DNA of 64,000 bases. It comes from a virus. The notes below the pieces were generated by a model. It did not search any database. It was not told where the DNA came from and saw only the letters and a program-made list of their open reading frames with translations. How positions within the stretch are numbered: the first letter of the stretch is position 1; every line of letters begins with the position of its first letter. The DNA lies in the IMG/VR virus record IMGVR_UViG_3300022908_000002, positions 1 through 64,000 of that record, one strand, 5' to 3'. Of this stretch, positions 1 to 64,000 are shown piece after piece. A program made the position numbers and the translations under genes.

Positions 1-1
1 A

Positions 2-130
2 CTCAACCGTCCGATCCCGATCCCCGTCAACCTCAACAATGTGAAGCTGGCCGCCATGCTGGAGTTTCTCTGGCACTACGCGGCGGCAGCAGCGATGGAC
101 AATCTCGGCGGCCCCGCCGATTCTGCCTGA
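2..130 (+). CDS. 3' end of an upstream CDS (partial, unknown function)
   Basis: Frame is open from the window edge to TGA at 128-130 (...LEFLWHYAAAAAMDNLGGPADSA*). No start codon lies in the window. Confidence 0.35.
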   Translation, partial: LNRPIPIPVNLNNVKLAAMLEFLWHYAAAAAMDNLGGPADSA

Positions 131-350
131 TTTCACCCCTGTTACATGCACATATCTATTAGTATTTGGCTAATTACCGACGGTTACTCATGCGCACGCG
201 CTGGTGGCGGGAGGTAGGCTCCTATGCACGCGATGACGGCGCTTGGGAGCCGTTTTCTGCTGGCATTTGCGTCGCATCTACGGTGCGGTTTGGGAACAAA
301 GAGATATGAGCACCACCACCGCACAGGAACCCGTGAATCAATTCCCGTCC

Positions 351-380
351 TTGACGCTAGTAGACGCCGAAGAGTATACT
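351..380 (+). promoter_or_regulatory. sigma70-type early promoter P1 (TTGACG-18 nt-TATACT)
   Basis: TTGACG at 351-356, spacer ctagtagacgccgaagag, TATACT at 375-380. Lies 37 nt upstream of the helicase GTG. Belongs to the 12-copy promoter family. Confidence 0.7.
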
Positions 381-416
381 TCGTGATCTACACGTTGTTT
401 TGCGAAAGGATGACAG

Positions 417-2609
417 GTGAAAGACAGACGGTTGTCGAAAGTAGATGAACCGGAGAAATCGGAACATCTACCACTGCGGATCGGGGAGGACGTCGCGAAC
501 TCGCCCAATGAAGTCGTGTATGTGCTGACCCGCTATCTCGCAGGGAAATGTGATGGAGCGCGTGTCCCGGACGGACAAGGCTTCAACAAGATTGACGCAA
601 AGCTCGGGCACAGTCTTGCGGAGCAACCGTTCGATCAGTGGACACCGCGTCAGTTGTGGGCAGCACGCAGGATGCTGACTCGGTACAGCAAGCGGCAGTT
701 GCTTCCATGGTGGAGTGCAGTCCCGGACATCGACGAGCCTGTGCGTGCGCGCTCGTCTTCCGATTTAAAACGCGAGCGTGAACAACGCGCAGCCAGTCCT
801 GAGAACCGTGAAGAGCAGCAAACGCGATCCCTGAATATCGACGAGGTCCATGGGAAGCTGTTGCTGGTTCTGCGACAGGAACTTAATCAGGAGTTGGTCA
901 ACGAAATCAAGACCAATATTCCACAGAAGCAGTGGCATCCGAAAGAGAAGTTCTGGAGCGTACCGCTTCAGATCGACTGTTTGGAACCTGTTTTCGACAT
1001 TGCGCTGCGATGGGGATACGACATACCAGATGTTGTCTACCAAGCGTGTGACGTGTTGATGGGTGAGTTCGCTCGGAAGGTTGAATTGAGTTCAGCCGCT
1101 GAGAGCGACTTCGACATTCCCGGACTGAACGGAACACTGTACGGCTTTCAGCGTGCAGGGGTAGAGTATGCGAACACCGTCCATAACGTGTTGATTGCAG
1201 ATGAACCCGGACTTGGAAAGACCATGCAAGCGCTGGGCGCTGTCCAGTCGATGAGCAACTTTCCGGTGATTGTGATCTGTCCTGCTTCGGTGAAGCAGAA
1301 CTGGGCACGAGAAGCGAAGAAGTGGCTTCCACACGTGAAGGTCAAAGTGTTGAGCGGAAGCGCTGAGCCGTTGACACACTTCGATGGATCACCGATCTAT
1401 GACATGGTGATCATCAACTACAACGTCAAGGTCATCGACAAATGGATGACGAATCTGGTCAAGTACAACCCCGGAGCGATCATATGTGATGAGGCCCATG
1501 CGTTGAAAAACCACGCAGCGCAGCAGACGCAGGCCGTTGAATATCTGCTCGAAAACACATCGGCGCGACGGATTTTCCTTTCTGGAACACCCGTTGTGAA
1601 TCGACCGATGGAGTTCTTCCAAATTATCTCCCTGCTCGGATATGCAGACTCATTCGGCGGCGTAGGAAAGTTCAAGCGGCGCTACGACAAAGCGGATGTG
1701 GGTCGTCTCCACGAACTGAACACACGAGCCCGCACGATCTGTCTCGTCAGACGGCAGAAGAAAGACGTGCTGCGTGATCTGCCCGACAAGATGTACACCG
1801 ATGTTCCGTTGGAAATCGATAATCGGGAGGAATACGACCGGGCAGAAGCGGACATCGCTCATTTCTTCGCCATGAAGAAGATTGAAAACGAGAACTGGCT
1901 CACAGAGACGACGATCCATGCCAAGATCAACGCGGCCAAGCTCAAAGTGTCATGGGAAGAGATTCTCGAACATGAGAAGAAGCGGCGGTATCAGGAAGCG
2001 TATGGAATTGGCGCACAGAACGAGCGCATGTTGCGTTGGGAGGCGCTGAAACAGACAGCAGCGAAGGGCAAGCGTTCGCAGGTTCAGCAATGGATCGGAG
2101 AGTTTCTTGCCAACAGTGATGAAAAGCTGGTTGTCTTCGGATTACACACCGAAGATATTGAACTTCTCTCCCGTATGTATGCGAGTAAGTTCGGTGCTAT
2201 TCACATTCACGGTGGAGTCCAAGTGGACAAACGAATGCCGCTCGTTGATCGCTTCCAGAACGATCCCAAGTGCAGACTGATCATCGGTAATATGAATGCG
2301 ATGGGCGAAGGATTGACACTGACCGCAAGTAGTCATGTCTGTTTTTACGAGTTCGGCTGGAATCCGAAAACGATGGATCAAGCTGCGGACCGTTGTCATC
2401 GGATCGGGCAGAAAGACAACGTGATGATCTGGAACCTTGTTGCGATGAACACCATCGACGAAGAGATTGTCCGGCTGATCAACAAGAAGCGGGAAGTCGT
2501 TGATGCCATTCAGGATGGAGCAGGAGCCGATTCACAGATGCGGTTCATGCAGGATTTGGAAGATCGGCTGATGCAGAAGAAGCGTTCTGACGTGGCAACT
2601 CTCCGATGA
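417..2609 (+). CDS. SNF2/RAD54-family helicase (ATP-dependent DNA translocase)
   Basis: 730 aa. Motif I LIADEPGLGKT, motif II ICDEAH, motif III LSGTPVVNRP, C-terminal motifs GEGLTLT and DQAADRCHRIGQ. GTG start follows AAAGGA. Confidence 0.92.
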   Translation: MKDRRLSKVDEPEKSEHLPLRIGEDVANSPNEVVYVLTRYLAGKCDGARVPDGQGFNKIDAKLGHSLAEQPFDQWTPRQLWAARRMLTRYSKRQLLPWWSAVPDIDEPVRARSSSDLKREREQRAASPENREEQQTRSLNIDEVHGKLLLVLRQELNQELVNEIKTNIPQKQWHPKEKFWSVPLQIDCLEPVFDIALRWGYDIPDVVYQACDVLMGEFARKVELSSAAESDFDIPGLNGTLYGFQRAGVEYANTVHNVLIADEPGLGKTMQALGAVQSMSNFPVIVICPASVKQNWAREAKKWLPHVKVKVLSGSAEPLTHFDGSPIYDMVIINYNVKVIDKWMTNLVKYNPGAIICDEAHALKNHAAQQTQAVEYLLENTSARRIFLSGTPVVNRPMEFFQIISLLGYADSFGGVGKFKRRYDKADVGRLHELNTRARTICLVRRQKKDVLRDLPDKMYTDVPLEIDNREEYDRAEADIAHFFAMKKIENENWLTETTIHAKINAAKLKVSWEEILEHEKKRRYQEAYGIGAQNERMLRWEALKQTAAKGKRSQVQQWIGEFLANSDEKLVVFGLHTEDIELLSRMYASKFGAIHIHGGVQVDKRMPLVDRFQNDPKCRLIIGNMNAMGEGLTLTASSHVCFYEFGWNPKTMDQAADRCHRIGQKDNVMIWNLVAMNTIDEEIVRLINKKREVVDAIQDGAGADSQMRFMQDLEDRLMQKKRSDVATLR

Positions 2610-3022
2610 CGCATAAGGAGAATCCCGAGTGGGACAATCCGCGCCCTTGGCAGAAAAACGTAGACCGCGAACAAGCGGTCTACGACATTCTGCGGCACAT
2701 GTTGGATACACGGGGGTATATCCCGCCGATGCCGGAAATGGCCGCTATGTTAGGCATCAAGACGCACAGGTTGTTCATGTATTACCTGCGTCATCTGGAA
2801 GCCAGAGGACTGATCGTGGTTAGGCCCGGCGACAGGAAAAACTACATCGAGGTCGTCGGATTCATGCCGATAGATCGCTTGGACAGGGTACGGAAATATG
2901 CGCGTGCGTGCCTTGCGATGATGCTGGTTGAAGGCAAGTACGATCCTGATTCTGCGCCTTACGCGCGCGCGCACGCGCTTTATAAGGAAGCGAAAGCAGC
3001 GCTCCGGGACGGCGATCTGTAA
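2606..3022 (+). CDS. winged-helix DNA-binding protein (LexA N-terminal-domain-like)
   Basis: 138 aa. AAMLGIKTHRLFMYYLRHLEARGLIVVRPG resembles a LexA/MarR-type wHTH. ATGA overlap with the helicase stop. Confidence 0.55.
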   Translation: MTHKENPEWDNPRPWQKNVDREQAVYDILRHMLDTRGYIPPMPEMAAMLGIKTHRLFMYYLRHLEARGLIVVRPGDRKNYIEVVGFMPIDRLDRVRKYARACLAMMLVEGKYDPDSAPYARAHALYKEAKAALRDGDL

Positions 3023-3032
3023 CTTCTGGGTG

Positions 3033-3062
3033 TTGACGTGAGTTGTCGCCATGAGCGATAAT
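3033..3062 (+). promoter_or_regulatory. early promoter P2 (TTGACG-18 nt-GATAAT)
   Basis: TTGACG at 3033-3038, spacer tgagttgtcgccatgagc, GATAAT at 3057-3062. Confidence 0.6.
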
Positions 3063-3068
3063 GTTTAC

Positions 3069-3157
3069 AGCATCAGTTCTGCTTAGGCACTGACTTGCTG
3101 CCCGATGATCTGCGACAGACGGTGTCTCCCCGCGCTGTCGCAGACACGGGTTTTTTG
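3069..3157 (+). ncRNA. candidate ~90-nt small RNA or transcription-attenuating leader
   Basis: P2 is followed with no credible ORF by mutually exclusive hairpins (3111-3118/3135-3142 versus 3129-3139/3143-3150) and a T6 run at 3151-3156. Confidence 0.3.
3111..3157 (+). terminator. hairpin plus T6 (intrinsic terminator or attenuator)
   Basis: tgcgacag...ctgtcgca and cccg(cgc)tgtc-gca-gacacggg stems, followed by tttttt. Confidence 0.5.
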
Positions 3158-3282
3158 TTATGGAAGGGGAGACGTGTATGTAAGGTCAATTGTCAGAGTG
3201 TGGAAGTTAGTCTCGGCTCTATCACTGTTTCGGGGGTAGATATGACGTGCATATCGCCCTCGATTCTTTATCGGGAATGATT

Positions 3283-3495
3283 ATGAAAGATCGTAGGTTA
3301 GTCGCTGAAAAGCCTGAGTCAATGGACGATCTAGTCGCACAGAGAGATTGGCTGGTTGTGCAGATGAACGGTATAGATCATCGGCTGGAAAGCGATCTGG
3401 TTGTCGGAATCGAGCGAGAGTATGCCGAAGATAAATGGATCGGTTATCTCCGATCATATGAGTTTATTTGCCAGAAAATTGCGAAAGTAGCCTGA
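3283..3495 (+). CDS. hypothetical protein
   Basis: 70 aa from ATG 3283 (the longest ORF starts at 3247). GGGA lies 6 nt upstream. Start is uncertain. Confidence 0.5.
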   Translation: MKDRRLVAEKPESMDDLVAQRDWLVVQMNGIDHRLESDLVVGIEREYAEDKWIGYLRSYEFICQKIAKVA

Positions 3496-3496
3496 G

Positions 3497-3526
3497 TTGA
3501 CACGTGTTGACGCCACGTATTATCAT
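3497..3526 (+). promoter_or_regulatory. early promoter P3 (TTGACA-18 nt-TATCAT)
   Basis: TTGACA at 3497-3502 (2 nt after the upstream TGA), TATCAT at 3521-3526. Confidence 0.6.
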
Positions 3527-3551
3527 GATTTTGTAAGGAAAGGACATCGCG

Positions 3552-3857
3552 ATGGTCAAGCGCATTTTACCGACGGACATTGACACGCTGGCCCGCATGA
3601 GTATGTTGGCTCGCATCGAAGGTGTTCGTCTGAAGCCGATGCCACGTTCGCGCGTGGAAATGATTGCCTACCGAGACGGATCACCCGGACGATATATCGT
3701 GTCCGGTGATTCATGTACGTGCCCCGCGTATCAGATGCGAGGGTATTTTTGCAAGCACCGAGCGAAGTGGATCGACGAGCATATCGCCGATTACAGAGAC
3801 TCGTTGTTTGATGCCATCGCGTCGCGCGAGTCGGCAAAGTTGAAGGAGGGTGCGTAG
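3552..3857 (+). CDS. SWIM-type zinc-finger protein
   Basis: 101 aa. CTCPAYQMRGYFCKHRAKW matches the CxC...CxH SWIM signature. RBS AAGGAAAGGA. Confidence 0.75.
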   Translation: MVKRILPTDIDTLARMSMLARIEGVRLKPMPRSRVEMIAYRDGSPGRYIVSGDSCTCPAYQMRGYFCKHRAKWIDEHIADYRDSLFDAIASRESAKLKEGA

Positions 3858-3942
3858 CGATTAGCCACGTAGTAATCAGTCGTTGTTGTGACATGCCTGC
3901 AATTGTGCAGGCTGTTTGTTTGTCAGAATCGGAGAGAACCTA

Positions 3943-4491
3943 ATGCCTGCTGCCAAGAAGAATAACGTCGTCAAGTTGAGTGGTGGATTCCACGATCCCG
4001 AACTCGAAGAGAACGGGAATGAGGACGGTTACGATCAGGACGAGCCGACCCCCGCCAACGATCTGCTCGGAGGATTCACCTGTGACTTCATCGAGCATGA
4101 CGATGGAACGGTTACATTTCGTCTCTGGGGTGATGCGGAACTCATTATCCGAACGGCTCCAATCGAGTCGTTCAAGAAGGTTCCGGAGAAAGCGGACGGT
4201 CTGGCTGAACTCTATGTTTCGCCGGTCGTGCGTAACCCACAGGTTGATCTGCGTTCGGTTATGGAGTGGAGCGGACGGCAGCTTGCTGTTCATGCTGTCA
4301 CCGAAGCGTGGAACGCGATCTACCCACCGGAGCGTGGAACTGGTCGGCACTCGCTGAAGGTCAAGCTGGAAGCAGTGCAGGCTGAGAACGCAGTCATTGC
4401 CGAGGAAAATGCGAAGAAGGACGCCATGATCGAAGAGATGCTCACGCGTCTCGGCTTCGGCAGCATGGAAGAGTTCCGCGCCGCTCAGTAA
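3943..4491 (+). CDS. hypothetical protein (acidic N-terminus, coiled-coil C-terminus)
   Basis: 182 aa from ATG 3943, with GGAGAG 7 nt upstream. Followed by the terminator at 4541-4578. Confidence 0.7.
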   Translation: MPAAKKNNVVKLSGGFHDPELEENGNEDGYDQDEPTPANDLLGGFTCDFIEHDDGTVTFRLWGDAELIIRTAPIESFKKVPEKADGLAELYVSPVVRNPQVDLRSVMEWSGRQLAVHAVTEAWNAIYPPERGTGRHSLKVKLEAVQAENAVIAEENAKKDAMIEEMLTRLGFGSMEEFRAAQ

Positions 4492-4540
4492 ACTACGCCT
4501 GCTCACACAAGCACACGCGAATCACACACACACTCGCGGG

Positions 4541-4578
4541 AAGGGGAGTTGCTCGAAAGAGTGGCTCCCCTTTTTTTG
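4541..4578 (+). terminator. rho-independent terminator
   Basis: aaggggag...ctcccctt stem followed by a T7 run at 4571-4577. Confidence 0.8.
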
Positions 4579-4596
4579 TTGTCCTCTAGCCGCTGC

Positions 4597-4626
4597 TTGA
4601 CGTGAGTAGACGCCGAAGTGTATAAT
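4597..4626 (+). promoter_or_regulatory. early promoter P4 (TTGACG-18 nt-TATAAT)
   Basis: Spacer tgagtagacgccgaagtg is nearly identical to the P1 spacer. Confidence 0.75.
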
Positions 4627-4680
4627 TCCTTATACGCTCACACGCGAGCGGAACTGGTTCACCATCAAGGGAGACACAAG

Positions 4681-5100
4681 ATGGCTACGTTGAACGAAGG
4701 CATTGATCTGGAATTGGAAGACCTCGGCAGACAAATGCGCGAGGCGGAAATGTTGCGGAGAGAAGCCGTTCGCAAGATCAAAGAGTTGGAAGCCGAGCAG
4801 CGCAAGCGGATCAACCAGATCATGCACATGCGCCACTTGGAGTTCACGGTTATTGAAGATGGCCGCAGAGTTCTGAAATGCGAACTTTATCCGCCGTCTG
4901 CACATCAGCGCCAAGTGCTCACGATGTTCGAGCAGGTGTTGACGATGGATAACCTTGAAATGTTGACCACTGTCTATGAGACAGCCGTCAAGTTCCATTG
5001 CCAGTTCACGACGTGGACGACTGAGTTCGGCATGAATCTGGACACAGCCTACGCAGTGCGTGCGAGTGAGTTGAGGGCAGCGCAACAGAGCGCTGCCTAG
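4681..5100 (+). CDS. hypothetical protein (coiled-coil N-terminus)
   Basis: 139 aa from ATG 4681, preceded by GGGAGACACAAG. Confidence 0.7.
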   Translation: MATLNEGIDLELEDLGRQMREAEMLRREAVRKIKELEAEQRKRINQIMHMRHLEFTVIEDGRRVLKCELYPPSAHQRQVLTMFEQVLTMDNLEMLTTVYETAVKFHCQFTTWTTEFGMNLDTAYAVRASELRAAQQSAA

Positions 5101-5124
5101 GGTTTACAGGATCAGGAGACAGGA

Positions 5125-5586
5125 ATGCCGTTGAGTGATGACGAGCGAGAGAAGCTCGGTAAGATGTTGCGCCGATTCAACGAGTCCGACAAGGACAAGG
5201 TTGGAAAGGAAAAAATGACGAAGGCACGGTCAGCCAAGAAGAAGTCGAAGAACTTCTCGGAAGCCATGATGAGTCGGTTGCGAGACGAGAACGAATCTAT
5301 CTTGCGGGACTCACGTCTTGTCCGAGGCGGTGAGAGTTGCTGCCCGAACGATGCGTGCAAGAAGCGGGACGGTGTTGGAATCCTCAACGTCAGCGCCAAC
5401 AAGGACAAGGGCATCTGCGAACACATCGGACTGGCGATGTTCAACGAACACGCAGAGGAAGCCAATGTCATCTTCATCGGCTTGGAGCAAGCAAAGGAAC
5501 TGGTCAATCAGTTGATGGTCAGTATCGCAATCGGTGAGAAGGCATCCGGGATCGAGTTCGATCCATTGAAGAAGGCGGATTGTTGA
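5125..5586 (+). CDS. hypothetical lysine-rich protein
   Basis: 153 aa. RBS AGGAGACAGGA lies directly upstream. Confidence 0.7.
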   Translation: MPLSDDEREKLGKMLRRFNESDKDKVGKEKMTKARSAKKKSKNFSEAMMSRLRDENESILRDSRLVRGGESCCPNDACKKRDGVGILNVSANKDKGICEHIGLAMFNEHAEEANVIFIGLEQAKELVNQLMVSIAIGEKASGIEFDPLKKADC

Positions 5587-6290
5587 TGAGTGACGCAGGC
5601 GAAGGAATCACCCGAGAGGAAATCATGGCAGCGGCGAGTTATATCGCCGACACGATCATCTTGTGTTCCAACTTTCCGGGCAAGTTCGTTGATCGCATCG
5701 ATCCGGGAGTCGGAACGTCGATGATGGTTGCTCTTGCCGAGACGCTGGAACCGGACTCGGACGAGCGCATCGTGGTTCATATTCAAGGCAACAACGTCAA
5801 CATGCTTGATCTGAACGGGGAGCTTGTGGAGCGTGATGTCACCGTCAGGACATACGCCGATCCGCTTTATGCCGATCTGGAAGCGTTCGTCCGGTTGGCA
5901 GGAGACAACGCCCGGTTCGGTTTGTGGAGCAGTCAGTACGGTCGGATCGCATACATCTACGACAACGGCCCGCTCCAAGCGATCACGGTTGGTAAGGATG
6001 GAGAGATTCTGGAGGACGGGTATTACACAGGCGGCAATATGTCGTATGCCTATAACCTCGATGATCCGGGGCTAAGCGAGTGGGGAATCTGTGAAGTGTT
6101 CCCGATGTACGACGAGACGGTCCAGCAACAGCGCCTGAGACAGCGGGATCAGTTTCGCCAACTGATGGATGTGGTTTCAGATTTTGGCGAACTTGACGTG
6201 ACGATTATCGGCCCCGACGGAGAAACCGAGATGGTTTCCGGTGACGCAACGATCAGGCTGAAAATAAAGGCTGACCCTGACCGAGAGTAA
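5586..6290 (+). CDS. hypothetical protein
   Basis: 234 aa. ATG overlaps the upstream TGA (TGATG), suggesting translational coupling. Confidence 0.7.
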   Translation: MSDAGEGITREEIMAAASYIADTIILCSNFPGKFVDRIDPGVGTSMMVALAETLEPDSDERIVVHIQGNNVNMLDLNGELVERDVTVRTYADPLYADLEAFVRLAGDNARFGLWSSQYGRIAYIYDNGPLQAITVGKDGEILEDGYYTGGNMSYAYNLDDPGLSEWGICEVFPMYDETVQQQRLRQRDQFRQLMDVVSDFGELDVTIIGPDGETEMVSGDATIRLKIKADPDRE

Positions 6291-6308
6291 CACAGCGGCT
6301 GGTAATCC

Positions 6309-6338
6309 TTGACACAGAAGTACGGCATGTGTTATAAT
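6309..6338 (+). promoter_or_regulatory. early promoter P5 (TTGACA-18 nt-TATAAT, extended -10 TGT)
   Basis: Spacer cagaagtacggcatgtgt. Confidence 0.75.
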
Positions 6339-6391
6339 TAGAGTACGACCTGCACGCGCAGGAGCGACGGCCTACAAACAGGAGACAACAC

Positions 6392-6691
6392 ATGTCGGCC
6401 AACAAAAAGCAGCTTCGGATTTCAGTCACGTATTCGACGACCATAGAAAACGAGGCCGGATATACGGAAGCGGACATTGCTCGGTTCAAAGCGTTCGCGC
6501 GGAGCATCGACGACGACCGCATTTTCGTCGCTGAGAACGCAATCGACTCCGCTCAGATTCCTGACGGTGAGAAACGTATCGACAACGAAGTTGAGTGGAG
6601 TGAGACGACCTACGAACTTGTGGACGCACACGCTGCGTCAGACATCAACTGGGACGAAGTGACGGGGTACGTTCCGACGTTCTACAACTAG
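6392..6691 (+). CDS. hypothetical protein
   Basis: 99 aa. AGGAGAC lies 6 nt upstream of the ATG. Confidence 0.7.
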   Translation: MSANKKQLRISVTYSTTIENEAGYTEADIARFKAFARSIDDDRIFVAENAIDSAQIPDGEKRIDNEVEWSETTYELVDAHAASDINWDEVTGYVPTFYN

Positions 6692-6706
6692 CGGTCAATA
6701 ATTGAC

Positions 6707-6733
6707 GGGGTGCGGACGCTGTGTCCGCACCCC
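6707..6733 (+). terminator. 11-bp perfect hairpin (probable terminator, weak U-tract)
   Basis: ggggtgcggac-gctgt-gtccgcacccc followed by tatctgtgtttg. Confidence 0.55.
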
Positions 6734-6774
6734 TATCTGTGTTTGCGGAGGCAAACCAAGGAGAGGGAACCGAA

Positions 6775-7077
6775 TTGAAGTACGCCCTGACCGACTACTA
6801 CTCGCCCGTCCTGACGACGGCAGAGGACGGTACAGCAAAGACATGGGGAGATGCGCAGGCTGGCGAAATACACATTTTCGACACGCTTGACCAGCTTTTC
6901 GACGAGATTCAAGGCTATGTCATCGACACCACGCCTGCCAACAATCCTACGCTCGGGTCGGTGTTTGCTGTGAATGGATCGCCGCTCGAAATCTATGTCG
7001 GCTTCCAAGTCAATGTCGTTGCCGACGACGACGTTCCCGTATTCAATTTTGATGACGCGGATGATGCCGATGCGTAA
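6775..7077 (+). CDS. hypothetical acidic protein
   Basis: 100 aa from TTG 6775, which lies 7 nt after AAGGAGAGG. The longest-ORF start (6721) falls inside the hairpin. C-terminus is DDDVPVFNFDDADDADA. Confidence 0.55.
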   Translation: MKYALTDYYSPVLTTAEDGTAKTWGDAQAGEIHIFDTLDQLFDEIQGYVIDTTPANNPTLGSVFAVNGSPLEIYVGFQVNVVADDDVPVFNFDDADDADA

Positions 7078-7155
7078 CAAATGAGCGCCAGTCAGCGCCT
7101 TCCATTTAATGCGCACACGCGCGCGTAAGGCATGTATTTACAAGGGAGAGATTCG

Positions 7156-7671
7156 ATGAAGTTTACGGTTGCAGAGTTGTCGGTGCTGGAGGACAGCGCA
7201 GAGACGCCGGAGCATCTGCGGGAGTACGTGGAAGCGGCTCTGGACATATCTGAAGGCTTTGATGTCGATATTACGGTCAGTAAGGAGGACGCCAGCCTGA
7301 TCAAGCGGATACTCAACCCGCACTTGTTCATGGCATTGATCCTGTTCATCAGCATGGCATTTGGAATGAGCCAGCACGTATCAGCCATTGGCTACACCAA
7401 TGATTGCAAAGGCTGGGCACAGATGTTGGGTAAGGAAGGAAAGGTGCGAGATAGCATCACCATGAAACGGCTAGGTTGCGACGACAAAAAGTCGCCCACG
7501 CACTATCATGCCACGTTCGATTACAACCGGAATGACTACTGCACCAAGCGCGCACGGTACTACGCTCGCTGGGGATACTTTGGAATGCCGAGGACAGTTG
7601 GAGCCATGGTCGAGAAGGACTTGCCGTTCTGCACAGTCTTCGAGGACGGCTCGTACAGCGCCTACGGATGA
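7156..7671 (+). CDS. hypothetical protein with one central hydrophobic segment
   Basis: 171 aa from ATG 7156, preceded by GGGAGAGATTCG. Contains LFMALILFISMAFGM. Confidence 0.65.
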   Translation: MKFTVAELSVLEDSAETPEHLREYVEAALDISEGFDVDITVSKEDASLIKRILNPHLFMALILFISMAFGMSQHVSAIGYTNDCKGWAQMLGKEGKVRDSITMKRLGCDDKKSPTHYHATFDYNRNDYCTKRARYYARWGYFGMPRTVGAMVEKDLPFCTVFEDGSYSAYG

Positions 7672-7749
7672 GCTAATGGCTCGACTGAATTGAGCACGTA
7701 TATTCGGCCCTGTCACTAGGTACGACACATATCAGTGGGCTGACATTCA

Positions 7750-7794
7750 GCGGCAGCATGACGTCTAACCGACGCTCATGCTGCCGCTTTTTTG
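7750..7794 (+). terminator. rho-independent terminator
   Basis: gcggcagcatg...catgctgccgc (11 bp) followed by a T6 run. Confidence 0.8.
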
Positions 7795-7809
7795 TATCCC
7801 GACCATTAC

Positions 7810-7839
7810 TTGACACAGAACTGCGGCGTGTGTTATAAT
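7810..7839 (+). promoter_or_regulatory. early promoter P6 (TTGACA-18 nt-TATAAT)
   Basis: Spacer cagaactgcggcgtgtgt. Confidence 0.75.
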
Positions 7840-7895
7840 TGCGATGTGATCTGTATGCGCAGATCAAAACCGGATTATCGACGGGAGACAAGTCG

Positions 7896-8300
7896 ATGGC
7901 AAAGAAGTACGTGGTTGAAGTGAAGTTCACGGAGAACGACGGTCGAGAGACGTATCAGTATTCAGCCGAGACGCTGGAAACCGCAATTGAAGTGCTGAAT
8001 CACTTCGCCAGCATTTATGCGGATTCAGGATCGGCGTCGTTCCGTGAAGGGGACATGCACAGCGTTTCGATCATGACGGTCGAAGAGTTCACGGCAACAC
8101 ACGAGTACGAAGATTCGATGCCCGCCGAGGATTGCGGATTCGGAGAAACCGGAGTTGTGTACGGTGAAGTTGCACTGACCGAAATGCGCAATGCCGAATC
8201 TTCCGACCCCTTGCTGGAAGCAGTGTTCAACGCCAAAACGATGGAGCAAGGAATTGCCGCCTTGCAGATGCGTGCAGCCGTCAATGAGTTGAGCAAGTAG
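7896..8300 (+). CDS. hypothetical protein
   Basis: 134 aa from ATG 7896, preceded by GGGAGACAAGTCG. Confidence 0.7.
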   Translation: MAKKYVVEVKFTENDGRETYQYSAETLETAIEVLNHFASIYADSGSASFREGDMHSVSIMTVEEFTATHEYEDSMPAEDCGFGETGVVYGEVALTEMRNAESSDPLLEAVFNAKTMEQGIAALQMRAAVNELSK

Positions 8301-8318
8301 TTTGACCTGAGTTTGGAG

Positions 8319-8350
8319 TCCGGCTGCAACTGAGCAGCCGGACATTTTTG
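8319..8350 (+). terminator. hairpin plus T5 (terminator; member of an intergenic hairpin family)
   Basis: tccggctgc-aactga-gcagccgga followed by cattttt. Confidence 0.65.
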
Positions 8351-8370
8351 ATGGGAGACACATCAGCGCC

Positions 8371-9150
8371 ATGTATGAGAACGTGAACTTTTACGCCACA
8401 GATCATCCGATGAATCTTGCCGAGGACACGTATGCCCGCTTGGAAGAAGCCGAGTATTACGCTCGGGATGAACGTGAGAATCCCGAAGCGTTCCTGCCGT
8501 ATGCGGACGGAGAAAACGGGCCGCATTGGAGCGACATCCCGTTCGAGGAACCGCCGCTGTTCCGTTTCGGTCAGATCATTCGACCCCGGAGTCGCTTCAT
8601 GGATCAACTCGGCACAATCTGGAGTTGCCACGAAAAGAATCGCCACAGCGTGACGTTCTACAAATGTTGGCAGGACGGATCGGAGATTGAAACCGTTCCG
8701 AGCATGGCAGTTCCATACAAGGGAATGACGGACGCCCAAGTGATGGAAGCGAACGGACTGCAACCGTTGATGATTCCCGACAACATGCTGATCTGTCATT
8801 GCCAGTTCCGTGAAACCGAGAGAGCGGACGCCTGCTACGACTGCGACGACCTCGGTTTGATCCACTGCAAGAGCCACATCAATTCGATTGGCCGTCCTGA
8901 CTGGATTCACGTCATCAACGGGCCACAAACGTCGGTTGAGACGCTGCAAGCCGCGTTGATCGAAACCATCACATGCGATCTGTGGTTTCGTGATCACTAC
9001 TCACCGGACGGATCGAGTCTCAATACGGACTGGCATCGAGACTACGCGCTGATCGAGTGGGAACGGATGATCACCCCGGAAGAGGAACGGCTGCTGCGCT
9101 ACAACCAGTACATGCAGTGGGAATCCAACAATCAGGCGATGTGCATCTAA
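8371..9150 (+). CDS. hypothetical Cys/His-rich protein
   Basis: 259 aa, preceded by GGGAGACACATCAGCGCC. Contains CHCQ...CYDCDD...CKSH. Confidence 0.7.
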   Translation: MYENVNFYATDHPMNLAEDTYARLEEAEYYARDERENPEAFLPYADGENGPHWSDIPFEEPPLFRFGQIIRPRSRFMDQLGTIWSCHEKNRHSVTFYKCWQDGSEIETVPSMAVPYKGMTDAQVMEANGLQPLMIPDNMLICHCQFRETERADACYDCDDLGLIHCKSHINSIGRPDWIHVINGPQTSVETLQAALIETITCDLWFRDHYSPDGSSLNTDWHRDYALIEWERMITPEEERLLRYNQYMQWESNNQAMCI

Positions 9151-9161
9151 ACCGTTTGGAG

Positions 9162-9185
9162 TCCGGGAGCAACTGTGCTCCCGGA
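9162..9185 (+). other. intergenic stem-loop related to the hairpin at 8319
   Basis: tccgggagc-aactgt-gctcccgga, preceded by the same gtttggagtccgg context. No U-tract follows. Confidence 0.5.
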
Positions 9186-9206
9186 CGTCGTTGAGGGAGA
9201 GATTCG

Positions 9207-9851
9207 ATGACCAAAGAGACGCAGACATTTGACGCCGAGATGATCGAGCGCTTGATCATCCGGGAAGTTGTGAACATCCAGAACAGGAACACCTCGGTCG
9301 TACATGATCCGCATGTGCTGAGGGCCGCTGCGGAGACAGCCGTTGATGCACGGAGCGTTGATGTGGCCCGGATGCTCACAGGCATCCGCAAGGACGCCTC
9401 ACGTGAAGAGCTGATGTTCGAGATAGCCGAGCTGATCGACGAGAACGCTCGGCAGTACGAGTTGCTGGTCGAGTTCTATCAGGAAGCCGAGCGAGAGGAT
9501 GCCTATGCGCGCGCAGACGCGCAGATCAATGAAGGCGAGGACGACGATCCCACGTGCATCGAGTGTGGATGGCACCGCAGCGAACACGGTCATCAGGATC
9601 ACTCGTTCCAGCGGAGATTGACCGATGACGAATATGCCGCTGAGCAGCAGCGGTTTGTGATGGAAGCCGACATTGAGAACGGCAGCTATCCGTATGATCC
9701 CGACGAGGATGAAGCCGACGATGATGATCTCATGGGTATCTGCAAAGTTTGCGGAAAGGAAGGCGATATTGGAAGCGGCTACTGCGACGAGCACCATGTG
9801 TCGAATGAGGATGAACTGACGGCTCTACTGGAAAGCCTGAGCGCGAAGTGA
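9207..9851 (+). CDS. hypothetical zinc-binding protein
   Basis: 214 aa, preceded by GGGAGAGATTCG. Contains CIECGWHRSEHGH and CKVCGKEGDIGSGYCDEHH. Confidence 0.7.
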   Translation: MTKETQTFDAEMIERLIIREVVNIQNRNTSVVHDPHVLRAAAETAVDARSVDVARMLTGIRKDASREELMFEIAELIDENARQYELLVEFYQEAEREDAYARADAQINEGEDDDPTCIECGWHRSEHGHQDHSFQRRLTDDEYAAEQQRFVMEADIENGSYPYDPDEDEADDDDLMGICKVCGKEGDIGSGYCDEHHVSNEDELTALLESLSAK

Positions 9852-10180
9852 TCGTCATCCGGGAAGTCTGGAAGTCGGCGCAGGACAAGGATGCGAACGG
9901 CGAATGGATCTTCGGTGAGGAAGAACTCACCGATCCGATGTGCTTCCGAAACGCCGATAAGGAGTATGCCGATAGAGAAGTCGCCGAGACGATCAAGCAC
10001 ATCAAAGAGGATGGCCCTCTCCAAGTCACCGGAAGCTATGCGGCGCAGTTCGTGCGGATCGAAATGACCACGATCAGCTTTGCCGAGTGGAAGGAGAAAT
10101 ACAACAAATGGGATTACGGAGGAATGGTCGGGGTTATCGACTGGTGTGAAGAGCACGACTGGCACGGGGAAGAGGAATAG
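9848..10180 (+). CDS. hypothetical protein
   Basis: 110 aa. GTGA start/stop overlap with the upstream gene. Confidence 0.65.
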   Translation: MIVIREVWKSAQDKDANGEWIFGEEELTDPMCFRNADKEYADREVAETIKHIKEDGPLQVTGSYAAQFVRIEMTTISFAEWKEKYNKWDYGGMVGVIDWCEEHDWHGEEE

Positions 10181-10189
10181 CCGGATCAC

Positions 10190-10222
10190 GGACGGGAGCA
10201 TTGCTGTTCCCGTCCTTTTTTC
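10190..10222 (+). terminator. rho-independent terminator
   Basis: ggacgggagca-ttgc-tgttcccgtcc followed by a T6 run. Confidence 0.8.
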
Positions 10223-10237
10223 ATGTTCTGGCCGTCC

Positions 10238-10267
10238 TTGACAAGAGAGTGCGGCATATGTTATAAT
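10238..10267 (+). promoter_or_regulatory. early promoter P7 (TTGACA-18 nt-TATAAT)
   Basis: Spacer agagagtgcggcatatgt. Confidence 0.75.
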
Positions 10268-10324
10268 TGTAGTGAGCCCTGCAAGCGCAGGAACTCAGCC
10301 TCAGATCACGACGGGAGACACGTC

Positions 10325-10684
10325 ATGACCACAGCAGTTGTAACCGTTACTTATCAGACCGCACACGACGCAGGAAACGGAGGCTTGGACTTTGAGTGTT
10401 CCAAGATCACCGTGAAAGAACAAACCTACGATTATGCGCTCGACGCGAAAAAAGCGGCTCAAGTCTTCGGATCGAATCTCGGTCGATGGAACAACGCGAA
10501 CGACATCGCCGATGAGATGGACCCCGCGTTTGGAGAGTTGATCGCCGTCATCGGAGTCACCATCAGTTTCAACGAGACGACCGACGAGTTCGCCGCTGAG
10601 TACGGAGTTGCGCAGCCGCTCCAGTTCAGCGCCGAGCAGGAATTGGCAATTCAGGAGTTGGGCAAAGCATTCAACCTGATTTAG
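10325..10684 (+). CDS. hypothetical protein
   Basis: 119 aa from ATG 10325, preceded by GGGAGACACGTC. Confidence 0.7.
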   Translation: MTTAVVTVTYQTAHDAGNGGLDFECSKITVKEQTYDYALDAKKAAQVFGSNLGRWNNANDIADEMDPAFGELIAVIGVTISFNETTDEFAAEYGVAQPLQFSAEQELAIQELGKAFNLI

Positions 10685-10698
10685 CGAAACCGAATGTT

Positions 10699-10723
10699 GA
10701 GCGGGAGCAAACTGTTCCCGCTC
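10699..10723 (+). other. intergenic stem-loop
   Basis: gagcggga-gcaaactgt-tcccgctc. Confidence 0.45.
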
Positions 10724-10744
10724 TAATTGATGGGAGACACATCA

Positions 10745-11272
10745 ATGCCGTTGACACAGGAGCAATTCGACGCCAAGTTCGCTGGAGTCGAAATGACCGA
10801 CATAGAGCGGTCAAAAAAGATGCGGATGTATGGAATCAAGCCGCCAGTTGAGCGGGTTGTAGAACTGAGCGCAAGCGGACGGGTCGTCCGCAAGCGTGGA
10901 GTTGGAGCCGCTGGAATCGCACTTGTCCAAGCCGAGCAGGACGCGAGAGTGGATGCCGCTCCGAATCCCCCGAAATACTTCGGCGGACAGTTCCGTTTGA
11001 TGCCCGTGCCGGAATGTGGAGTGCTGGCCGTGTACATGAAGTACATCACGGCTGAGTATCCAACGCTGAAACTGAAAGCCGTCTGTGCGACGTGCCGCTG
11101 TGAACTCGCGCATGAAGACCCCGAGAACTACATCGGCAAAACGAAAGTGCTCGGAATTGCCAGCGATCACACGCGCAGCACTGTGAACCATGCCGTGTAT
11201 GTGCTCGACGAGAACACCGGAATGTATTTGTACAAGAGTCCATACCGGATTCTTGCAACCTGTAGCAAGTAA
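10745..11272 (+). CDS. hypothetical protein
   Basis: 175 aa from ATG 10745, preceded by GGGAGACACATCA. This is the last + strand gene before the island. Confidence 0.7.
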   Translation: MPLTQEQFDAKFAGVEMTDIERSKKMRMYGIKPPVERVVELSASGRVVRKRGVGAAGIALVQAEQDARVDAAPNPPKYFGGQFRLMPVPECGVLAVYMKYITAEYPTLKLKAVCATCRCELAHEDPENYIGKTKVLGIASDHTRSTVNHAVYVLDENTGMYLYKSPYRILATCSK

Positions 11273-12016
11273 ACCGGATCGAGACGGCAACTGAGGAAAT
11301 ACCAGAACGAGACGGCATCAGAAATGATGCCGCGTAGAACGAGATTGGTACGGGTAGCCGAGCCAAATGAAATCAGGATCAACCGGGCCAGTTATGGGAA
11401 CCGACCGAGCACAGAAATGGTTCGGTTCTGTATTCACCCAAGGCATAAGGCCCGAGGATACGGAACCGTCATCAAGCGGCAGGAAACGGTGGCCATGGGA
11501 AATGAGTACGTCGGTGTGCTGCTCAAAACGAGACGGCAGCAAAGGCAACCGAGGACTAACCGGCGTCAGAAATGCAGGGAACGCATGGAACCAACCGGAT
11601 GCGGGATCAGGTCCAACCGGCCCGAATAGCGCTCCCTGACCAGCGCTCCCCGGCAACAGAAAAAAGGCACGACAGGAAGGGAATCGCTCCAGCTCCCCCG
11701 AGAACGGCTGCGTACACCACACCTAGCCACGTCAAGGGAGCGCCACCCGCCAGCAGCAACGCAGGCAGCAACATAACCCCCAATAGCAGAAAAGGCATGT
11801 TCATCTCTAGAGGTAGATATATAAAGGCGAAGCAGCAGAGAAAGGCAGATAAGACAGATATAGGCACAGAACGCAACCAGAATGACGCTACCGCAATGAA
11901 GTGGGATGAAACGTATGGGAACGCATATCACGGGAAACATCGCATCAGCAACGCCAGTACAGCATGGGATCGGCATCAGGCAGAGGGCGGGGGAAGCCTT
12001 TACCTAACCTCCCCGC
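11273..12016 (+). other. ORF-less purine-rich (T about 12%) segment; candidate long non-coding or 3'-UTR RNA, or a cis-acting DNA element
   Basis: No ORF here has an RBS or protein-like sequence. CGAGACGGCA occurs 3 times (11280, 11308, 11529). CAGAAATG occurs 3 times (11319, 11412, 11567), at least once in a hairpin loop (ggcatc-agaaat-gatgcc). AACCGG occurs 5 times. Confidence 0.4.
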
Positions 12017-12117
12017 TTCATTCATGGCTAATTTATGCGTCCACGCAGCGATTGCAGGCTGCCCGCGCCGATAAATTGAGCCTGACCGTGCTCCCGAGCG
12101 CCAACCGGTTTTCGGCA

Positions 12118-12625
12118 CGCCAAGGTGCGCCGCGCCGCGCCTATAAGACTGTGTCGGCCTGTTGTACGGGACGGTTATGTGATCTTCTGGCTACGTGTGG
12201 GTGGTTACTCTCCCGACCGAGGCGGGCGGCGGTTCGCCTAGCCGCGCCGATTGTGCTGGCCGCAATTGCTGCGCTCGGCGCGGAACGGTTCGGTTTTCGG
12301 TGGACCCCGCGCAGGGTACACCGAACCGAGGCAAGAAGTCAAGGTGCGCCACCGTCCGGCGTGTTATTTTCGGGGATGGGAATGTCAAGCCGGGCCAAGG
12401 CGCGCCGATTGGGAATGAACCGGCCTGTGGTACGGGACGGGAACGGTATTCCTTGGCTAGGCCCGGCTGGTTACTTTCCCGGCAGGCGGCGGCGGTGGTA
12501 TGCCACGGCGGGCCGGGCGGGACGGCGGCGAGGCGGGCCGGGATTTTTTGGCGCGCCGAGCCGCGCCACGCGGGGCAGCCGGTGGCGGAGCCGGGCCGAG
12601 AATGAACCGGCCCGGCTTGTGCGCG
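12118..12625. repeat. GC-rich degenerate direct repeats (period about 285 bp, plus partial copies)
   Basis: gccaaggtgcgccg...cggcctgttgtacgggacgg...ggttactctcccg at 12118-12240 matches gccaaggcgcgccg...cggcctgtggtacgggacgg...ggttactttcccg at 12404-12520. A partial third copy (gaatgaaccggcc) lies at 12597. Confidence 0.6.
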
Positions 12626-12627
12626 AG

Positions 12628-12664
12628 AGAGAGACTCGCGCGCAACTCGCGCGCGAGTCTCTCT
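12628..12664. repeat. 16-bp perfect inverted repeat at the convergence point of the island
   Basis: agagagactcgcgcgc-aactc-gcgcgcgagtctctct, 8 nt beyond the stop of the minus-strand ORF 12672..12863. No U-tract on either strand. Confidence 0.7.
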
Positions 12665-12671
12665 TGCTCAA

Positions 12672-12863
12672 CTACTGCGAGAGCAACTCTAGTTGCTCTT
12701 CCAGTGTGTCGAGACGCTCAACGAACTCTTCTACGTCTCGCGTCATGTTTGCGAGTTGCTCTTGCTCGAACTCTGCGCACTCGCGCGCGTTATCTATCGC
12801 GCGTTGGAGTTGCTCACTCGCGCGATTAAGTCTCGCAATTGCGAGACTACTGTTAAGCGTCAT
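12672..12863 (-). CDS. hypothetical 63-aa coiled-coil protein
   Basis: MTLNSSLAIARLNRASEQLQRAIDNARECAEFEQEQLANMTRDVEEFVERLDTLEEQLELLSQ. Heptad-like and highly charged. Start taken at the ATG at 12863 (longest ORF extends to 12998). Confidence 0.5.
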   Translation of the reverse strand: MTLNSSLAIARLNRASEQLQRAIDNARECAEFEQEQLANMTRDVEEFVERLDTLEEQLELLSQ

Positions 12864-12889
12864 GTTGCTCTCTCTCTTCCAGTGTGAGT

Positions 12890-12917
12890 GAGAGAGCGCG
12901 CTATCGCGCGCTCTCTC
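12890..12917. repeat. 12-bp inverted repeat between the two minus-strand ORFs
   Basis: gagagagcgcgc-tatc-gcgcgctctctc. Confidence 0.6.
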
Positions 12918-12924
12918 TTGCTCT

Positions 12925-13674
12925 CTAACTCGCGCTCTGTTTCGCGAGTGCTTGTGCGAGTTGCTCTTGCAACTCTCTGATCGTCGCGTCTCGCTCACTC
13001 GCTAGCGCGAGTGCTTCTTGCTTCTCGCGCTCTGCGTTAGCGAGTTGCTCTGCGTTGATACGTACTGTCTCGCTCTTACTCCGTTTCGCATTTTCTGCGT
13101 CAGTCGCGTGAGACTCGACAATAAGTTGGATGTGATTGTTGAATCGCGTAATCACATTTTTGAGCGCTCTGCGTTGATCCGTTGGATACGTACTCGCATC
13201 GTCGCTCTTCTCTTCCAGTATTTCGCTCTTCTCTACTCCGTCCGAGAAGTAGTAGCGCACTGGAATCTTGCTACTCTTCCATGTTCCGAACTCCGTCCTT
13301 GTAAGTGTGAACTCGTGTCCGAACACGTAGTAACTCGCGACAGTCCTATCCGCGTTCCAGTCTCGCGAAAAGAGCGTTTCATTTCGCTCTCTCTCTGTGA
13401 GACTGTCGAGCGCTATTCGCACTACTGCGCTACGGAGTAACTCCGTCTCACTAGCGAGAGTGTTGATCGTCTCTGCGATCAACTCTTGCTCCGTGAGCGT
13501 CTCGCTCTCGCGTGTCTCGCTCTCGCTCAACTCGCTCACTGCGCTCTCGCTCACTGCGCTCTCGCTCTTGCTCTTGCTCGTCATTCTGTCGCTACTCTCT
13601 ACGCTCACTCCGTGAGCGCTCACACTCTCGCGCGCTCTCAATTGAGCGCGCGTCACATACACACTGCGACGCAC
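12925..13674 (-). CDS. hypothetical protein: Ser/Glu-rich N-terminus, central globular part, coiled-coil C-terminus
   Basis: 249 aa from a GTG start, or 219 aa from ATG 13584. Contains the tandem SESAV SESAV. The central segment WNADRTVASYYVFGHEFTLTRTEFGTWKSSKIPVRYYF looks protein-like. The coding strand is purine-rich, as in all other genes here. Confidence 0.6.
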   Translation of the reverse strand: MRRSVYVTRAQLRARESVSAHGVSVESSDRMTSKSKSESAVSESAVSELSESETRESETLTEQELIAETINTLASETELLRSAVVRIALDSLTERERNETLFSRDWNADRTVASYYVFGHEFTLTRTEFGTWKSSKIPVRYYFSDGVEKSEILEEKSDDASTYPTDQRRALKNVITRFNNHIQLIVESHATDAENAKRSKSETVRINAEQLANAEREKQEALALASERDATIRELQEQLAQALAKQSAS

Positions 13675-13783
13675 TGCGTCGCTCTCGCGTCTCTCATCCG
13701 TCTCCGATTCTCAATTACTGCGTGAGCGCTCTCGCGTCGCTCTGTTGATCGCACTAGTGATCGTCTCACTATCAACGCTCTCT

Positions 13784-13813
13784 TTTATAACGCATTGACT
13801 CTCGCTCTGTCAA
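13784..13813 (-). promoter_or_regulatory. minus-strand promoter of the island operon (TTGACA-18 nt-TATAAA)
   Basis: Reverse complement reads TTGACA gagcgagagtcaatgcgt TATAAA, the same 18-nt spacing as the 12 + strand promoters. It is embedded in the palindrome ATTGAC-9 nt-GTCAAT. Confidence 0.55.
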
Positions 13814-14073
13814 TGTGAGCGAGAGTCTCTCGCGTACGTATGTGAGCGTCTCGCTCTCGCTCAACTCCGTGAGCGCTCAACATATATGTGAGTTAGTTAG
13901 TACATTCATTGTAATTTTTTCAAATAATGCACCCTGACCCCCAACCTCGGGAAGAAAAAAGTCAGCAGAAACGGCACGCTCTAGCGAGTGCAGCGTCCCC
14001 GTGCAACGCAGCGAGTGAGCGCATCGCCCGCAAAAAATGAGAAAAAATAGCGTCAACTACCCAAATGGGGAGA

Positions 14074-14103
14074 TTGACAGCGAGATTGTTCCCAGCGTAA
14101 AAA
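14074..14103 (+). promoter_or_regulatory. candidate promoter (TTGACA-18 nt-TAAAAA)
   Basis: TTGACA at 14074-14079, spacer gcgagattgttcccagcg, TAAAAA at 14098-14103. The -10 element is weaker than in the other promoters. Confidence 0.4.
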
Positions 14104-14109
14104 ATTGAG

Positions 14110-14213
14110 CATGGGGTGGGGGCAGGGTGCTAGGGGCGTAGCGGGCACGCAGGCACATAGTTCCGCTACGAAAAGCGAAGTTGAGTAGGTGAGCGCGAAA
14201 TCGCGCTTTTTTG
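14110..14213 (+). ncRNA. candidate ~105-nt small RNA
   Basis: Promoter at 14074. Four G-tracts at 14113-14136 (ggggtgggggcagggtgctagggg). Hairpin cgtagcgg (14137-14144) / ccgctacg (14163-14170). Terminator at 14192-14212. No ORF. Confidence 0.35.
14191..14213 (+). terminator. rho-independent terminator (+ strand orientation)
   Basis: agcgcg-aaat-cgcgct followed by a T6 run. It abuts the stop codon of the convergent minus-strand gene. Confidence 0.65.
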
Positions 14214-14219
14214 TGCCTG

Positions 14220-14636
14220 TTATTTGATGAGTTTCAGTCCCATGCGTGCTCGACGTTCGTTCCACGTCTCTGCGCGGGAAATAAAATCGAGCGCTTTCTT
14301 GGCGTCTCTCTCGTTGCGGTTTCTGACGCGCAGAACGACGATGCCGCTCACTCTGAGGTTCTCGGAGTCACGGAAAGCGTCGTATCGCTTGTTGTGCTCG
14401 GGTCCATCGACTTCGACAGCGATCCCGAGCGTGTGGCACCAGAAATCGAAAATACGGAACCCTCGTTGACTCTGCCGACTCCATTTGACGTTGGTTTGAG
14501 ACAGTTTGTCCGCCATCCAGTGTTCATTGGGATTACGCAGGGATATTTCCAGATTTTGCTTCTGGCGCATCTTCATGTGCGCTGCCTGCTCCGCGTTCCA
14601 TGGGTAATTCATCGGCTTGTGTTTACGGTTCTTCAT
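14220..14636 (-). CDS. DUF559 / Vsr-like (restriction-endonuclease-fold) endonuclease
   Basis: 138 aa from ATG 14636 (longest ORF extends to 14714). FRIFDFWCHTLGIAVEVDGPEHNKRYDAFRDSENLRVSGIVVLRV matches the DUF559 pattern (R.DF...iEvDG..H....D..R...L...G..vlR). Confidence 0.65.
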   Translation of the reverse strand: MKNRKHKPMNYPWNAEQAAHMKMRQKQNLEISLRNPNEHWMADKLSQTNVKWSRQSQRGFRIFDFWCHTLGIAVEVDGPEHNKRYDAFRDSENLRVSGIVVLRVRNRNERDAKKALDFISRAETWNERRARMGLKLIK

Positions 14637-14716
14637 AGATGAAAAACTCCACTGTCTCAGCCCGGATAATGACGTAATTATACTGTAATTGACGTAGGTC
14701 ATCCTTTTGACCATAC

Positions 14717-14746
14717 TTGACGCGACTTGTCACCATGGATTATAAT
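14717..14746 (+). promoter_or_regulatory. early promoter P8 (TTGACG-18 nt-TATAAT)
   Basis: Spacer cgacttgtcaccatggat. It restarts + strand transcription directly after the island. Confidence 0.75.
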
Positions 14747-14786
14747 GATAATGACGATTTTGTCACGTAGTCAGGGAGAAAACGGT

Positions 14787-15587
14787 GTGGAAGAGAACGC
14801 CATCAGGAGTGATTTTAGTGGACGCTGGTTGTCGTTCAAACGACTCTCCCCCGAGCAGGTCCGGGAGATTACTCGCACGCCTCGCAATGCTGATTGGCGT
14901 GCGTTTTACGGTGATCCCGCATTGAAACAGCGCTTTCTGGAACGGGCGGCAGATCACCGGGCTGCGGATCAGATCGTGCACGGGGTCTACTGGAGAACCG
15001 ACGAACGCTGGGACGACAGCAAAGCGGAATACAAAGCCGTCAATATCGGGTGCGCCGTGGGCTGTCTCAGTCATGCCAGTGAGAGCGCGCATCATGTGCT
15101 TAGTAAGTTGACCGGCGTGCCCCAAGCACTCTATCAACTGACCGATATGCTCTTCGAGAGCCACGGACTAATGAACGGGCTGGATACGGAACTGCCGGGT
15201 GATGTGATGGCCGCCATCCCGGTCGGATCGGATCAGTCACGCACCGCCTATCGGATCATGGCCAAGCTTGCCGTCGAGAGCGACACGGTCTGGGATGAGC
15301 ACCGCGCGAATCTGCTCCGGGTACTGAATAGCGATGCGACACCCAAGGAGATGTTCACGGTGTTGAAGGAGTCGGTCCGGGACGGACATACCCTGCACGT
15401 CTACGGGATCACAACCTTTCTCTGGGAACGCATGGCAGATCACGTCGATCCTAATGAACTACGCACCATCATGCTCGACGAACTTGCGAAGGCTCCTGTT
15501 CCCGTTGTTGCGGTTCCGGCAGAGCAACAGTCAATGGCTGACTTCATGAAAGAGTTCGTAGTGGAAACGGAGAAGGTGCTGTCGTGA
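14787..15587 (+). CDS. hypothetical protein
   Basis: 266 aa from GTG 14787, after AGGGAGAAAAC. The longest-ORF start (14727) lies upstream of the -10 element and so is probably not transcribed. Confidence 0.65.
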   Translation: MEENAIRSDFSGRWLSFKRLSPEQVREITRTPRNADWRAFYGDPALKQRFLERAADHRAADQIVHGVYWRTDERWDDSKAEYKAVNIGCAVGCLSHASESAHHVLSKLTGVPQALYQLTDMLFESHGLMNGLDTELPGDVMAAIPVGSDQSRTAYRIMAKLAVESDTVWDEHRANLLRVLNSDATPKEMFTVLKESVRDGHTLHVYGITTFLWERMADHVDPNELRTIMLDELAKAPVPVVAVPAEQQSMADFMKEFVVETEKVLS

Positions 15588-16381
15588 GGACGATCTACGC
15601 CGATAAAAACAAGCTGGCTCTGCTCAAAGAGGTGAAAATCCTCTCGGGCGGACATCAGCCGGAGAATCTGAAGGAGCAGCTTTCGGAGGAACCCGCCCAG
15701 CCCAATATGTGCGTTATGGAAGCCATTTCGTGGATCATGAACGATCAGTCGTATTCCCCGAACAACCTCGCATGGGTCAATGACTCCCCCGTCTGTGTCC
15801 TGCATCACCTGACCGAATCCATGATCGGGCTGAACGACTCGTTCGATGAAATCGAGTTCCGACTGGGCGATGACGACTGCTACGAAGCCGCGTGGCTCTA
15901 CAACGACGACGGGCTCGTCGATCAGGCCCGGACGCGACTGTTGACTCCGCTCATTCCGATGCTGATCGGGACGGCCTTTACGGAAATGGTCGGGAATCAC
16001 GTGGTTCAACTGGAAGAGCAGTTCCTGACCACCGATGAATGGAACATCGTGAACCGGATCAGATTCATTGCCAATGACTTCTCACAGGCCATGGACGCTG
16101 CCGTCGATGACGACATCCGCAGCAGCTACGAAGACGCCGTGACGGTCTTCAACACCTTCGTCGATGAGACGCGGGATGAACTGCTCCATCTGGTAACGGA
16201 GTTCACCAATCTCCGTAAACCCCACATGGAAATCGTCTACAGCGACACCGAACACGAAATCCATGAGCATGACCTGATCCGGTTCTCGCCCGATACGGAA
16301 AAAGAAGCAGAAGCCACTGAGCAACTGGTCAGCGACTTCATCAATGCGTTCGCCACCGAAAAAGTGACGGAATACGCATGA
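15584..16381 (+). CDS. hypothetical protein, MCVMEA-motif paralog 1
   Basis: 265 aa. PNMCVMEAISWIMND and LTPLIPMLIG are shared with 16788..17471. GTGA overlap with the upstream gene. Confidence 0.7.
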   Translation: MRTIYADKNKLALLKEVKILSGGHQPENLKEQLSEEPAQPNMCVMEAISWIMNDQSYSPNNLAWVNDSPVCVLHHLTESMIGLNDSFDEIEFRLGDDDCYEAAWLYNDDGLVDQARTRLLTPLIPMLIGTAFTEMVGNHVVQLEEQFLTTDEWNIVNRIRFIANDFSQAMDAAVDDDIRSSYEDAVTVFNTFVDETRDELLHLVTEFTNLRKPHMEIVYSDTEHEIHEHDLIRFSPDTEKEAEATEQLVSDFINAFATEKVTEYA

Positions 16382-16668
16382 CCGAGATACCGGAAACGTC
16401 GTATGACCACTTTCTGGACCCCACCGCCGCAGCGCTCGTGATCGGGGCGCTGCGCAATCTGCTCCCCCCCGGCTATACGCTGGGGGTGGACAAAACCAGC
16501 ATCTTCTTCGCGCACGGAGTCGGGACGGATCGCATCACCTCTATCCTCTTCGACGACAACACCACCTACCCCACCCAGAGCGCGGTCCTTGATCTGATCC
16601 AGTGGATCGCCAACGCCGCCTATCTCGCCGGATACACCGCAGGAAAAGCACTCGCTGACCGTCCTTGA
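16378..16668 (+). CDS. hypothetical protein
   Basis: 96 aa. ATGA overlap. Its stop codon lies inside the -35 element of P9. Confidence 0.65.
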   Translation: MTEIPETSYDHFLDPTAAALVIGALRNLLPPGYTLGVDKTSIFFAHGVGTDRITSILFDDNTTYPTQSAVLDLIQWIANAAYLAGYTAGKALADRP

Positions 16669-16694
16669 CGTGAGTTGTCCCCTAATGTTATAAT
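16665..16694 (+). promoter_or_regulatory. early promoter P9 (TTGACG-18 nt-TATAAT)
   Basis: Spacer tgagttgtcccctaatgt. Confidence 0.75.
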
Positions 16695-16787
16695 ACTATT
16701 GACAATTCTGTCAGGATGGGTCCAAGGAGGCCGGTGTCCGCGTCGTGTCGTCATCTGAACGGTTGTTCCTCATTGAAGGGTAGTGAA

Positions 16788-17471
16788 ATGAAGTTTCGGA
16801 AGTTCGCCGTCGATTCCAGTAAGTTCAATCTGATCGACAAGGTGCTCAATAGCTCGCACGGGAATAATTTCCGCACGAATCAGACGGGTATCCCCGATAT
16901 GTGCGTCATGGAAGCAGCTTCGTGGGTGACAGGCCGGAAAGCCAAAACGGATCACCCCGAATGCACCGACGGCCACTTGACCGCGTTCTGTATTTCCATG
17001 AATGACGCGCTGGGTGATCGTGTGTTCCGCGATGCCAAGACCTATCAGCTTGTCACCGCAGATGATCTGCGCGCGAAATATCTGAAGCCGCTCATTCCGG
17101 CCATCATCAACACCCGGTTGATCGTCCATTACGTCTCGCCCGAGGAAAAAGCGCAGGGCTATCAGCCGGGATCAGCAATTGATTACCCCCGCTCTGAACG
17201 AACCGCGCTGTTGCTCACGCAGTTGCAACACACCCAGCATTCGTGGTTTGACGACGTCACCAACAAATACGATCTGGAAACTGTCGAGCGGGTCTATCAA
17301 GATCGCACCGATCTGATCCGCGCGGCGGCAGCGTCCATGAAAGCAGATATTCACGCCTACCGTGTCGAAAAAGGATGGAGCCGGGCACGATCCACGCCAC
17401 CCGCTCAGACTGATGCGGCTGCGTGCGAAATCGTCTACGCGGGCGCTCTCCATGAGGAGGTCATCTCATAA
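16788..17471 (+). CDS. hypothetical protein, MCVMEA-motif paralog 2
   Basis: 227 aa from ATG 16788 (longest ORF starts at 16716). PDMCVMEAASWVTG and LKPLIPAIIN. The N-terminus aligns with paralog 1. Confidence 0.7.
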   Translation: MKFRKFAVDSSKFNLIDKVLNSSHGNNFRTNQTGIPDMCVMEAASWVTGRKAKTDHPECTDGHLTAFCISMNDALGDRVFRDAKTYQLVTADDLRAKYLKPLIPAIINTRLIVHYVSPEEKAQGYQPGSAIDYPRSERTALLLTQLQHTQHSWFDDVTNKYDLETVERVYQDRTDLIRAAAASMKADIHAYRVEKGWSRARSTPPAQTDAAACEIVYAGALHEEVIS

Positions 17472-18127
17472 TGACGCCCATAACGTATACCCCTACATTC
17501 GGGGACGCCCTGCGCTCGGTGCGGCGCGCACGCGGATTGAGCCAAAGCGATCTGGCGGAAATACTGGGGATTAGTAACGGCACGATTTCCAACTGGGAAA
17601 CCGGCTCAACCCACTTCGTCAATAAGGAGCATCGACAGCAACTGGCCTTTGCGCTCGGACAACCCCCTGACTTTTTTGAAGGGATGCTGTTCGGGAAGCA
17701 ATTCAAGCCGGGTGTGGAGCCGAACACGGACTTTTCCAGTGCATTGATGCAGGCCGCGGAAAAACTGTCGGTTGTCGAAGATATTCGCAATTTGCGTCGC
17801 GCCGATTCGCAAAATCTGCTGTCTCACGCACCCGCGACGCACAACGTGTCGTCTCCCCATAACGGGATCATGGGCGACAAGATCGTTCCCATCCACGGCG
17901 CAGGACGATACCCCAGCGATGTCCAGTACGCCGTCCGCATCATCCAGAGAATCTACGAAGACTGGCTCTACCATCCGGAGAAAACCGGCGATCACTGGTG
18001 GTTCTATCTCGCCGAAGTCCTGCTCCACGAACTCACCACCGATGATTTCGCCCGCCTGCGTCTGACGTTACCGACCGGTCCGGACAGGCCCCCGCAGACG
18101 ACTGTGACACGTGCCGATGACGTCTGA
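17471..18127 (+). CDS. XRE/Cro-C1-type helix-turn-helix transcriptional regulator
   Basis: 218 aa. LRSVRRARGLSQSDLAEILGISNGTISNWETG is a typical HTH_3 motif. The C-terminal ~140 aa are unassigned. Confidence 0.8.
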   Translation: MTPITYTPTFGDALRSVRRARGLSQSDLAEILGISNGTISNWETGSTHFVNKEHRQQLAFALGQPPDFFEGMLFGKQFKPGVEPNTDFSSALMQAAEKLSVVEDIRNLRRADSQNLLSHAPATHNVSSPHNGIMGDKIVPIHGAGRYPSDVQYAVRIIQRIYEDWLYHPEKTGDHWWFYLAEVLLHELTTDDFARLRLTLPTGPDRPPQTTVTRADDV

Positions 18128-18641
18128 TCTGGAAAACAGCGTAAAACGCTGCCCCAAATGCGGGGAGACGAAGCCGCTCACGGACTTTATCGGTCCGCGA
18201 GCGGCCAAACCCCGTGTCTATTGCAACCCCTGTAACTCGCAGTACGTGCAGGAATGGAACGCCGCGCATCCTGAGCGCGCCCGCGAGATACGCACGGACT
18301 ACATTCGCTCCGGGCGCTATCGAGAAGTGCCCAGTTACAAGCGCTCACTGGAACGGGGGCGCGTGAAACGAGCGGAGCGCGGGAAAACCGCTGAAAATCG
18401 CGTGAAACTTAATCATGAACGCGCGATGGAGCGCCTCGCGCACGAAATCGAACACGGCAGAGTCTGCAAAGTCTGCGGACAGACCAAGCCCCGTGACGAG
18501 TTCGCCAGTTGCGGCAAACCCCGGCATCCGGAATACCCCAACGAGCATCAGAAACGACCCCAATGCAAGGAATGTTGGTCCAAAATTGTCTGGACCAAGG
18601 AAAAAGAAGAGCGAGGTGATCCATCAACGCCACGGACGTAG
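18117..18641 (+). CDS. hypothetical protein with two zinc-ribbon motifs
   Basis: CPKCGETKPLTDF...CNPC and CKVCGQTKPRDEF...CKEC. Confidence 0.65.
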   Translation: MTSDLENSVKRCPKCGETKPLTDFIGPRAAKPRVYCNPCNSQYVQEWNAAHPERAREIRTDYIRSGRYREVPSYKRSLERGRVKRAERGKTAENRVKLNHERAMERLAHEIEHGRVCKVCGQTKPRDEFASCGKPRHPEYPNEHQKRPQCKECWSKIVWTKEKEERGDPSTPRT

Positions 18642-18754
18642 AAAACCTGATTGCGACGCTTGCCCCTCATGAACTGAACAAGGCCGAATATCGCTCCCTG
18701 ATCAAGCAGATCGATAACGCGATTGCCGATATTCGCGGGGAGTTACTCGACTTT

Positions 18755-19000
18755 ATGCTGACCACGGGGGCAAAACATCTCATTTCCCACGGAATTGACA
18801 TCGTGCAGGCAACGCGGACAACGATTGACGTGGGAGACTCCGAATTACTGGTGGCCGAACTCGAAAAACGCGATCTGCTCAGTCGGTACTGGACAATCGA
18901 CGTCAAACGGGTGGCCGACGACTTGGGGGAGGATTTTCCGGGTCTGCGCGTCATCAAAACCGACGCTTTGCAAATATCCGCCCAGAAGGTGAAGAAGTGA
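18755..19000 (+). CDS. hypothetical protein (the N-terminus may extend upstream)
   Basis: 81 aa from the ATG. The same frame stays open back to about 18618 but contains no ATG, GTG or TTG. Confidence 0.5.
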   Translation: MLTTGAKHLISHGIDIVQATRTTIDVGDSELLVAELEKRDLLSRYWTIDVKRVADDLGEDFPGLRVIKTDALQISAQKVKK

Positions 19001-19278
19001 GCGACGGAGCGGGGATGCCGCTGACGCCCGTCCAGCAGGCATTCAAGGACTACTTCACCGAACGGGCGGACCCCAAGATTGCATGGGGTCATTCATGGAT
19101 CGAGGATCGGGTTGAATTGATCTGGTCATGGGGCTACGACAACATGCTCACGGTCAATGAGAATAATCGGATCACGCTTTCGTTCGGCGTCAATGCGGCG
19201 GACCATGTCGAAGACATGATGAAAACGCTGGTGGACGCATTCAAATACGCCACAAATTACAAGGAGACAACGACGTGA
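18997..19278 (+). CDS. hypothetical protein
   Basis: 93 aa. GTGA overlap. Confidence 0.6.
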   Translation: MSDGAGMPLTPVQQAFKDYFTERADPKIAWGHSWIEDRVELIWSWGYDNMLTVNENNRITLSFGVNAADHVEDMMKTLVDAFKYATNYKETTT

Positions 19279-19526
19279 ACCCCGATGATCTGCGCGAACG
19301 CCTTGTCAATCAACTCGCCTTTCTGGTATCGACCAGCGGGTGGACCTATGAATACGACGATCCCAACAGTCGCTGGGAACTGAACGACGATACCTACATC
19401 GCTATGCTCGGAGACGGCAGCGTCACAATCCAGATCGCAGCCCCCGACTACGAAAAAGCGATCCCGGCTATCGACGCAGTCCATGTCGCAATCGCCGAGC
19501 ACGTCGCGTTCATGACCAACGCTTGA
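19275..19526 (+). CDS. hypothetical protein
   Basis: 83 aa. GTGA overlap. Its stop codon lies inside the -35 element of P10. Confidence 0.6.
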   Translation: MNPDDLRERLVNQLAFLVSTSGWTYEYDDPNSRWELNDDTYIAMLGDGSVTIQIAAPDYEKAIPAIDAVHVAIAEHVAFMTNA

Positions 19527-19552
19527 CGCTACTTGTCGCCAAATTGTATACT
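19523..19552 (+). promoter_or_regulatory. early promoter P10 (TTGACG-18 nt-TATACT)
   Basis: Spacer ctacttgtcgccaaattg. Confidence 0.7.
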
Positions 19553-19640
19553 TAGTTAGCTGCAACACGTCCGTATGAGCGCGTCATACGGGTTGATTCG
19601 CTTGTGCGGACGTGTTCAGCCCACTTGAAATGAGGAAACC

Positions 19641-19940
19641 ATGACTGTGAACAATCCAGAAGCAGTGGCAGCCCTGAACAGGGTATTTATTGATACCGAT
19701 GCCCAAGACGCGCAGGTCATCATTGATGCGCTCGACGTGCATGGGATGGCGATTGTTGATCGCTCATTACTGGCTCTGCTCTTGGGTGCCTCAACCGCTG
19801 TCCTCTGGCAGCAAAAAGAGCCCTCCAAGCTGCTGATCGATACGATCAATCAATTGGCTGCATGTGCAGGCATGGACGTGTCGCGATATACGCAGGGGAT
19901 GGAGAAAACAGATGCAGGAGCCCCCCATGTCATCGATTGA
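19641..19940 (+). CDS. hypothetical protein
   Basis: 99 aa. GAGGAAACC lies upstream of the ATG. Preceded by a structured ~85-nt leader. Confidence 0.65.
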   Translation: MTVNNPEAVAALNRVFIDTDAQDAQVIIDALDVHGMAIVDRSLLALLLGASTAVLWQQKEPSKLLIDTINQLAACAGMDVSRYTQGMEKTDAGAPHVID

Positions 19941-20478
19941 TTACCACTACAGCCCCGACGACACCCCGATGAGCGAGAAGTTCACCGGGAAGCAGGAGGA
20001 ACCGATGAAGTACGAACCGTATAGCGTGCGACAGGCCGAACGTCGTAGGCTACAAGAGGGAGACTACAGCGAACCGGACAGCGCGGCGGTGGATGCGGTT
20101 GCGAAGGCTATCTACGATTCCGACTACGAACCAAAGCTGTCCATGTTCACATGCCAGAATCTCGCCCGAGCCGTCCTCGCCCACCTTCGGGAGCACCCCG
20201 AGTTTCTTGGTATTCCGGTAATGACGGTAGAACAGGCCGCGAACAATTGGATCAACTCCGGTTGTGGCACCACCGCTCTATGGCTTGAAACTATTGCTGG
20301 AACCATCATCACCCCCGATCCCGACCCGCCTGCCGCTGAGCCGGTGCCGAGTGTGGATACTGTCATGGCGTTGATTATGTCTTACGCCTTCACCCCGGAT
20401 CGCGGGGAATCCGGTGAGGAACTGAGGGCAGTTATCACCCGCCTCGTCGAAGTCGCGAAGGGTGGTGGAGCGAAATGA
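19927..20478 (+). CDS. hypothetical protein
   Basis: 183 aa from ATG 19927, with AGGAG 6 nt upstream. The longest ORF starts at 19864. Confidence 0.65.
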   Translation: MSSIDYHYSPDDTPMSEKFTGKQEEPMKYEPYSVRQAERRRLQEGDYSEPDSAAVDAVAKAIYDSDYEPKLSMFTCQNLARAVLAHLREHPEFLGIPVMTVEQAANNWINSGCGTTALWLETIAGTIITPDPDPPAAEPVPSVDTVMALIMSYAFTPDRGESGEELRAVITRLVEVAKGGGAK

Positions 20479-20687
20479 GCATCTTTCCAACGGACGCATC
20501 TAACCCGCACCTTGACCGGACAGTGCTGGTTCATGCTGATGAGGTGATTGTGGACAGACTGGACATTGAGCGCATCATCGAATGTTGGGGGCCAGCGTTG
20601 TTGGAAGCGAAGGCCAGCGACATGGATATATATCCTCGTTTGAAGTCCGCCCTCGCCGACCAGTCAGGAGGCACCGACCATGAGTGA
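20475..20687 (+). CDS. hypothetical protein
   Basis: 70 aa. ATGA overlap. Confidence 0.6.
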   Translation: MSIFPTDASNPHLDRTVLVHADEVIVDRLDIERIIECWGPALLEAKASDMDIYPRLKSALADQSGGTDHE

Positions 20688-21012
20688 ACGGGATGAGCTG
20701 AAACAGGCATTGAAGCAGGGAGGTGCAATTGACGTACATGCCGAATCTATTGCCGACGCCATCCTCGCCGCCGGATACCGCAAAGTCCCCGATGATTGCG
20801 TGGTGGTGAGGCGTTCGGTCATTGATTGGATGCTCGATGATTGCAGCGCTGGAGAAATCTACTTTGGTCATTTCGGTGGCGATGAAGTAGCGGATAACTT
20901 TCTCGATGATGTGTTCGGACATGACACCCGCATAGAGGGCGAGTATTACGGTGATCGGTGGAATAGATTGGTTGATACCCTCACCGCCGCCCAGTCAGGG
21001 GAGGATGTATGA
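20680..21012 (+). CDS. hypothetical protein
   Basis: 110 aa. 8-nt overlap with the upstream gene. Confidence 0.6.
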   Translation: MSERDELKQALKQGGAIDVHAESIADAILAAGYRKVPDDCVVVRRSVIDWMLDDCSAGEIYFGHFGGDEVADNFLDDVFGHDTRIEGEYYGDRWNRLVDTLTAAQSGEDV

Positions 21013-21221
21013 CGCTCACCATTCAGAAACCGCAACCGATACGGACTGGTCAGTTGGTGATCATTCCTGTTGAGACAGAAGGGTTCGATTGGAAGATTTA
21101 CCGAGTTATCGGACTGAACATGGAATTGGCGTTTTTGGAACCCTGTACAGAGCAGGGAATTGCGATCAAGGGCCGAGCGACACGACGAGTGGTTACTGAT
21201 CTGCTGGAAGTTGTGGCGTAA
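21009..21221 (+). CDS. hypothetical protein
   Basis: 70 aa. ATGA overlap. Confidence 0.6.
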   Translation: MTLTIQKPQPIRTGQLVIIPVETEGFDWKIYRVIGLNMELAFLEPCTEQGIAIKGRATRRVVTDLLEVVA

Positions 21222-21424
21222 TGCAGGAAGAATTGACCGTCATCATGAGCATGATTTTGATTCTTGATCAATCGATAGAACGCAAACAGGCAAAACTCGC
21301 GCGTGTCGCGCCCGATTATCATGACGCACTCCATGAAGGGATTGCGTCTGCGCAGAAGCAGCGGCAGCGGCTGCTGAGTAAAGCATGGGCAATCATGCGC
21401 AAGCCGGTTCGTCTTCATGTCTGA
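21221..21424 (+). CDS. hypothetical protein
   Basis: 67 aa. TAATG overlap. Confidence 0.55.
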   Translation: MQEELTVIMSMILILDQSIERKQAKLARVAPDYHDALHEGIASAQKQRQRLLSKAWAIMRKPVRLHV

Positions 21425-21743
21425 CTATCTCTGGTTGGGAATCCTTGCGCAGATTGCCCTGATCTTTGTCTACTTCCTTATTTGGAAGAAACCGTGGCAG
21501 GGCGAGTTGGAAGACACCAATCGCAAGTCATTCTGGGATGAGGGGAACGATCACGGGAACTCTCTGTACTGCGTCAGTATGCAGCGGTATGAACTGCGTC
21601 ACGTTGATATGGCGGCACAGGAATTGCATCTGCAATGCGGAGAGTTCATGCGCCGCTCAGCAATCAAGGAAGCAAACCGTGTTCTTCCGCCTGTGACAAA
21701 TGGAGGCTATTTTGGAGAAAAGGAAACCCTCCCCCGATTGTGA
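21417..21743 (+). CDS. hypothetical membrane-anchored protein
   Basis: 108 aa. N-terminal transmembrane segment LWLGILAQIALIFVYFLIW. Confidence 0.6.
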   Translation: MSDYLWLGILAQIALIFVYFLIWKKPWQGELEDTNRKSFWDEGNDHGNSLYCVSMQRYELRHVDMAAQELHLQCGEFMRRSAIKEANRVLPPVTNGGYFGEKETLPRL

Positions 21744-21900
21744 GTGGTGCGAAGGCACTGGCTGGCGTGCATCGAATCCTGCTGAGTGGTATCGCGTGAA
21801 TAGCTGGCGCGGGGAAATGGAAACAACATTCTTCCCCTGCCAGTGTCGCTTGGATCAGGACGACGCCGAACTGGATGATCAAGTTGACGACCAGACTTGA
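21700..21900 (+). CDS. hypothetical small Cys-containing protein
   Basis: 66 aa. CEWCEGTG...CQC. 44-nt overlap with the upstream gene. Its stop codon lies inside the -35 element of P11. Confidence 0.5.
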   Translation: MEAILEKRKPSPDCEWCEGTGWRASNPAEWYRVNSWRGEMETTFFPCQCRLDQDDAELDDQVDDQT

Positions 21901-21926
21901 CGCTAGTTGTCCCCAAATGTTATAAT
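21897..21926 (+). promoter_or_regulatory. early promoter P11 (TTGACG-18 nt-TATAAT)
   Basis: Spacer ctagttgtccccaaatgt. Confidence 0.75.
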
Positions 21927-21972
21927 TACTTTGTCAGAAGTGTGACAGCGGAATAGAGAAAGGATTGGCACT

Positions 21973-22740
21973 ATGTTTTCTATGCCCGATAAAGTTCGGA
22001 TGCGCAGCATCACCGAGCTTTATCAAGGAGGGGTCAACGACGACCGTCTCCGTGAAATGAAGGTGAGCAAAGGAAATCCGCTCACTATCGGTGAAGCGAT
22101 CAGCTTCATCATGGACGAGCCTGCGCTGACGAATCGTCCATTGACGGTTGATCCGACATTGATGGGGCTGGTCAATTCGACCTCGCTGTATCTGGGGACG
22201 AGTGACGAAGCCAATCAGCTTCGCATGATTCATTTCGCGCCGATCCTGTCTGTTTTGACGCGCACAACCCATGTCATTGATCCGGGTGAAGTCAAAACGA
22301 TGCGACGCGGTGGAGTCGATGATTACGGTCGGAAGATCGTGGACTACGTCAAGCCGCCCCGTGTCGAGTGCGTCCAGAGTGACGATGCCTATCATCATCA
22401 CCGGACATTCAATGCGTTTCTGGCCATGTCCGTCTACAACGAGCGTGTCCCGCGTGTTTCCATCTGTATCGCCGCCAAGACGTACATCAATGACGTTTCC
22501 CAAATCCTGAGCCTTGAAGTGATGCGCATGGAGCGGGAATACGACGCGATGATCCGTGAGAGCCTGAAAGATCGCACCCGGTCCACATTCAATGAGATTT
22601 CGGCGCGACGTGCTCGCGAGATGGGTGTCACGCTGACCCAGTTCTCGGACGATCTGGCCAAGAATCAGCCGGGTCCAAACACGCTCTTCGATCCTGACGG
22701 AACCGTTGAGGAAGATGACGTGCTGGTCGAGGTCTTCTGA
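21973..22740 (+). CDS. hypothetical protein, distant member of the MCVMEA family
   Basis: 255 aa. LTIGEAISFIMDEP and HFAPILSVL are comparable to paralogs 1 and 2. The antisense 283-aa ORF is rejected. Confidence 0.65.
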   Translation: MFSMPDKVRMRSITELYQGGVNDDRLREMKVSKGNPLTIGEAISFIMDEPALTNRPLTVDPTLMGLVNSTSLYLGTSDEANQLRMIHFAPILSVLTRTTHVIDPGEVKTMRRGGVDDYGRKIVDYVKPPRVECVQSDDAYHHHRTFNAFLAMSVYNERVPRVSICIAAKTYINDVSQILSLEVMRMEREYDAMIRESLKDRTRSTFNEISARRAREMGVTLTQFSDDLAKNQPGPNTLFDPDGTVEEDDVLVEVF

Positions 22741-23189
22741 TGTGGAACGCCTACGAGTTCGGATCATGGGGCGTAAGCAAGGCACTCGATCTGCATGAGG
22801 ATGACCCGCTGACCCGTGACGGGTTAGCGGGGATGTATGACCATCCCCGTCTCTGGGATCGCTTCCTGCGATGGAAGCACCAACGCTTCGACGGTATCGA
22901 TGTCAGCTACGCCGTGATCGAGACAGCCGAGTTTCGTGATCCCTTCTCTCGTCATCGGACGCTGCTCTGCAATGACTTCACGTCCCGTAAAAACGCGCGC
23001 GATCTGATGATGGATAGCGCGCGGGTACTGGAAGACATCTTCAACAACACGTTGAATCGGCAATACAACGAGCGGCTGATGCCGACGTTGTATCAACTGA
23101 TTCGGACCACGGTGTATATCAAAACGGGCAAAACGATCAACGAACGTGTTGATCGAACTCAAATTATGTACGCACCATTGGAGGTGTAG
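22740..23189 (+). CDS. hypothetical protein
   Basis: 149 aa. TGATG overlap. Confidence 0.65.
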   Translation: MWNAYEFGSWGVSKALDLHEDDPLTRDGLAGMYDHPRLWDRFLRWKHQRFDGIDVSYAVIETAEFRDPFSRHRTLLCNDFTSRKNARDLMMDSARVLEDIFNNTLNRQYNERLMPTLYQLIRTTVYIKTGKTINERVDRTQIMYAPLEV

Positions 23190-23191
23190 GT

Positions 23192-23788
23192 ATGAATCGT
23201 CGTCAGTTGCTTCTCACTGCTGGTAGTGCCGCTGGACTTGTGGCGTTACCGCAATTCACGGCACAGGCCGAGGACGTGTATTCGTTTCGGCGCACATTCT
23301 CGCTCGAAGATGTTTCGTTTGATCAGCCGATCACGTACTTCTGTGCGTGTCTGATGGGGTCAGATGAAGATTCGGCCATGCTTGCGTATGAGAATGCCGA
23401 AGATACATTTCTGGGCTCTCTGATTGAGAGTTTGGAAGATGACGGGTACGTTGTTGTGGATCGGGACGAGTTCATCGTGCATATCGACCGCTTTGATTCG
23501 CGCGACGTCACACGAACCGGATTCTCATTCACCGTCAAATCCGAAGATAGCGTGTTCGACATCTATCAGAAGGCGATTGTTGCTACCCGTGGGGGCATCG
23601 TTCAAGTCTGGGCATCCATTTCGCTCGACGATTCAGCAAGAGATTTGCTTGATCTGGCCGACGAGTACATGCTGTTTTCGGCCAAGAACGAGTCTGATCT
23701 GCCCGATATGCTGCCTGATGAGGATGACATGGCTGATCTGGGGTACGAAATGACGGAAGAAGGTGATATGGATGGACAAGAGTTCTGA
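23192..23788 (+). CDS. predicted secreted protein with a twin-arginine (Tat) type signal peptide
   Basis: MNRRQLLLTAGSAAGLVALPQFTAQA-ED: RR, then a hydrophobic core, then AxA. The mature part is very acidic. Confidence 0.65.
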   Translation: MNRRQLLLTAGSAAGLVALPQFTAQAEDVYSFRRTFSLEDVSFDQPITYFCACLMGSDEDSAMLAYENAEDTFLGSLIESLEDDGYVVVDRDEFIVHIDRFDSRDVTRTGFSFTVKSEDSVFDIYQKAIVATRGGIVQVWASISLDDSARDLLDLADEYMLFSAKNESDLPDMLPDEDDMADLGYEMTEEGDMDGQEF

Positions 23789-24173
23789 TGCACGACTTCC
23801 AACGTACGCCTACTTCTGGGTGTGCAACAAACACGGTAGCTATCGTCGTTGCCAGTCCAATGAAGAGGTCAAGAACTTCAAGGACGGCTCTCCCCGGAAG
23901 AAGAGCACGATCTACAAGGGCGGTCGAAAGTTCTTTGTTTCGACCGTCTTCCTCGGAATCGATCACAACTTTGAGACAACCGATGGATCAGACCCGATCC
24001 TGTTCGAGACGATGGTCTTCGACAACACGGATGCGAAGACAATGTACCGCGACTTGTATCAGGATCGGTATCGAACGTGGGAACAGGCAAAGATCGGGCA
24101 TCGCAAAGCGGTGGAGTACGTGAACAAGAACTGGCCGCGACTGATTCCTGTTGCCAGCCATGACGAGGAATGA
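23763..24173 (+). CDS. hypothetical protein
   Basis: 136 aa. Contains the STVFLGIDHNF...PILFETMVF segment. Start is uncertain (23763 or 23772). Confidence 0.6.
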   Translation: MIWMDKSSDARLPTYAYFWVCNKHGSYRRCQSNEEVKNFKDGSPRKKSTIYKGGRKFFVSTVFLGIDHNFETTDGSDPILFETMVFDNTDAKTMYRDLYQDRYRTWEQAKIGHRKAVEYVNKNWPRLIPVASHDEE

Positions 24174-24411
24174 GTGGATCGTCGCTCTGGTCTACATCGT
24201 TTCATTTGCGGTCATGTTCGTCTCGGTGATCTGGGCGCATCGCGGCTGGAATCGAGCGAACAGAGGCTGGGAGAAAGCAAATGCAGCCTTGAATCGAGCC
24301 AATGACGGATGGAGACGAGCCAATGAAGTCAATAAAGCGCTGGTCATCCACATGCACGAGTTGCAGGCTGAAAACACGCATCTGCGACAGTATCGAGATA
24401 GGTATAGGTAA
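24151..24411 (+). CDS. hypothetical single-pass membrane protein
   Basis: 86 aa. Transmembrane segment WIVALVYIVSFAVMFVSVIW followed by repeated RAN(R/D)GW motifs. Confidence 0.55.
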   Translation: MPAMTRNEWIVALVYIVSFAVMFVSVIWAHRGWNRANRGWEKANAALNRANDGWRRANEVNKALVIHMHELQAENTHLRQYRDRYR

Positions 24412-24824
24412 TGTCATATTGTCGCTGGTCAACTGATGACTTCCGCTGCGATCTGTACGTGTACGAAGCGTCAGATGGCATCTATGTACATATCGCTGGG
24501 AGTAAACACAATCTCCCGACCGATGCGTTTCCCGAGAAAGTCGATTTCTGGTCTGTTGATGACTACTTTGATATGCCAGAGGAAGAGAGAGCGGCTCTTG
24601 TCGAGCGATACGTCGCTCGAACGAATAAGGTCATGGAAATTATCCATGATGCGCCACGTGTTCCTATCGGCGGTCCATATGACGGGCATACGCTCAGCTT
24701 TAGTGATCACGAAGAGGCGGCATGGTGGATCGAGAACAAACTGGGTCCACTCGGAATCTACAACTACCCGGACGATTTAGTGGCCGCGTTGAGAGCGGAT
24801 ATGGAGACAGACGATGCCAATTGA
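24411..24824 (+). CDS. hypothetical protein
   Basis: 137 aa. TAATG overlap. Confidence 0.65.
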   Translation: MSYCRWSTDDFRCDLYVYEASDGIYVHIAGSKHNLPTDAFPEKVDFWSVDDYFDMPEEERAALVERYVARTNKVMEIIHDAPRVPIGGPYDGHTLSFSDHEEAAWWIENKLGPLGIYNYPDDLVAALRADMETDDAN

Positions 24825-25296
24825 CAAGGATGACGTGATTATCAACGCGATCCTGAAACGCCGTGACGGACTGATGGATGCGTACATGCTGATGGCGATG
24901 ATCGTCGCAATCTATGGAACCAAGGTCGGTCCAATCGATCCGGATGATGAGCCCCATTTTGACAAGGTCATTGCGGAGTATGAAATCGGCATGCGTGCGA
25001 TTGGCGGGATGGTGGCCAACGCCACGGATCAGAAGGGGGATAATGCGATTCAGACGGTCATCCTCAAACAGCGCATGGAGAACATGATGCGCGAGTTCGG
25101 GCTCCCGAACTCAGTGATCGAACGTGCCAAGAGTGGATTCATGGGTCAGTTGATCGATAGTGCGATCAGCAACCTGCTGACACTGGATAACCGGGGAGAT
25201 GCGTCAATCATGACCGATGATGAACTGAGCAACATGGTCGATGAAGAAGAGGAGGTGATAAAGATGAGCAATTTCTTCTCTCATCTGCATGGATGA
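24814..25296 (+). CDS. hypothetical protein
   Basis: 160 aa. Confidence 0.65.
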   Translation: MPIDKDDVIINAILKRRDGLMDAYMLMAMIVAIYGTKVGPIDPDDEPHFDKVIAEYEIGMRAIGGMVANATDQKGDNAIQTVILKQRMENMMREFGLPNSVIERAKSGFMGQLIDSAISNLLTLDNRGDASIMTDDELSNMVDEEEEVIKMSNFFSHLHG

Positions 25297-25583
25297 TGAT
25301 CCGGTACAAGGCACTGGCCGAAGGAACGAGCGTCATGGTCCGCTCGCTGGACAATCTGATCACCAGTTGGAAGAAACATCCGCGAGACAAGGAGGCGATA
25401 AAAGAAGCGGAGCAACTACGCGACTACCTGACTAGAAAGGCGCATGATTATGACGCCCGATATACACAGTGGCTGGACGAACAACTCGCACTTGAAAAGA
25501 TGCTTAGAGCCGAAGCGACGTCTCCCCGAGCCGTCAAGCGTGTTGGAGAGAATCCCGATCCGTCCTCCGATGAAGCGGGATAG
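25293..25583 (+). CDS. hypothetical protein
   Basis: 96 aa. ATGA overlap. Confidence 0.6.
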   Translation: MMIRYKALAEGTSVMVRSLDNLITSWKKHPRDKEAIKEAEQLRDYLTRKAHDYDARYTQWLDEQLALEKMLRAEATSPRAVKRVGENPDPSSDEAG

Positions 25584-25758
25584 TGGAGACAAGGAAGCGT
25601 GCTGGGTCAATCGTCATCATGACTGGGCACGTCGCTGCGTCAAGGAACGGTTACTAGTCAACGGCATGATGGAGCGGAGATGGCTTATTTTCTGCTCCAC
25701 ATGCGGAGTGGAGTATTACCTGCAACAGATGGAAGTGGTTCACCCTGATTTAGCGTGA
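25570..25758 (+). CDS. hypothetical small Cys-containing protein
   Basis: 62 aa from ATG 25570. The longest ORF (from 25444) would overlap the upstream gene by 140 nt. Confidence 0.45.
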   Translation: MKRDSGDKEACWVNRHHDWARRCVKERLLVNGMMERRWLIFCSTCGVEYYLQQMEVVHPDLA

Positions 25759-25760
25759 TT

Positions 25761-25839
25761 AGTGAGCGTGTCGTGGTAATGTTTCGGGGATAGTTGGTGC
25801 CACGACTTGGGCCGATAACGGACCCGCGACACGCTCACT
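25761..25839 (+). other. nested, mutually exclusive stem-loops in an intergenic region
   Basis: 13-bp perfect arms agtgagcgtgtcg (25761-25773) and cgacacgctcact (25827-25839). The inner hairpin gtcgtgg (25770-25776) / ccacgac (25800-25806) shares bases with the outer left arm. Confidence 0.55.
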
Positions 25840-25855
25840 GAGCAGGAGTAAATCA

Positions 25856-26275
25856 TTGCCTGAGCCGATCCCTTTGATACGACCCATCCATGAGGTCGAG
25901 CGCCAAGATGTCTTCCCCGGTTCAATGGTTATTGTGCGCGGAGTTCTCGATGGGAAGACTATCGCCGGACTCGTCAAGTTTGTGCATCCCATGGATTTGC
26001 TGGTTGAGGATTCAGACGGTGTTTTGAAACCGTGGAACGGAAAGATGCCGATCATCGATGTGGTGATGGTGCAGGCGCTTGCGCTTCCTGCCATGGAGTA
26101 CGACGTAAAGCTCGGCGCAGCGTTCATGTTCTCGCGCACCGAGGGTGAAGTCATCATCGGTACCAGAATCCCCTTCTATAAAGATATTGAGGACCAACTG
26201 CGCTTCTCGCGTCTCCCCGGTCCATTACGCAACACGCTTCCCCGATATGTGCTGGCCAGTGAAATACGGGGGTGA
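25856..26275 (+). CDS. hypothetical protein
   Basis: 139 aa. TTG start 7 nt after AGGAG. Confidence 0.6.
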   Translation: MPEPIPLIRPIHEVERQDVFPGSMVIVRGVLDGKTIAGLVKFVHPMDLLVEDSDGVLKPWNGKMPIIDVVMVQALALPAMEYDVKLGAAFMFSRTEGEVIIGTRIPFYKDIEDQLRFSRLPGPLRNTLPRYVLASEIRG

Positions 26276-26293
26276 ACCTGCTACGCTCCCGTC

Positions 26294-26506
26294 ATGATGT
26301 GCGCGAATTGCAAAAACATGATGAGCGACGAAGGTGCGACGATGATCGGCACCAGTTTGTTCTGTCTTGGATGCGCCATGATTGTCGAAGGTCAGCCTCG
26401 CAGATGGGTCTATATCGTGTACCCCTTTGTTGTTGATATGAGTCACAACTCCGCCTTGGAGCGGATGCAGGCACTTAGTTCCCTGAAGGGAGAGAGCAGT
26501 GAGTAA
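26294..26506 (+). CDS. hypothetical zinc-ribbon protein
   Basis: 70 aa. CANC...18 residues...CLGC. Confidence 0.55.
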   Translation: MMCANCKNMMSDEGATMIGTSLFCLGCAMIVEGQPRRWVYIVYPFVVDMSHNSALERMQALSSLKGESSE

Positions 26507-27080
26507 CGACCACATCAAGGACTTCAAGTTCGACCCGAGAAACCCCAGACGCCATCTTCCGAGAAACATCGGAATGATTGAGCGGTCGATGAACGAGGTT
26601 GGTGTCGGACGCTCTGTCGTTTCGACCAAAGATGGAACGATCATCGCCGGGAACGGTGTGCTCGAAGCGGCTGCCCAAGCTGGTATCGAAGAGGTGATCA
26701 CCGTCCACTCGAACGGTACCCAGCTAGTCGTCCATGTGCGGGATGACATATCGGACGGTGATCGGAACGCAACATTGCTCGGGTTGTTTGATAACCGGAC
26801 TGCCGAGTTATCGGAGTGGGATTCCGAGATTCTGGACGAGATACGGGAAGAGTTCATCACCGACGAGTCATTCAACTTTGTTTTCAATGACCGGGAAATG
26901 ATTGAGTTGATGGGCGAGTCGCGTGATCGGCAGGATGCGCGTAATCAGGCAGATGCGATGCCCCAACTGGGAGAAATTGAGTATCGGGTAGTGGTGGACT
27001 GTGAGGATGAAGACGATCAGGCGCAGTTGATGGAACAACTGAACGATATGGGTCGTAGCTTCCGCGCACTGTTGAGTTAG
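26499..27080 (+). CDS. ParB N-terminal-domain (ParB-like nuclease/NTPase) protein
   Basis: 193 aa. FKFDPRNPRRHLPRNIGMIERSMNEVGVGRSVVSTKDGTIIAGNGVLEAA resembles the ParBc core. Confidence 0.7.
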   Translation: MSNDHIKDFKFDPRNPRRHLPRNIGMIERSMNEVGVGRSVVSTKDGTIIAGNGVLEAAAQAGIEEVITVHSNGTQLVVHVRDDISDGDRNATLLGLFDNRTAELSEWDSEILDEIREEFITDESFNFVFNDREMIELMGESRDRQDARNQADAMPQLGEIEYRVVVDCEDEDDQAQLMEQLNDMGRSFRALLS

Positions 27081-27281
27081 ATGCACCCCGAGCAGAAGAG
27101 CACGCAATGGGGAATGTATTGGACGCAGTGTCTGAACTGCGGTTGCCACATTCTCGTTCTTGATCTGACGCACATGGTCAAAGTTGGACAGTCGATTGAA
27201 GTGAACAAGAACGGCACTCCGAAGCCCCGCTTCTGTAAAGAGTGTCACGCCCATCAGAGATTGAGGCGCAATGTTAGTTGA
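27081..27281 (+). CDS. hypothetical zinc-ribbon protein
   Basis: 66 aa. CLNCGC...CKEC. Confidence 0.5.
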   Translation: MHPEQKSTQWGMYWTQCLNCGCHILVLDLTHMVKVGQSIEVNKNGTPKPRFCKECHAHQRLRRNVS

Positions 27282-28482
27282 CATCACCCGATCCGTTGAC
27301 GTTTCGATGTCGCCCCGTGTCCGGCAGTTGGCTGGCACGTTCGACGTACCAATCTCTGAACGGAGCGAAGTTCACTGGGAAGGTGACGTCACGTTGCCTG
27401 ACGAGTGGAGTGTGGGGCTGATTGTCGGTCCATCCGGATCAGGCAAGACAACGATTGCGCGCGAGTTGTTTGGACCGCCCCAAGAGCACACATGGACGGC
27501 GGGAAGCGTCATCGACGACTTCGACCGCAGCTTGACAATAAATGACATATCGTCCGTCTGTAGCGCTGTCGGATTCAATACGATTCCAGCGTGGATGCGC
27601 CCCTATGACGTCCTGAGCAACGGAGAACGCTTCCGTGTCGCGTTAGCGCGTGCGATGCTGGAACATTGGAAATCGTCAGCAGAGAGCTTCCCTGCGACAC
27701 CCCTTTATGTCGATGAGTTCACCTCCGTCGTGGATCGTCAAGTGGCGCGAATCGGATCACATGCCGTCCAGAAATGGGTCCGTGGACACGACGGGATGCA
27801 GTTCATCGCGTGCAGTTGCCACTACGACATTATTGACTGGTTACAGCCTGACTGGGTGCTTGAAATGCCCACGCTCACGCTGGAACGGAGGGGACTTCAA
27901 CAACGGCCTCCCATCAAGATCAGCATCGCTCGCGCTACCTATGCAGCGTGGCACCTTTTCGCTCCATTTCACTATTTGACCAAGGAACTGAACAAAAGCG
28001 CCAAATGCTTCGTGTTGTATGTTCATGATGATGAAGATGTACCGCATCCAGCGGCGTTTTGTGCATCACTGCATCGACCGCACGCGACGGCAACGAATAT
28101 CGAGGGAATGTCCCGGATCGTTACGCTCCCGGACTGGCAGGGACTCGGTCTGGCGCACATCATCAGTGACACGGTGGCGTCCGCGTTCGTTGCATCGGGC
28201 AAGCGATTCCATACGTACCCGGCGCATCCAGCGTTCGTGAGAGGGCATGACAAGTCACCTCACTGGGCGATGATGAAACGACCGGGCGTTTATAGCCCAG
28301 CCAAGGGTAAGAGTACGAGTGTTTCTGGCAAGTTTGGAGGACGACCGTGTGCAGTGTTTCGTTACGTCGGCCCGGTGATGGATCGGGAGACGGCGATCTG
28401 CTTTCTCGATGGAAACCCAGTTTCGGGCTGCCATCCATCACCATCCAGCAACCATGGGCTTACTGTATTGTCAAGGGTCTGA
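27271..28482 (+). CDS. ABC-type ATPase fused to a GNAT-like acetyltransferase domain
   Basis: 403 aa. Walker A GPSGSGKTT, ABC signature LSNGERFRV, Walker B LYVDEFTS. The C-terminal MSRIVTLPDWQGLGLAHII fits GNAT motif A (Q/R-x-x-G-x-G/A). Confidence 0.7.
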   Translation: MLVDITRSVDVSMSPRVRQLAGTFDVPISERSEVHWEGDVTLPDEWSVGLIVGPSGSGKTTIARELFGPPQEHTWTAGSVIDDFDRSLTINDISSVCSAVGFNTIPAWMRPYDVLSNGERFRVALARAMLEHWKSSAESFPATPLYVDEFTSVVDRQVARIGSHAVQKWVRGHDGMQFIACSCHYDIIDWLQPDWVLEMPTLTLERRGLQQRPPIKISIARATYAAWHLFAPFHYLTKELNKSAKCFVLYVHDDEDVPHPAAFCASLHRPHATATNIEGMSRIVTLPDWQGLGLAHIISDTVASAFVASGKRFHTYPAHPAFVRGHDKSPHWAMMKRPGVYSPAKGKSTSVSGKFGGRPCAVFRYVGPVMDRETAICFLDGNPVSGCHPSPSSNHGLTVLSRV

Positions 28483-28874
28483 AAAAATACGAGACGCGGT
28501 CATGGAAGACGGATCATCGCGGTCTGCTGGCAATCCATGTCGGCAGCAATGCGCGAGCCGAGTATTACCCCACGGCAATGCGTCTTGGTCTGGATACGAC
28601 GGACAAGGCGGGTCCGTTCTGGAATGATCGCGGTAAGATAGTTGCTATCGCTGAACTGGCGGAGATTACCCAGATCACGACCCCAGAAGAACTCACCTAC
28701 TGGCTGAGCACCGATGAAGCCAATTACGGGTTCTACAAGATGAACGCTTTCGTCTGGCGTCTGGATAACGTGGTCATCCTTCCTAAGCCTGTATCCACAC
28801 GTGGGAATATGGGTATCTGGAATGTTGACCGTTCAACGCGAGACACCATAGGGAGTCTGCTTGGTGTCAGTTGA
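28347..28874 (+). CDS. ASCH (PUA-like) domain protein; start unresolved, possibly a -1 frameshift extension of the upstream gene
   Basis: ITIQQPWAYCIVKGLKKYETRSWKTDHRGLLAIHVG is an ASCH-type sequence. The only canonical start is GTG 28347, which lies 136 nt inside the upstream gene. Confidence 0.6.
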   Translation: MCSVSLRRPGDGSGDGDLLSRWKPSFGLPSITIQQPWAYCIVKGLKKYETRSWKTDHRGLLAIHVGSNARAEYYPTAMRLGLDTTDKAGPFWNDRGKIVAIAELAEITQITTPEELTYWLSTDEANYGFYKMNAFVWRLDNVVILPKPVSTRGNMGIWNVDRSTRDTIGSLLGVS

Positions 28875-29589
28875 TGTAGCCGAAGTCAGTTTGCGTCGTC
28901 AGCTTTCTGCCGAAAAAGGCAAGAAGACGCGGGCGAACGCGCACTATTTGGAAATGAAAACCAGCGAACTGCTTGTGCGTGGGTACACCATTGCCGAGAT
29001 ATGCAGCGAACTGGACGTCACCAAGACCACCGGGTACAAGATGATCAAGCGCGTCACCGACGAGTGGCGGCGCTCCGCGATGTCTTCGATCAACGAAGTC
29101 AAGGCGAAAGAACTGGCCAAGCTGGATCACATCGAATCTGCCGCGTGGGAAGGCTGGGAGCGCTCCAAGCAATCACGGCGCAAACAGACAATTGATAGCG
29201 ACATTTTGAAATTGAAAGACAATCCCGCGTTACGGACTCCCCGTAAATCGAAGTCCGTGGAAGAGGACCGGGATGGTGATCCCCGTTATTTGGACATGAT
29301 CCTGAAATGTGTTGATCGCCGCATTCGTATTCTGGGCATCGACGATATGTCCGGTGAAATCAGAGGCGATACCGATGACCGAAACGACCTATCTAAGCGG
29401 CTTGCCACCTACGACCAGTTCCTTGTTGGAGGAACCCATCAGCACCTTCACCTCGGAACAACTCTTATCTCGGAGAAGGCAGATTCTCTCCGCGACGGTG
29501 CTGACGAATCCGTGGATTCCGATGGACCCCCATCCCAAGCAAGCACAATTTTTGACGTTGTTGGACGAATACGGGAATCAACCCCGTGA
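28861..29589 (+). CDS. terminase small subunit (putative)
   Basis: 242 aa. HTH RGYTIAEICSELDVTKTTGYKMIKRV. Located directly upstream of terL. Confidence 0.5.
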   Translation: MVSVDVAEVSLRRQLSAEKGKKTRANAHYLEMKTSELLVRGYTIAEICSELDVTKTTGYKMIKRVTDEWRRSAMSSINEVKAKELAKLDHIESAAWEGWERSKQSRRKQTIDSDILKLKDNPALRTPRKSKSVEEDRDGDPRYLDMILKCVDRRIRILGIDDMSGEIRGDTDDRNDLSKRLATYDQFLVGGTHQHLHLGTTLISEKADSLRDGADESVDSDGPPSQASTIFDVVGRIRESTP

Positions 29590-30799
29590 AGCGTTTTTCG
29601 GTGGTGCTGCCGGTGGAGGCAAGTCGCAGACGTTGCTCATGGCAGCAGCGCAGTACGTCGAGGTTCCCGGTTACTCGGCTCTTATCCTCAGAAAGACACT
29701 CCCTGACCTCAACCAAGCCGGAGCGCTGATTCCCCGTTCTCATGAATGGTGGCTCGGAACAGACGCGGTCTGGCACGAGAACAAGAAGCGCTGGCTCTTT
29801 CCCTCCGGGGCAACTGTTCGCTTCGGGTATCTGGAGAAACGGGCTGATTTGGACAACTACATGGGGTCCGAATATCAGTTCGTCGGGTTCGATGAAGCTA
29901 CCCAGTTCACGCTCGATCTGTATCGGTTTCTCTTCTCGCGTCTTCGTAAGCCGACTGATCTGGATGTCCCGCTTCGCGTCCGGGCAGGAAGTAATCCGGG
30001 CGGTATTGGGGCAACGTGGGTCAAACAACGCTTCTTGGAACCTCCGCTTCCGGGAGAACCGAAGCGGTTTTTTGTGCCCTCTCGCCTGTCCGATAACCCC
30101 AGTATTGATTACGAGGAATACAAGACCTCACTGGACGAACTCGACCCTATCACAAGGGCGCAGTTGCTCGAAGGCGACTGGGAAGTGGGGAGCAGCGCAG
30201 GCAACTTCATGCGCGGCTGGTACGACATTATGGACGCGCATCCTACGGAGTGGGAGCGTCTTGTGCGGTACTGGGATACGGCATCCACAGCACCGCTACC
30301 CGGTCAGGAAAGCAAAGCTGACTGGACTGTCGGAACACTGATGGGGCGTATGAATGGCATCTACTGGATTCTGGATGTTAACCGCTTCCAAGGAAACGCT
30401 GCGACGGTGGAGAACACGATTTACCAACAGGCCGTCAATGACGGTCAGTGGGTCGAGATTTTCATGGAGCAGGAGCCGGGGGCGTCGGGCAAGATCATGA
30501 TTGAACACTACCAGTTCCGGGTCTTGCAGAACTACAACTTTTACGGCATCCGCTCGACGGGTCCAAAGCCTGCCCGAGCAGCCCGATTCTCTGCGCAATC
30601 AGCAGCCCGTAACGTGAAATTGTTGCGCGGAAACTGGATTCCCCGGTGGCTGGACGAGCACGAATCATTTCCTTTCGGTGAGCATGACGATCAGGTAGAC
30701 TCAGCAGCAGGTGCGTTCAATGTCCTGACGGGCGGTGGCGAGTTGCGACGCGCCGATCAGAGCGTCCTCCAAAGATTCAACTGGCGTGCATCGAGGTAA
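29375..30799 (+). CDS. terL: terminase large subunit
   Basis: 474 aa from ATG 29375, with AGAGG 8 nt upstream. Walker A GGAAGGGKSQ, Walker B VGFDEATQF, C-terminal nuclease-type HDDQVDSAA. An alternative start at M 29522 is possible. Confidence 0.85.
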   Translation: MTETTYLSGLPPTTSSLLEEPISTFTSEQLLSRRRQILSATVLTNPWIPMDPHPKQAQFLTLLDEYGNQPREAFFGGAAGGGKSQTLLMAAAQYVEVPGYSALILRKTLPDLNQAGALIPRSHEWWLGTDAVWHENKKRWLFPSGATVRFGYLEKRADLDNYMGSEYQFVGFDEATQFTLDLYRFLFSRLRKPTDLDVPLRVRAGSNPGGIGATWVKQRFLEPPLPGEPKRFFVPSRLSDNPSIDYEEYKTSLDELDPITRAQLLEGDWEVGSSAGNFMRGWYDIMDAHPTEWERLVRYWDTASTAPLPGQESKADWTVGTLMGRMNGIYWILDVNRFQGNAATVENTIYQQAVNDGQWVEIFMEQEPGASGKIMIEHYQFRVLQNYNFYGIRSTGPKPARAARFSAQSAARNVKLLRGNWIPRWLDEHESFPFGEHDDQVDSAAGAFNVLTGGGELRRADQSVLQRFNWRASR

Positions 30800-30805
30800 C
30801 AACGC

Positions 30806-32542
30806 ATGACTGCATACGGGACGGCGAACCACGATCACGGTTCTACATCGTTCTTCAGATCGTGGGGCCGACCCGACGATAGCAACCAGACACGCGATGT
30901 CGATAAACGCGCCAAGCGGTACGAACTTCTCTGGGACTTGTACGACGGCACCGCATTCAGCGAGATGTCGGACTGGACCGAGTACAAATCACATTACGGT
31001 CTGTATCGTCAGATCAGGATGATCTGGGATCACGTTCATGAACTGGTCGAGTTCTACTCCACGCATATCTGGTCCGGAACGCTTTCCTATGACGGGCACA
31101 AACTCCCGGACGGGGTGCAGAACGCGGTTCCATTAGCGGAAGATGTTGATCCCAAACTTGCGATAGCGATTGGTCAACTCTGGAAGTGGTGGAACTTTCA
31201 GGAAGTGATGACCATCATTCCCCGCTATGTTGCTGCGCTCGGGGAAATGCTCGTCGAACTACGTGATGATCCGGACAGCGGCAAGGTCATGCTCGAACTG
31301 ATCTGGCCCGGATACATCAAAGACCTGCGGTTGGATGAGGCGGGCAATGTCAAATGGTATTGCCTCGAATACAGCTACTACGACCGTGATGATAAGAAAG
31401 GACACACGTATCGGCGCGAAGTCGATACGGAGTCGTTCCGGACCTATCGTGACGGTCAGCCCTATGACTTCACCAAGTTTCCAATCCCACAAGGTACTGA
31501 CCCTGATCGAATCTCAACGGGCCTCGGCAGTGTCGGGTTTTACGATGAGGACGAACACGGCGGGTACGTCATCGAGAATACCTATGGATTTGTTCCTGCG
31601 GTCTGGTTTCGACACAATACGGTACTTGGAGTTAGGGGTGAGCCTGCCATCTGGAGCACGTTCGCCCAACTGGATGAAATCAACTCCCTCTTTTCTCACA
31701 TCATTGACAAGGCCCACATCTCGCTCGAAGCGCCCATCCTTATTTCCGGAAATATCAATGCTTCCCGATTACGCGATGCGCTTACGACTATGTACGGAAC
31801 CGTCAAGCGCGGCTTTACAGAGAGTTTTGCTGATCCCCGAGGCGGCTCCGAGGAACTTAACATCCTTGAAGGCCCAGCCGGAACCCGAATCGAGACACTG
31901 GAAATCAGCCTCTCCGATGCGAGCACCGCTCTTGAACTGATCATCACCTCTATTGAAAAGAAGTGTCCGGAACTGACCTTTTACTCGCAACTGCGAGCCA
32001 TGTCCCAAGTGACAGGTCCGGGTGCTGCTCAATTACTGGGCGACGTCGAACGCAAGGTGCGGGTAATTGCAGCCGGATATGACAACCGGCTAACTGCGCT
32101 TTTGCAGATGGGAATTGCTATCGCGGGGGATAGGCTTGCGGAAGGAGCGGACGGGTGGTCCGCTCCAACCGAGGCACAAAACGCTTTTGCCGGGTTCAAC
32201 ATCGAATCCTACGCCAAGGGTGATTTGAGTTTCGATATTATGCCGCGCTCGCTTGTCCCGATGTCGATCATGGAACGCTTCAACCTGCTTCAGATCAAGA
32301 AGCAGGTGCTGCCATTCCTGCCCGATGAGGTACTCGCCAAAGAAGGCGGCTACGACGAAGAGGAAGCCAAGAAGTGGTCGGCTGAGTACGAGAAGAAACA
32401 GGAAGAGAAGTTCCAGAGCCAGATGGAAGCGGCTCAGACGAATATCCGCCAGATCAAACCCAACGGGGCTCCTCCGGGTGGACCGCAGCGTGGACAACCC
32501 GGTCAACAACGGAAGCAGATTCCGGGGCAGGTAGCTAAGTGA
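30806..32542 (+). CDS. portal protein
   Basis: 578 aa, directly after terL. Size and position are typical. Charged, Pro/Gln-rich C-terminus. Confidence 0.7.
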   Translation: MTAYGTANHDHGSTSFFRSWGRPDDSNQTRDVDKRAKRYELLWDLYDGTAFSEMSDWTEYKSHYGLYRQIRMIWDHVHELVEFYSTHIWSGTLSYDGHKLPDGVQNAVPLAEDVDPKLAIAIGQLWKWWNFQEVMTIIPRYVAALGEMLVELRDDPDSGKVMLELIWPGYIKDLRLDEAGNVKWYCLEYSYYDRDDKKGHTYRREVDTESFRTYRDGQPYDFTKFPIPQGTDPDRISTGLGSVGFYDEDEHGGYVIENTYGFVPAVWFRHNTVLGVRGEPAIWSTFAQLDEINSLFSHIIDKAHISLEAPILISGNINASRLRDALTTMYGTVKRGFTESFADPRGGSEELNILEGPAGTRIETLEISLSDASTALELIITSIEKKCPELTFYSQLRAMSQVTGPGAAQLLGDVERKVRVIAAGYDNRLTALLQMGIAIAGDRLAEGADGWSAPTEAQNAFAGFNIESYAKGDLSFDIMPRSLVPMSIMERFNLLQIKKQVLPFLPDEVLAKEGGYDEEEAKKWSAEYEKKQEEKFQSQMEAAQTNIRQIKPNGAPPGGPQRGQPGQQRKQIPGQVAK

Positions 32543-32988
32543 CAGAGGGACTAAGCCTGTCCGAGCAGGTCATCATCCTGTCGAAGATGATGCAGCAGAT
32601 GAACGACCGCTTGATGATCCTTGAACGCACCGTCAACACGCTGTTTCTGGGTGGTGTCTCTGTGCCGGACAAAGACGAGATTTCTTATCAATCGCTGGTC
32701 AACGAGATAAATCGACAACCTCCCCCGAAGCGAGATGGGCAGACCGTCGAGGTCAAGCACATGATGAATAGCGACGGAAGCCAGATATTCCGCTTCCCCA
32801 TGTCGGATAAGTCATGGATTGTTATAAAACTTGATTCAGCGGGCGATATATACGAGTGTATTCGCCAGTTTGATAACGGATCAATTGGTGCATTAGATAT
32901 GCGTGATGCCGAGGCATTGATGGACACCATTCGACTGAATACGCGGCCTCTGCAATCTGACCCGTCGCTCTTTCCGGATCAAGATTGA
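32539..32988 (+). CDS. hypothetical protein (head module)
   Basis: 149 aa. GTGA overlap with portal. Confidence 0.6.
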   Translation: MTEGLSLSEQVIILSKMMQQMNDRLMILERTVNTLFLGGVSVPDKDEISYQSLVNEINRQPPPKRDGQTVEVKHMMNSDGSQIFRFPMSDKSWIVIKLDSAGDIYECIRQFDNGSIGALDMRDAEALMDTIRLNTRPLQSDPSLFPDQD

Positions 32989-33347
32989 TGGACGACACCA
33001 AGCGCGTCCACAAGTTGGACGGTTGTATGCGTGCTCTGGCTCTGCTGCGCGTGTGTTACGACCCGCTATTTGAGCAGAACACGCCCTACGGAATCATCGC
33101 CAAATTATCGGGTGATGCTTTACCGACAAGTCAGCAAATGAGTTGGTTCTACGAGTTCCTGAGCAAGCTCGACAAGACCATCAAGTCCTTTGACTTGACG
33201 TCAGGTATGCTTGTTGATGCCCGTGCATTGATGGAGAGCATCCAGCAGTTAGTAGAGGGCACAGACAAATCGCCCGATGAGGTGTTTGCATGGTGGACAA
33301 TCCGGTCGAAGCAAAGCCCAAGTACGCTGGCCGACCCTCTCCAATAA
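32985..33347 (+). CDS. hypothetical protein (head module)
   Basis: 120 aa. ATGA overlap. Confidence 0.6.
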   Translation: MMDDTKRVHKLDGCMRALALLRVCYDPLFEQNTPYGIIAKLSGDALPTSQQMSWFYEFLSKLDKTIKSFDLTSGMLVDARALMESIQQLVEGTDKSPDEVFAWWTIRSKQSPSTLADPLQ

Positions 33348-33544
33348 AACTGGCTGACGACAACAGGTGGAAGGTGTTGCGCTGCGTGTGCGATACGGTT
33401 CTCTGTCGATACAGCATCGATATGATCGGTACGATAGAAGTGCAATGTCGGCGCTGCGGGAAATACACCGTCAAAAGCGTCGAAATGGCTCATGCTTTGG
33501 GTCTGGCAGGTACGCCAGAACCTGATGCTATGATTACGCCGTAA
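33290..33544 (+). CDS. Mu Com-like zinc-finger protein (putative)
   Basis: 84 aa. WKVLRCVCDTVLCRYSIDMIGTIEVQCRRCGKYTV resembles the Com pattern iRC..C..lL.......iEi.CpRC. Confidence 0.5.
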   Translation: MVDNPVEAKPKYAGRPSPIKLADDNRWKVLRCVCDTVLCRYSIDMIGTIEVQCRRCGKYTVKSVEMAHALGLAGTPEPDAMITP

Positions 33545-33614
33545 TACGCCACTGGACCAGCGGTCAAATAGGCCCACTACGTTACGTGAACGGTCAATCA
33601 CGGGAGATGCAAGA

Positions 33615-34277
33615 GTGACGCTGACAATGCAAGAGAAGCGGGATGAGTTTCTGCTTCGCCTCGGATACGTACCGATGATGGGCGGAGCACCTGATGACGA
33701 TCCTGAACCCGAAGAGGAAGAGGAAGAGACGCCTCCAGCCAAAAGCGGGAAGAAGGATACGTACACAGCGGCAGAGGTTGAAGCAATTACGCGGGAGCGA
33801 CTTCGTCGGCAACGTGATTCGTTGAAGGCCAAGCAGGACGCGGACTTGGATCAACGCCTCGCCGAAATGAAGGCCGAGAGCGACAAGGACTTGAAAGCCC
33901 AACTCGATCTGGCCAAACAGAAACTCGAAAAGTTCGATGGACTTGTGGCTATTGTCGATAAGTACACCGAACTGGCGGATGCGCAGTACGAGGCAGAGTT
34001 TGCGACTCTCCCGGAGGCGCTCCAAGTCATGGCACCTGAATCAGATGCCGACCCGTTTACCAAGCAACAGTGGCTCACAGGAGCGCTCAAAGCCGCGAAG
34101 CTGATGACCAAGGAAGAGTCCAAGGACGGTGACACCACCGACGCCAAGGCCGATCCGAAGAAGCCAGCCAAGCCGGGATTCAATCCCAAAGACCCCAAGA
34201 TGAAAAAGGGGGAGCAGGAGCGGCTGGATACGATCCTTGCGCGCTTCCGTGGAACGGCACATTTTGACACTATGTAG
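33615..34277 (+). CDS. head scaffolding protein (putative)
   Basis: 220 aa. Acidic and coiled-coil-rich. Located upstream of the decoration and capsid genes. GGGAGA RBS. Confidence 0.6.
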   Translation: MTLTMQEKRDEFLLRLGYVPMMGGAPDDDPEPEEEEEETPPAKSGKKDTYTAAEVEAITRERLRRQRDSLKAKQDADLDQRLAEMKAESDKDLKAQLDLAKQKLEKFDGLVAIVDKYTELADAQYEAEFATLPEALQVMAPESDADPFTKQQWLTGALKAAKLMTKEESKDGDTTDAKADPKKPAKPGFNPKDPKMKKGEQERLDTILARFRGTAHFDTM

Positions 34278-34286
34278 GATGAGGCA

Positions 34287-34697
34287 ATGGCCGAGGTAAC
34301 GAGAACCGGAACCCCGACGATTTCCACACCATTTCCGGGCAAGGAACACTTCATTGTGGGCCTGAAAGCTGGCGAAGCGATTGCAGGCGGAGACGCGCTG
34401 TATATCAAGTCAGACGGATTGCTGTGGAAGGCGACGGGTGCAGCCGCGAATGCTGCCGCTCAGTGCGTTGGATTTGCTGCTATGGCAGCGTCTGTCGGCG
34501 AGTCGGTATCAGCAGCGCGCGGAGTCATGATTGGATATGGCCCAAACGTATCAGGTACGCCCACGGCGGCAGGTGCTCCACTCTATCTGAGTGGGACTGT
34601 GGCAGGTGGTCTGGCTGATGCGGCATCTACCGGAGGTACGACTCCCATTGCTTATGCAGTTGGGGATGGTCGTATCTTCGCTAAGTCGAATTGGTAG
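34287..34697 (+). CDS. DUF2190-like head decoration or cement protein (putative)
   Basis: 136 aa. Gly/Ala-rich: GEAIAGGDALYIKSDGLLWKA...CVGFAAMAASVGESVSAARGVMIGY. Located before the capsid gene. Confidence 0.5.
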   Translation: MAEVTRTGTPTISTPFPGKEHFIVGLKAGEAIAGGDALYIKSDGLLWKATGAAANAAAQCVGFAAMAASVGESVSAARGVMIGYGPNVSGTPTAAGAPLYLSGTVAGGLADAASTGGTTPIAYAVGDGRIFAKSNW

Positions 34698-34705
34698 GGT
34701 GAGAC

Positions 34706-35818
34706 ATGCCTAAACAATATGGAACCCTACAGATTCTCGACGAACTTTCTACGATTGATAACGCCAATATCTTCGAGTACGGCGAAGATGCGCTTTATCA
34801 ACACATCCGCGACATCCTCGCCGTCCACAACATGCTCACCCAAGACATCTTGGGCGACTTTGTTGGAACCACCACGGATAACATTCGTCGCTACGGCGCG
34901 TCTGCGATCACTGGTGAAATGGTCGAGGTTGATGAGTGGGGCGCTGCCGATGTGCAGAAGACCCTCGTTGCTGGATACGACATCGGCTTCCCGCTGCGGG
35001 CGTATCAGTATGCGATTGGTTGGACGCGGAAGTATTTCGAGACGCACAGCGTCGCGGATATGGCCCAGAACATTGTTGCCGCCCAGACCGCTGACATCCG
35101 GAACATCAAGTATCAGGTGACAACGGCACTCTTCAAAGCGACGAATACCAACTTTGTTGATCGTCTGGTGAACAATCAGACGTTGCCGCTGAAGGCGTTG
35201 CAGAACGCTGACGGTACCGCAATTCCGATCAATGAGTTTGGCACTACCTTCGATGGTGCAACCCACACCCACCTTGTCGGTCGTGCCGCTGGCGCGCTGG
35301 CTGCATCTGACATTACTGCGCTGGCCAACAATGTTGTCGAGCACGGGGTCAACGGTGGCGAAGTTGTTCTCTACATCAACAAGGCCAATCAGGGTGCGGT
35401 TGAGGCGTTTACGTCCAACTTCAAACCCTATCAGGCTCCGTTGCTCTCTCCGGGTGGAGGGTCTACGGCTGACGTCGTTGCTGGCGGCACCAAGGCGAAT
35501 CCATACCGACTGGACAACAAGCCGATTGGTGTCTGGGATGGGTACATCACTGTTTGGGTCAAACCGTGGGTTCCGGCGAACTACATCATCTGCCTTTTGA
35601 TTGGTGACAATTCACGAGGCGATGTCTTGCAGTTCCGGACTCGTGGTGGCGCGGCTGGTTATGGCAGTCTCCGACTTGTTTCGGATCACGACCATTTCCC
35701 GTTGCGTGCGCAACACACCGAGCGTGAGTTCGGCGTGAGCGTCTGGAATCGACTTGGTTGTGCAATCTTGTACACTAATGGCGGTCCAGCCTACACCGTT
35801 CCGACTCTGACGCAGTGA
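34706..35818 (+). CDS. major capsid protein
   Basis: 370 aa. Position follows scaffold and decoration genes. Followed by a strong hairpin. Confidence 0.7.
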   Translation: MPKQYGTLQILDELSTIDNANIFEYGEDALYQHIRDILAVHNMLTQDILGDFVGTTTDNIRRYGASAITGEMVEVDEWGAADVQKTLVAGYDIGFPLRAYQYAIGWTRKYFETHSVADMAQNIVAAQTADIRNIKYQVTTALFKATNTNFVDRLVNNQTLPLKALQNADGTAIPINEFGTTFDGATHTHLVGRAAGALAASDITALANNVVEHGVNGGEVVLYINKANQGAVEAFTSNFKPYQAPLLSPGGGSTADVVAGGTKANPYRLDNKPIGVWDGYITVWVKPWVPANYIICLLIGDNSRGDVLQFRTRGGAAGYGSLRLVSDHDHFPLRAQHTEREFGVSVWNRLGCAILYTNGGPAYTVPTLTQ

Positions 35819-35837
35819 TCGCCTAGTTGGTGATACG

Positions 35838-35886
35838 ATGAAATCGCCCCTACCACCGAATATGCGGGGGTACGGGGCGGTTTCAT
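35838..35886 (+). other. 13-bp stem-loop after the capsid gene (attenuator or mRNA-stabilising element)
   Basis: atgaaatcgcccc...ggggcggtttcat with one G-U pair. No clean U-tract. Confidence 0.5.
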
Positions 35887-35900
35887 TACAGGAGAAGACA

Positions 35901-36461
35901 ATGGCGACTGATACCCGAACCGATAGAACTGACCGCACAGACAAGAGTGGCAATCAGCCTACTCCGACACAGCAACCAGCTCCGACTCCAACAACCAAGC
36001 CGGACAATGGCGGTGATGAGTCAACGAGCCAGCCACAGGAAGACCCCAATAATCCTGTTGACCCTGTCACTAATCAGCCGATTAGCGATTTCTTCCCCGG
36101 CAGTTTGTCCGAGGACCATAAGGATGCAATCGCTGTTCAGAATCGGGCGATGAAGGGAGCCACGGGGAGTGCGAGGGTGGGTCTTGCGCAGAACCTTGTT
36201 GCGACGAGAGAGGAAGCAGCGTTGGCCAAGGAACAGGCAGACGAGAACGTCAAGTCCGTTGAGGACGAAACCAAGAAGATGTTCGACACCATGACGAACG
36301 TCCCTCCTGATCTGTACTATGCGCGCGAGAAGGCGCGTGTTGATGCGGAGGCTGCGGCCAATACATCGAGCACGACGGTTCCGGGCGGTGCGTTCAAGCA
36401 GGGCGATCAGTGGGTCAACGCAGAGGGAGAACCCGTCGAGGCCCCTGAAGACGCGGAGTAA
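35901..36461 (+). CDS. hypothetical protein with a disordered Thr/Pro/Gln-rich N-terminus
   Basis: 186 aa from ATG 35901, after CAGGAGAAGACA. Contains a TDRTDRTDRTD repeat. Confidence 0.6.
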   Translation: MATDTRTDRTDRTDKSGNQPTPTQQPAPTPTTKPDNGGDESTSQPQEDPNNPVDPVTNQPISDFFPGSLSEDHKDAIAVQNRAMKGATGSARVGLAQNLVATREEAALAKEQADENVKSVEDETKKMFDTMTNVPPDLYYAREKARVDAEAAANTSSTTVPGGAFKQGDQWVNAEGEPVEAPEDAE

Positions 36462-36463
36462 AC

Positions 36464-36916
36464 ATGAACCGTGACGAGGCTCTGAATTATCTAAAGAGTC
36501 GCTACGACACGGTCATGACTACGGCAGGACGCGGAGTTCTGGATCACGAGCAGGGATACCTGCCCGTTCTGGACTCCGCGTTCATTTCGTATATTGAGCG
36601 GTACAACGTAACCGAAACCGATATAAACAACACGACTGTTCTGGCGTCGCGAGAACAGTGCTTCCGGTTCCTGCTGGATGCCTTACTTTACGATCTTATC
36701 GTACCCATCATGGCATCACAGGCGATGGATTTCTCGGTGGATGCTCCACTGACCAGCGTCAAGACATCGCAGGCGTACAAGTCACTGAGTACAGAGCAGA
36801 GCAAAGCATGGCAACGGGCGATGAGTTGCGGCTGGGCGCAGGAGTTGTACAGCGAAGTCGGTGCCTTCAAGATCAATATGGACTTCAATGAACCGGGTCG
36901 TGGAAGTGAGTTGTAA
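36464..36916 (+). CDS. head-tail connector or completion protein (assigned by position)
   Basis: 150 aa. First of six small genes between the capsid and tail tube genes. Confidence 0.45.
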   Translation: MNRDEALNYLKSRYDTVMTTAGRGVLDHEQGYLPVLDSAFISYIERYNVTETDINNTTVLASREQCFRFLLDALLYDLIVPIMASQAMDFSVDAPLTSVKTSQAYKSLSTEQSKAWQRAMSCGWAQELYSEVGAFKINMDFNEPGRGSEL

Positions 36917-37560
36917 TGGTCCTGCCATTTTTGCCTCGTGGCATCGCACTTCAAGACGCGCTGATGACCGACAAGGCCATTATTTCGCGTAATGGCATTG
37001 TCATTGTTTCCAAAGTCAAATGTCGGGTAACGGCGAGCCGTCTGTTGACGGACACCCCTGATCCGTCAGATGCGAACACCCGAGTCATGGCGGAATGGGG
37101 CTGGACACTTCCGCTGGGGACGGATGTCGAGGTTGGCGATACTGTCGCCAAGTACGATGGTTCGTTGTCCACGATAGCCGGTGAAGTTTTGAAGGACGAC
37201 ACGTGGGCAACAGCCATTCGCGTTTGGGCGACACGTCCCAAGGATGCAGTTAGGTTGTCGCACATCGATCTGTACCGCTTTGACAACGTCACGGAGACGT
37301 GGGAGTTCGCTGGAGCCTACGATGTGCATATCCACTTCGATAGAAATATGCCCGTTGAGACGCCGCCCCGCTATGCCCCAGCCGGTATCGCGCTGACCAA
37401 GGGTGGTGTCGTTGCTGGGCCACTCGACTTCAATCCTGTGACGGGGGACAGATTTGTCCACGACGGGTATCCGTGTGTGATCACAGCGGTCATGCCGGGT
37501 CAGCCGCAGCGCGTTGAAGCCTCGTTCTCGATGGACATCAGTGGACCGAGAATGAGCTAA
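36916..37560 (+). CDS. hypothetical structural protein (head-tail joining module)
   Basis: 214 aa. TAATG overlap. Confidence 0.55.
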   Translation: MVLPFLPRGIALQDALMTDKAIISRNGIVIVSKVKCRVTASRLLTDTPDPSDANTRVMAEWGWTLPLGTDVEVGDTVAKYDGSLSTIAGEVLKDDTWATAIRVWATRPKDAVRLSHIDLYRFDNVTETWEFAGAYDVHIHFDRNMPVETPPRYAPAGIALTKGGVVAGPLDFNPVTGDRFVHDGYPCVITAVMPGQPQRVEASFSMDISGPRMS

Positions 37561-38096
37561 TGGCGCGTAACTCGTACTGGACAACTGGTCGGCGGGGTCA
37601 AGAGGACGGCTTCCTGCGCGGTGTCCAGCCGCGCATCTACTTCAAGTTCACGCCGACCAGAACGCGGCAAGACAACATCAAGCACATGAAGGCAAAGATG
37701 ATGGCCAATCTCACGCGCTCTGCGTTTGAGGCTGCGGCTGAACTAGAGGATGCGATCAAGGGGTTCGTGTCGTGGAACGATCACCCCGGTAATCACCCGT
37801 CTGACAACTGGCCCAGCCCACAGACCGCATACGAGAACATTTTTGCGACGGCTGAGGCAAATGGTGACAAGTTCAGTATCGTGGCTGGACACGGAACCGA
37901 TACGCTCAGTGAAGATAATCAGGGGAACGTCTACACCTACGGCGGTATTCTGGAGTCTGGCTATTTGGGAGAAGAACACCGGGTTATCCATCACGCATGG
38001 GAAGGCTATGCCGGTGAGGAGAACTTTGCTGACAAGTTCACCCAGATGATGACTGGCGGCATTCTCACGGGATACAAGGTGAACAATGGCAACTAA
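37560..38096 (+). CDS. hypothetical structural protein (head-tail joining module)
   Basis: 178 aa. TAATG overlap. Confidence 0.55.
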   Translation: MARNSYWTTGRRGQEDGFLRGVQPRIYFKFTPTRTRQDNIKHMKAKMMANLTRSAFEAAAELEDAIKGFVSWNDHPGNHPSDNWPSPQTAYENIFATAEANGDKFSIVAGHGTDTLSEDNQGNVYTYGGILESGYLGEEHRVIHHAWEGYAGEENFADKFTQMMTGGILTGYKVNNGN

Positions 38097-38598
38097 CCAG
38101 AAGATCATCCGTGATCGTCTTGCCAATGACTCGATACTGGGCGGATCACTCAACGGAACGAGTTACACCGGCCTTGCGCGTGGTGGCATTTATGACAAGA
38201 AGATCAAGCGTGACGGAGCCGGTGCAACCCCCTATGCGTTCGATCAATCGGCTGCTGGTGTGCTGGTCGTCAAACCTTGTATAGTCGTGCTGGATCGGGG
38301 CGACGCTCCGCATATCCAACGGGAGTCCATCCCCTCTGCGTATCAGCAGTCCATCTTGGTGTATTTCTACGCCTCTGCCACTTCAAGTGGACGAAGTGCC
38401 ATCGCAGCTATGCGAAAGCGCACCTTTGAACTGTTGGATGAGCAAGCGTCCGGTTGGATATTTCCCTCTGAGGGCGGTCCGATGGTCTTCTGCTATTACG
38501 CGGAGCGACTCGGGGTCAGAGACGATGAGGTCTTCCCGGAAGCAGTCATCGATTATCAGCGGTATCGATTGACGAGCCGCTACGCGAACATCGCATAG
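38086..38598 (+). CDS. hypothetical structural protein (tail completion module)
   Basis: 170 aa. Confidence 0.55.
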   Translation: MATNQKIIRDRLANDSILGGSLNGTSYTGLARGGIYDKKIKRDGAGATPYAFDQSAAGVLVVKPCIVVLDRGDAPHIQRESIPSAYQQSILVYFYASATSSGRSAIAAMRKRTFELLDEQASGWIFPSEGGPMVFCYYAERLGVRDDEVFPEAVIDYQRYRLTSRYANIA

Positions 38599-38607
38599 GA
38601 GCCTACT

Positions 38608-38814
38608 GTGCCAGAGAACACCAGCAATGTTGATCCAGCGAAGCGGCCTGCCGAGAACGCGGACGATCCCAAGTTGAAGAGGATCGACTTCGAGCACAAG
38701 GCAATGGCGCAGACCAAGGAGAACGGTCGGAACGACTATCTCCCCAACAATGTCGAGATTCGCTCTCCCTACGACACTGACGGCAATGCCAACTTTAAGG
38801 GAGTAGACGTCTAG
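38608..38814 (+). CDS. hypothetical protein
   Basis: 68 aa. GTG start after AGGAG. Confidence 0.5.
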   Translation: MPENTSNVDPAKRPAENADDPKLKRIDFEHKAMAQTKENGRNDYLPNNVEIRSPYDTDGNANFKGVDV

Positions 38815-38815
38815 G

Positions 38816-39223
38816 ATGAAGCCGAAGTCTCGCCTGATCAAATGGGTCGGTGATCCTCGCGCTGTTAAGGAAGACATGTTTGGTGTTCCCAATTGGCGGT
38901 ACGAGAACAGCCGGGTCATTGCGATGGAACGAGGGCACGAGCGCATCCTCCAAAAAGGCGATTGTGCGGAGCAGGAAACGTATCTTGACCGCTTCGGCGC
39001 AGAGAAGAAACGACCTGTTCCCGGCACCGGAATATCGCAGGACTACTACTTCGGTGATCACTGGGGTATGATCCAAGAAATGTTGCTTGACGACGCCATG
39101 AAGCTCCTCCGGGTGCAGGGCAGTGAGTTCAAAGACGTGACGGATGTCGCCCATCCGGAGGACGTTACTAATGACCTCTATGTTGTCCCTCGGAAGGGAA
39201 ACCCGTATCTCGCAGCAGGCTGA
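38816..39223 (+). CDS. hypothetical protein
   Basis: 135 aa. Confidence 0.55.
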   Translation: MKPKSRLIKWVGDPRAVKEDMFGVPNWRYENSRVIAMERGHERILQKGDCAEQETYLDRFGAEKKRPVPGTGISQDYYFGDHWGMIQEMLLDDAMKLLRVQGSEFKDVTDVAHPEDVTNDLYVVPRKGNPYLAAG

Positions 39224-39437
39224 CGAGATACCGATCAGATGCGATTCCCATGTGTACGGATTCGCCGCCAAAGCAACCGGAGTTCTCCGCGTTCGCTGCA
39301 AGGGTAAGTTCTGCCGCAGAGGTGAATCGAAGGTGACGTTCCACACCTTTGATCTTGCTACAGGTGAATTGCTCCGCACGGAGTATCTTCCCTATCGAAG
39401 CCCGAGCGAACTGTTAGGGCAAGGAGAACGACCATGA
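39171..39437 (+). CDS. hypothetical small Cys/His protein (second Com-like candidate)
   Basis: 88 aa from ATG 39171, with GGAGG 9 nt upstream. IPIRCDSHVYGF...GVLRVRCKGKFC. ATGA coupling to the tail tube gene. Confidence 0.45.
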   Translation: MTSMLSLGRETRISQQADEIPIRCDSHVYGFAAKATGVLRVRCKGKFCRRGESKVTFHTFDLATGELLRTEYLPYRSPSELLGQGERP

Positions 39438-39967
39438 CGTATGGCGAACTGCCATTCGGTTGCCGCGATTGCAAAGTAACCCCGTGGACCACAGGCGCTC
39501 TCGGCACCGCCGTTGACGTTCCACGTATCAGAACCGTTGAAATGAACGTGACTCGTGACTCGACCGACCTTGAAGGCGACGATGTGAAAATCGCTACGCA
39601 TACATTCGGTCGTGGTCTTGCCGGGTCTATTGAAGCAGGTGGCGTCAATGTCGCCTGTCGTATGGTCCTTGAAGGTGGCACGATGACTACCACCGGAACG
39701 AACCCTGCTCGTGTTACCACGTACAAGGTCTTGGGCGATCAAGCTGAGGGTTACTTCAAGCTGGAGTCCCAGATGTACGGCGATGATAGCGGCGATATGC
39801 ACTTCATTGCGTGGAAGGCGAAGGCCACGAACGGCCCGAACTTCTCCGCTGCGCAAGGCGAGTTTGGTTTGACCAACTGCGACATCGAGGCCATCTACGA
39901 TGACTCCGTATCGCCGTCAAGGTTGTACCATATTGTCCAAAACGAAACTATTACACCAATTGTGTAG
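39434..39967 (+). CDS. major tail (tube) protein
   Basis: 177 aa. Located immediately upstream of the chaperone pair and the tape measure gene. Followed by a hairpin. Confidence 0.6.
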   Translation: MTYGELPFGCRDCKVTPWTTGALGTAVDVPRIRTVEMNVTRDSTDLEGDDVKIATHTFGRGLAGSIEAGGVNVACRMVLEGGTMTTTGTNPARVTTYKVLGDQAEGYFKLESQMYGDDSGDMHFIAWKAKATNGPNFSAAQGEFGLTNCDIEAIYDDSVSPSRLYHIVQNETITPIV

Positions 39968-40008
39968 TTTTGTCAGGGCTGGTGCTATAGTACCGTAACA
40001 ACCCCGTT

Positions 40009-40025
40009 GGCAACGAATCGTTGCC
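40009..40025 (+). other. stem-loop after the tail tube gene
   Basis: ggcaacg-aat-cgttgcc followed by ttgct. Confidence 0.45.
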
Positions 40026-40046
40026 TTGCTCATAGGAGAGCGTACT

Positions 40047-40826
40047 GTGGTAGATCAAGCAACAGGAACACAAGGCCGGGTGGATTCTCAATTCCCCGGC
40101 CTTGACCCGTCTATCGAACTTATGTGGCGGAAGCGATCCCAAGAACGGATCGCGGAGAAGGTCAAACCCGTCACCATTGATCTACCCTCCGGTATGAAGG
40201 TCATTGCGCAGCGCATGGACCTGCGCTGGTTGTGGAAACATGATCTGATCCCTGATCCCATTCTGGCCCGCGTTGAGGAAATGATCAGCCTTATTGAGTC
40301 CGCTGATCCCAATCACGTTGCGGAAGAGATGGGCAAGCAACTCGAAGAGAATCCAGAGGAAGCCTTTTCCAACTGGTACAGCGTGCTCGGCACGGTCTGG
40401 CAAGCATGTGTGGTTGCTCCACAGTTCACATATGACCCAGACAGACGTGACGCTGAGGAACCTCCGTATCACGTTGATGACGCCGAATACTTCGACAAGT
40501 TGTACCTGTATCAATGGGCACAAGGAGTTGACCGGACGGTCATCGACTTTCTTCACGAACAGAGCGAGGCTTTGGGAGAGTTGGCAACAAACCAAAGCGT
40601 TCGGTTGTCTCCCACGTCAACTCTTCGGGTTGACAGCCGAGGAAGATTTGTGGTTAGCGATGATGGTGGATCGGGCGACGTTCCGGTGGGGGACGTTCAT
40701 CCAGAACCGAATCGAAGAGCGCGTCGAACGCGAAGCTCCACCAAGCAAAAACAAGCGACACACGGAACTGGTACCGAAGTACAAAGCACACCAGATTCAC
40801 CAGATGTTGGTGGGTCCACTGGTTGA
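40047..40826 (+). CDS. tail assembly chaperone (G-like)
   Basis: GTG 40047 after AGGAGAG. The sequence is protein-like to about aa 185; the C-terminal ~70 aa are low complexity (RRARRTRSSTKQKQATHGTG). Confidence 0.55.
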   Translation: MVDQATGTQGRVDSQFPGLDPSIELMWRKRSQERIAEKVKPVTIDLPSGMKVIAQRMDLRWLWKHDLIPDPILARVEEMISLIESADPNHVAEEMGKQLEENPEEAFSNWYSVLGTVWQACVVAPQFTYDPDRRDAEEPPYHVDDAEYFDKLYLYQWAQGVDRTVIDFLHEQSEALGELATNQSVRLSPTSTLRVDSRGRFVVSDDGGSGDVPVGDVHPEPNRRARRTRSSTKQKQATHGTGTEVQSTPDSPDVGGSTG

Positions 40827-40968
40827 ACCAGAAGAACGAGCGGCTCAGGCTGAGTTTGCGAAGACCGTCCGGAGTGGAGAGGTCGATCCGTTTGCAATAA
40901 CGATGGATGACGACGAAGGTTCGATTCCACCGCGATTCAGACGAAACATCGAAACCGGAGAGTGGTAA
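40294..40968 (+). CDS. overlapping ORF likely expressed as a frameshift extension (T-like part of G-T)
   Basis: Lies in the +1 frame relative to 40047..40826. Only the 3' part (LFGLTAEEDLWLAMMVDRATFRWG...) looks protein-like. It ends 1 nt before the tape measure ATG. Confidence 0.45.
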   Translation: MSPLIPITLRKRWASNSKRIQRKPFPTGTACSARSGKHVWLLHSSHMTQTDVTLRNLRITLMTPNTSTSCTCINGHKELTGRSSTFFTNRARLWESWQQTKAFGCLPRQLFGLTAEEDLWLAMMVDRATFRWGTFIQNRIEERVEREAPPSKNKRHTELVPKYKAHQIHQMLVGPLVEPEERAAQAEFAKTVRSGEVDPFAITMDDDEGSIPPRFRRNIETGEW

Positions 40969-43900
40969 ATGCCTATTGGCATTGGAACCGGCGTCAGTAT
41001 TGGTTCCGCAACTCTTTATCTCTTCGCTGACGCCTCTGGTATCAGTAAGGGTCTAGCCCAAGCAGAAAAAGATACGGCTGCGTTCGAGCGACGCACGGCG
41101 CAGACAGCGGCTGCGACGCAGAAAAATGCGGCGGCACAGGGCGCTGCCAAGACTGCTATTAGCAGCCGCGATCTTGCAACCTCCAGTCAATTCGTCCAAC
41201 TCCAGAACAGTATTGCCCTTGCGTCGCAGAAGGCGTCTGCCGCCATTCAGGATGCGTATGACAAGCGCAACGAGGCGATCCAGCGGCACGCGCGGGTTTC
41301 CGCCAAGACCGACGCGACGTTCAAGGCGTCGCAGGACAAGGCGCTTGTGCATATCAATGCGCTGGCCGCTGCGGAAAAGAAACTCGCTGCCGATCAAGCG
41401 AAGTTGGCTCGTCTGAAACAAGGGTCAGACAAACACACTGCACTTGATGCCTCAATCAATCAGCAGATTGCGGGGATGAAGAAGCTGGAGCAGGCAGCCG
41501 CCCGCGCCAATGCGAATCTTGCCAAATCTACTGCCACGCGAGACAGGGATGCGAAACGGTCCAGTGATTTTCTGGCCAAGACCATTGAGACAGCGAACGC
41601 CAAAGAAAAGGCGGCGATAGACGAACACAGCAAGTTACTAACGGCACAGGCTGCGTCGTATCGGAATCTGGCGGCGACTGCTGGTCCTGAGTACATGCGA
41701 CTCGCTCGCACGGTTGAAACCGCTGCCCGCAAGATGATCGAGGCTGAGCAGCGTGTCGCTTCAGCGCGTCAGCAGCAGAATGCCGCCGTCAACAATCGCA
41801 TCGCGGCACAGACCAGTGGGCGTGGTGTTTCGGCAGCGGTCGTTGCGGAAGAACGCGCCAATCGTGGTCTGCTTTTGGCGCAGGATCGGCTGCGTGTCGC
41901 TCGGTCTAACGCTGCCGCAGCAGACGCAGCGTTCACCAATAAGTGGATTGCGAACGCCCACAAGCGCGAAGCGGCGGCATTGGCTGAGGCCAATAAGGTC
42001 ATTGAAGCTCAGAAGCGAGAAGAAGCGGCTCGCAAGCAGATGCAGTCGAACGCGCTGGATAGAGCGGCTGGCTCGTCGATAGCCGCGTCTGCTGCCATGA
42101 TCGGTGTCGTCAAATCAACGACGAGTGCGTTCGGCAACTTCCAAGAAGAGATGATCAAGACCGCAGCCATTTCGACTGAGGTCAAGGAGAACTTTGACGA
42201 GTTTTCCGAAACAATAAAGAACTTAGCCGTTGAGCTTGGCAAGAGTCCGACAGAACTGGCTGGCGCGCTTCAGGAAGTTGCACAGGCCGGTTTTGAAGGC
42301 GCTGACGCGATGGAGATTGTCGAAGCGGCGGCCAAGGCTGCGGCGGCTGGCTATACCGACGCGACAACGGCTGCTCGTCCGTTCATCGGTGTTCTCAACT
42401 CGTACAAAGATGCCGGGCTTGATGCGGCAACGGTTTCTGACCTGCTGTTCTCGGCTGTTACAGAAGGCGTGTTTTCGTTCCAAGAACTGTCAACGCAACT
42501 GGGCGACAACATTTCCCTGTTCTCGTCGATGAACAAAGACCTGAAAGACATTCTGGCGTCGTATGTCGTCCTGACCAAGCGCTCCAATAGCCTCTCCGAA
42601 TCAACGACACAGTTGAACGGCATCATGAACTCGTTCCTGAAGCCGACCGAGGCGCTCAACGCTGCGATTCGTGAGCTTGGGTACGAGAGTGCGCAAACCT
42701 TTGCCAAGCAGGAAGACTTCGCCACCATTCTTGCAACCGTCCAACAGCTTCTCCACGGTAACGAAGAAGCGGCTGCTTCGCTCTTCCCGAACATTCGTGC
42801 TCTGCGCGGTATCTTCGGCTTGACCAATGATGAACTTCAGGATTACACGGTCATTTCCACCAAGCTGCGGCTTGAGCAGGAAAAGGGTGGAGAAACGGCG
42901 CGCGTTCTGGCGGAAGTGCAAAAAGGCTTCAACTTCCAGATGCGTCAGGCGTCCGTTGAGTTGCAATTGATGGCTATTTCCATCGGTGCAACGATGGCTC
43001 CGGCGCTGCTGTCGATGGCGAAAGCCTTGGCCAATGTTGCTGAGGGTATTACCAGTCTGAACGAGTCAACGGGCGGGCTTGTTGGCAAGATACTCGGATT
43101 CACCGCTGGCATATCGCTTGCCACTTTTGCGTTGTTGCGCTTTGGCGTAATGATGAAAAACACCGTCCGAATGGCTCTCGATTTGGGTGGTGCGTTAAAG
43201 GATTTGTACAGCCGGTTTGTGAAGACGGCTGCTGGAGCGCGGCTCATGAGTGCCGCGCTGACGCCGTTGGGCATCACGATGGGTCTTGCCCTGATCGCTG
43301 GCGGTTTGCTTTATATCCAGCACAAGAGACAGGAGAAGTCAGCTCGTGATCTGGAGGCTGCATACAAAGACCTTGACGCATCCATTGAAGACCTGACAAC
43401 TCGTGAAGACCTGACACGAGAAGAGGTCCAGCAATTTGAAGACCTTGCTGATGCCATCAAACATGCTACTGCCGAGGCTGACATTGCTCACGACACGATT
43501 GCAACGGCATTCAACACCATTACACAGGGTGGCGGTGCGCCTGATCCCAGAATCTATTACGAGAACGCCGATGGAACGATCCGCTGGGCGTCCGCAATGG
43601 ACGAACTTGGCACTGTCACTGCCTACACGACGGGTACGCAGCAGCAGTTCACCGATTGGATCAATCAGGTAGGCATTGCCAGTATTGACGATATTACGAA
43701 GTCTCTGGTTCTGTTCACCGAGATTCAGAATACTGCTGGCATCAATGCGCAAAAAGTCAAAGACAAGTTGCAGCCACTTGTTGATGATGTTCTGGCCGGT
43801 AAACCCGGAGCAGCAAAGATTCTTATTGATGAAATTGCCGATGTTCGTCAGCACCTGTCCCAGTATCTTGACGACACACTCCAGACCGAGAACGCGATTT

Positions 43901-46791
43901 CCAAACTCGGTACACAACTCGTCAATCTTGGTCAATTCTTCAAGGATGAATCTGAGGCTGCTGATGAGTTCCGGCAAGCCCTGAAGGGTGTGTCTGACAG
44001 CGCTGTTGCAGCGGCGATGGGGCTGGCCAATATCGGCGATCCATTGATGTTCATCAATGACCAGCTTCTTGATACGGGGCTATCGTTGAATCAGGTCTTG
44101 CTCAGGATGGATGACCTGAACAAGATTGAACTCACTGGTGTCGAGCGAGACATCATCGAGGCTGCCGCTGAAGTCGATAAGTGGCAGGGGAAGATTGACG
44201 AACTCAACGCCACATTTGCCACGTCTGACACCGCTATCAGTTCGTGGCAGGCAATCATTTCGCGCACGTCTGATCTGGTTGGCACGCAAGCGGATGGGTT
44301 TGCGTCGCTCAACGATATGGTGGCGCGTAACAAGGTTACGACCGCCGAAGCAGCCAACATTCAGAAGGCTGCCATTTACCTTAACGAGCGCGCCAAGATC
44401 GGTATTGATGAAGAGCGTGTCGCTATGGCGAAGGCTCTGCCGAATCTTGCCAAGTTCGTGCAGGCGCACTCATTCGCTTCCGATAAGTACGAGGAAATAA
44501 AGGGCAGCGCTGAGGGCTTCGCTGCGGCGATGGGCGATGCGACGAATCAAGCCATCATCATGACCGCGATCATGCTGAAGCTTGCCAACGCGATGAACGA
44601 AGATGCGTTCCCCGTTGAGTACGTCGAAGAGTTCACCCGTCAGATTCTTCTCGCCAATCCTGCTGCCGCTGCTCTGCTGGACACACTCGGTCTGATTCCT
44701 GAAAAGGTTCAAGCCGAGTTCCAGATGAAAATCGATGACGGCGCTGCTCTTGCCGCGCTGGACACCATTGAAGAAGTCGAAGCTGCTATCAACCGAGCCT
44801 ATACCGGCTTCACCAAGCGCAAGATGTTTGGTGTTGTTGTTGATCAAAAGGCGCTTGATCGCGTCGATCTTCTGAACAAGAAGATCAAGGTTCTCGAAGA
44901 TGGTGGTGACACCAGTGCCATCAATGCCGAGCTAGAGGCACTGGATAGCGGCATTGCAGACACCGTTGAAGAGGTCGAAAAGCTTCAAGATGCGTGGTCT
45001 GATCTTGGTGACAAGGTTCATTCGTCTCAGGAGCAAATGACGGCTGATGCAGCGGCAGCGGCTGAGGGTGTCCTCCAAGAGACGGGCGCAATTCTCGATC
45101 TTCAAGACCCGGTCAGGACACTCAACACCCTGCTCGGTACAACTGGCCTGAGTTTCGACGAAATCCTGTTGAAGATGAATGAGGTCGGTACGACAGGTAT
45201 CAACCTTGATGTCAACCAGCAGAAGTTGCTTGAAGCCAGAGCCGCGCTCAACGATGTCGAAGAGGCCATTGTTGCAGTTGATGCTGCCATTCAGAACAAC
45301 AACGAAGACTATTCGATGTGGCAGGGTCGGCTCGACACGATCAACCAAGCGCTCGGTGTCTCCGAAGAAACGATGGCTGACTACTTCGGTCAATTGCAGG
45401 CCGGAACGATCACTGAGCAGCAATACATCGACCTGATTTCCGGATCGGAAGCAGAAGACGGCTACTCCAATCTCAACAAGTTGGTAGAAGAAAATAAACT
45501 CAGCCGCAAAGAAGCGGATGATGCAATCCGAGATTCCATCTGGTTGCGTGAACGCTCACTGGGCGGCATGGAAGACGAGCAAGCTGCCCAAGCCAGACTC
45601 ATCCCCATCCTTCGGAAGTACGTCGAAGCCCACGACGATGCGGACGGTGCCCTCACTGATCTAACTGACGGTCAGGAAGGCTTCCTTGCCGCGATGTCTG
45701 CCACCAACACGGCGATGGCGTTGCAGACGTACATGATGTTTCTCCAATTGGAGGCAATGGGCAAACTCGCCGAGGGAACAGCGGATTCGTTCCTTGAACT
45801 GGCGGGTGAGGCTGATCCGGTGCTCCAAGCGCTGCTCCGTGATCTTGGTTTGATCGAAGACTCTGATCCGGTCGTTGACGTCACATTCCATTTCCCGTCT
45901 GAGAACACCACCAAGATTCGGACCCAGAAGATTCTCGACTCTGTTCCGGGCCATATTGATGCGGGTGTTGCGATCCACCCGACACAAACCGCTGAGGAAG
46001 CTGCCGCGACACCCGGCAAGACCCCGACCGCAGAAGCACCTGAACCCGTCAAGATTCCTGCTCCGGACACCACCGCAGCCGATAAGGGTATGGCTGACTT
46101 TCAGTTGCGTGTTACGGCGAGTGGTGCAGCATCGGGTACCGCGTTCGATGTTTCTATGCAGCAGGCAATCACTGCTCAATCATTTCAGGTGATCGGTGCG
46201 GTCAACGGTATTGCTACTCGTTTGGGCGGTTTCGCCGTTCAAATGGCTGGTGTTGGCTGGGCCGCTGGTGTCGCCTTCGATCAGGGTATGGCGAACGCAA
46301 TCAACGCCGGATTCCTTGCGGTTGGTGCAGCGCACGCTTTGGGCACGCGCACCTACAACGCCCTGAAATCAGCGATTGAGTCTGACTCTCCCTCCAAGAA
46401 GACATACGAACTCGGTCAGTTCTTTGTGGATGGGTTTACCAACGCGATCAGCGACAGTGAGAGCTACGCGGTCAGTCAGGCCCGAGCAATGGGCATCAAC
46501 GTCAGCGGAGCCTTGCAGGACGGTCTGCAAAGCTCCCAGATGGACTCGATCCTGTTCGGTAAACCACTCGCCTCTGTCGGGATCAGTCAGTTCACACCGA
46601 GTTCGTATTCAACAGTCAATGGTGGTGCTGCTCCGATGGGCGCACACTTGGCATCGAACAACGTGACGGTCATCACGCCACTCCGGAGTGATGAATACAC
46701 ACAACTGCTCACCAACGCAGAGCGCGGTGGCTCAGCGGCTCGTTTTATTGATGAATTACCACGCGCTTACGGCGTAAGGAACGGTAGGTAG
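40969..46791 (+). CDS. tape measure protein
   Basis: 1940 aa. Ala/coiled-coil-rich with internal hydrophobic segments (e.g. ISLATFALLRFGVMM, LGITMGLALIAGGLLYI). Canonical position. Confidence 0.9.
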   Translation: MPIGIGTGVSIGSATLYLFADASGISKGLAQAEKDTAAFERRTAQTAAATQKNAAAQGAAKTAISSRDLATSSQFVQLQNSIALASQKASAAIQDAYDKRNEAIQRHARVSAKTDATFKASQDKALVHINALAAAEKKLAADQAKLARLKQGSDKHTALDASINQQIAGMKKLEQAAARANANLAKSTATRDRDAKRSSDFLAKTIETANAKEKAAIDEHSKLLTAQAASYRNLAATAGPEYMRLARTVETAARKMIEAEQRVASARQQQNAAVNNRIAAQTSGRGVSAAVVAEERANRGLLLAQDRLRVARSNAAAADAAFTNKWIANAHKREAAALAEANKVIEAQKREEAARKQMQSNALDRAAGSSIAASAAMIGVVKSTTSAFGNFQEEMIKTAAISTEVKENFDEFSETIKNLAVELGKSPTELAGALQEVAQAGFEGADAMEIVEAAAKAAAAGYTDATTAARPFIGVLNSYKDAGLDAATVSDLLFSAVTEGVFSFQELSTQLGDNISLFSSMNKDLKDILASYVVLTKRSNSLSESTTQLNGIMNSFLKPTEALNAAIRELGYESAQTFAKQEDFATILATVQQLLHGNEEAAASLFPNIRALRGIFGLTNDELQDYTVISTKLRLEQEKGGETARVLAEVQKGFNFQMRQASVELQLMAISIGATMAPALLSMAKALANVAEGITSLNESTGGLVGKILGFTAGISLATFALLRFGVMMKNTVRMALDLGGALKDLYSRFVKTAAGARLMSAALTPLGITMGLALIAGGLLYIQHKRQEKSARDLEAAYKDLDASIEDLTTREDLTREEVQQFEDLADAIKHATAEADIAHDTIATAFNTITQGGGAPDPRIYYENADGTIRWASAMDELGTVTAYTTGTQQQFTDWINQVGIASIDDITKSLVLFTEIQNTAGINAQKVKDKLQPLVDDVLAGKPGAAKILIDEIADVRQHLSQYLDDTLQTENAISKLGTQLVNLGQFFKDESEAADEFRQALKGVSDSAVAAAMGLANIGDPLMFINDQLLDTGLSLNQVLLRMDDLNKIELTGVERDIIEAAAEVDKWQGKIDELNATFATSDTAISSWQAIISRTSDLVGTQADGFASLNDMVARNKVTTAEAANIQKAAIYLNERAKIGIDEERVAMAKALPNLAKFVQAHSFASDKYEEIKGSAEGFAAAMGDATNQAIIMTAIMLKLANAMNEDAFPVEYVEEFTRQILLANPAAAALLDTLGLIPEKVQAEFQMKIDDGAALAALDTIEEVEAAINRAYTGFTKRKMFGVVVDQKALDRVDLLNKKIKVLEDGGDTSAINAELEALDSGIADTVEEVEKLQDAWSDLGDKVHSSQEQMTADAAAAAEGVLQETGAILDLQDPVRTLNTLLGTTGLSFDEILLKMNEVGTTGINLDVNQQKLLEARAALNDVEEAIVAVDAAIQNNNEDYSMWQGRLDTINQALGVSEETMADYFGQLQAGTITEQQYIDLISGSEAEDGYSNLNKLVEENKLSRKEADDAIRDSIWLRERSLGGMEDEQAAQARLIPILRKYVEAHDDADGALTDLTDGQEGFLAAMSATNTAMALQTYMMFLQLEAMGKLAEGTADSFLELAGEADPVLQALLRDLGLIEDSDPVVDVTFHFPSENTTKIRTQKILDSVPGHIDAGVAIHPTQTAEEAAATPGKTPTAEAPEPVKIPAPDTTAADKGMADFQLRVTASGAASGTAFDVSMQQAITAQSFQVIGAVNGIATRLGGFAVQMAGVGWAAGVAFDQGMANAINAGFLAVGAAHALGTRTYNALKSAIESDSPSKKTYELGQFFVDGFTNAISDSESYAVSQARAMGINVSGALQDGLQSSQMDSILFGKPLASVGISQFTPSSYSTVNGGAAPMGAHLASNNVTVITPLRSDEYTQLLTNAERGGSAARFIDELPRAYGVRNGR

Positions 46792-46793
46792 CG

Positions 46794-49415
46794 GTGCCCG
46801 ATATTGGATACCACCCCGGTACAAATGTCGTTGCGTTCGACACCACGAGCACAACCGACCAACTGAATCAGCGGGCATCCGAAGTCGAGAAGATGACGGA
46901 GCACGGCTGGGGCTATCGGATCAGCGCCCGGATGGGACGTGTTACCGCTACTTCACCCCGCGTCAAACTCTCCGTCTGGACGGGTGATAACGGCCCATCC
47001 GTATTGCTGGAAACGACGCAGGAGTTCTCGGTCGGCACCTCCATGACCTCGGTGTCAACAGGTGCCACCTACGTCAAGGAATTGCTCAACCCGATCCGGA
47101 TGCAATCCGGCAAACGCTACTCGCCCGGCTTCAATGCCAACGATGCCCGGATTGCCTATGGCTACATTCCCAAGGCAAATATCGCCACCGGCAATATCTA
47201 CGATCTGTGGCAGCGCACGGTTGCTTCCGGCCCAACCCCACAAGACCCGTTCGGCCCCACATCTTCCCGTGATGATTACGGCTGGATGGCGATCTGGGTG
47301 GATTACGAACCGAATGTGCCACCCAACCTGCCAACCTCACGGACGCCGAGTAACGGGGCGTTCGTGGCCGGTACCAAACCGACCTTTATGGCGACATTCT
47401 CGGATGACAATCAGACGATGCCCAACGGGGATACGGCTGATTCACTGTCCAAGTACCAGATTTTCGTGCGCACTTCGACTGGAGCCGCTCTCTGGGACAG
47501 CGGCATTATTCCCGCTAGTCAGACGGAGAGCGAGACAAGCCAGATCGCCTACTACTGGGATAACACTCTGCTCGTTGATGGAGCGACATATTCGTGGGGA
47601 ATCAAGGTCTGGGATCAGTTTGATGCCTCGACGACGTCGCAGTTCAATACCTTTACAGTCGGTTCTGGCTACATCGAGACAACGGCTCCGAACGGACGCC
47701 AGACGAGTCGCACGCCCGGTCCATGGACAGGGGTCTGGCACAACAGCTTCGGCGCAACTCTGACCCATGTCCGGATTCAGATTCAGAACCGGGAGACGGG
47801 CAGCATTATCCGGGAGACATCGGACATCTCGGTAGGGACACCCAAGACCAATGGGCAGACGTTCTCGCTGACGTGGGCGCAACTGGCGCAGACGCAGCTT
47901 CCCTACGACACGCGCTTGCAGTGGCGAGCGATGGGTAAGACCAACACGCCCTCCTACACCAACTACTCCGGGTGGCGGACCTTTGAAGAGAACGCCCCGC
48001 CCACAGTTCCCCGTATCTACTCTCCGGGAGCTAGTGACGGAACGCTGGCGTCATCCTCTCGCCCGCTGATCACCGCCGGGGGGCTTGATCCTGATCAATT
48101 GCCGGGATCGGGCTGGCAAATGTATGTCCGTATCAAGGATTCCAGCGGCACGGTGCTCTTTACCCGGCTCATGAATTACAGCCCGGCGGACAGCTTTGAG
48201 GATTCAGCGGTCTTCACTTACCAGACGACTTCCACAGACCTGCCCTCCTTCGGCGACTACCTCTTCGATGCGTGGTCCTACGACGGCTATCTCTATAGCG
48301 GTGGCAACGACGTGCAGGGCGCGAACATGCTCTCGGATGAGGTGTCGTTCACCTACCGGGCCGGTCCTGTGGTCCAGAACATCACCCCGGTTGAGGGCGG
48401 CACTATCGGCACTGATGAACCCCGTTACGACTGGAATGTCCCCGGTACACAGGTGCGCTATCGGGTCCGGGTCTATCCATGGGGCTCCGGCACAGCCGAG
48501 GTGCCCATGATCTATGACAGCCGCGAAATCACCACCACGCAGGAGTTCCACGATCAGCCGGGTGGCTATCTAGAGAACAACGGCAACTACTACCGAGTGA
48601 TTGATGTCTGGGACGGAACGAACACCCAAGGCACCAGTGACGCCTTTCACTTCCATGTGGAGTTCAGCGGGGCCCATGACATCACGAACTTTGTCGCTTC
48701 ACCGCATCGCGCCCGCTACGACCTGACGCCAACCTCGGTCTTGCTTTCGTGGGATCAGAGTGATTACGACAGTGACGAGTTCGTGCGGTACATCGTCACC
48801 CGGCAGGCTGATACCGAGACACTCTTTGAGGTGGATGATGCTCAGACCGATGCCAATCGTCGGATTGCCGAAATCACCAGCAAGTCACAGACCTCTTTCG
48901 TGGACTATCTCCCGGCCTCGGGGGTGACATACACCTACCGGGTCAAACAGCAGGTCAAGGTCGGTTCCAGTACCGTCACCAGTGCGTCGTCCGCACAGGA
49001 GATACGGGTTGACTTCAAGGAGACGGTCATCTGCGATGCGCGGCATGGCGGCGCACGTCGAGCCGTGCTGCCCTATCGGACGAGTCGGGATATTCCTCGT
49101 GAGTTCGACCGCGAAGCTCGTCGTCCGTGGGGAAGTCGGGCGCCCATGTATCGCAAGACAAAGCGCTTCAATCGCAAGATCAGCGGGGACTTCTACATCT
49201 CGCCCGAGTCCGGGTTCGATGTCGCCGAAATCATCAATGAACTGGACAAGCTGACCTACTACGGTGGTCCGATGTGCTACCGGGACGGACGGGGTCGTCG
49301 CTACTTCGGGGAGATTGACGACTTCCAAGAGAAAGATGATCAGGGAGGCCGTCCGCGCATCGTCACGATCTCCTTCGGGCAGAGTAATGCCGCCGAAGAG
49401 AAGGATGTGAATTAG
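46794..49415 (+). CDS. distal tail protein-like with about four FN3 / rhamnosidase-N-like modules
   Basis: 873 aa. Contains repeated modules such as YQIFVRTSTGAALWDSGIIPAS...YSWGIKVWD. The C-terminal ~150 aa resemble a siphovirus tail-component domain. Confidence 0.5.
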   Translation: MPDIGYHPGTNVVAFDTTSTTDQLNQRASEVEKMTEHGWGYRISARMGRVTATSPRVKLSVWTGDNGPSVLLETTQEFSVGTSMTSVSTGATYVKELLNPIRMQSGKRYSPGFNANDARIAYGYIPKANIATGNIYDLWQRTVASGPTPQDPFGPTSSRDDYGWMAIWVDYEPNVPPNLPTSRTPSNGAFVAGTKPTFMATFSDDNQTMPNGDTADSLSKYQIFVRTSTGAALWDSGIIPASQTESETSQIAYYWDNTLLVDGATYSWGIKVWDQFDASTTSQFNTFTVGSGYIETTAPNGRQTSRTPGPWTGVWHNSFGATLTHVRIQIQNRETGSIIRETSDISVGTPKTNGQTFSLTWAQLAQTQLPYDTRLQWRAMGKTNTPSYTNYSGWRTFEENAPPTVPRIYSPGASDGTLASSSRPLITAGGLDPDQLPGSGWQMYVRIKDSSGTVLFTRLMNYSPADSFEDSAVFTYQTTSTDLPSFGDYLFDAWSYDGYLYSGGNDVQGANMLSDEVSFTYRAGPVVQNITPVEGGTIGTDEPRYDWNVPGTQVRYRVRVYPWGSGTAEVPMIYDSREITTTQEFHDQPGGYLENNGNYYRVIDVWDGTNTQGTSDAFHFHVEFSGAHDITNFVASPHRARYDLTPTSVLLSWDQSDYDSDEFVRYIVTRQADTETLFEVDDAQTDANRRIAEITSKSQTSFVDYLPASGVTYTYRVKQQVKVGSSTVTSASSAQEIRVDFKETVICDARHGGARRAVLPYRTSRDIPREFDREARRPWGSRAPMYRKTKRFNRKISGDFYISPESGFDVAEIINELDKLTYYGGPMCYRDGRGRRYFGEIDDFQEKDDQGGRPRIVTISFGQSNAAEEKDVN

Positions 49416-50557
49416 TGCCTGATCCAGCAGCGATGATCAGCGGCGGTGACATCGATATTGACTATCGGTTCTATCTGGCCGATGAAAGCAATACTCGCAA
49501 GCAGGACATCACCGAGTCCATCTTTGAGGGGTCGATTGATGCTGACACGACCTCGGAGGGCTGCATGATGGTCTTCCGGGGAACGTGTATCGAACGGGAC
49601 TTGCTAACCCCGTTCCGGGACTGGATCGTGCCGGTTATCCGCTTGACCTATCCCGATCCGGTGGACGGCAACAGCAACATCGTGGTTGAGCGTCAGATGG
49701 GGCTGTACAACATCATGCCCTCGCCGCGCACGCAGTGGAGTCAATACGGTCCGGCAATTGAGATTGACGCCCGTGATGCCCTCTATCGATTGACGAGTAA
49801 CGGACCCGGTGTGCCCTACAACATCGCCGCAGGCACCAATGTCGCGGCCAAGATGCAATCGATCTGCAACGCGGTCGGGATCAACGCCCAGATTCAGGCC
49901 AACACCAAGACGCTCCCCGGTAAACGCGCCTTTACCAGTGAGCAGAAGTGGATCGATATTGTCAACGCGCTGGGCCGCACCATCGGCTATGTCCCGATCT
50001 ACCCTTCACGCAAAAGCAAGTGGGTCTACAGCCGGGGCTTCCGCAAACTGGGCGACAGTCATCAAGCCTTTAAGTTGAGCACCGATGACGGCGCGATTGC
50101 GGATGACATAACCACCGAGGTTGATCTGACGCGGCTGAAGAACAAGGTGACGGTGGTGGGCAACAACTTGAAGGGGGAACCAATTTCCGTCGTGATTGTC
50201 AATAACGATCCCTCATCGCCCACGTCCACGGTCAGTCTGGGTACTGTCACCGATCCCTATGTCCTCAGTTACTACGAAGAGAACAGCAACATCATCGGGC
50301 AATCGGATGTCCGGGCACGGGCGGAGTACCTGATGGATCAGGGCACCAGCGTCTTTGAACGGATGAATGTCCGTTGTCCCCCCATCTATGATTGGGAGAT
50401 AAATGACGTCATCAAATGCGATCTGAGCGATGAGTTCGGCAATCAAATCGCTGCCGGAATATGGCGCTGGGAGCGGTTCCGCATGGACTTCACCCTAGAG
50501 GGGGACTACGAGTTCACTCTCTACAAGTTGATCAAATGGAGTCAGATCGATGGCTAG
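49415..50557 (+). CDS. tail hub or tail-associated protein (assigned by position)
   Basis: 380 aa. Follows the Dit-like gene. Start overlaps the upstream stop by 1 nt. Confidence 0.45.
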   Translation: MPDPAAMISGGDIDIDYRFYLADESNTRKQDITESIFEGSIDADTTSEGCMMVFRGTCIERDLLTPFRDWIVPVIRLTYPDPVDGNSNIVVERQMGLYNIMPSPRTQWSQYGPAIEIDARDALYRLTSNGPGVPYNIAAGTNVAAKMQSICNAVGINAQIQANTKTLPGKRAFTSEQKWIDIVNALGRTIGYVPIYPSRKSKWVYSRGFRKLGDSHQAFKLSTDDGAIADDITTEVDLTRLKNKVTVVGNNLKGEPISVVIVNNDPSSPTSTVSLGTVTDPYVLSYYEENSNIIGQSDVRARAEYLMDQGTSVFERMNVRCPPIYDWEINDVIKCDLSDEFGNQIAAGIWRWERFRMDFTLEGDYEFTLYKLIKWSQIDG

Positions 50558-50942
50558 AAGCACGCTCAAAACCCGCCCCGTCGAGTTCTGGCGGATCATG
50601 GAAGATCATGTCACGTCGCAGGTGCTCTCGACCTCGATGCGCAAGATGATCATCGACAACATCGACAGTGACGGCAACATCGCGGTCAAGGAGTCCGGCA
50701 CCGGCAATCTGCTGGATGAGAACTACGCCCGGATCGTCTTCCGGGAACCGATTCCGGGAGATGCGGTGCTCGTCGCAGAGATTCCGGGTCGGGGCAAGAC
50801 GGCTGATCCGACCCGGATCATTATCGGGGTCATTCAGAGCACCTATTTTGATTACGATGCAGGCGGTGGGGGCGGCGGCGATCCCCTCAGTGGACTGACC
50901 GAAATGGAAGTCCGCGCTCGCATCTTCTCCATCGGAGCCTGA
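50550..50942 (+). CDS. hypothetical tail protein
   Basis: 130 aa. Contains a poly-Gly run (GGGGGGD). Confidence 0.5.
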   Translation: MARSTLKTRPVEFWRIMEDHVTSQVLSTSMRKMIIDNIDSDGNIAVKESGTGNLLDENYARIVFREPIPGDAVLVAEIPGRGKTADPTRIIIGVIQSTYFDYDAGGGGGGDPLSGLTEMEVRARIFSIGA

Positions 50943-50943
50943 T

Positions 50944-53817
50944 GTGTATCTGAACAACACCGACGAATCCATTGTCATGTGGCTGGGGGAAGCGATTCTG
51001 ACCAGTCAACTCGACGTGCAGGTCAACTTTGTCTACTACCAGACCGGCTCTGTCGCCATCAACGGGATGGCATCTATTTCGACCGGGACGACACAGGCCA
51101 CGATTGTCGCGGCGGGCTCCAACGCGGAAGCCAAACAGGTCCGCGAAATCAGTATCTACAACAAGGACACGGCAACCCATGTCGTCTATGTCTCGTGGCA
51201 CAAGAATGTCACCGATACGATCATTGCCAAGCAAAGCGTTCCGGCGGGGTCCACGTTGCATTACGCCGAACAGACCGGCTGGAATGTCATTCCGGCAGTC
51301 GGGTCCAGTGGTGGCGGTGGCGGCGGCACAGCAGACGGGATCGGCGGACAGGTCATCGTTGCCGCCTCGGATGCTCCAGCGATTGTCAAAGCACGAGCGT
51401 ACCTGACCTGTGACGGGATCGCGGATCAGGAACAGATCAACCTCGCGCTCTCCACACTGGGTGTCAGCGCGCACGTCATGCTCTCGCAGGGCACCTTCAA
51501 CATCACGTCGCCGATCCTGATCAATCAGCACGGCACGACACTGGTTGGCAGTGGCGTCGGACAGAAGGCAGGGTCCACACAAGTCGGCCCCGGCACGACG
51601 ATCAAGGCCGCCGCCGGGTTCACCGGACTGGCGCTGGTTCAAGTCCTCTCCGGATCGACGATCTACCCGGTCTACGGTTGCACGCTGCGTGACTTCACGG
51701 TGGACTGTGACTTGCAGGGCACGACCTCACACGGTGTTTACTTCTCGTCCAATCGCGGGTTGATCAACCATGTTCACGTCTTCGATGCGATGGGCGATGG
51801 TTTCATCTTCAACGGTGTTGCCGGGTGGGACACCTACGACTCCGTGATCACTGAGTCACAGGCATCTGGCTGTGGTGGAGCCGGTCTGCATTTCTTCACC
51901 GACTCCCCCGACTGTCATTCCATCGGCAATGTTTTCTTTGACAATCGCTACGGTATCCACATTCAGTCGGCGTCCGAGCAGATCACCAACTGCCACACCT
52001 ACAACAACACCGATTACAACTTCTACCTCAACAACTCCGGGAGTCGGACAAAGGTCGTGGGCTGCAAGATCGAGGGATCGGGCAAGCACGGGGTCTTCAT
52101 GGATTCATCGGGCGGCAACGGCACCTCGGACGTCCAGTTTGTCGGCAATAACTTCAAGAACTCGGGCGACTCCGCCGACAACACCTACGATCACGTCAAC
52201 ATTGCCGGACTGACCGCAGCTTCGCACTCGCGCGCCGTCTTCTCGGGCAACACCTTCTCCTACCAGTCCAGTGTCACGCCCAACAAGCCTCGCTACGCGA
52301 TCAATCTGACTGGTTCTGTCGCACAGGGCATCACGATTGTCGGCAACGCCTTTGGTCCATCCACGCACTGGGGCACTGGGGTCATCTTCGACAACAGTTC
52401 CGACACCAACCCGGCGTTGATCCGGGCTAACAAGGGCTACCTTGACGACTCCTATGTGATCTACGTCAAAGACTTTGGGGCCAAGAACGACGGCTTCACG
52501 GATGCTGCCGTCGCGATTCAGGCGGCACTGGACGCGGTGCCCGTCGGTGGTGGCATCGTCCAGTTCGATGAAGGCAGCTACGAGATTCGGACGCCACTGG
52601 TCATCACCAAGGATGGCACCGTGCTGCGTGGAGCAGGCTATGGCAACAGACTGGCAGGCACACAGGACGGCTGGGGCACGCGCCTCTCGGCTGATCCAAC
52701 CTTTGTTGGGGCAAACCTGATTCTCTGGCAACGCGCACTGGACGACCGCACCCTCTTCGGCGGGGGTATTCGCGATATGTCACTGGATGGAGCCTCGGTG
52801 GCGGCCCTGAAGGGCGTCGTGGGCAAGGTTGAGTCCGCGAACTTCCAGAATGTGGCATTCCATCAGTTTCCGGGAGACGCACTCACGCTTCAGGGTTATG
52901 CCTCGTGGAAAGCGGAATACAACCAGATCGACAACTGCTATTTCACTACGCTGGGTGATAGCGCGATTGTGCTGGGGACAGATTCCAAAGACACGCGCAT
53001 CACCAAGAATGTCTTTGAAACCGTTGCCGACAAGGGTGTGGACATCCAGACCAGCGGTCATCTGATCCACGGGAATATCTTCCGTTCGATCACGATGCAG
53101 GCGCTGCTCTTCAACAACTCCGGGAACCGGGTCCGAGTGACGAACAATCACTTCAGCGGCATTGGGCGGGAGACGATCCTCTTCGACAACACCACGACGG
53201 GATTCAGCGATGTCACGGTTAGCGGGAACACCTTTGAGGATTCCGGGATCACGACGACCAACACCTACGACACGATCCTCTTTGGCTCGACCGCAACCGC
53301 CATCTCACGGATAGCGATTACTGGCAATGCGTTCCTGAACAGCAATGCCAACAAGCCCCGCTACGGGGTCAACTACCCCGGTTCCGGTTCGCAGAACAAT
53401 CTACTGGTCGGGAATACCTTCGGCCCTGCGTCGCACTGGGGCACGGGTCCGGTCAATGACAACTCCAACGCGACTACCCCGACATTGATTCAGAACAATG
53501 TAGGCTTCCTCCGTGATCTACGGGCAGTTTCCAAGTCCACGACTTACACAGCGGTTCCGCTTGACGATGTACTGGTGGTGACAGCCGGGGCATCCGACAA
53601 GACGATCACGCTCCCGACCGCAGTCGGAGCCCAACCTCGCGCAATGACGATCATCCGGGCCGATGGAGCCGTAGGCAATGTCATCATCGATGGCAATGCA
53701 GCAGAGACTATCAATGGTGCGGCAACCAAGACACTCGGTGCGCAGTACAGCGCCATCACCATCCTGCCTTTCAATAGCAATTGGCTGATCATGAATCAAG
53801 TCGGTACTGTGACGTGA
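50944..53817 (+). CDS. tailspike with two tandem right-handed beta-helix (pectate-lyase-like) modules
   Basis: 957 aa. YVKDFGAKNDGFTDAAVAIQAALDAVPVGGGIVQFDEGSY is typical of the pectate_lyase_3 N-terminus. The duplicated motif KPRY..N..G.......VGN.FGP..HWGTG occurs twice. Confidence 0.75.
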   Translation: MYLNNTDESIVMWLGEAILTSQLDVQVNFVYYQTGSVAINGMASISTGTTQATIVAAGSNAEAKQVREISIYNKDTATHVVYVSWHKNVTDTIIAKQSVPAGSTLHYAEQTGWNVIPAVGSSGGGGGGTADGIGGQVIVAASDAPAIVKARAYLTCDGIADQEQINLALSTLGVSAHVMLSQGTFNITSPILINQHGTTLVGSGVGQKAGSTQVGPGTTIKAAAGFTGLALVQVLSGSTIYPVYGCTLRDFTVDCDLQGTTSHGVYFSSNRGLINHVHVFDAMGDGFIFNGVAGWDTYDSVITESQASGCGGAGLHFFTDSPDCHSIGNVFFDNRYGIHIQSASEQITNCHTYNNTDYNFYLNNSGSRTKVVGCKIEGSGKHGVFMDSSGGNGTSDVQFVGNNFKNSGDSADNTYDHVNIAGLTAASHSRAVFSGNTFSYQSSVTPNKPRYAINLTGSVAQGITIVGNAFGPSTHWGTGVIFDNSSDTNPALIRANKGYLDDSYVIYVKDFGAKNDGFTDAAVAIQAALDAVPVGGGIVQFDEGSYEIRTPLVITKDGTVLRGAGYGNRLAGTQDGWGTRLSADPTFVGANLILWQRALDDRTLFGGGIRDMSLDGASVAALKGVVGKVESANFQNVAFHQFPGDALTLQGYASWKAEYNQIDNCYFTTLGDSAIVLGTDSKDTRITKNVFETVADKGVDIQTSGHLIHGNIFRSITMQALLFNNSGNRVRVTNNHFSGIGRETILFDNTTTGFSDVTVSGNTFEDSGITTTNTYDTILFGSTATAISRIAITGNAFLNSNANKPRYGVNYPGSGSQNNLLVGNTFGPASHWGTGPVNDNSNATTPTLIQNNVGFLRDLRAVSKSTTYTAVPLDDVLVVTAGASDKTITLPTAVGAQPRAMTIIRADGAVGNVIIDGNAAETINGAATKTLGAQYSAITILPFNSNWLIMNQVGTVT
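51331..53515 (+). repeat. intragenic tandem duplication of a ~360-aa beta-helix module
   Basis: Module 1 is about 51331-52443 and module 2 about 52444-53515. Shared strings: NTYDHVNIAG/NTYDTILFGS, KPRYAINLTG/KPRYGVNYPG, FGPSTHWGTGVIFDNSSDTNPALI/FGPASHWGTGPVNDNSNATTPTLI. Confidence 0.7.
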
Positions 53818-53848
53818 TGATCAGTCATCCCTGTGAGTTGGTTACGCC

Positions 53849-54130
53849 GTGGATGTATTTGAATGGGCGATGCAAAACGGCGAGCGAATCACAGCCAGTG
53901 GCTTGTTGCTGTTTATCGTTATCTTCGCCGCTATAGCGCTCGACAAGAAATGGATCGTTCCCGGCTGGGTCTATCAAGAGTGCATCAGCCATGTGGGTAC
54001 GCTCGAAGAGAAGGTCGAGGCGCGCGTCAAGGCCCAAACCGAGACGATTGAGAGATTGGAGGCGGAACTGCGTACACTACGGGAGGCAAAAGACAACACA
54101 TATGTCAATGTCAGTGAGCCACAGCAATAG
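53849..54130 (+). CDS. membrane protein, holin candidate
   Basis: 93 aa. One transmembrane segment (SGLLLFIVIFAAIAL) plus a coiled-coil tail. First gene of the lysis cluster. Start is uncertain (53849 or 53870). Confidence 0.5.
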   Translation: MDVFEWAMQNGERITASGLLLFIVIFAAIALDKKWIVPGWVYQECISHVGTLEEKVEARVKAQTETIERLEAELRTLREAKDNTYVNVSEPQQ

Positions 54131-54139
54131 GAGAGAGGT

Positions 54140-54223
54140 ATGGACTACCGAAACGGCAACAATATCCTGATCACCGTACTGGTGGTCTTGGCGATCATCG
54201 CCTTGATCATCTGGATTTTCTAG
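54140..54223 (+). CDS. 27-aa single-pass membrane peptide (absent from the ORF track)
   Basis: MDYRNGNNILITVLVVLAIIALIIWIF. GAGAGAGG RBS 1 nt before the ATG window. Fits exactly between the holin candidate and the endolysin. Confidence 0.5.
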   Translation: MDYRNGNNILITVLVVLAIIALIIWIF

Positions 54224-54236
54224 GAGAGGACACGCA

Positions 54237-55226
54237 ATGACGTGGCACACGATGCCGGGTGCCAAGCGCACTGTCTATCTACCCGATTGGATTAGATTCT
54301 TCGTCAAGATACTGCCCCCGACGCAGAAGAATCAGCGTCCGGGCATTATCATGTGGGGCTCTCCTCAGTGGATTCAACACGAGACAGCCAACTACAACAC
54401 CGGCGCTGACGCGGAGATGCACTACCGCTTCCTCGTGAACGGTGCGAATGGCACTCCACTGAGCTATCACTTCACCAACGATGACGCTGAGATTTATCAG
54501 ATGATCCCGTTGAATGAAGTGACGTGGCAGGCCGCGTGCGGAGCCTGTGCAGGCAACTACGACTGCTGGTCCAACGAACTGTGTGTCAATCAGGGCATCA
54601 ATGAAGCCAAGTCGCGCGACATTGCGGAGTGGCTCGCAGCCGGTGTTCTCGAAGCGCACGGTATCCAGCCAGTCAAGGCCAATATCACAACGCACTGGGA
54701 CTGGAACAATGTCTACGCAGGTGGTCCAAACGATCCTGATCGACATCACTGCCCGGAGCAGATGCTGTTTATTGATAAATACTGGCCGACCTATGAGGAT
54801 CGAGTTATTCAGAAGTACGCCGAGATAAAGGCGTTGCGAGAGGGTCTGGTGAAACCGCAACCTGTTCCTCCGAAACCCCCCAAGTACCCGAAGCCAGAGA
54901 CACCCGATGGGTTCAACACCAATGCTCCCTTGGATCACCCCGCCGACAACATGAAGTACCGCAAGACGACGGTTTATATCTGCCGCCGGAACTATCGAGT
55001 TGTCGCCAAAAAGGGAGCCGGTCGTCTTGTCACACCCGATAAGGGTGCCGAGAGCGCAGGTCCACGCGCCAAGTGGAACGAGAAACTGTATGGGCACGGT
55101 TTGTGGGTCAATCCGGATACCAATGTGACGTACATCCTTGACGAGACTGGTTACTGGATTCAGGCGTCCTCTCTGACCCCGAATATAAAGATCACACCCA
55201 GAAAGGTAGATGACGACGATGAGTGA
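54237..55226 (+). CDS. endolysin: N-acetylmuramoyl-L-alanine amidase (Amidase_2/PGRP type) with Pro-rich linker and C-terminal binding domain
   Basis: IQHETANYNTGADAEMHYRF...SYHFTNDDAEIYQMIP...WSNELCVN...THWDWN...HHCP. Linker PQPVPPKPPKYPKPETP. RBS AGGAGAGG. Confidence 0.85.
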   Translation: MTWHTMPGAKRTVYLPDWIRFFVKILPPTQKNQRPGIIMWGSPQWIQHETANYNTGADAEMHYRFLVNGANGTPLSYHFTNDDAEIYQMIPLNEVTWQAACGACAGNYDCWSNELCVNQGINEAKSRDIAEWLAAGVLEAHGIQPVKANITTHWDWNNVYAGGPNDPDRHHCPEQMLFIDKYWPTYEDRVIQKYAEIKALREGLVKPQPVPPKPPKYPKPETPDGFNTNAPLDHPADNMKYRKTTVYICRRNYRVVAKKGAGRLVTPDKGAESAGPRAKWNEKLYGHGLWVNPDTNVTYILDETGYWIQASSLTPNIKITPRKVDDDDE

Positions 55227-55431
55227 TAAGGGGGGTATTCATGCCAAGTCACAAGTGAGTATTGGCATTCATTACGAGGGGTCAGATACAAATCAACCCT
55301 TCGATGAAGTACGGGGTGTCACCGTGTATCATGATGATGATGGCGAACCCATTACCGACCCTACGACCATAGCGCTCTGGGAGTCTCAGCAGGCTGAGAA
55401 GCTGGCTGCTCTGAAACATGGAGAAGAGTGA
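55210..55431 (+). CDS. hypothetical protein
   Basis: 73 aa. No transmembrane segment or lipobox, so not spanin-like. Confidence 0.5.
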   Translation: MTTMSDKGGIHAKSQVSIGIHYEGSDTNQPFDEVRGVTVYHDDDGEPITDPTTIALWESQQAEKLAALKHGEE

Positions 55432-55619
55432 TGTTCAAAGAAGGCCAGCAAGTCGAAGTAACCGTTCCGGCTACTGCTGACGAAGAAGAGTCTTCATTCA
55501 CAGGAACCGTCCTCCGCGAAGCGGACGAGACGCCGGTGCTTGTCACTGGACCGAACAACAATGTTCGAGGCTATCCGATTGAATGGGTGGCAGACGCGCC
55601 CGAGGATGAAGACGAGTAA
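55428..55619 (+). CDS. hypothetical acidic protein
   Basis: 63 aa. GTGATG overlap. Confidence 0.5.
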   Translation: MMFKEGQQVEVTVPATADEEESSFTGTVLREADETPVLVTGPNNNVRGYPIEWVADAPEDEDE

Positions 55620-56023
55620 TGGCCCTCACTAACACTGGCCGTGATTACATCGCGGCAGCGATTATCGGTACGGATACTGGTACCGCTGGACAAGCACTCA
55701 CAACCTTCAACAATGCCAATGCCGCGCTCGGGGTTGGTGACTCGTCTACCGCCTTTACGACCGCGCAGACCAACTTGGTTGCAGCAACCAACAAGCTGCG
55801 CAAGGCGATGCAGGCAACCTATCCTTCGGTTGCCGCCAACGTGATCACAGCGGTATCTATCTTCGGTACGTCCGACGCGAACTATGCGTGGAACGAGTTC
55901 GGGTTCTTCAATAGCACTACTGATGGAACCGGAACGATGCTGGCGCGAGTTGTGTCCTCACAGGGCACCAAAGCTGCCGGTCAGACGTGGACGTTGACCT
56001 ACACCCTCACACTGTCGGTCTAG
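55619..56023 (+). CDS. hypothetical protein, possibly tail-fibre related
   Basis: 134 aa. The WNEFGFFNSTTDGTGTMLARV segment resembles the E.GlF..dG motif of tail-collar fibre proteins. This is a weak call. Confidence 0.45.
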   Translation: MALTNTGRDYIAAAIIGTDTGTAGQALTTFNNANAALGVGDSSTAFTTAQTNLVAATNKLRKAMQATYPSVAANVITAVSIFGTSDANYAWNEFGFFNSTTDGTGTMLARVVSSQGTKAAGQTWTLTYTLTLSV

Positions 56024-56049
56024 CCTCTCTCGCAAGAAGGCGCTGACTG

Positions 56050-56844
56050 ATGCCCTATTCATTCCCAACACGATCAGATGGCGTTGGCAATACTATCGGC
56101 GCCTCTCATATGAACGCAGTTCAGGATGCGATTGAGGAAATTGGCCTGAACTCTGAGTCCGTTGGATCAGGCATCTATGCGTCTCGACCTGCGTCTGCGT
56201 CGGTCAATGCCGGTCGTCTCTATCTGCCCACGGATAAGCCGGTTATCTGTCGAGACAACGGAACAACGTGGGAAGAGTGGGACTTGGCCAGTGGCGCAAA
56301 ACTGACTTTGCCCAACTCTGCATCGTTTTCTTGGGACAATCAGGGCGCTGCCTCTATCGCTACGGTCAACGGTCGTGATGTCCTGACCAGTCCAACTGGC
56401 AGTGTTTTTCGCGGACGGACAGTACCCGCGACAAATCCTATGTTTGTCAAGGCAAGACTGTCCGCAGCGACAGTAGTTGGCGGCAACTCGTCAATTGGCT
56501 TGTGCATTAGCGATGGTACAAAGTTGGTGGCATGGGAAGCGATGACCACGTTCGGTGGCGGTGGTATGCGTAGCGGAAAGTGGACCAGCTCCACCGCTGG
56601 GTTCAATGCCACCTACCTCAACTTTTCAACCGTTATCTTTGGTACCACGGCTATATGGCTTGGGTTGCAGGATGATGGGACGAACATCATTTTCTGGATG
56701 AGTCAGAACGGTGTCGATTGGATCAAAATGGAGAGTCGTGCCCGTCTTGACTGGCTGGCCAGTCTGACAACAATTGGTTGGTATTACAGCAACCAATCCG
56801 GTCAAACGGGCGATGCTGTTCTGTACTCGTGGGAGAAAGTCTGA
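56050..56844 (+). CDS. tail fibre / lectin-fold protein (putative)
   Basis: 264 aa. N-terminal GASHMNAVQDAIEEIG is typical of fibre proteins. The rest is beta-rich. Confidence 0.5.
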   Translation: MPYSFPTRSDGVGNTIGASHMNAVQDAIEEIGLNSESVGSGIYASRPASASVNAGRLYLPTDKPVICRDNGTTWEEWDLASGAKLTLPNSASFSWDNQGAASIATVNGRDVLTSPTGSVFRGRTVPATNPMFVKARLSAATVVGGNSSIGLCISDGTKLVAWEAMTTFGGGGMRSGKWTSSTAGFNATYLNFSTVIFGTTAIWLGLQDDGTNIIFWMSQNGVDWIKMESRARLDWLASLTTIGWYYSNQSGQTGDAVLYSWEKV

Positions 56845-57227
56845 TGCCTACGCTGTACGCGGACGACGCCAACGTGATCATTCGCTGGCTTCGTAACTCC
56901 GAGGAAGAGGCGACATATCCTGATTCTCCCGAGGGCGCTGTCTCGACGCTTACGTTCCCAACTGAGGGCAACAAGCCCTTGGTCAGTGACATCACACTGA
57001 GCACGATTCCCTATCTCTTTGACGGTACTGTTCTGACGAAGGATGGCGCTCCTGTCACGGTTGATATGAATCATCCGGACAGCCGCAAGCAGATGATCGA
57101 TGATCTGGTGGCTCTCCAGTCAACGATTCAAGCGGCATCGACAGTCAATCAGTTGAAAGGTGGCGTGCAGGACTTGCGTCGCATCCTGCTCACCGTTGTC
57201 CGCAACGTCGAGATAATAGGTGAATAA
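56844..57227 (+). CDS. hypothetical protein
   Basis: 127 aa from ATG 56844 (TGATG overlap). Confidence 0.55.
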   Translation: MPTLYADDANVIIRWLRNSEEEATYPDSPEGAVSTLTFPTEGNKPLVSDITLSTIPYLFDGTVLTKDGAPVTVDMNHPDSRKQMIDDLVALQSTIQAASTVNQLKGGVQDLRRILLTVVRNVEIIGE

Positions 57228-58381
57228 TGGCGATCATCTTCCTCTCGGACGGAGCCGCTGGAATCGGCGGAACCCTGACGGCGGCAAGCATCTGGAACGG
57301 TCCAACATCCGGAGTCGTTACGTTTCAGAACGCAATCAAGTCGCACGGTGCGGGAGCGCTCCAGCATTTCAGCGGCGCATCTGCATCGGCATATGTCGCT
57401 CGACTTGCCTGCCTTGCTGACGCTGGGCGGCGCATCAACCTGAACGTCTCCTTCAACGGGTACGGCGGATCGGGTGGCTCCGGCATCATTCGCGCCCTGA
57501 ACGGATCAGTCACAAACTTTGAGATTCGGCTGACAAATGCCGGAAAGCTGGCGCTCTATGGCGGCTCTTCCGGGACGACGCTCCTCGACACCAGCACCAT
57601 TACGCTGTCGCTCAACACCTTCTATCGGATTGCCCTCTGCTATGTGATCACCAACACCACTATCTCCGAGTTCCGCGTCTACGTGGACGGCGTCCTTGAA
57701 TGTACGGCGAGTAATCCGACGTCACAGGGAACGCTGGCCAGCACGCTGCGCCTCGGCTGGACAGGCACAAGCCCCGGTGTCAACATCAGTATGTTCACCT
57801 CTGATATTTATGTTGACAATGACACATCGCTGGCCGATCCCGGCGAAATCTTCGTGACGAACAAACGCCCCGCCGGATTGGGGGCCACGAATGACTTCGC
57901 TGTCGTTGTTGGCACCGGCACGAATCGCTGGGATCGTGTAGCAGAACTGCCCGTAAATACTGCTAATCGCTATTCACAAACCGCCACGGGTCAAGTGAGC
58001 GAGTCGTATACGGTTGAAGCAGCAGCGGTCGGAGACGATGATCTGACAGGGGCGACGCTGCTGGGCTGGGCCCCGTGGGTCCACTACGCGGTTGTCACCT
58101 CGTCGGGCTCGACGTTGGCGTCGATGATCGCCAACAACGGAATCGTGGCGATGACCACCACGCAGGCATCGGGCATCTATCAAACCATCGAGACGATCAT
58201 CGCATCGACCAGCTATCCAAGCGGGAACAACGTGGTTGGTCTACGCTCAACGGGCACGACAGTCGATACGCATCTCGCCGAGTGCGGCATCTTCATTGCC
58301 TACACCGCTGCCGCAGCCTTAGACCCCGGCCCCGCCTATCCCCGCAGTCGTTCGTCCCGTTATACGCAATTACGTTCGTAG
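57227..58381 (+). CDS. hypothetical LamG / concanavalin-like jelly-roll protein (putative)
   Basis: 384 aa. FYRIALCYVITNTTISEFRVYVDGVLE resembles a LamG strand pattern. Confidence 0.45.
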   Translation: MAIIFLSDGAAGIGGTLTAASIWNGPTSGVVTFQNAIKSHGAGALQHFSGASASAYVARLACLADAGRRINLNVSFNGYGGSGGSGIIRALNGSVTNFEIRLTNAGKLALYGGSSGTTLLDTSTITLSLNTFYRIALCYVITNTTISEFRVYVDGVLECTASNPTSQGTLASTLRLGWTGTSPGVNISMFTSDIYVDNDTSLADPGEIFVTNKRPAGLGATNDFAVVVGTGTNRWDRVAELPVNTANRYSQTATGQVSESYTVEAAAVGDDDLTGATLLGWAPWVHYAVVTSSGSTLASMIANNGIVAMTTTQASGIYQTIETIIASTSYPSGNNVVGLRSTGTTVDTHLAECGIFIAYTAAAALDPGPAYPRSRSSRYTQLRS

Positions 58382-58393
58382 GAGAAGCATCTC

Positions 58394-58864
58394 ATGACCA
58401 GATACGCTGTCACCTTTGATGAGGTGGCTGTCAGTGCCCAGCAAGACCTGTTCGACATCGCTCCGGCAGCGAATCGACCGATCATCATTCACGAGATTGT
58501 GATTACCCAATCAAGTGATGTGTCGGAAGCACAGGAAGAGTGGCTCCACCTTCGCTTCGTGCGCGGATTTGCCACGGTCGGATCGGGCGGAACCACCATG
58601 ACCCCTGTTCCGCTCTCGGTGGTTGACTCTGCAACCGGCGCGACGTGTCGGATCAATGACACCAGTAAGGCGGTCGTAGGCGCTGGCACAACCGAAGTGC
58701 TTCGTTCGGACAACTTCATGATCCGGTCGGGGTACTACTATCTGCCCACCCCGGAGTCCCGGATAATTGTTACGGCAACGAGCACACGTTTCGTGGTCCA
58801 GTTGAACACGACTCCGACCGATGCCCTCACGATGTCAGGAACCCTGATCTTCGAGGAGTTGTAA
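58394..58864 (+). CDS. hypothetical protein
   Basis: 156 aa. Confidence 0.6.
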   Translation: MTRYAVTFDEVAVSAQQDLFDIAPAANRPIIIHEIVITQSSDVSEAQEEWLHLRFVRGFATVGSGGTTMTPVPLSVVDSATGATCRINDTSKAVVGAGTTEVLRSDNFMIRSGYYYLPTPESRIIVTATSTRFVVQLNTTPTDALTMSGTLIFEEL

Positions 58865-58870
58865 GCATCC

Positions 58871-61800
58871 ATGGGCACGTTTCGTCGCCGGTTTGATTAT
58901 CGCGCGAGACGCGCCCCAGCTCGGGGGCTTCCTCCTGTTCCCGTTGCTGCTGCATACGGCAGTGGGCGATACGGGGTTGATTACTACGATATTCCGCCCG
59001 TCCCCATCGTCGTCAATGACAGCGGCACGATTGTCGGTACAGACTCATTCGCAGCGCTTTCCAACGACTGGCCCCGTGTCAACTCGACCCCAACCACAGC
59101 GTCGGTCTATAACAGCGCCGCTACGCTCACCTTTTCTCATACAACACTCAGTCAGGCTGATCGCCTGCTCATTGTCCGCGTTCACAACCGCGCGTCATTT
59201 GGACACGCCCCTGTAACGAGTGTGACGTGGAACGGCAATGCGCTGTCCTACTTTGGGCGATTCGTCAATGGCGGTACGGATAGCTCCATTGAGTTCTGGT
59301 ATCTAAAGAATCCGACCGCGAATACAACCGGCAATGTTGTCATCACGCCGCCGTCTTCGCGGTCGATAGTAGCTGGCGCTGTCACCTACGCCAACGTCGA
59401 TCAGAACACCACCTTCCGACGTAACTCGGTCATCGGTGCAGAGGGAGGTACCGGCACCGCTTTCTCTGTCACCGATAACAACTCACGCTTCGGGGACATG
59501 ATCATTGCGGGTGTTGCCCGGAACATTTCTGAGAACATTTCTCCGGCTGGTGGCGGTGAGGATTACGACGTCTACAACGGTACGAACCTCAAAGGCGAGG
59601 GCATCAGTCGTCTGGGTGCTGCGGACGGTACGGGCGAAGTTGTTGGCTGGACCGTTGCTACCAGTGAGTTCTACACCGTCGCTGAGATTGCGATCTTTGC
59701 GCCCGGTATTTCTGTTGCTGATAGTGGAACCATTGCCGGTACTGAAGGGCTGAGTCGCGCATTTGCGAACTTGGCGACTGATACGGGCACGATCACGGGC
59801 ACCGATTCTGTCACTGTTGCGGCAACACGTCTGGTTACAGACAGCGGCACTGTTACCGCAACCGATACGGTTGCCCTGACCAGCACTGTCCCTGTCGCAG
59901 ACAGCGGTCCAATCGCAGGCACAGAGACACGCACCCCCGGTGTCACGCTCCCGGTCGTCGATAGCGGACTGATCACGGGCACCGATGACCTCTCTATCTC
60001 ACTGCCCAAGAGCGTCTCAGACAGTGGCACCATCGTCGGCACTGAGGGTGGACTGACTCCGACCCAGATGCCTGATGGAACCATCGTCAACTGGGCACGC
60101 AACCCGGATGGGAACGATCCACTGGCTCGTGGTCCGAACGGCGGTGAGCGTTGGATTGGGACATCGTTTGGTCTACCCAATCAGCCCAACGGAACGTACT
60201 GGACTGTCACCCGCGACAGTTCGATAACGTATTCCGGCACCTATTCCATCCTGCTGACGCTGACCGCTGCCGGAGCCGCCAAGTACGCCGCACTCGGCTT
60301 TCTCTACATCGCCCTTGACGGTGCGGCTGGTGCTGATCAACCGGACGAAGTCCGTAATCGCCCGGTCATTCTGAAGACCGGACAAGTCCTCAATTTCTCG
60401 TACTGGATGCGTCTGGCTGCGACATATGTTGGTGGCAATTCATCTGCTACTGACATTTACGGGATCACGACCGTCAGTAACAATGCGGACGCCTCTCCGC
60501 TGTCGCAGGTTGTCGATGGCAACTGGCAGCGCACCGCAGGGCAGGCTGTTGCAGCAACGGGCGGTGGGGCTGTCGTCTTTATCACGATTCCACTGACGGG
60601 TGGAACGACTGCCGCCAACATCACTGGTCTGCAAGTCCGTCTGGATAATATCGACCTGCTGGTTGATCAGGATTTGTTCGCGTCGCAGGGGCATATCTCC
60701 GGAAGCCTTGGCGCATCCTACGGGTGGTTCGGTGATCCTGACGTTTCAGCGTCGTACCTACTTGCCGCAACCACAAAGACGCCAGCCGATAGCGGCACGA
60801 TCAGCAGCACCGATGCGGTTGTTGTCACCCAAGCACTGACGGTTCCTGACACGGGTCTGATCGTTGGGACAGAGACGCGAGCCACTGTTGCGACATTGCC
60901 GGTTCCTGATACCGGACTGATTGTCGGGACAGATGGGCGAACCATTACCCAGAGTCTGACTGTTCCCGACACCGGCTTCATTGTCGGCACCGACGGACGT
61001 CTGATTACAGTTCCGGTGAGTGTCATCGACACCGGAATCATTGCAGGCACCGAAGCCTTTGCTTCGACGATGACACTGCCGGTGGCAGACAGCGGCTTCA
61101 TTGTCGGCACGGAGACACGGGTTCCGACTGTCACGATGCCGGTGGCAGACACGGGCACCGTTGTCGGGATAGATTTCCCCTCGCTTCAAGCCCCGAACAA
61201 TGTCCCCGATACCGGCACAATTACCGGTTCCGAGAGCACGACGATTGCGGTAGCGATCACGGTGGCGGACAGCGGCTTCATCGCTGGCACAGAAGCACTT
61301 GTCTCTACCCAGACGCTAACGGTGGCAGACACAGGTCTGATGACAGGTGTCGATACTGTCGCCACTCCGAGCGCGATCACCATCAATGACAGCGGTCTGA
61401 TCACCGGCACAGATGCTGCGGCGATCACCACCAGCCTGACGCTTCAGGAAACCGGTCTGATCACGGGGACGGACGGACGCACAATCACCGCTGCGTTGAG
61501 TGTGGCGGACAGTCGGCAGATCACAGGTGTTGATGCCGTCAGTGTCGCGCAAGGGGCACAGGCGGTTCCGGTGCTCGACAGCGGCACCATCGCCAGTGCT
61601 GACAGTGTCTTCGTCTCACTTTCGGTAGCGCGAGCGGACAGTGGCACCGTCACCAGTAGCGACACGGTGCTTGTCACCGTCATCGCTCAGCCGGTCTTTG
61701 ATCCGGGTGTGATCCAGAGTGCAGACGCGGTTGTCGTCCAGAAAGCGCTACGGCTGGACGATACGGCGACGATCACTGTCGCTGAAGGCATCTTCGTTCA

Positions 61801-62077
61801 GATAAATGTTGTCGCATCCGACAGCGGCACTGTCTCCGGATCGGAGCTGACTGCTACAGGCATTGTTGTCGTGTGCAACGACACGGCGACACTGTCTGTT
61901 TTGCACACCATATACATTGCGAAGACGACGGGTGACTTCCGTGTCTTCACATCAGGTGATCCCGTGATGAAGATGCAGTTCACGAGTGGGTCCGTAGAGA
62001 TGGTTGTACATTTTGTCGGCAAGACACCCAAGATGGTGACGCAATTCACCAGTGGCGTAATGGAAGAGGAAAGCTGA
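58871..62077 (+). CDS. large repeat protein: about 26 copies of a ~20-aa D(S/T)G.I.GT(D/E) unit interrupted by two globular domains
   Basis: 1068 aa. One unit near aa 47-59, 6 units in block 1, 19 units in block 2. The central domain has a Trp- and Asn-rich beta-type sequence. Confidence 0.75.
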   Translation: MGTFRRRFDYRARRAPARGLPPVPVAAAYGSGRYGVDYYDIPPVPIVVNDSGTIVGTDSFAALSNDWPRVNSTPTTASVYNSAATLTFSHTTLSQADRLLIVRVHNRASFGHAPVTSVTWNGNALSYFGRFVNGGTDSSIEFWYLKNPTANTTGNVVITPPSSRSIVAGAVTYANVDQNTTFRRNSVIGAEGGTGTAFSVTDNNSRFGDMIIAGVARNISENISPAGGGEDYDVYNGTNLKGEGISRLGAADGTGEVVGWTVATSEFYTVAEIAIFAPGISVADSGTIAGTEGLSRAFANLATDTGTITGTDSVTVAATRLVTDSGTVTATDTVALTSTVPVADSGPIAGTETRTPGVTLPVVDSGLITGTDDLSISLPKSVSDSGTIVGTEGGLTPTQMPDGTIVNWARNPDGNDPLARGPNGGERWIGTSFGLPNQPNGTYWTVTRDSSITYSGTYSILLTLTAAGAAKYAALGFLYIALDGAAGADQPDEVRNRPVILKTGQVLNFSYWMRLAATYVGGNSSATDIYGITTVSNNADASPLSQVVDGNWQRTAGQAVAATGGGAVVFITIPLTGGTTAANITGLQVRLDNIDLLVDQDLFASQGHISGSLGASYGWFGDPDVSASYLLAATTKTPADSGTISSTDAVVVTQALTVPDTGLIVGTETRATVATLPVPDTGLIVGTDGRTITQSLTVPDTGFIVGTDGRLITVPVSVIDTGIIAGTEAFASTMTLPVADSGFIVGTETRVPTVTMPVADTGTVVGIDFPSLQAPNNVPDTGTITGSESTTIAVAITVADSGFIAGTEALVSTQTLTVADTGLMTGVDTVATPSAITINDSGLITGTDAAAITTSLTLQETGLITGTDGRTITAALSVADSRQITGVDAVSVAQGAQAVPVLDSGTIASADSVFVSLSVARADSGTVTSSDTVLVTVIAQPVFDPGVIQSADAVVVQKALRLDDTATITVAEGIFVQINVVASDSGTVSGSELTATGIVVVCNDTATLSVLHTIYIAKTTGDFRVFTSGDPVMKMQFTSGSVEMVVHFVGKTPKMVTQFTSGVMEEES
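59708..60050 (+). repeat. tandem coding repeats, block 1 (6 units of ~57-60 bp)
   Basis: VADSGTIAGTE / ATDTGTITGTD / VTDSGTVTATD / VADSGPIAGTE / VVDSGLITGTD / VSDSGTIVGTE. Confidence 0.8.
60775..61910 (+). repeat. tandem coding repeats, block 2 (19 units of ~60 bp)
   Basis: PADSGTISSTD, VPDTGLIVGTE, VPDTGLIVGTD, VPDTGFIVGTD, VIDTGIIAGTE ... ASDSGTVSGSE, CNDTATLSVLH. Units degenerate towards the 3' end. Confidence 0.8.
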
Positions 62078-62400
62078 TGCCGTTTGAGATAAACGAACCG
62101 CTCTACGGCGGAGAAACATTCTGGTTTCGTATTCCGGATGTTCAATTGAATGACATACCGGTGACAGCCGAGGCCAATGCGCGTCCGGACACCTTTACAT
62201 GGCTCATGACCGATGACACAGGTGCTCCTGTCTCCGGACAGGCGGGCGATATGAGTCACTCATCGGGGATCGAGGGGTTGTGGGAGGCTGTCCTGCTTGC
62301 GCCTTCGACCCCCGCTCGCTATCACGTCCACGCGACGGCCACCAAGGGGCAGAGCGTAGGTAAGTGGCACGACGAGTTCCGGGTGCAGCGATACACATGA
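62077..62400 (+). CDS. hypothetical protein
   Basis: 107 aa. TGATG overlap. Confidence 0.6.
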   Translation: MPFEINEPLYGGETFWFRIPDVQLNDIPVTAEANARPDTFTWLMTDDTGAPVSGQAGDMSHSSGIEGLWEAVLLAPSTPARYHVHATATKGQSVGKWHDEFRVQRYT

Positions 62401-62681
62401 GAAACCGCGCGATTGTACCCACGACTTCGATCAGGGACATCGACTTCCATCAGTTCTGGAATGACCTGAAAACAACGAGTGGTCAGGATTTCCCCTACGC
62501 TTTCGTCAAGTACGTTTACGATGCGAACCCTGAGTTCGTGGATCAAACGAACGCCGTGGCGACGCTGCTCAATCGAGCAGACATGGTCGAGGTCGTCGGC
62601 AACAACATCGCTGCCCAGATGCGCATCAAATACAAGGTGCTTCTGGAACAGTACGAAGAACAACAAAGGGGTGAGGGATGA
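62397..62681 (+). CDS. hypothetical protein
   Basis: 94 aa from ATG 62397 (ATGA overlap). Confidence 0.55.
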   Translation: MRNRAIVPTTSIRDIDFHQFWNDLKTTSGQDFPYAFVKYVYDANPEFVDQTNAVATLLNRADMVEVVGNNIAAQMRIKYKVLLEQYEEQQRGEG

Positions 62682-63139
62682 ACCTCAAATACCAAATGAA
62701 TCGAGCCATGGCATGGTTCGCCGTGATCGCCGCGTCACTGACCATGTTTGTGGTCTGGGCGCAACAGGCATTTGCAGATGACGATCTGCCCGCTGAGGAC
62801 AGTCTGGGTGATACCGGCACGGTCGATACCGGACTGCAAAGCTGGCAACTGATTGTGGGCTTTGTTCTGCCGCTGCTGATCGCCGTGGTGATCAAGAGCA
62901 AGTACACGCCCGCTATCAAGTCGCTGATCATGATGGGTGCGGCTGCGATTGCCACCGCTGTCACGATGTACTTGCAGGGTGATCTGAGTGCCGACGCGGA
63001 CTACGTGGAGAGCTTCCTGAAGGTGGCTGCTCTGACCATTGCCTACTATCAGGGCATCTGGAAACCGACGGGTGTGGCACCCACGATTCAGAAGCAAATC
63101 AACGACGATCCGGGTAACTATCCGACGGTTGCTACCTGA
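62678..63139 (+). CDS. membrane protein (signal-like N-terminus plus about 3 transmembrane segments)
   Basis: 153 aa. AWFAVIAASLTMFVVWAQQAFA, LIVGFVLPLLIAVVI, LIMMGAAAIATAVTMY. Last gene of the late transcription unit. Confidence 0.6.
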   Translation: MNLKYQMNRAMAWFAVIAASLTMFVVWAQQAFADDDLPAEDSLGDTGTVDTGLQSWQLIVGFVLPLLIAVVIKSKYTPAIKSLIMMGAAAIATAVTMYLQGDLSADADYVESFLKVAALTIAYYQGIWKPTGVAPTIQKQINDDPGNYPTVAT

Positions 63140-63176
63140 TACACTCACGATGCCTTTCAAGCGAGGGCACCCTGAC

Positions 63177-63219
63177 AAACAAAAAGGACCGGACGGCTCC
63201 CCCCATCCGGTCCTTTTTG
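63177..63219. terminator. bidirectional rho-independent terminator
   Basis: aaacaaaaa-ggaccgga...tccggtcc-ttttt. The A-run and T-run flank an 8-bp GC stem. Confidence 0.85.
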
Positions 63220-63227
63220 CTATGCGT

Positions 63228-63404
63228 TTAGACAAGGCGGAGATAGATGGGCCATTTTGATTTGTCGGGTTTATCTGTGTCGGCTTTGGTCTTCAGCCGT
63301 TGAATCTCTGCGTCGAGTTCGTCGGTGGTCAGTCGTTCCAACCATTTCTTGTAGAAGTTGATGGGCTGGGGAACGGACGTCTCCACGGTTTGCGGTAGAA
63401 CCAT
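63228..63404 (-). CDS. hypothetical 58-aa protein (absent from the ORF track)
   Basis: MVLPQTVETSVPQPINFYKKWLERLTTDELDAEIQRLKTKADTDKPDKSKWPIYLRLV. GGAG lies 7 nt upstream. Convergent on the bidirectional terminator. Confidence 0.45.
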   Translation of the reverse strand: MVLPQTVETSVPQPINFYKKWLERLTTDELDAEIQRLKTKADTDKPDKSKWPIYLRLV

Positions 63405-63477
63405 CTTCTACTCCGTATATAATTTGTCAATAGGACACAAAAGTCCGTAGCAGTTCACTGTACTGCATGGCGACATC

Positions 63478-63507
63478 TTGACGCTAGTGTACGCCTTGTG
63501 CTATACT
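63478..63507 (+). promoter_or_regulatory. early promoter P12 (TTGACG-18 nt-TATACT)
   Basis: Spacer ctagtgtacgccttgtgc. Confidence 0.7.
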
Positions 63508-63555
63508 ATCATTACGTCATGCTGGACGTGAAAACCGTTACTAAAGGAGCAGTCA

Positions 63556-64000
63556 TTGACCGACTCATTTGATCCCAGACGAATCTGGGACGCCGTTACT
63601 CCCGAAGCGCGGGAGAGCATCACGGTTGCCCTCCAACTGTCCTTCGATGCCGAGGCACTGGAAGTCAAAAACAACTTCCTGTACATTCCCCACGAGTTGG
63701 TCCGCCAAGCGTTGATCGACGCAACAGGCAATCAGTTCAACTGGTCCATCGATCAAGTTTTGTTTCGGGACGATAACGTCCTCAGACGATCAGCCAACCG
63801 GGAGACAGGTGAGATTCCATCCCCGACCGTAATGGTGGTGATCGGAACACTGACGATACCGGGTCTTGGATCACGTTCCGGAATCGGTTCACATGCGATG
63901 GATGCAGGTTCGGGTGAGGACGCTGCCTACAAGAGTGCGGAGTCTGATGCCCTGAAGCGTGCAGCGATGGCGTTCGGCGTCGGCTTGAAGCAGTTGTATA
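63556..64000 (+). CDS. Rad52/Rad22-family single-strand annealing protein (5' partial, runs off the window)
   Basis: TTG start 6 nt after AAAGGAG. ...GSGEDAAYKSAESDALKRAAMAFGVGLKQLY matches the conserved Rad52-like core. Confidence 0.7.
   Translation, partial: MTDSFDPRRIWDAVTPEARESITVALQLSFDAEALEVKNNFLYIPHELVRQALIDATGNQFNWSIDQVLFRDDNVLRRSANRETGEIPSPTVMVVIGTLTIPGLGSRSGIGSHAMDAGSGEDAAYKSAESDALKRAAMAFGVGLKQLY

Follow-up and report, generated by a model that had tools for sequence, protein, structure and literature searches.

The interval 11273-14716 of IMG/VR record IMGVR_UViG_3300022908_000002 (positions 1 to 64,000, a 64,000-nt stretch hereinafter designated the window) is not a single island but a conserved module, passed on vertically within an uncultured group of soil/rhizosphere phages, that later received one small insertion. 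The module comprises, in order, a spacer (region A), an element (region B), a perfect hairpin, a minus-strand operon (ORF1 and ORF2, hereinafter the cassette) and a non-coding block designated D-left. Its core is a self-contained unit of the type read by host RNA polymerase, made up of a σ70-like promoter, a leader of ~190 nt, ORF1, ORF2 and GC-rich hairpins. The duplex DNA of this unit is actively maintained free of the trinucleotides GGC, GGG, GGT, GCC, CCC and ACC (GGB/VCC) in five lineages.

The initial annotation had described the interval as organized completely differently from its flanks. Re-examination confirmed this picture, together with the coordinates of every component listed between 11273 and 14716. 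By k-mer statistics the interval is also the window's strongest compositional outlier; the segment 12751-13750 has the highest dinucleotide-signature distance of all (z = 6.4). The statement that all other genes lie on the + strand was checked solely through gene calls, over 3.5-24 kb of the contig.

Conservation of the module and a later insertion

The cassette is kept beside a B-like element in the L002 group, in L016/L017, in L018 and in L019; in the distant relatives that carry the module, neighboring proteins are 36-87% identical to those of the window. L002, L003, L006 and L008 are 78-83% identical to the window over region B, the cassette and D-left. In L018, an A-like region, a B-like region, a hairpin, the cassette and D-left lie between homologues of window genes, including a homologue of the 181-aa gene; in L016/L017, the cassette faces an operon encoding an about-280-aa protein and an HTH protein, followed by region B. 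L019 carries the GGB/VCC-free tract, D-left and, in the position of region B, a GC- and GGB/VCC-rich stretch with no detectable sequence similarity to B. Wherever a contig reaches far enough, D-left (L002, L016, L018 and L019) and the A-like spacer (L018) are retained, and the conserved start of region A is seen in L010 and L018. The variable parts are the DUF559 gene with ~160 bp of adjoining DNA, and small extra + strand genes left of region A in relatives.

These comparisons bear on the proposal that the phage acquired the whole 3.4 kb recently, as an accessory or mobile island (a moron or exclusion cassette) that separates the 181-aa gene from promoter P8 and has its breakpoints at 11273 and 14716. 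Deviant composition and strand speak for it, as does the absence of homologues among GenBank phages, plasmids and IMG/VR; the minus-strand operon does have the classic promoter-gene-terminator anatomy of a moron, with its own σ70 promoter, genes and hairpin terminator. Yet four further lineages hold the cassette module, ordered and at the syntenic position in spite of the divergence of the flanking proteins, the divergence of ORF1, down to about 35%, parallels that of the flanks, and neither presence/absence polymorphism of the module nor a module-free relative was found. Insertion behavior is limited to the DUF559 gene and its ~160 bp. For the interval as a whole the proposal is thus largely refuted, and we regard it as extremely improbable.

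The minus-strand DUF559 (Vsr-like) endonuclease gene (14220-14714) was correctly recognized: its product matches PF04480 with E = 1.6e-9, above Pfam's cut-off, and PDB entry 3hrl ('endonuclease-like protein') with E = 0.005. The assembly's own gene call is shorter (138 aa, 14220-14636). The gene and ~160 bp (~14060-14716) are absent from the syntenic place in L016/L017, and genome comparison identifies the gene plus the terminator-bearing 160 bp as an insertion between D-left and the divergent promoter region, found in the window's lineage only. Within the inserted DNA, a + strand small transcript of ~105 nt (14074..14214) is a weak candidate, with a possible TTGACA-18-TAAAAA promoter (14074-14103) read by eye and not reported by the promoter scan, and a hairpin followed by T6 (14191-14214). 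The transcript body has no excess structure (z 0.07), and the segment is absent from L016.

At the right border, the promoter scan reports P8 (TTGACG-18-TATAAT, 14717-14746, + strand) back-to-back with a leftward promoter (GTGACA-16-TATAAT, 14766-14739, minus strand). Window positions 14717..14766 align with L016:5440-5497, where the scan finds one consensus match, TTGACG-18-TATACT on the minus strand (5495-5466), the counterpart of P8. A candidate cassette-ward promoter on the L016 + strand, ATTGACA-16-TATAAC, was read by eye and is not in the scan; if real, it would directly face D-left and the cassette.

The cassette operon

The predicted cassette promoter, TTGACA-18-TATAAA (13784..13813, minus strand; TTGACA at the complement of 13808-13813 and TATAAA at that of 13784-13789), was found as annotated and is kept in relatives. 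L002 retains both hexamers, L003 retains the –35 hexamer with TATATT as –10, and L006, whose contig begins inside the spacer, retains the –10 hexamer; the equivalent position in L016 reads ATGACA-17-TACAAT. The promoter position implies a 5′ leader of ~190 nt (13585..13777, minus strand), which is highly conserved and moderately structured (folding z = -2.56). One leader hairpin is kept with a different stem in L002, CGCGCGCT/AGCGCGCG versus CTCGCTCTC/GAGAGCGAG as read from the alignment. Upstream of the promoter, a 46-48-bp segment between GAGCGAGAG/CTCTCGCTC (13816..13863) is inverted in L002/L003 relative to the window, on the basis of secondary plus/plus BLAST matches and the alignment. 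D-left (13891..14060), a non-coding block upstream of the cassette, contains TGCGGnCG and CTCGCTAG boxes, T runs, CAGGG and ACAATGAAnnnACTAAC; it is conserved in L002, L003, L016, L018 and L019, and its first 40 nt lie inside the GGB/VCC-free tract and the rest outside.

ORF1 (12925-13584, minus strand; 219 aa, starting at M31 of a 249-aa ORF) and ORF2 (12672-12863, minus strand; 63 aa, helical, and called at 63 aa in relatives) are, judging from codon-position differences, real genes under purifying selection, with starts shorter than first noted. Differences from relatives over the three codon positions are [24,12,70] for ORF1 and [9,9,20] for ORF2, with an excess at the third position in both. 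ORF1 evolves fast; its relatives come from metagenomes only and fall into a set 84-100% identical and a set 27-37% identical. Homologues of ORF2 lie downstream of ORF1 in L018 (38% identity), L016 (35%) and L019 (16%), and family searches with ORF2 gave no significant match. Between the two genes lies a GC-rich palindrome with a CGCGCGC core (12890..12917), and in L016 an equivalent perfect hairpin follows each cassette gene.

ORF1 consists of a disordered, acidic Ser/Glu-rich N-terminus, three helices (residues 32-71), a six-strand β domain (72-123) and a long coiled coil (137-218), modeled by AlphaFold2 with a pLDDT of 79.5. Its profile has CopG as top match in the PDB (E 0.067; residues 4-39 of 45, nearly all of CopG), and the predicted helix pattern at residues 32-60 fits a ribbon-helix-helix (RHH) fold; the CopG match is below significance, and no RHH family in Pfam was matched. 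The model has no structural neighbors in PDB or BFVD, and family and structure searches with ORF1 and ORF2 revealed no resemblance to known anti-defence, defence, replication or partition proteins. The remark that no component has an assignable function is therefore nearly true, the exception being this weak RHH-type (CopG-like) signal. ORF1 may bind DNA through its RHH-type N-terminal domain and oligomerize through its coiled coil, and would probably act on repeated motifs and palindromes of its own leader and upstream region (autoregulation), possibly also on region B.

The perfect palindrome (12628..12664; 16-bp arms 12628-12643 and 12649-12664, 100% complementary, with a 5-nt loop) folds with -37 kcal/mol (z about -5) on either strand. 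It is the shared end point of the predicted convergent units, in agreement with the convergent transcription proposed initially. The palindrome recurs in L002 (with a flipped loop), L006 and L008, and has positional equivalents in L016 (7177-7210) and L018 (1547-1572). The L018 hairpin is followed by a T run, as in a canonical terminator; on the cassette strand of the window, no U run follows the palindrome. A switch of the purine-rich strand had been placed exactly here: purine content and GC skew do change at the palindrome, but AT skew changes sign at ~12.0 kb, the border between regions A and B.

Regions A and B

Region A (11273-12010, + strand) is a non-coding, T-poor and purine-rich spacer (A 238, C 194, G 214, T 92; 61% purine, 12% T). 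The reported ~0.74 kb devoid of credible ORFs stands: coding scores are negative in all six frames (11240-11780), the 101-aa and 439-aa + strand ORFs are not conserved as reading frames, and comparison with the A-like region of L018 gives no frame conservation (best tblastx E 0.019). The L018 region is composed like that of the window (14% T, 63% purine); the strand asymmetry of region A is retained although the sequence has changed. At its start lies a conserved motif block, A1 (11273..11402, + strand; GGCRACTGAGGAAW ... GGCATCAGRA ... AACCGGGCCAG), which is 77% identical to L010:1724-1845, compared with only 70% for the flanking genes. The core motifs of A1 directly follow an intrinsic terminator in L018; the window has no terminator between the 181-aa gene and region A.

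Region B (11985..12627; 67% GC over 12011-12627) is a conserved non-coding element very rich in GGB/VCC. It had been described as GC-rich degenerate direct repeats; it is GC-rich and degenerate, but consists of two units of ~265 bp that share boxes (GGTTTTCGG with a hairpin; CGGCCTGTKGTACGGGACGG; TGGTTACTnTCCCG..GGCGGCGG) rather than short tandem repeats. Near-invariant blocks, such as 43 nt around GGCTAGGCCCGGCTGGTTACTTTCCCGGCAGGCGGCGGCGG, are found in L002 and L016/L017, and region B matches L016 at 83-87% identity where neighboring genes reach 66-82%. Indel lengths in region B are not divisible by three, and L002 has no gene call there.

Region B, perhaps along with region A, could specify a large structured non-coding RNA, produced when transcription of the upstream + strand operon runs on as far as the palindrome. 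Consistent with this, B folds with z = -3.6, its consensus structure is better on the + than on the minus strand (-128.6 versus -98.0 kcal/mol), pairs changed on both sides number 33 on the + and 14 on the minus strand, one hairpin shows a clean compensatory change of two pairs (CCC/GGG versus TGC/GCA), and the window is terminator-free ahead of region A. However, Rfam searches stayed empty up to E = 5, only three sequences enter the covariation term, which is about 0, and the G-rich strand is always the better folder because G-U pairs are allowed. In L018 the intrinsic terminator precedes region A, and region A shows no excess of RNA structure (z +0.96). We consider such an RNA unlikely.

A tract free of GGB/VCC

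Not a single GGB/VCC occurs on either strand in the 1317 nt between 12615 and 13931, a tract that starts ~120 nt ahead of the operon promoter and runs up to the hairpin. Elsewhere in the 64 kb, free runs measure 89 nt at most and the density is 9 per 100 nt; by our own arithmetic a 1317-nt free run has a chance of ~ e^-118. This DNA had been called GG/CC-depleted, which is correct in degree (odds ratio 0.14 versus 0.83 genome-wide), but the true form is a trinucleotide rule that tolerates GGA/TCC: on the sense strand, 21/21 GG are GGA and 5/5 CC are TCC. The tract measures 1302 nt in L002, 1547 nt in L016/L017, 1401 nt in L018 and 1384 nt in L019, and all 246 GG/CC among the 6.9 kb of pooled tracts are GGA/TCC. 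The 233 substitutions relative to L002 create no GGB/VCC, where 52 ± 7 are expected, and permutation of synonymous codons predicts 17 ± 3, where none is observed. The 465 non-coding nt, including the DNA upstream of the promoter, are equally free, and both strands follow the identical rule. The edges are razor-sharp, with dense sites within a few nt outside on either side and no gradient, and the tract extends 80-190 nt upstream of the promoter across lineages. Because the rule holds in five lineages (with ORF1 27-37% identical), at coding, junction and non-coding positions alike and with sharp edges, it indicates selection acting on duplex DNA and suggests that the two-gene unit is kept invisible to some DNA-reading factor.

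The tract is also rich in short repeats and palindromes, whose words differ between lineages. Regions A and B could form a cis-acting site of the phage (a replication origin, a partition or centromere-like site, or a packaging site) with ORF1 as its RHH-type binder, encoded next to it; the odd composition of the cassette would then stem from densely packed binding motifs or from nucleoprotein architecture, and not from evasion. RHH proteins such as omega, ParG and CopG recognize short repeats set in arrays, ORF1 combines an RHH-like domain with a coiled coil, region B with its two units and near-invariant boxes is conserved at least as well as coding genes, and region A preserves asymmetry over sequence. 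The A-B block of L018 is, moreover, bracketed by convergent intrinsic terminators and therefore insulated from transcription. Binding arrays, however, predict motif enrichment and not the categorical loss of six trinucleotides from coding, junction and non-coding positions, and would sit uneasily with lineage-specific repeat words. Region B has neither an AT-rich unwinding region nor a global switch in GC skew, and no partner ATPase or initiator was recognized nearby. This makes a cis-acting site rather unlikely.

A footprint of localized hypermutation, for example by a context-specific deaminase acting on a heavily transcribed unit, would explain the rule without selection, and fits the over-representation of AG/CT and GA/TC, the rapid evolution of ORF1 and a tract GC content 3-8 points below the flanks in L016/L018. 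It agrees poorly with ungraded edges that take in promoter-upstream DNA, with the near-unchanged GC content in the window (54% versus 55%), with CG and GC as the most enriched dinucleotides and with strong purifying selection on ORF1 and ORF2; moreover, we know of no deaminase that hits ACC, CCC and GCC yet spares TCC. We judge it quite improbable. Still less probable, and very unlikely in our view, is a constraint at the RNA level, whereby sense and antisense transcripts lack GGB against a sequence-specific endoribonuclease (a toxin or abortive-infection RNase). Precedents exist in MazF-type toxins with 3-nt specificity and in mRNAs that naturally lack such sites, converging units make antisense read-through possible, and the tract ends at the terminator hairpin; but the tract begins upstream of the predicted promoter, bidirectional transcription of exactly one segment would be needed, and D-left, part of any transcript from a distal promoter, is not site-free.

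The absolute, strand-symmetric and sharply bounded absence of GGB/VCC makes avoidance of a DNA reader the best explanation. Selection would exclude from this one unit, between promoter and terminator, a motif that some damaging factor recognizes on double-stranded DNA; candidates for this factor are a nuclease that cuts or nicks frequently, a surveillance step of the PAM type and a base-modifying enzyme. A conserved module with an ORF1-type regulator, its unit held free of GGB/VCC against such a reader, is the reading we prefer, tentatively and at somewhat less than even confidence; our best guess, held with low confidence, is that the unit is immune to some nuclease, surveillance or modifying activity that reads DNA. 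If true, the unit would stay intact and expressible while other DNA is attacked or altered. GGB/VCC density is normal in the remaining phage genome, and an attacker would therefore still strike the genome, an objection to the idea that shielding this unit alone would pay. To our knowledge, GGB/VCC specificity has not been described for any nuclease, PAM, methylase or DNA-binding protein. The exemption of GGA/TCC is at odds with the CC PAM of type I-F and with the NGG PAM, and since the L016 tract also contains CCGG, as TCCGGA, the rule is explained neither by known PAMs nor by type II sites taken together.

Genome-wide avoidance of restriction sites is extreme, with 16 six-bp palindromes and CCWGG absent, so these phages evolve under heavy pressure from DNA-reading defences. 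Genome-wide depletion of CC (PAM) has been reported for Pseudomonas phages (PMC12174588), and the success or failure of restriction can depend on whether a motif is locally absent from a particular genome region that acts early (PMC12455610).

Trinucleotide ban in the cassette DNA

No other part of the window deviates as strongly in dinucleotide signature as the interval 11273-14716 (z = 6.4), and every component listed for it by the initial annotation was found in its assigned place. It contains a minus-strand two-gene operon with its own promoter (hereinafter designated the cassette), comprising ORF1 and ORF2. The annotation had described the cassette DNA as depleted in GG and CC; the depletion is real, but not as a matter of dinucleotides, since GGA and TCC are allowed. 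The 1317 nt from 12615 to 13931 hold 26 GG/CC dinucleotides and not a single GGC, GGG, GGT, GCC, CCC or ACC (these six triplets are hereinafter designated GGB/VCC, and a stretch free of all six a tract). On the cassette sense strand, each GG is followed by A and each CC is preceded by T. In the rest of the window GGB/VCC occur at 9 per 100 nt and the next-longest free run measures 89 nt; calculated from the window density, the chance of a 1317-nt free run is about e^-118. The borders are sharp: on either side, closely spaced GGB/VCC begin within a few nucleotides.

Amino-acid or codon usage alone is ruled out as the cause by two results. Permutation of synonymous codons with the ORFs' own codon usage kept gives 16.7 +/- 2.8 forbidden triplets (minimum 7 in 2000 trials) compared with none observed, and the 465 nt of non-coding DNA in the tract, some 120 nt of which lie upstream of the -35 hexamer, are equally devoid of GGB/VCC. 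The cassette proteins are adapted to the triplet rule: glycine makes up 1.1% of residues (8.0% genome-wide) and proline 0.7% (4.1% genome-wide), all glycine codons are GGA, tryptophan is always followed by a codon beginning with A, and proline is preceded by a codon ending in T.

The ban, together with the anatomy of the cassette, extends to four more lineages known from related metagenome contigs. The tract spans 1302 nt in L002/L003/L006/L008 (78-83% DNA identity to the window), 1547 nt in L016/L017 and 1401 nt in L018 (ORF1 about 35% identical in both), and 1384 nt in L019 (ORF1 37% identical, P0011), and in every lineage GGB/VCC density in the flanks is normal or high. When the tracts of the window, L002, L016, L018 and L019 are pooled (6.9 kb), all 246 GG/CC dinucleotides lie in GGA or TCC, which are not avoided and are enriched in L016 and L018. 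The 233 substitutions separating the window and L002 tracts created no forbidden triplet, while random placement with the same substitution spectrum creates 52 +/- 6.6 (minimum 31). These data show that selection-like forces acting on DNA keep the ban in place. Both strands lack the triplets and have been kept so through divergence. Localised hypermutation may lie behind the absence of GGB/VCC, as may resistance at the RNA level; because the ban is strand-symmetric and absolute and covers apparently untranscribed DNA upstream of the promoter, it is most simply a constraint on duplex DNA. To our knowledge, a sharply bounded and maintained GGB/VCC-free expression unit lying beside a GGB/VCC-rich non-coding element has not been described.

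Some other words also deviate in the pooled tracts. AGCT is strongly under-represented (22 observed, 92 expected), as is CCTC/GAGG (4 observed, 23 expected), and GGAA, CAGG and ACGG are over-represented.

Genes, promoter and hairpins of the cassette

Comparison with relatives places the true start of ORF1 at Met31 (12925-13584, 219 aa) and that of ORF2 at Met46 (12672-12863, 63 aa), making both shorter than the maximal ORFs. The proposal of two minus-strand genes with their own promoter is borne out by the relatives: differences fall mostly at third codon positions (24, 12 and 70 at the first, second and third positions for ORF1; 9, 9 and 20 for ORF2), and both hexamers of the TTGACA-18-TATAAA promoter (13813-13784, minus strand) are kept at the consensus level. 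A hairpin follows the last cassette gene in all lineages, taking the form of a canonical terminator in L018 (likewise at the consensus level) and, in the window, of a perfect palindrome with arms of 16 nt each (12628-12643 and 12649-12664). The cassette of L016 holds homologues of ORF1 and ORF2 and one further small gene, with a perfect GC-rich hairpin after each. The cassette is thus shown to be a genuine operon of two genes, equipped with hairpins and a consensus promoter of its own. The perfect GC-rich hairpins after each cassette gene share a CGCGCGC core (L016:6569-6595, 6930-6956 and 7177-7210; window 12890-12917 and 12628-12664), and their outer stem bases are lineage-specific.

The leader and the DNA upstream of it are rich in short repeats and palindromes. 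The 12-bp palindrome GTGAGCGCTCAC is present there in one perfect and two one-mismatch copies (13612-13623, 13722-13733 and 13869-13880), against an expectation of 0.29 for the window as a whole. This palindrome is identical to the symmetric lac operator core and resembles the SlmA site GTGAGTACTCAC. The repeat words differ in distant lineages, being of the GCAAGCG type in L016. Two small inversions distinguish lineages. Immediately upstream of the -35 element of the cassette, a segment of 46-48 bp (13816-13863; L002:252-299) between GAGCGAGAG and CTCTCGCTC has the opposite orientation in L002/L003, and the 5-nt loop of the large palindrome (12644-12648) is flipped in L002 (AACTC vs GAGTT). 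These inversions suggest template switching or recombination at inverted repeats.

The cassette belongs to a conserved syntenic module

Sequence comparison with the relatives shows the interval to be a conserved syntenic module with a single insertion. Over 7.8 kb of its 10.3-kb contig, L016 carries homologues of the window 280-aa, 265-aa, 96-aa, 251-aa and HTH (218-aa) proteins and of the following genes in the same order and relative orientation (36-87% protein identity), together with a divergent promoter region, a block resembling the conserved non-coding block upstream of the cassette (13891-14060, hereinafter designated D-left), the cassette itself and then a homologue of the GC-rich element that adjoins the cassette (region B). 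L018, read in the window orientation, contains a homologue of the window 181-aa gene, an additional gene of 106 aa, an intrinsic terminator with a U6 run (-34.7 kcal/mol), a T-poor stretch (14% T, 63% purine) resembling the non-coding spacer of the window (region A), a GC-rich stretch resembling region B, a canonical terminator hairpin, the cassette and D-left. In L010, whose flanks are 70% identical to those of the window, an additional 86-aa gene is followed by a stretch matching the initial 130 nt of region A at 77% identity; core motifs of this block at the start of region A, common to L010 and the window, recur in L018. No relative without the module was found, and each of the five lineages recovered has the cassette in syntenic position. 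The initial annotation had considered a mobile or accessory island. This does not apply to the module as a whole, for which synteny is kept and no recovered relative lacks it, and survives only for the segment carrying the DUF559 gene. The cassette resembles phage morons, which are autonomous units of promoter, gene and terminator known for instance from lambdoid phages, in its sigma70-type promoter, hairpin terminator, opposite orientation and deviant composition, but it is found in every relative recovered, syntenic and co-diverged, whereas morons by definition occur sporadically among related phages.

An extra + strand gene stands between the homologue of the 181-aa gene and region A in two relatives (86 aa, L010:1474-1734; 106 aa, L018:2761-3081). 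The L018 106-aa product resembles that of the window 110-aa gene (9848-10180), and the strong intrinsic terminator of L018 (2712-2745) precedes region A.

The DUF559 gene (14220-14714), adjacent to the + strand promoter P8 (14717), was correctly assigned: over profile positions 29-99 of 109 its product matches PF04480 at 38 bits (E 1.6e-9), above the Pfam gathering score of 20.6, and it also matches an 'endonuclease-like protein' in the PDB. This gene and about 160 bp to its left, comprising a + strand terminator and a candidate small RNA, are absent from L016/L017, where the promoter region abuts D-left. The absence of the segment from L016/L017 shows the DUF559 gene to be an insertion acquired later in the window lineage. 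Compared with other DUF559/Vsr-like endonucleases, this one is encoded by a free-standing phage gene inserted in one lineage only, and a Vsr-type repair role is unlikely because CCWGG is absent from the phage. For the small RNA proposed at 14.1-14.2 kb, the + strand terminator is present, but a structured RNA was rejected (folding z 0.07). The 5' end of this candidate small + transcript bears a canonical G-quadruplex motif, GGGGTGGGGGCAGGGTGCTAGGGG (14113-14136), one of three in the window.

Non-coding regions A and B

Region A (11273-12010) has 12% T, 61% purine and 55% GC. Over 11240-11780 each of the six frames scores negative for coding, and over 11780-12049 the score is weakly positive (+6 to +7, in the low gene range); region A has no excess RNA structure (z = +0.96). 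Two + strand ORFs of 439 and 101 aa across regions A and B were rejected as genes, because relatives have indels that disrupt their frames, L002 lacks a gene call there and the coding score for 11240-11780 is below zero. A small membrane protein on the minus strand of region A (11607-11803) was rejected for want of coding signal and conservation.

Region B (12011-12627) has 67% GC and consists of two degenerate units of about 265 bp with common boxes, namely GGTTTTCGG followed by a hairpin, CCAAGGnGCGCC, CGGCCTGTKGTACGGGACGG and TGGTTACTnTCCCG...GGCGGCGG. Several boxes are near-invariant across the window, L002 and L016/L017. BLAST segments of region B are 83-87% identical to L016, compared with 66-82% for neighbouring coding DNA. 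The segments between boxes vary, with indels whose lengths are not divisible by three, and L002 has no gene call on region B. In composition it is the opposite of the adjoining cassette, being saturated with GGB/VCC (43-47 per 200 nt in L016/L017). A search of IMG/VR and of 185,579 genomes of bacteria and archaea found no copy of its most conserved block. Region B is a well-conserved phage non-coding element of no recognised type, and the phage group that carries it is absent from reference collections.

Region B may be a non-coding RNA. It folds more stably than shuffled sequence (z = -3.6), and the hairpin TTTCGGTG-GA-CCC-CGCGCA-GGG-TA-CACCGAA has two compensatory pairs in relatives. Against this, Rfam 15 gives no gathering-score match in the whole window and chance-level hits only over 11000-15000 (E >= 0.5), and the covariation term is about 0 on either strand. 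As the latter is computed from three independent sequences, it does not discriminate between a structured RNA and a DNA site. Regions A and B together may alternatively form a cis-acting DNA site served by the ORF1 protein. With respect to the hallmarks of a phage or plasmid replication origin, region B has repeated conserved boxes; there is no AT-rich stretch (region A has 55% GC), no global skew switch and no identified initiator. A location of region B at a global skew switch was rejected, and G-quadruplexes were discarded as the purpose of region B because canonical motifs occur in some lineages only.

The contigs of L016, L017 and L002, from three independent assemblies, all end within about 40 nt of the border between regions A and B (~11985-12030), and a Logan contig of the same phage (L015) ends inside region A at ~11708. 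Repeats, strain variation or a physical DNA end could account for the contig ends at the border.

ORF1, a putative RHH-type DNA-binding protein

All ORF1 relatives are metagenomic. Five are 84-100% identical, and an exhaustive search of 1.8 billion representatives recovered four more homologues at 27-37%. With these homologues the AlphaFold2 model of ORF1 reaches a pLDDT of 79.5, compared with 54 for an earlier model from a shallow alignment. It comprises an acidic, disordered N-terminus, three helices (residues 32-47, 51-60 and 64-71), a beta domain of six strands and a coiled coil 80 residues long. Foldseek comparison of the model with the PDB and BFVD returned no neighbour at E <= 0.001.

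Searched against the PDB, the ORF1-family profile has its best match, which is not significant, in the RHH repressor CopG (E 0.067, 15.8 bits, residues 4-39 of 45); no family member matches a Pfam RHH family at E up to 1. By eye, the segment ...LASETELLRSAVVRIALDSL fits the RHH helix-turn-helix pattern. The RHH fold runs beta strand, helix, helix; the AlphaFold2 monomer has helices 32-47 and 51-60 without an N-terminal strand. Judged from this match and the model, ORF1 is a putative DNA-binding protein of the RHH type, probably autoregulatory. RHH operators often consist of short repeats and palindromes like those near the cassette. Comparable known systems are the RHH regulators CopG of pMV158, Arc/Mnt of P22 immI, omega and ParG. 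CopG is the PDB entry that best matches the N-terminal 40 residues of ORF1 by profile; P22 immI, like ORF1, sets a small gene beside repeat- and palindrome-rich DNA with convergent transcription. ORF1 differs from these proteins in the low score of the match and in its additional beta domain and 80-residue coiled coil, which are without structural neighbour, and neither a partner ATPase nor a Rep or antirepressor is present.

The ORF2 protein is short, helical and conserved. When ORF1, ORF2, the DUF559 protein and flanking proteins were compared with PADLOC-DB, only sub-threshold matches of the coiled-coil type were obtained, the best being BrxA to the 63-aa ORF2 (E 5e-4).

Motif avoidance and possible readers of GGB/VCC

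DNA-reading defences clearly exert intense pressure on this phage. Of the six-bp palindromes, sixteen with 5-38 expected copies are missing from the 64-kb window, including CGATCG (0 observed/38 expected), GTCGAC (0/26), CCCGGG (0/21), GGATCC (0/20), CTGCAG (0/19) and GATATC (0/18). CCWGG is likewise missing, and CCGG, GCGC and CGCGCG occur at expectation. In Autographiviridae, absence of a Type I R-M motif from the early-injected region decides sensitivity (PMC12455610), and Pseudomonas phages show CC-PAM depletion (PMC12174588). The cassette ban resembles such restriction-site or PAM avoidance in that short motifs are missing on both strands and kept missing by selection. Unlike it, the ban concerns a degenerate class of 6 of the 64 triplets with GGA/TCC exempt, and is total over the 1.3-1.55 kb of one transcription unit in an otherwise normal genome. 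A type I-F CC PAM or an NGG PAM was rejected as the cause, as neither exempts TCC/GGA. A union of type II sites containing GG or CC was also rejected: TCCGGA, which contains CCGG, occurs in the L016 tract, and CCGG, GGNCC and CCNGG are common genome-wide. A literature search for a factor reading GGB/VCC yielded no candidate, and we know of no enzyme, PAM or other system with this specificity.

An absolute zero, with sharp borders that match one promoter-to-terminator unit, is expected where even one site would do harm; it would be less expected from graded effects, for example pausing or codon adaptation. The ban would then reflect a need for the unit to lack a motif that is read on duplex DNA, since one site may expose it, as physical DNA, to cleavage, nicking, targeting or modification. 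We raise, as a possibility that we hold to be rather unlikely, that the cassette is the fingerprint of an undescribed activity reading GGB/VCC on duplex DNA, its complete immunity allowing the RHH-type protein and its small partner still to be made under attack or alteration. Candidate readers would include a host defence nuclease or surveillance step and a phage-borne DNA shredder or modifier, and the GGB/VCC-saturated region B could be the matching sink or target. Because no GGB/VCC system is known, GGA/TCC are exempt and a single unit is immune in a site-filled genome, we have low confidence in the mechanistic part of this evasion reading. First-step transfer in T5 offers a conceptual likeness only: a small early unit works there while other cell DNA is destroyed, and it adjoins long non-coding repeats and palindromes at the injection-stop locus. 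Our module differs in showing no sign of two-step injection, of a nearby genome end or of a cassette nuclease, and there is no similarity in sequence or structure.

Motif avoidance is among the few read-outs of the DNA-recognising defences facing a virus that can be had from sequence alone. The read-out here is unusually clean, being a categorical, strand-symmetric ban on six trinucleotides in one unit with nucleotide-sharp borders, which has persisted through divergence of the encoded protein to about 30% identity. Should the ban reflect evasion, a GGB/VCC specificity found in no characterised restriction, CRISPR or modification system is indicated, and the phage genes needed under attack are marked as candidates for new anti-defence or regulatory functions. 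Even if nucleoprotein architecture or hypermutation is responsible, a 1.3-1.5 kb coding segment subject to so strict a triplet ban provides a useful natural experiment on how a DNA-level constraint shapes proteins.

The phage and its relatives

The phage is tailed, encoding a large terminase, a major head protein, tail proteins and an SNF2-type helicase. Exact protein look-ups place the window at positions 2823-66822 of a 71,290-bp ENA metagenome contig (ERZ27228639 k141_1674049). GenBank phages contain no DNA-level relative of the window in near or distant similarity modes, and its terminase is at most ~45% identical to that of any GenBank phage. Genes neighbouring the interval are mostly orphans. 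Pfam, PHROGs and PADLOC gave nothing beyond DUF559 for the ORFs and flanks. Scans of IMG/VR and of GTDB genomes with protein patterns and DNA motifs found nothing, tBLASTn with the ORF1 family found no match among GenBank phages and plasmids, and the sole match in a JGI metagenome scan was a contig already among the relatives. All relatives found are short metagenome contigs of soil/rhizosphere type. No tRNA or tmRNA was found in the window.

Gene products at 2606-3022 and 17471-18127 carry a LexA-type DNA-binding domain (PF01726, E 7.7e-6) and a Cro/C1-type HTH (PF01381, E 7e-10), respectively, which hints at repressor-type regulation; there is no integrase among the genes examined. A second, weaker dinucleotide-signature outlier spans 41000-43250 (z 2.1-2.5), within a 1940-aa ORF (40969-46791).
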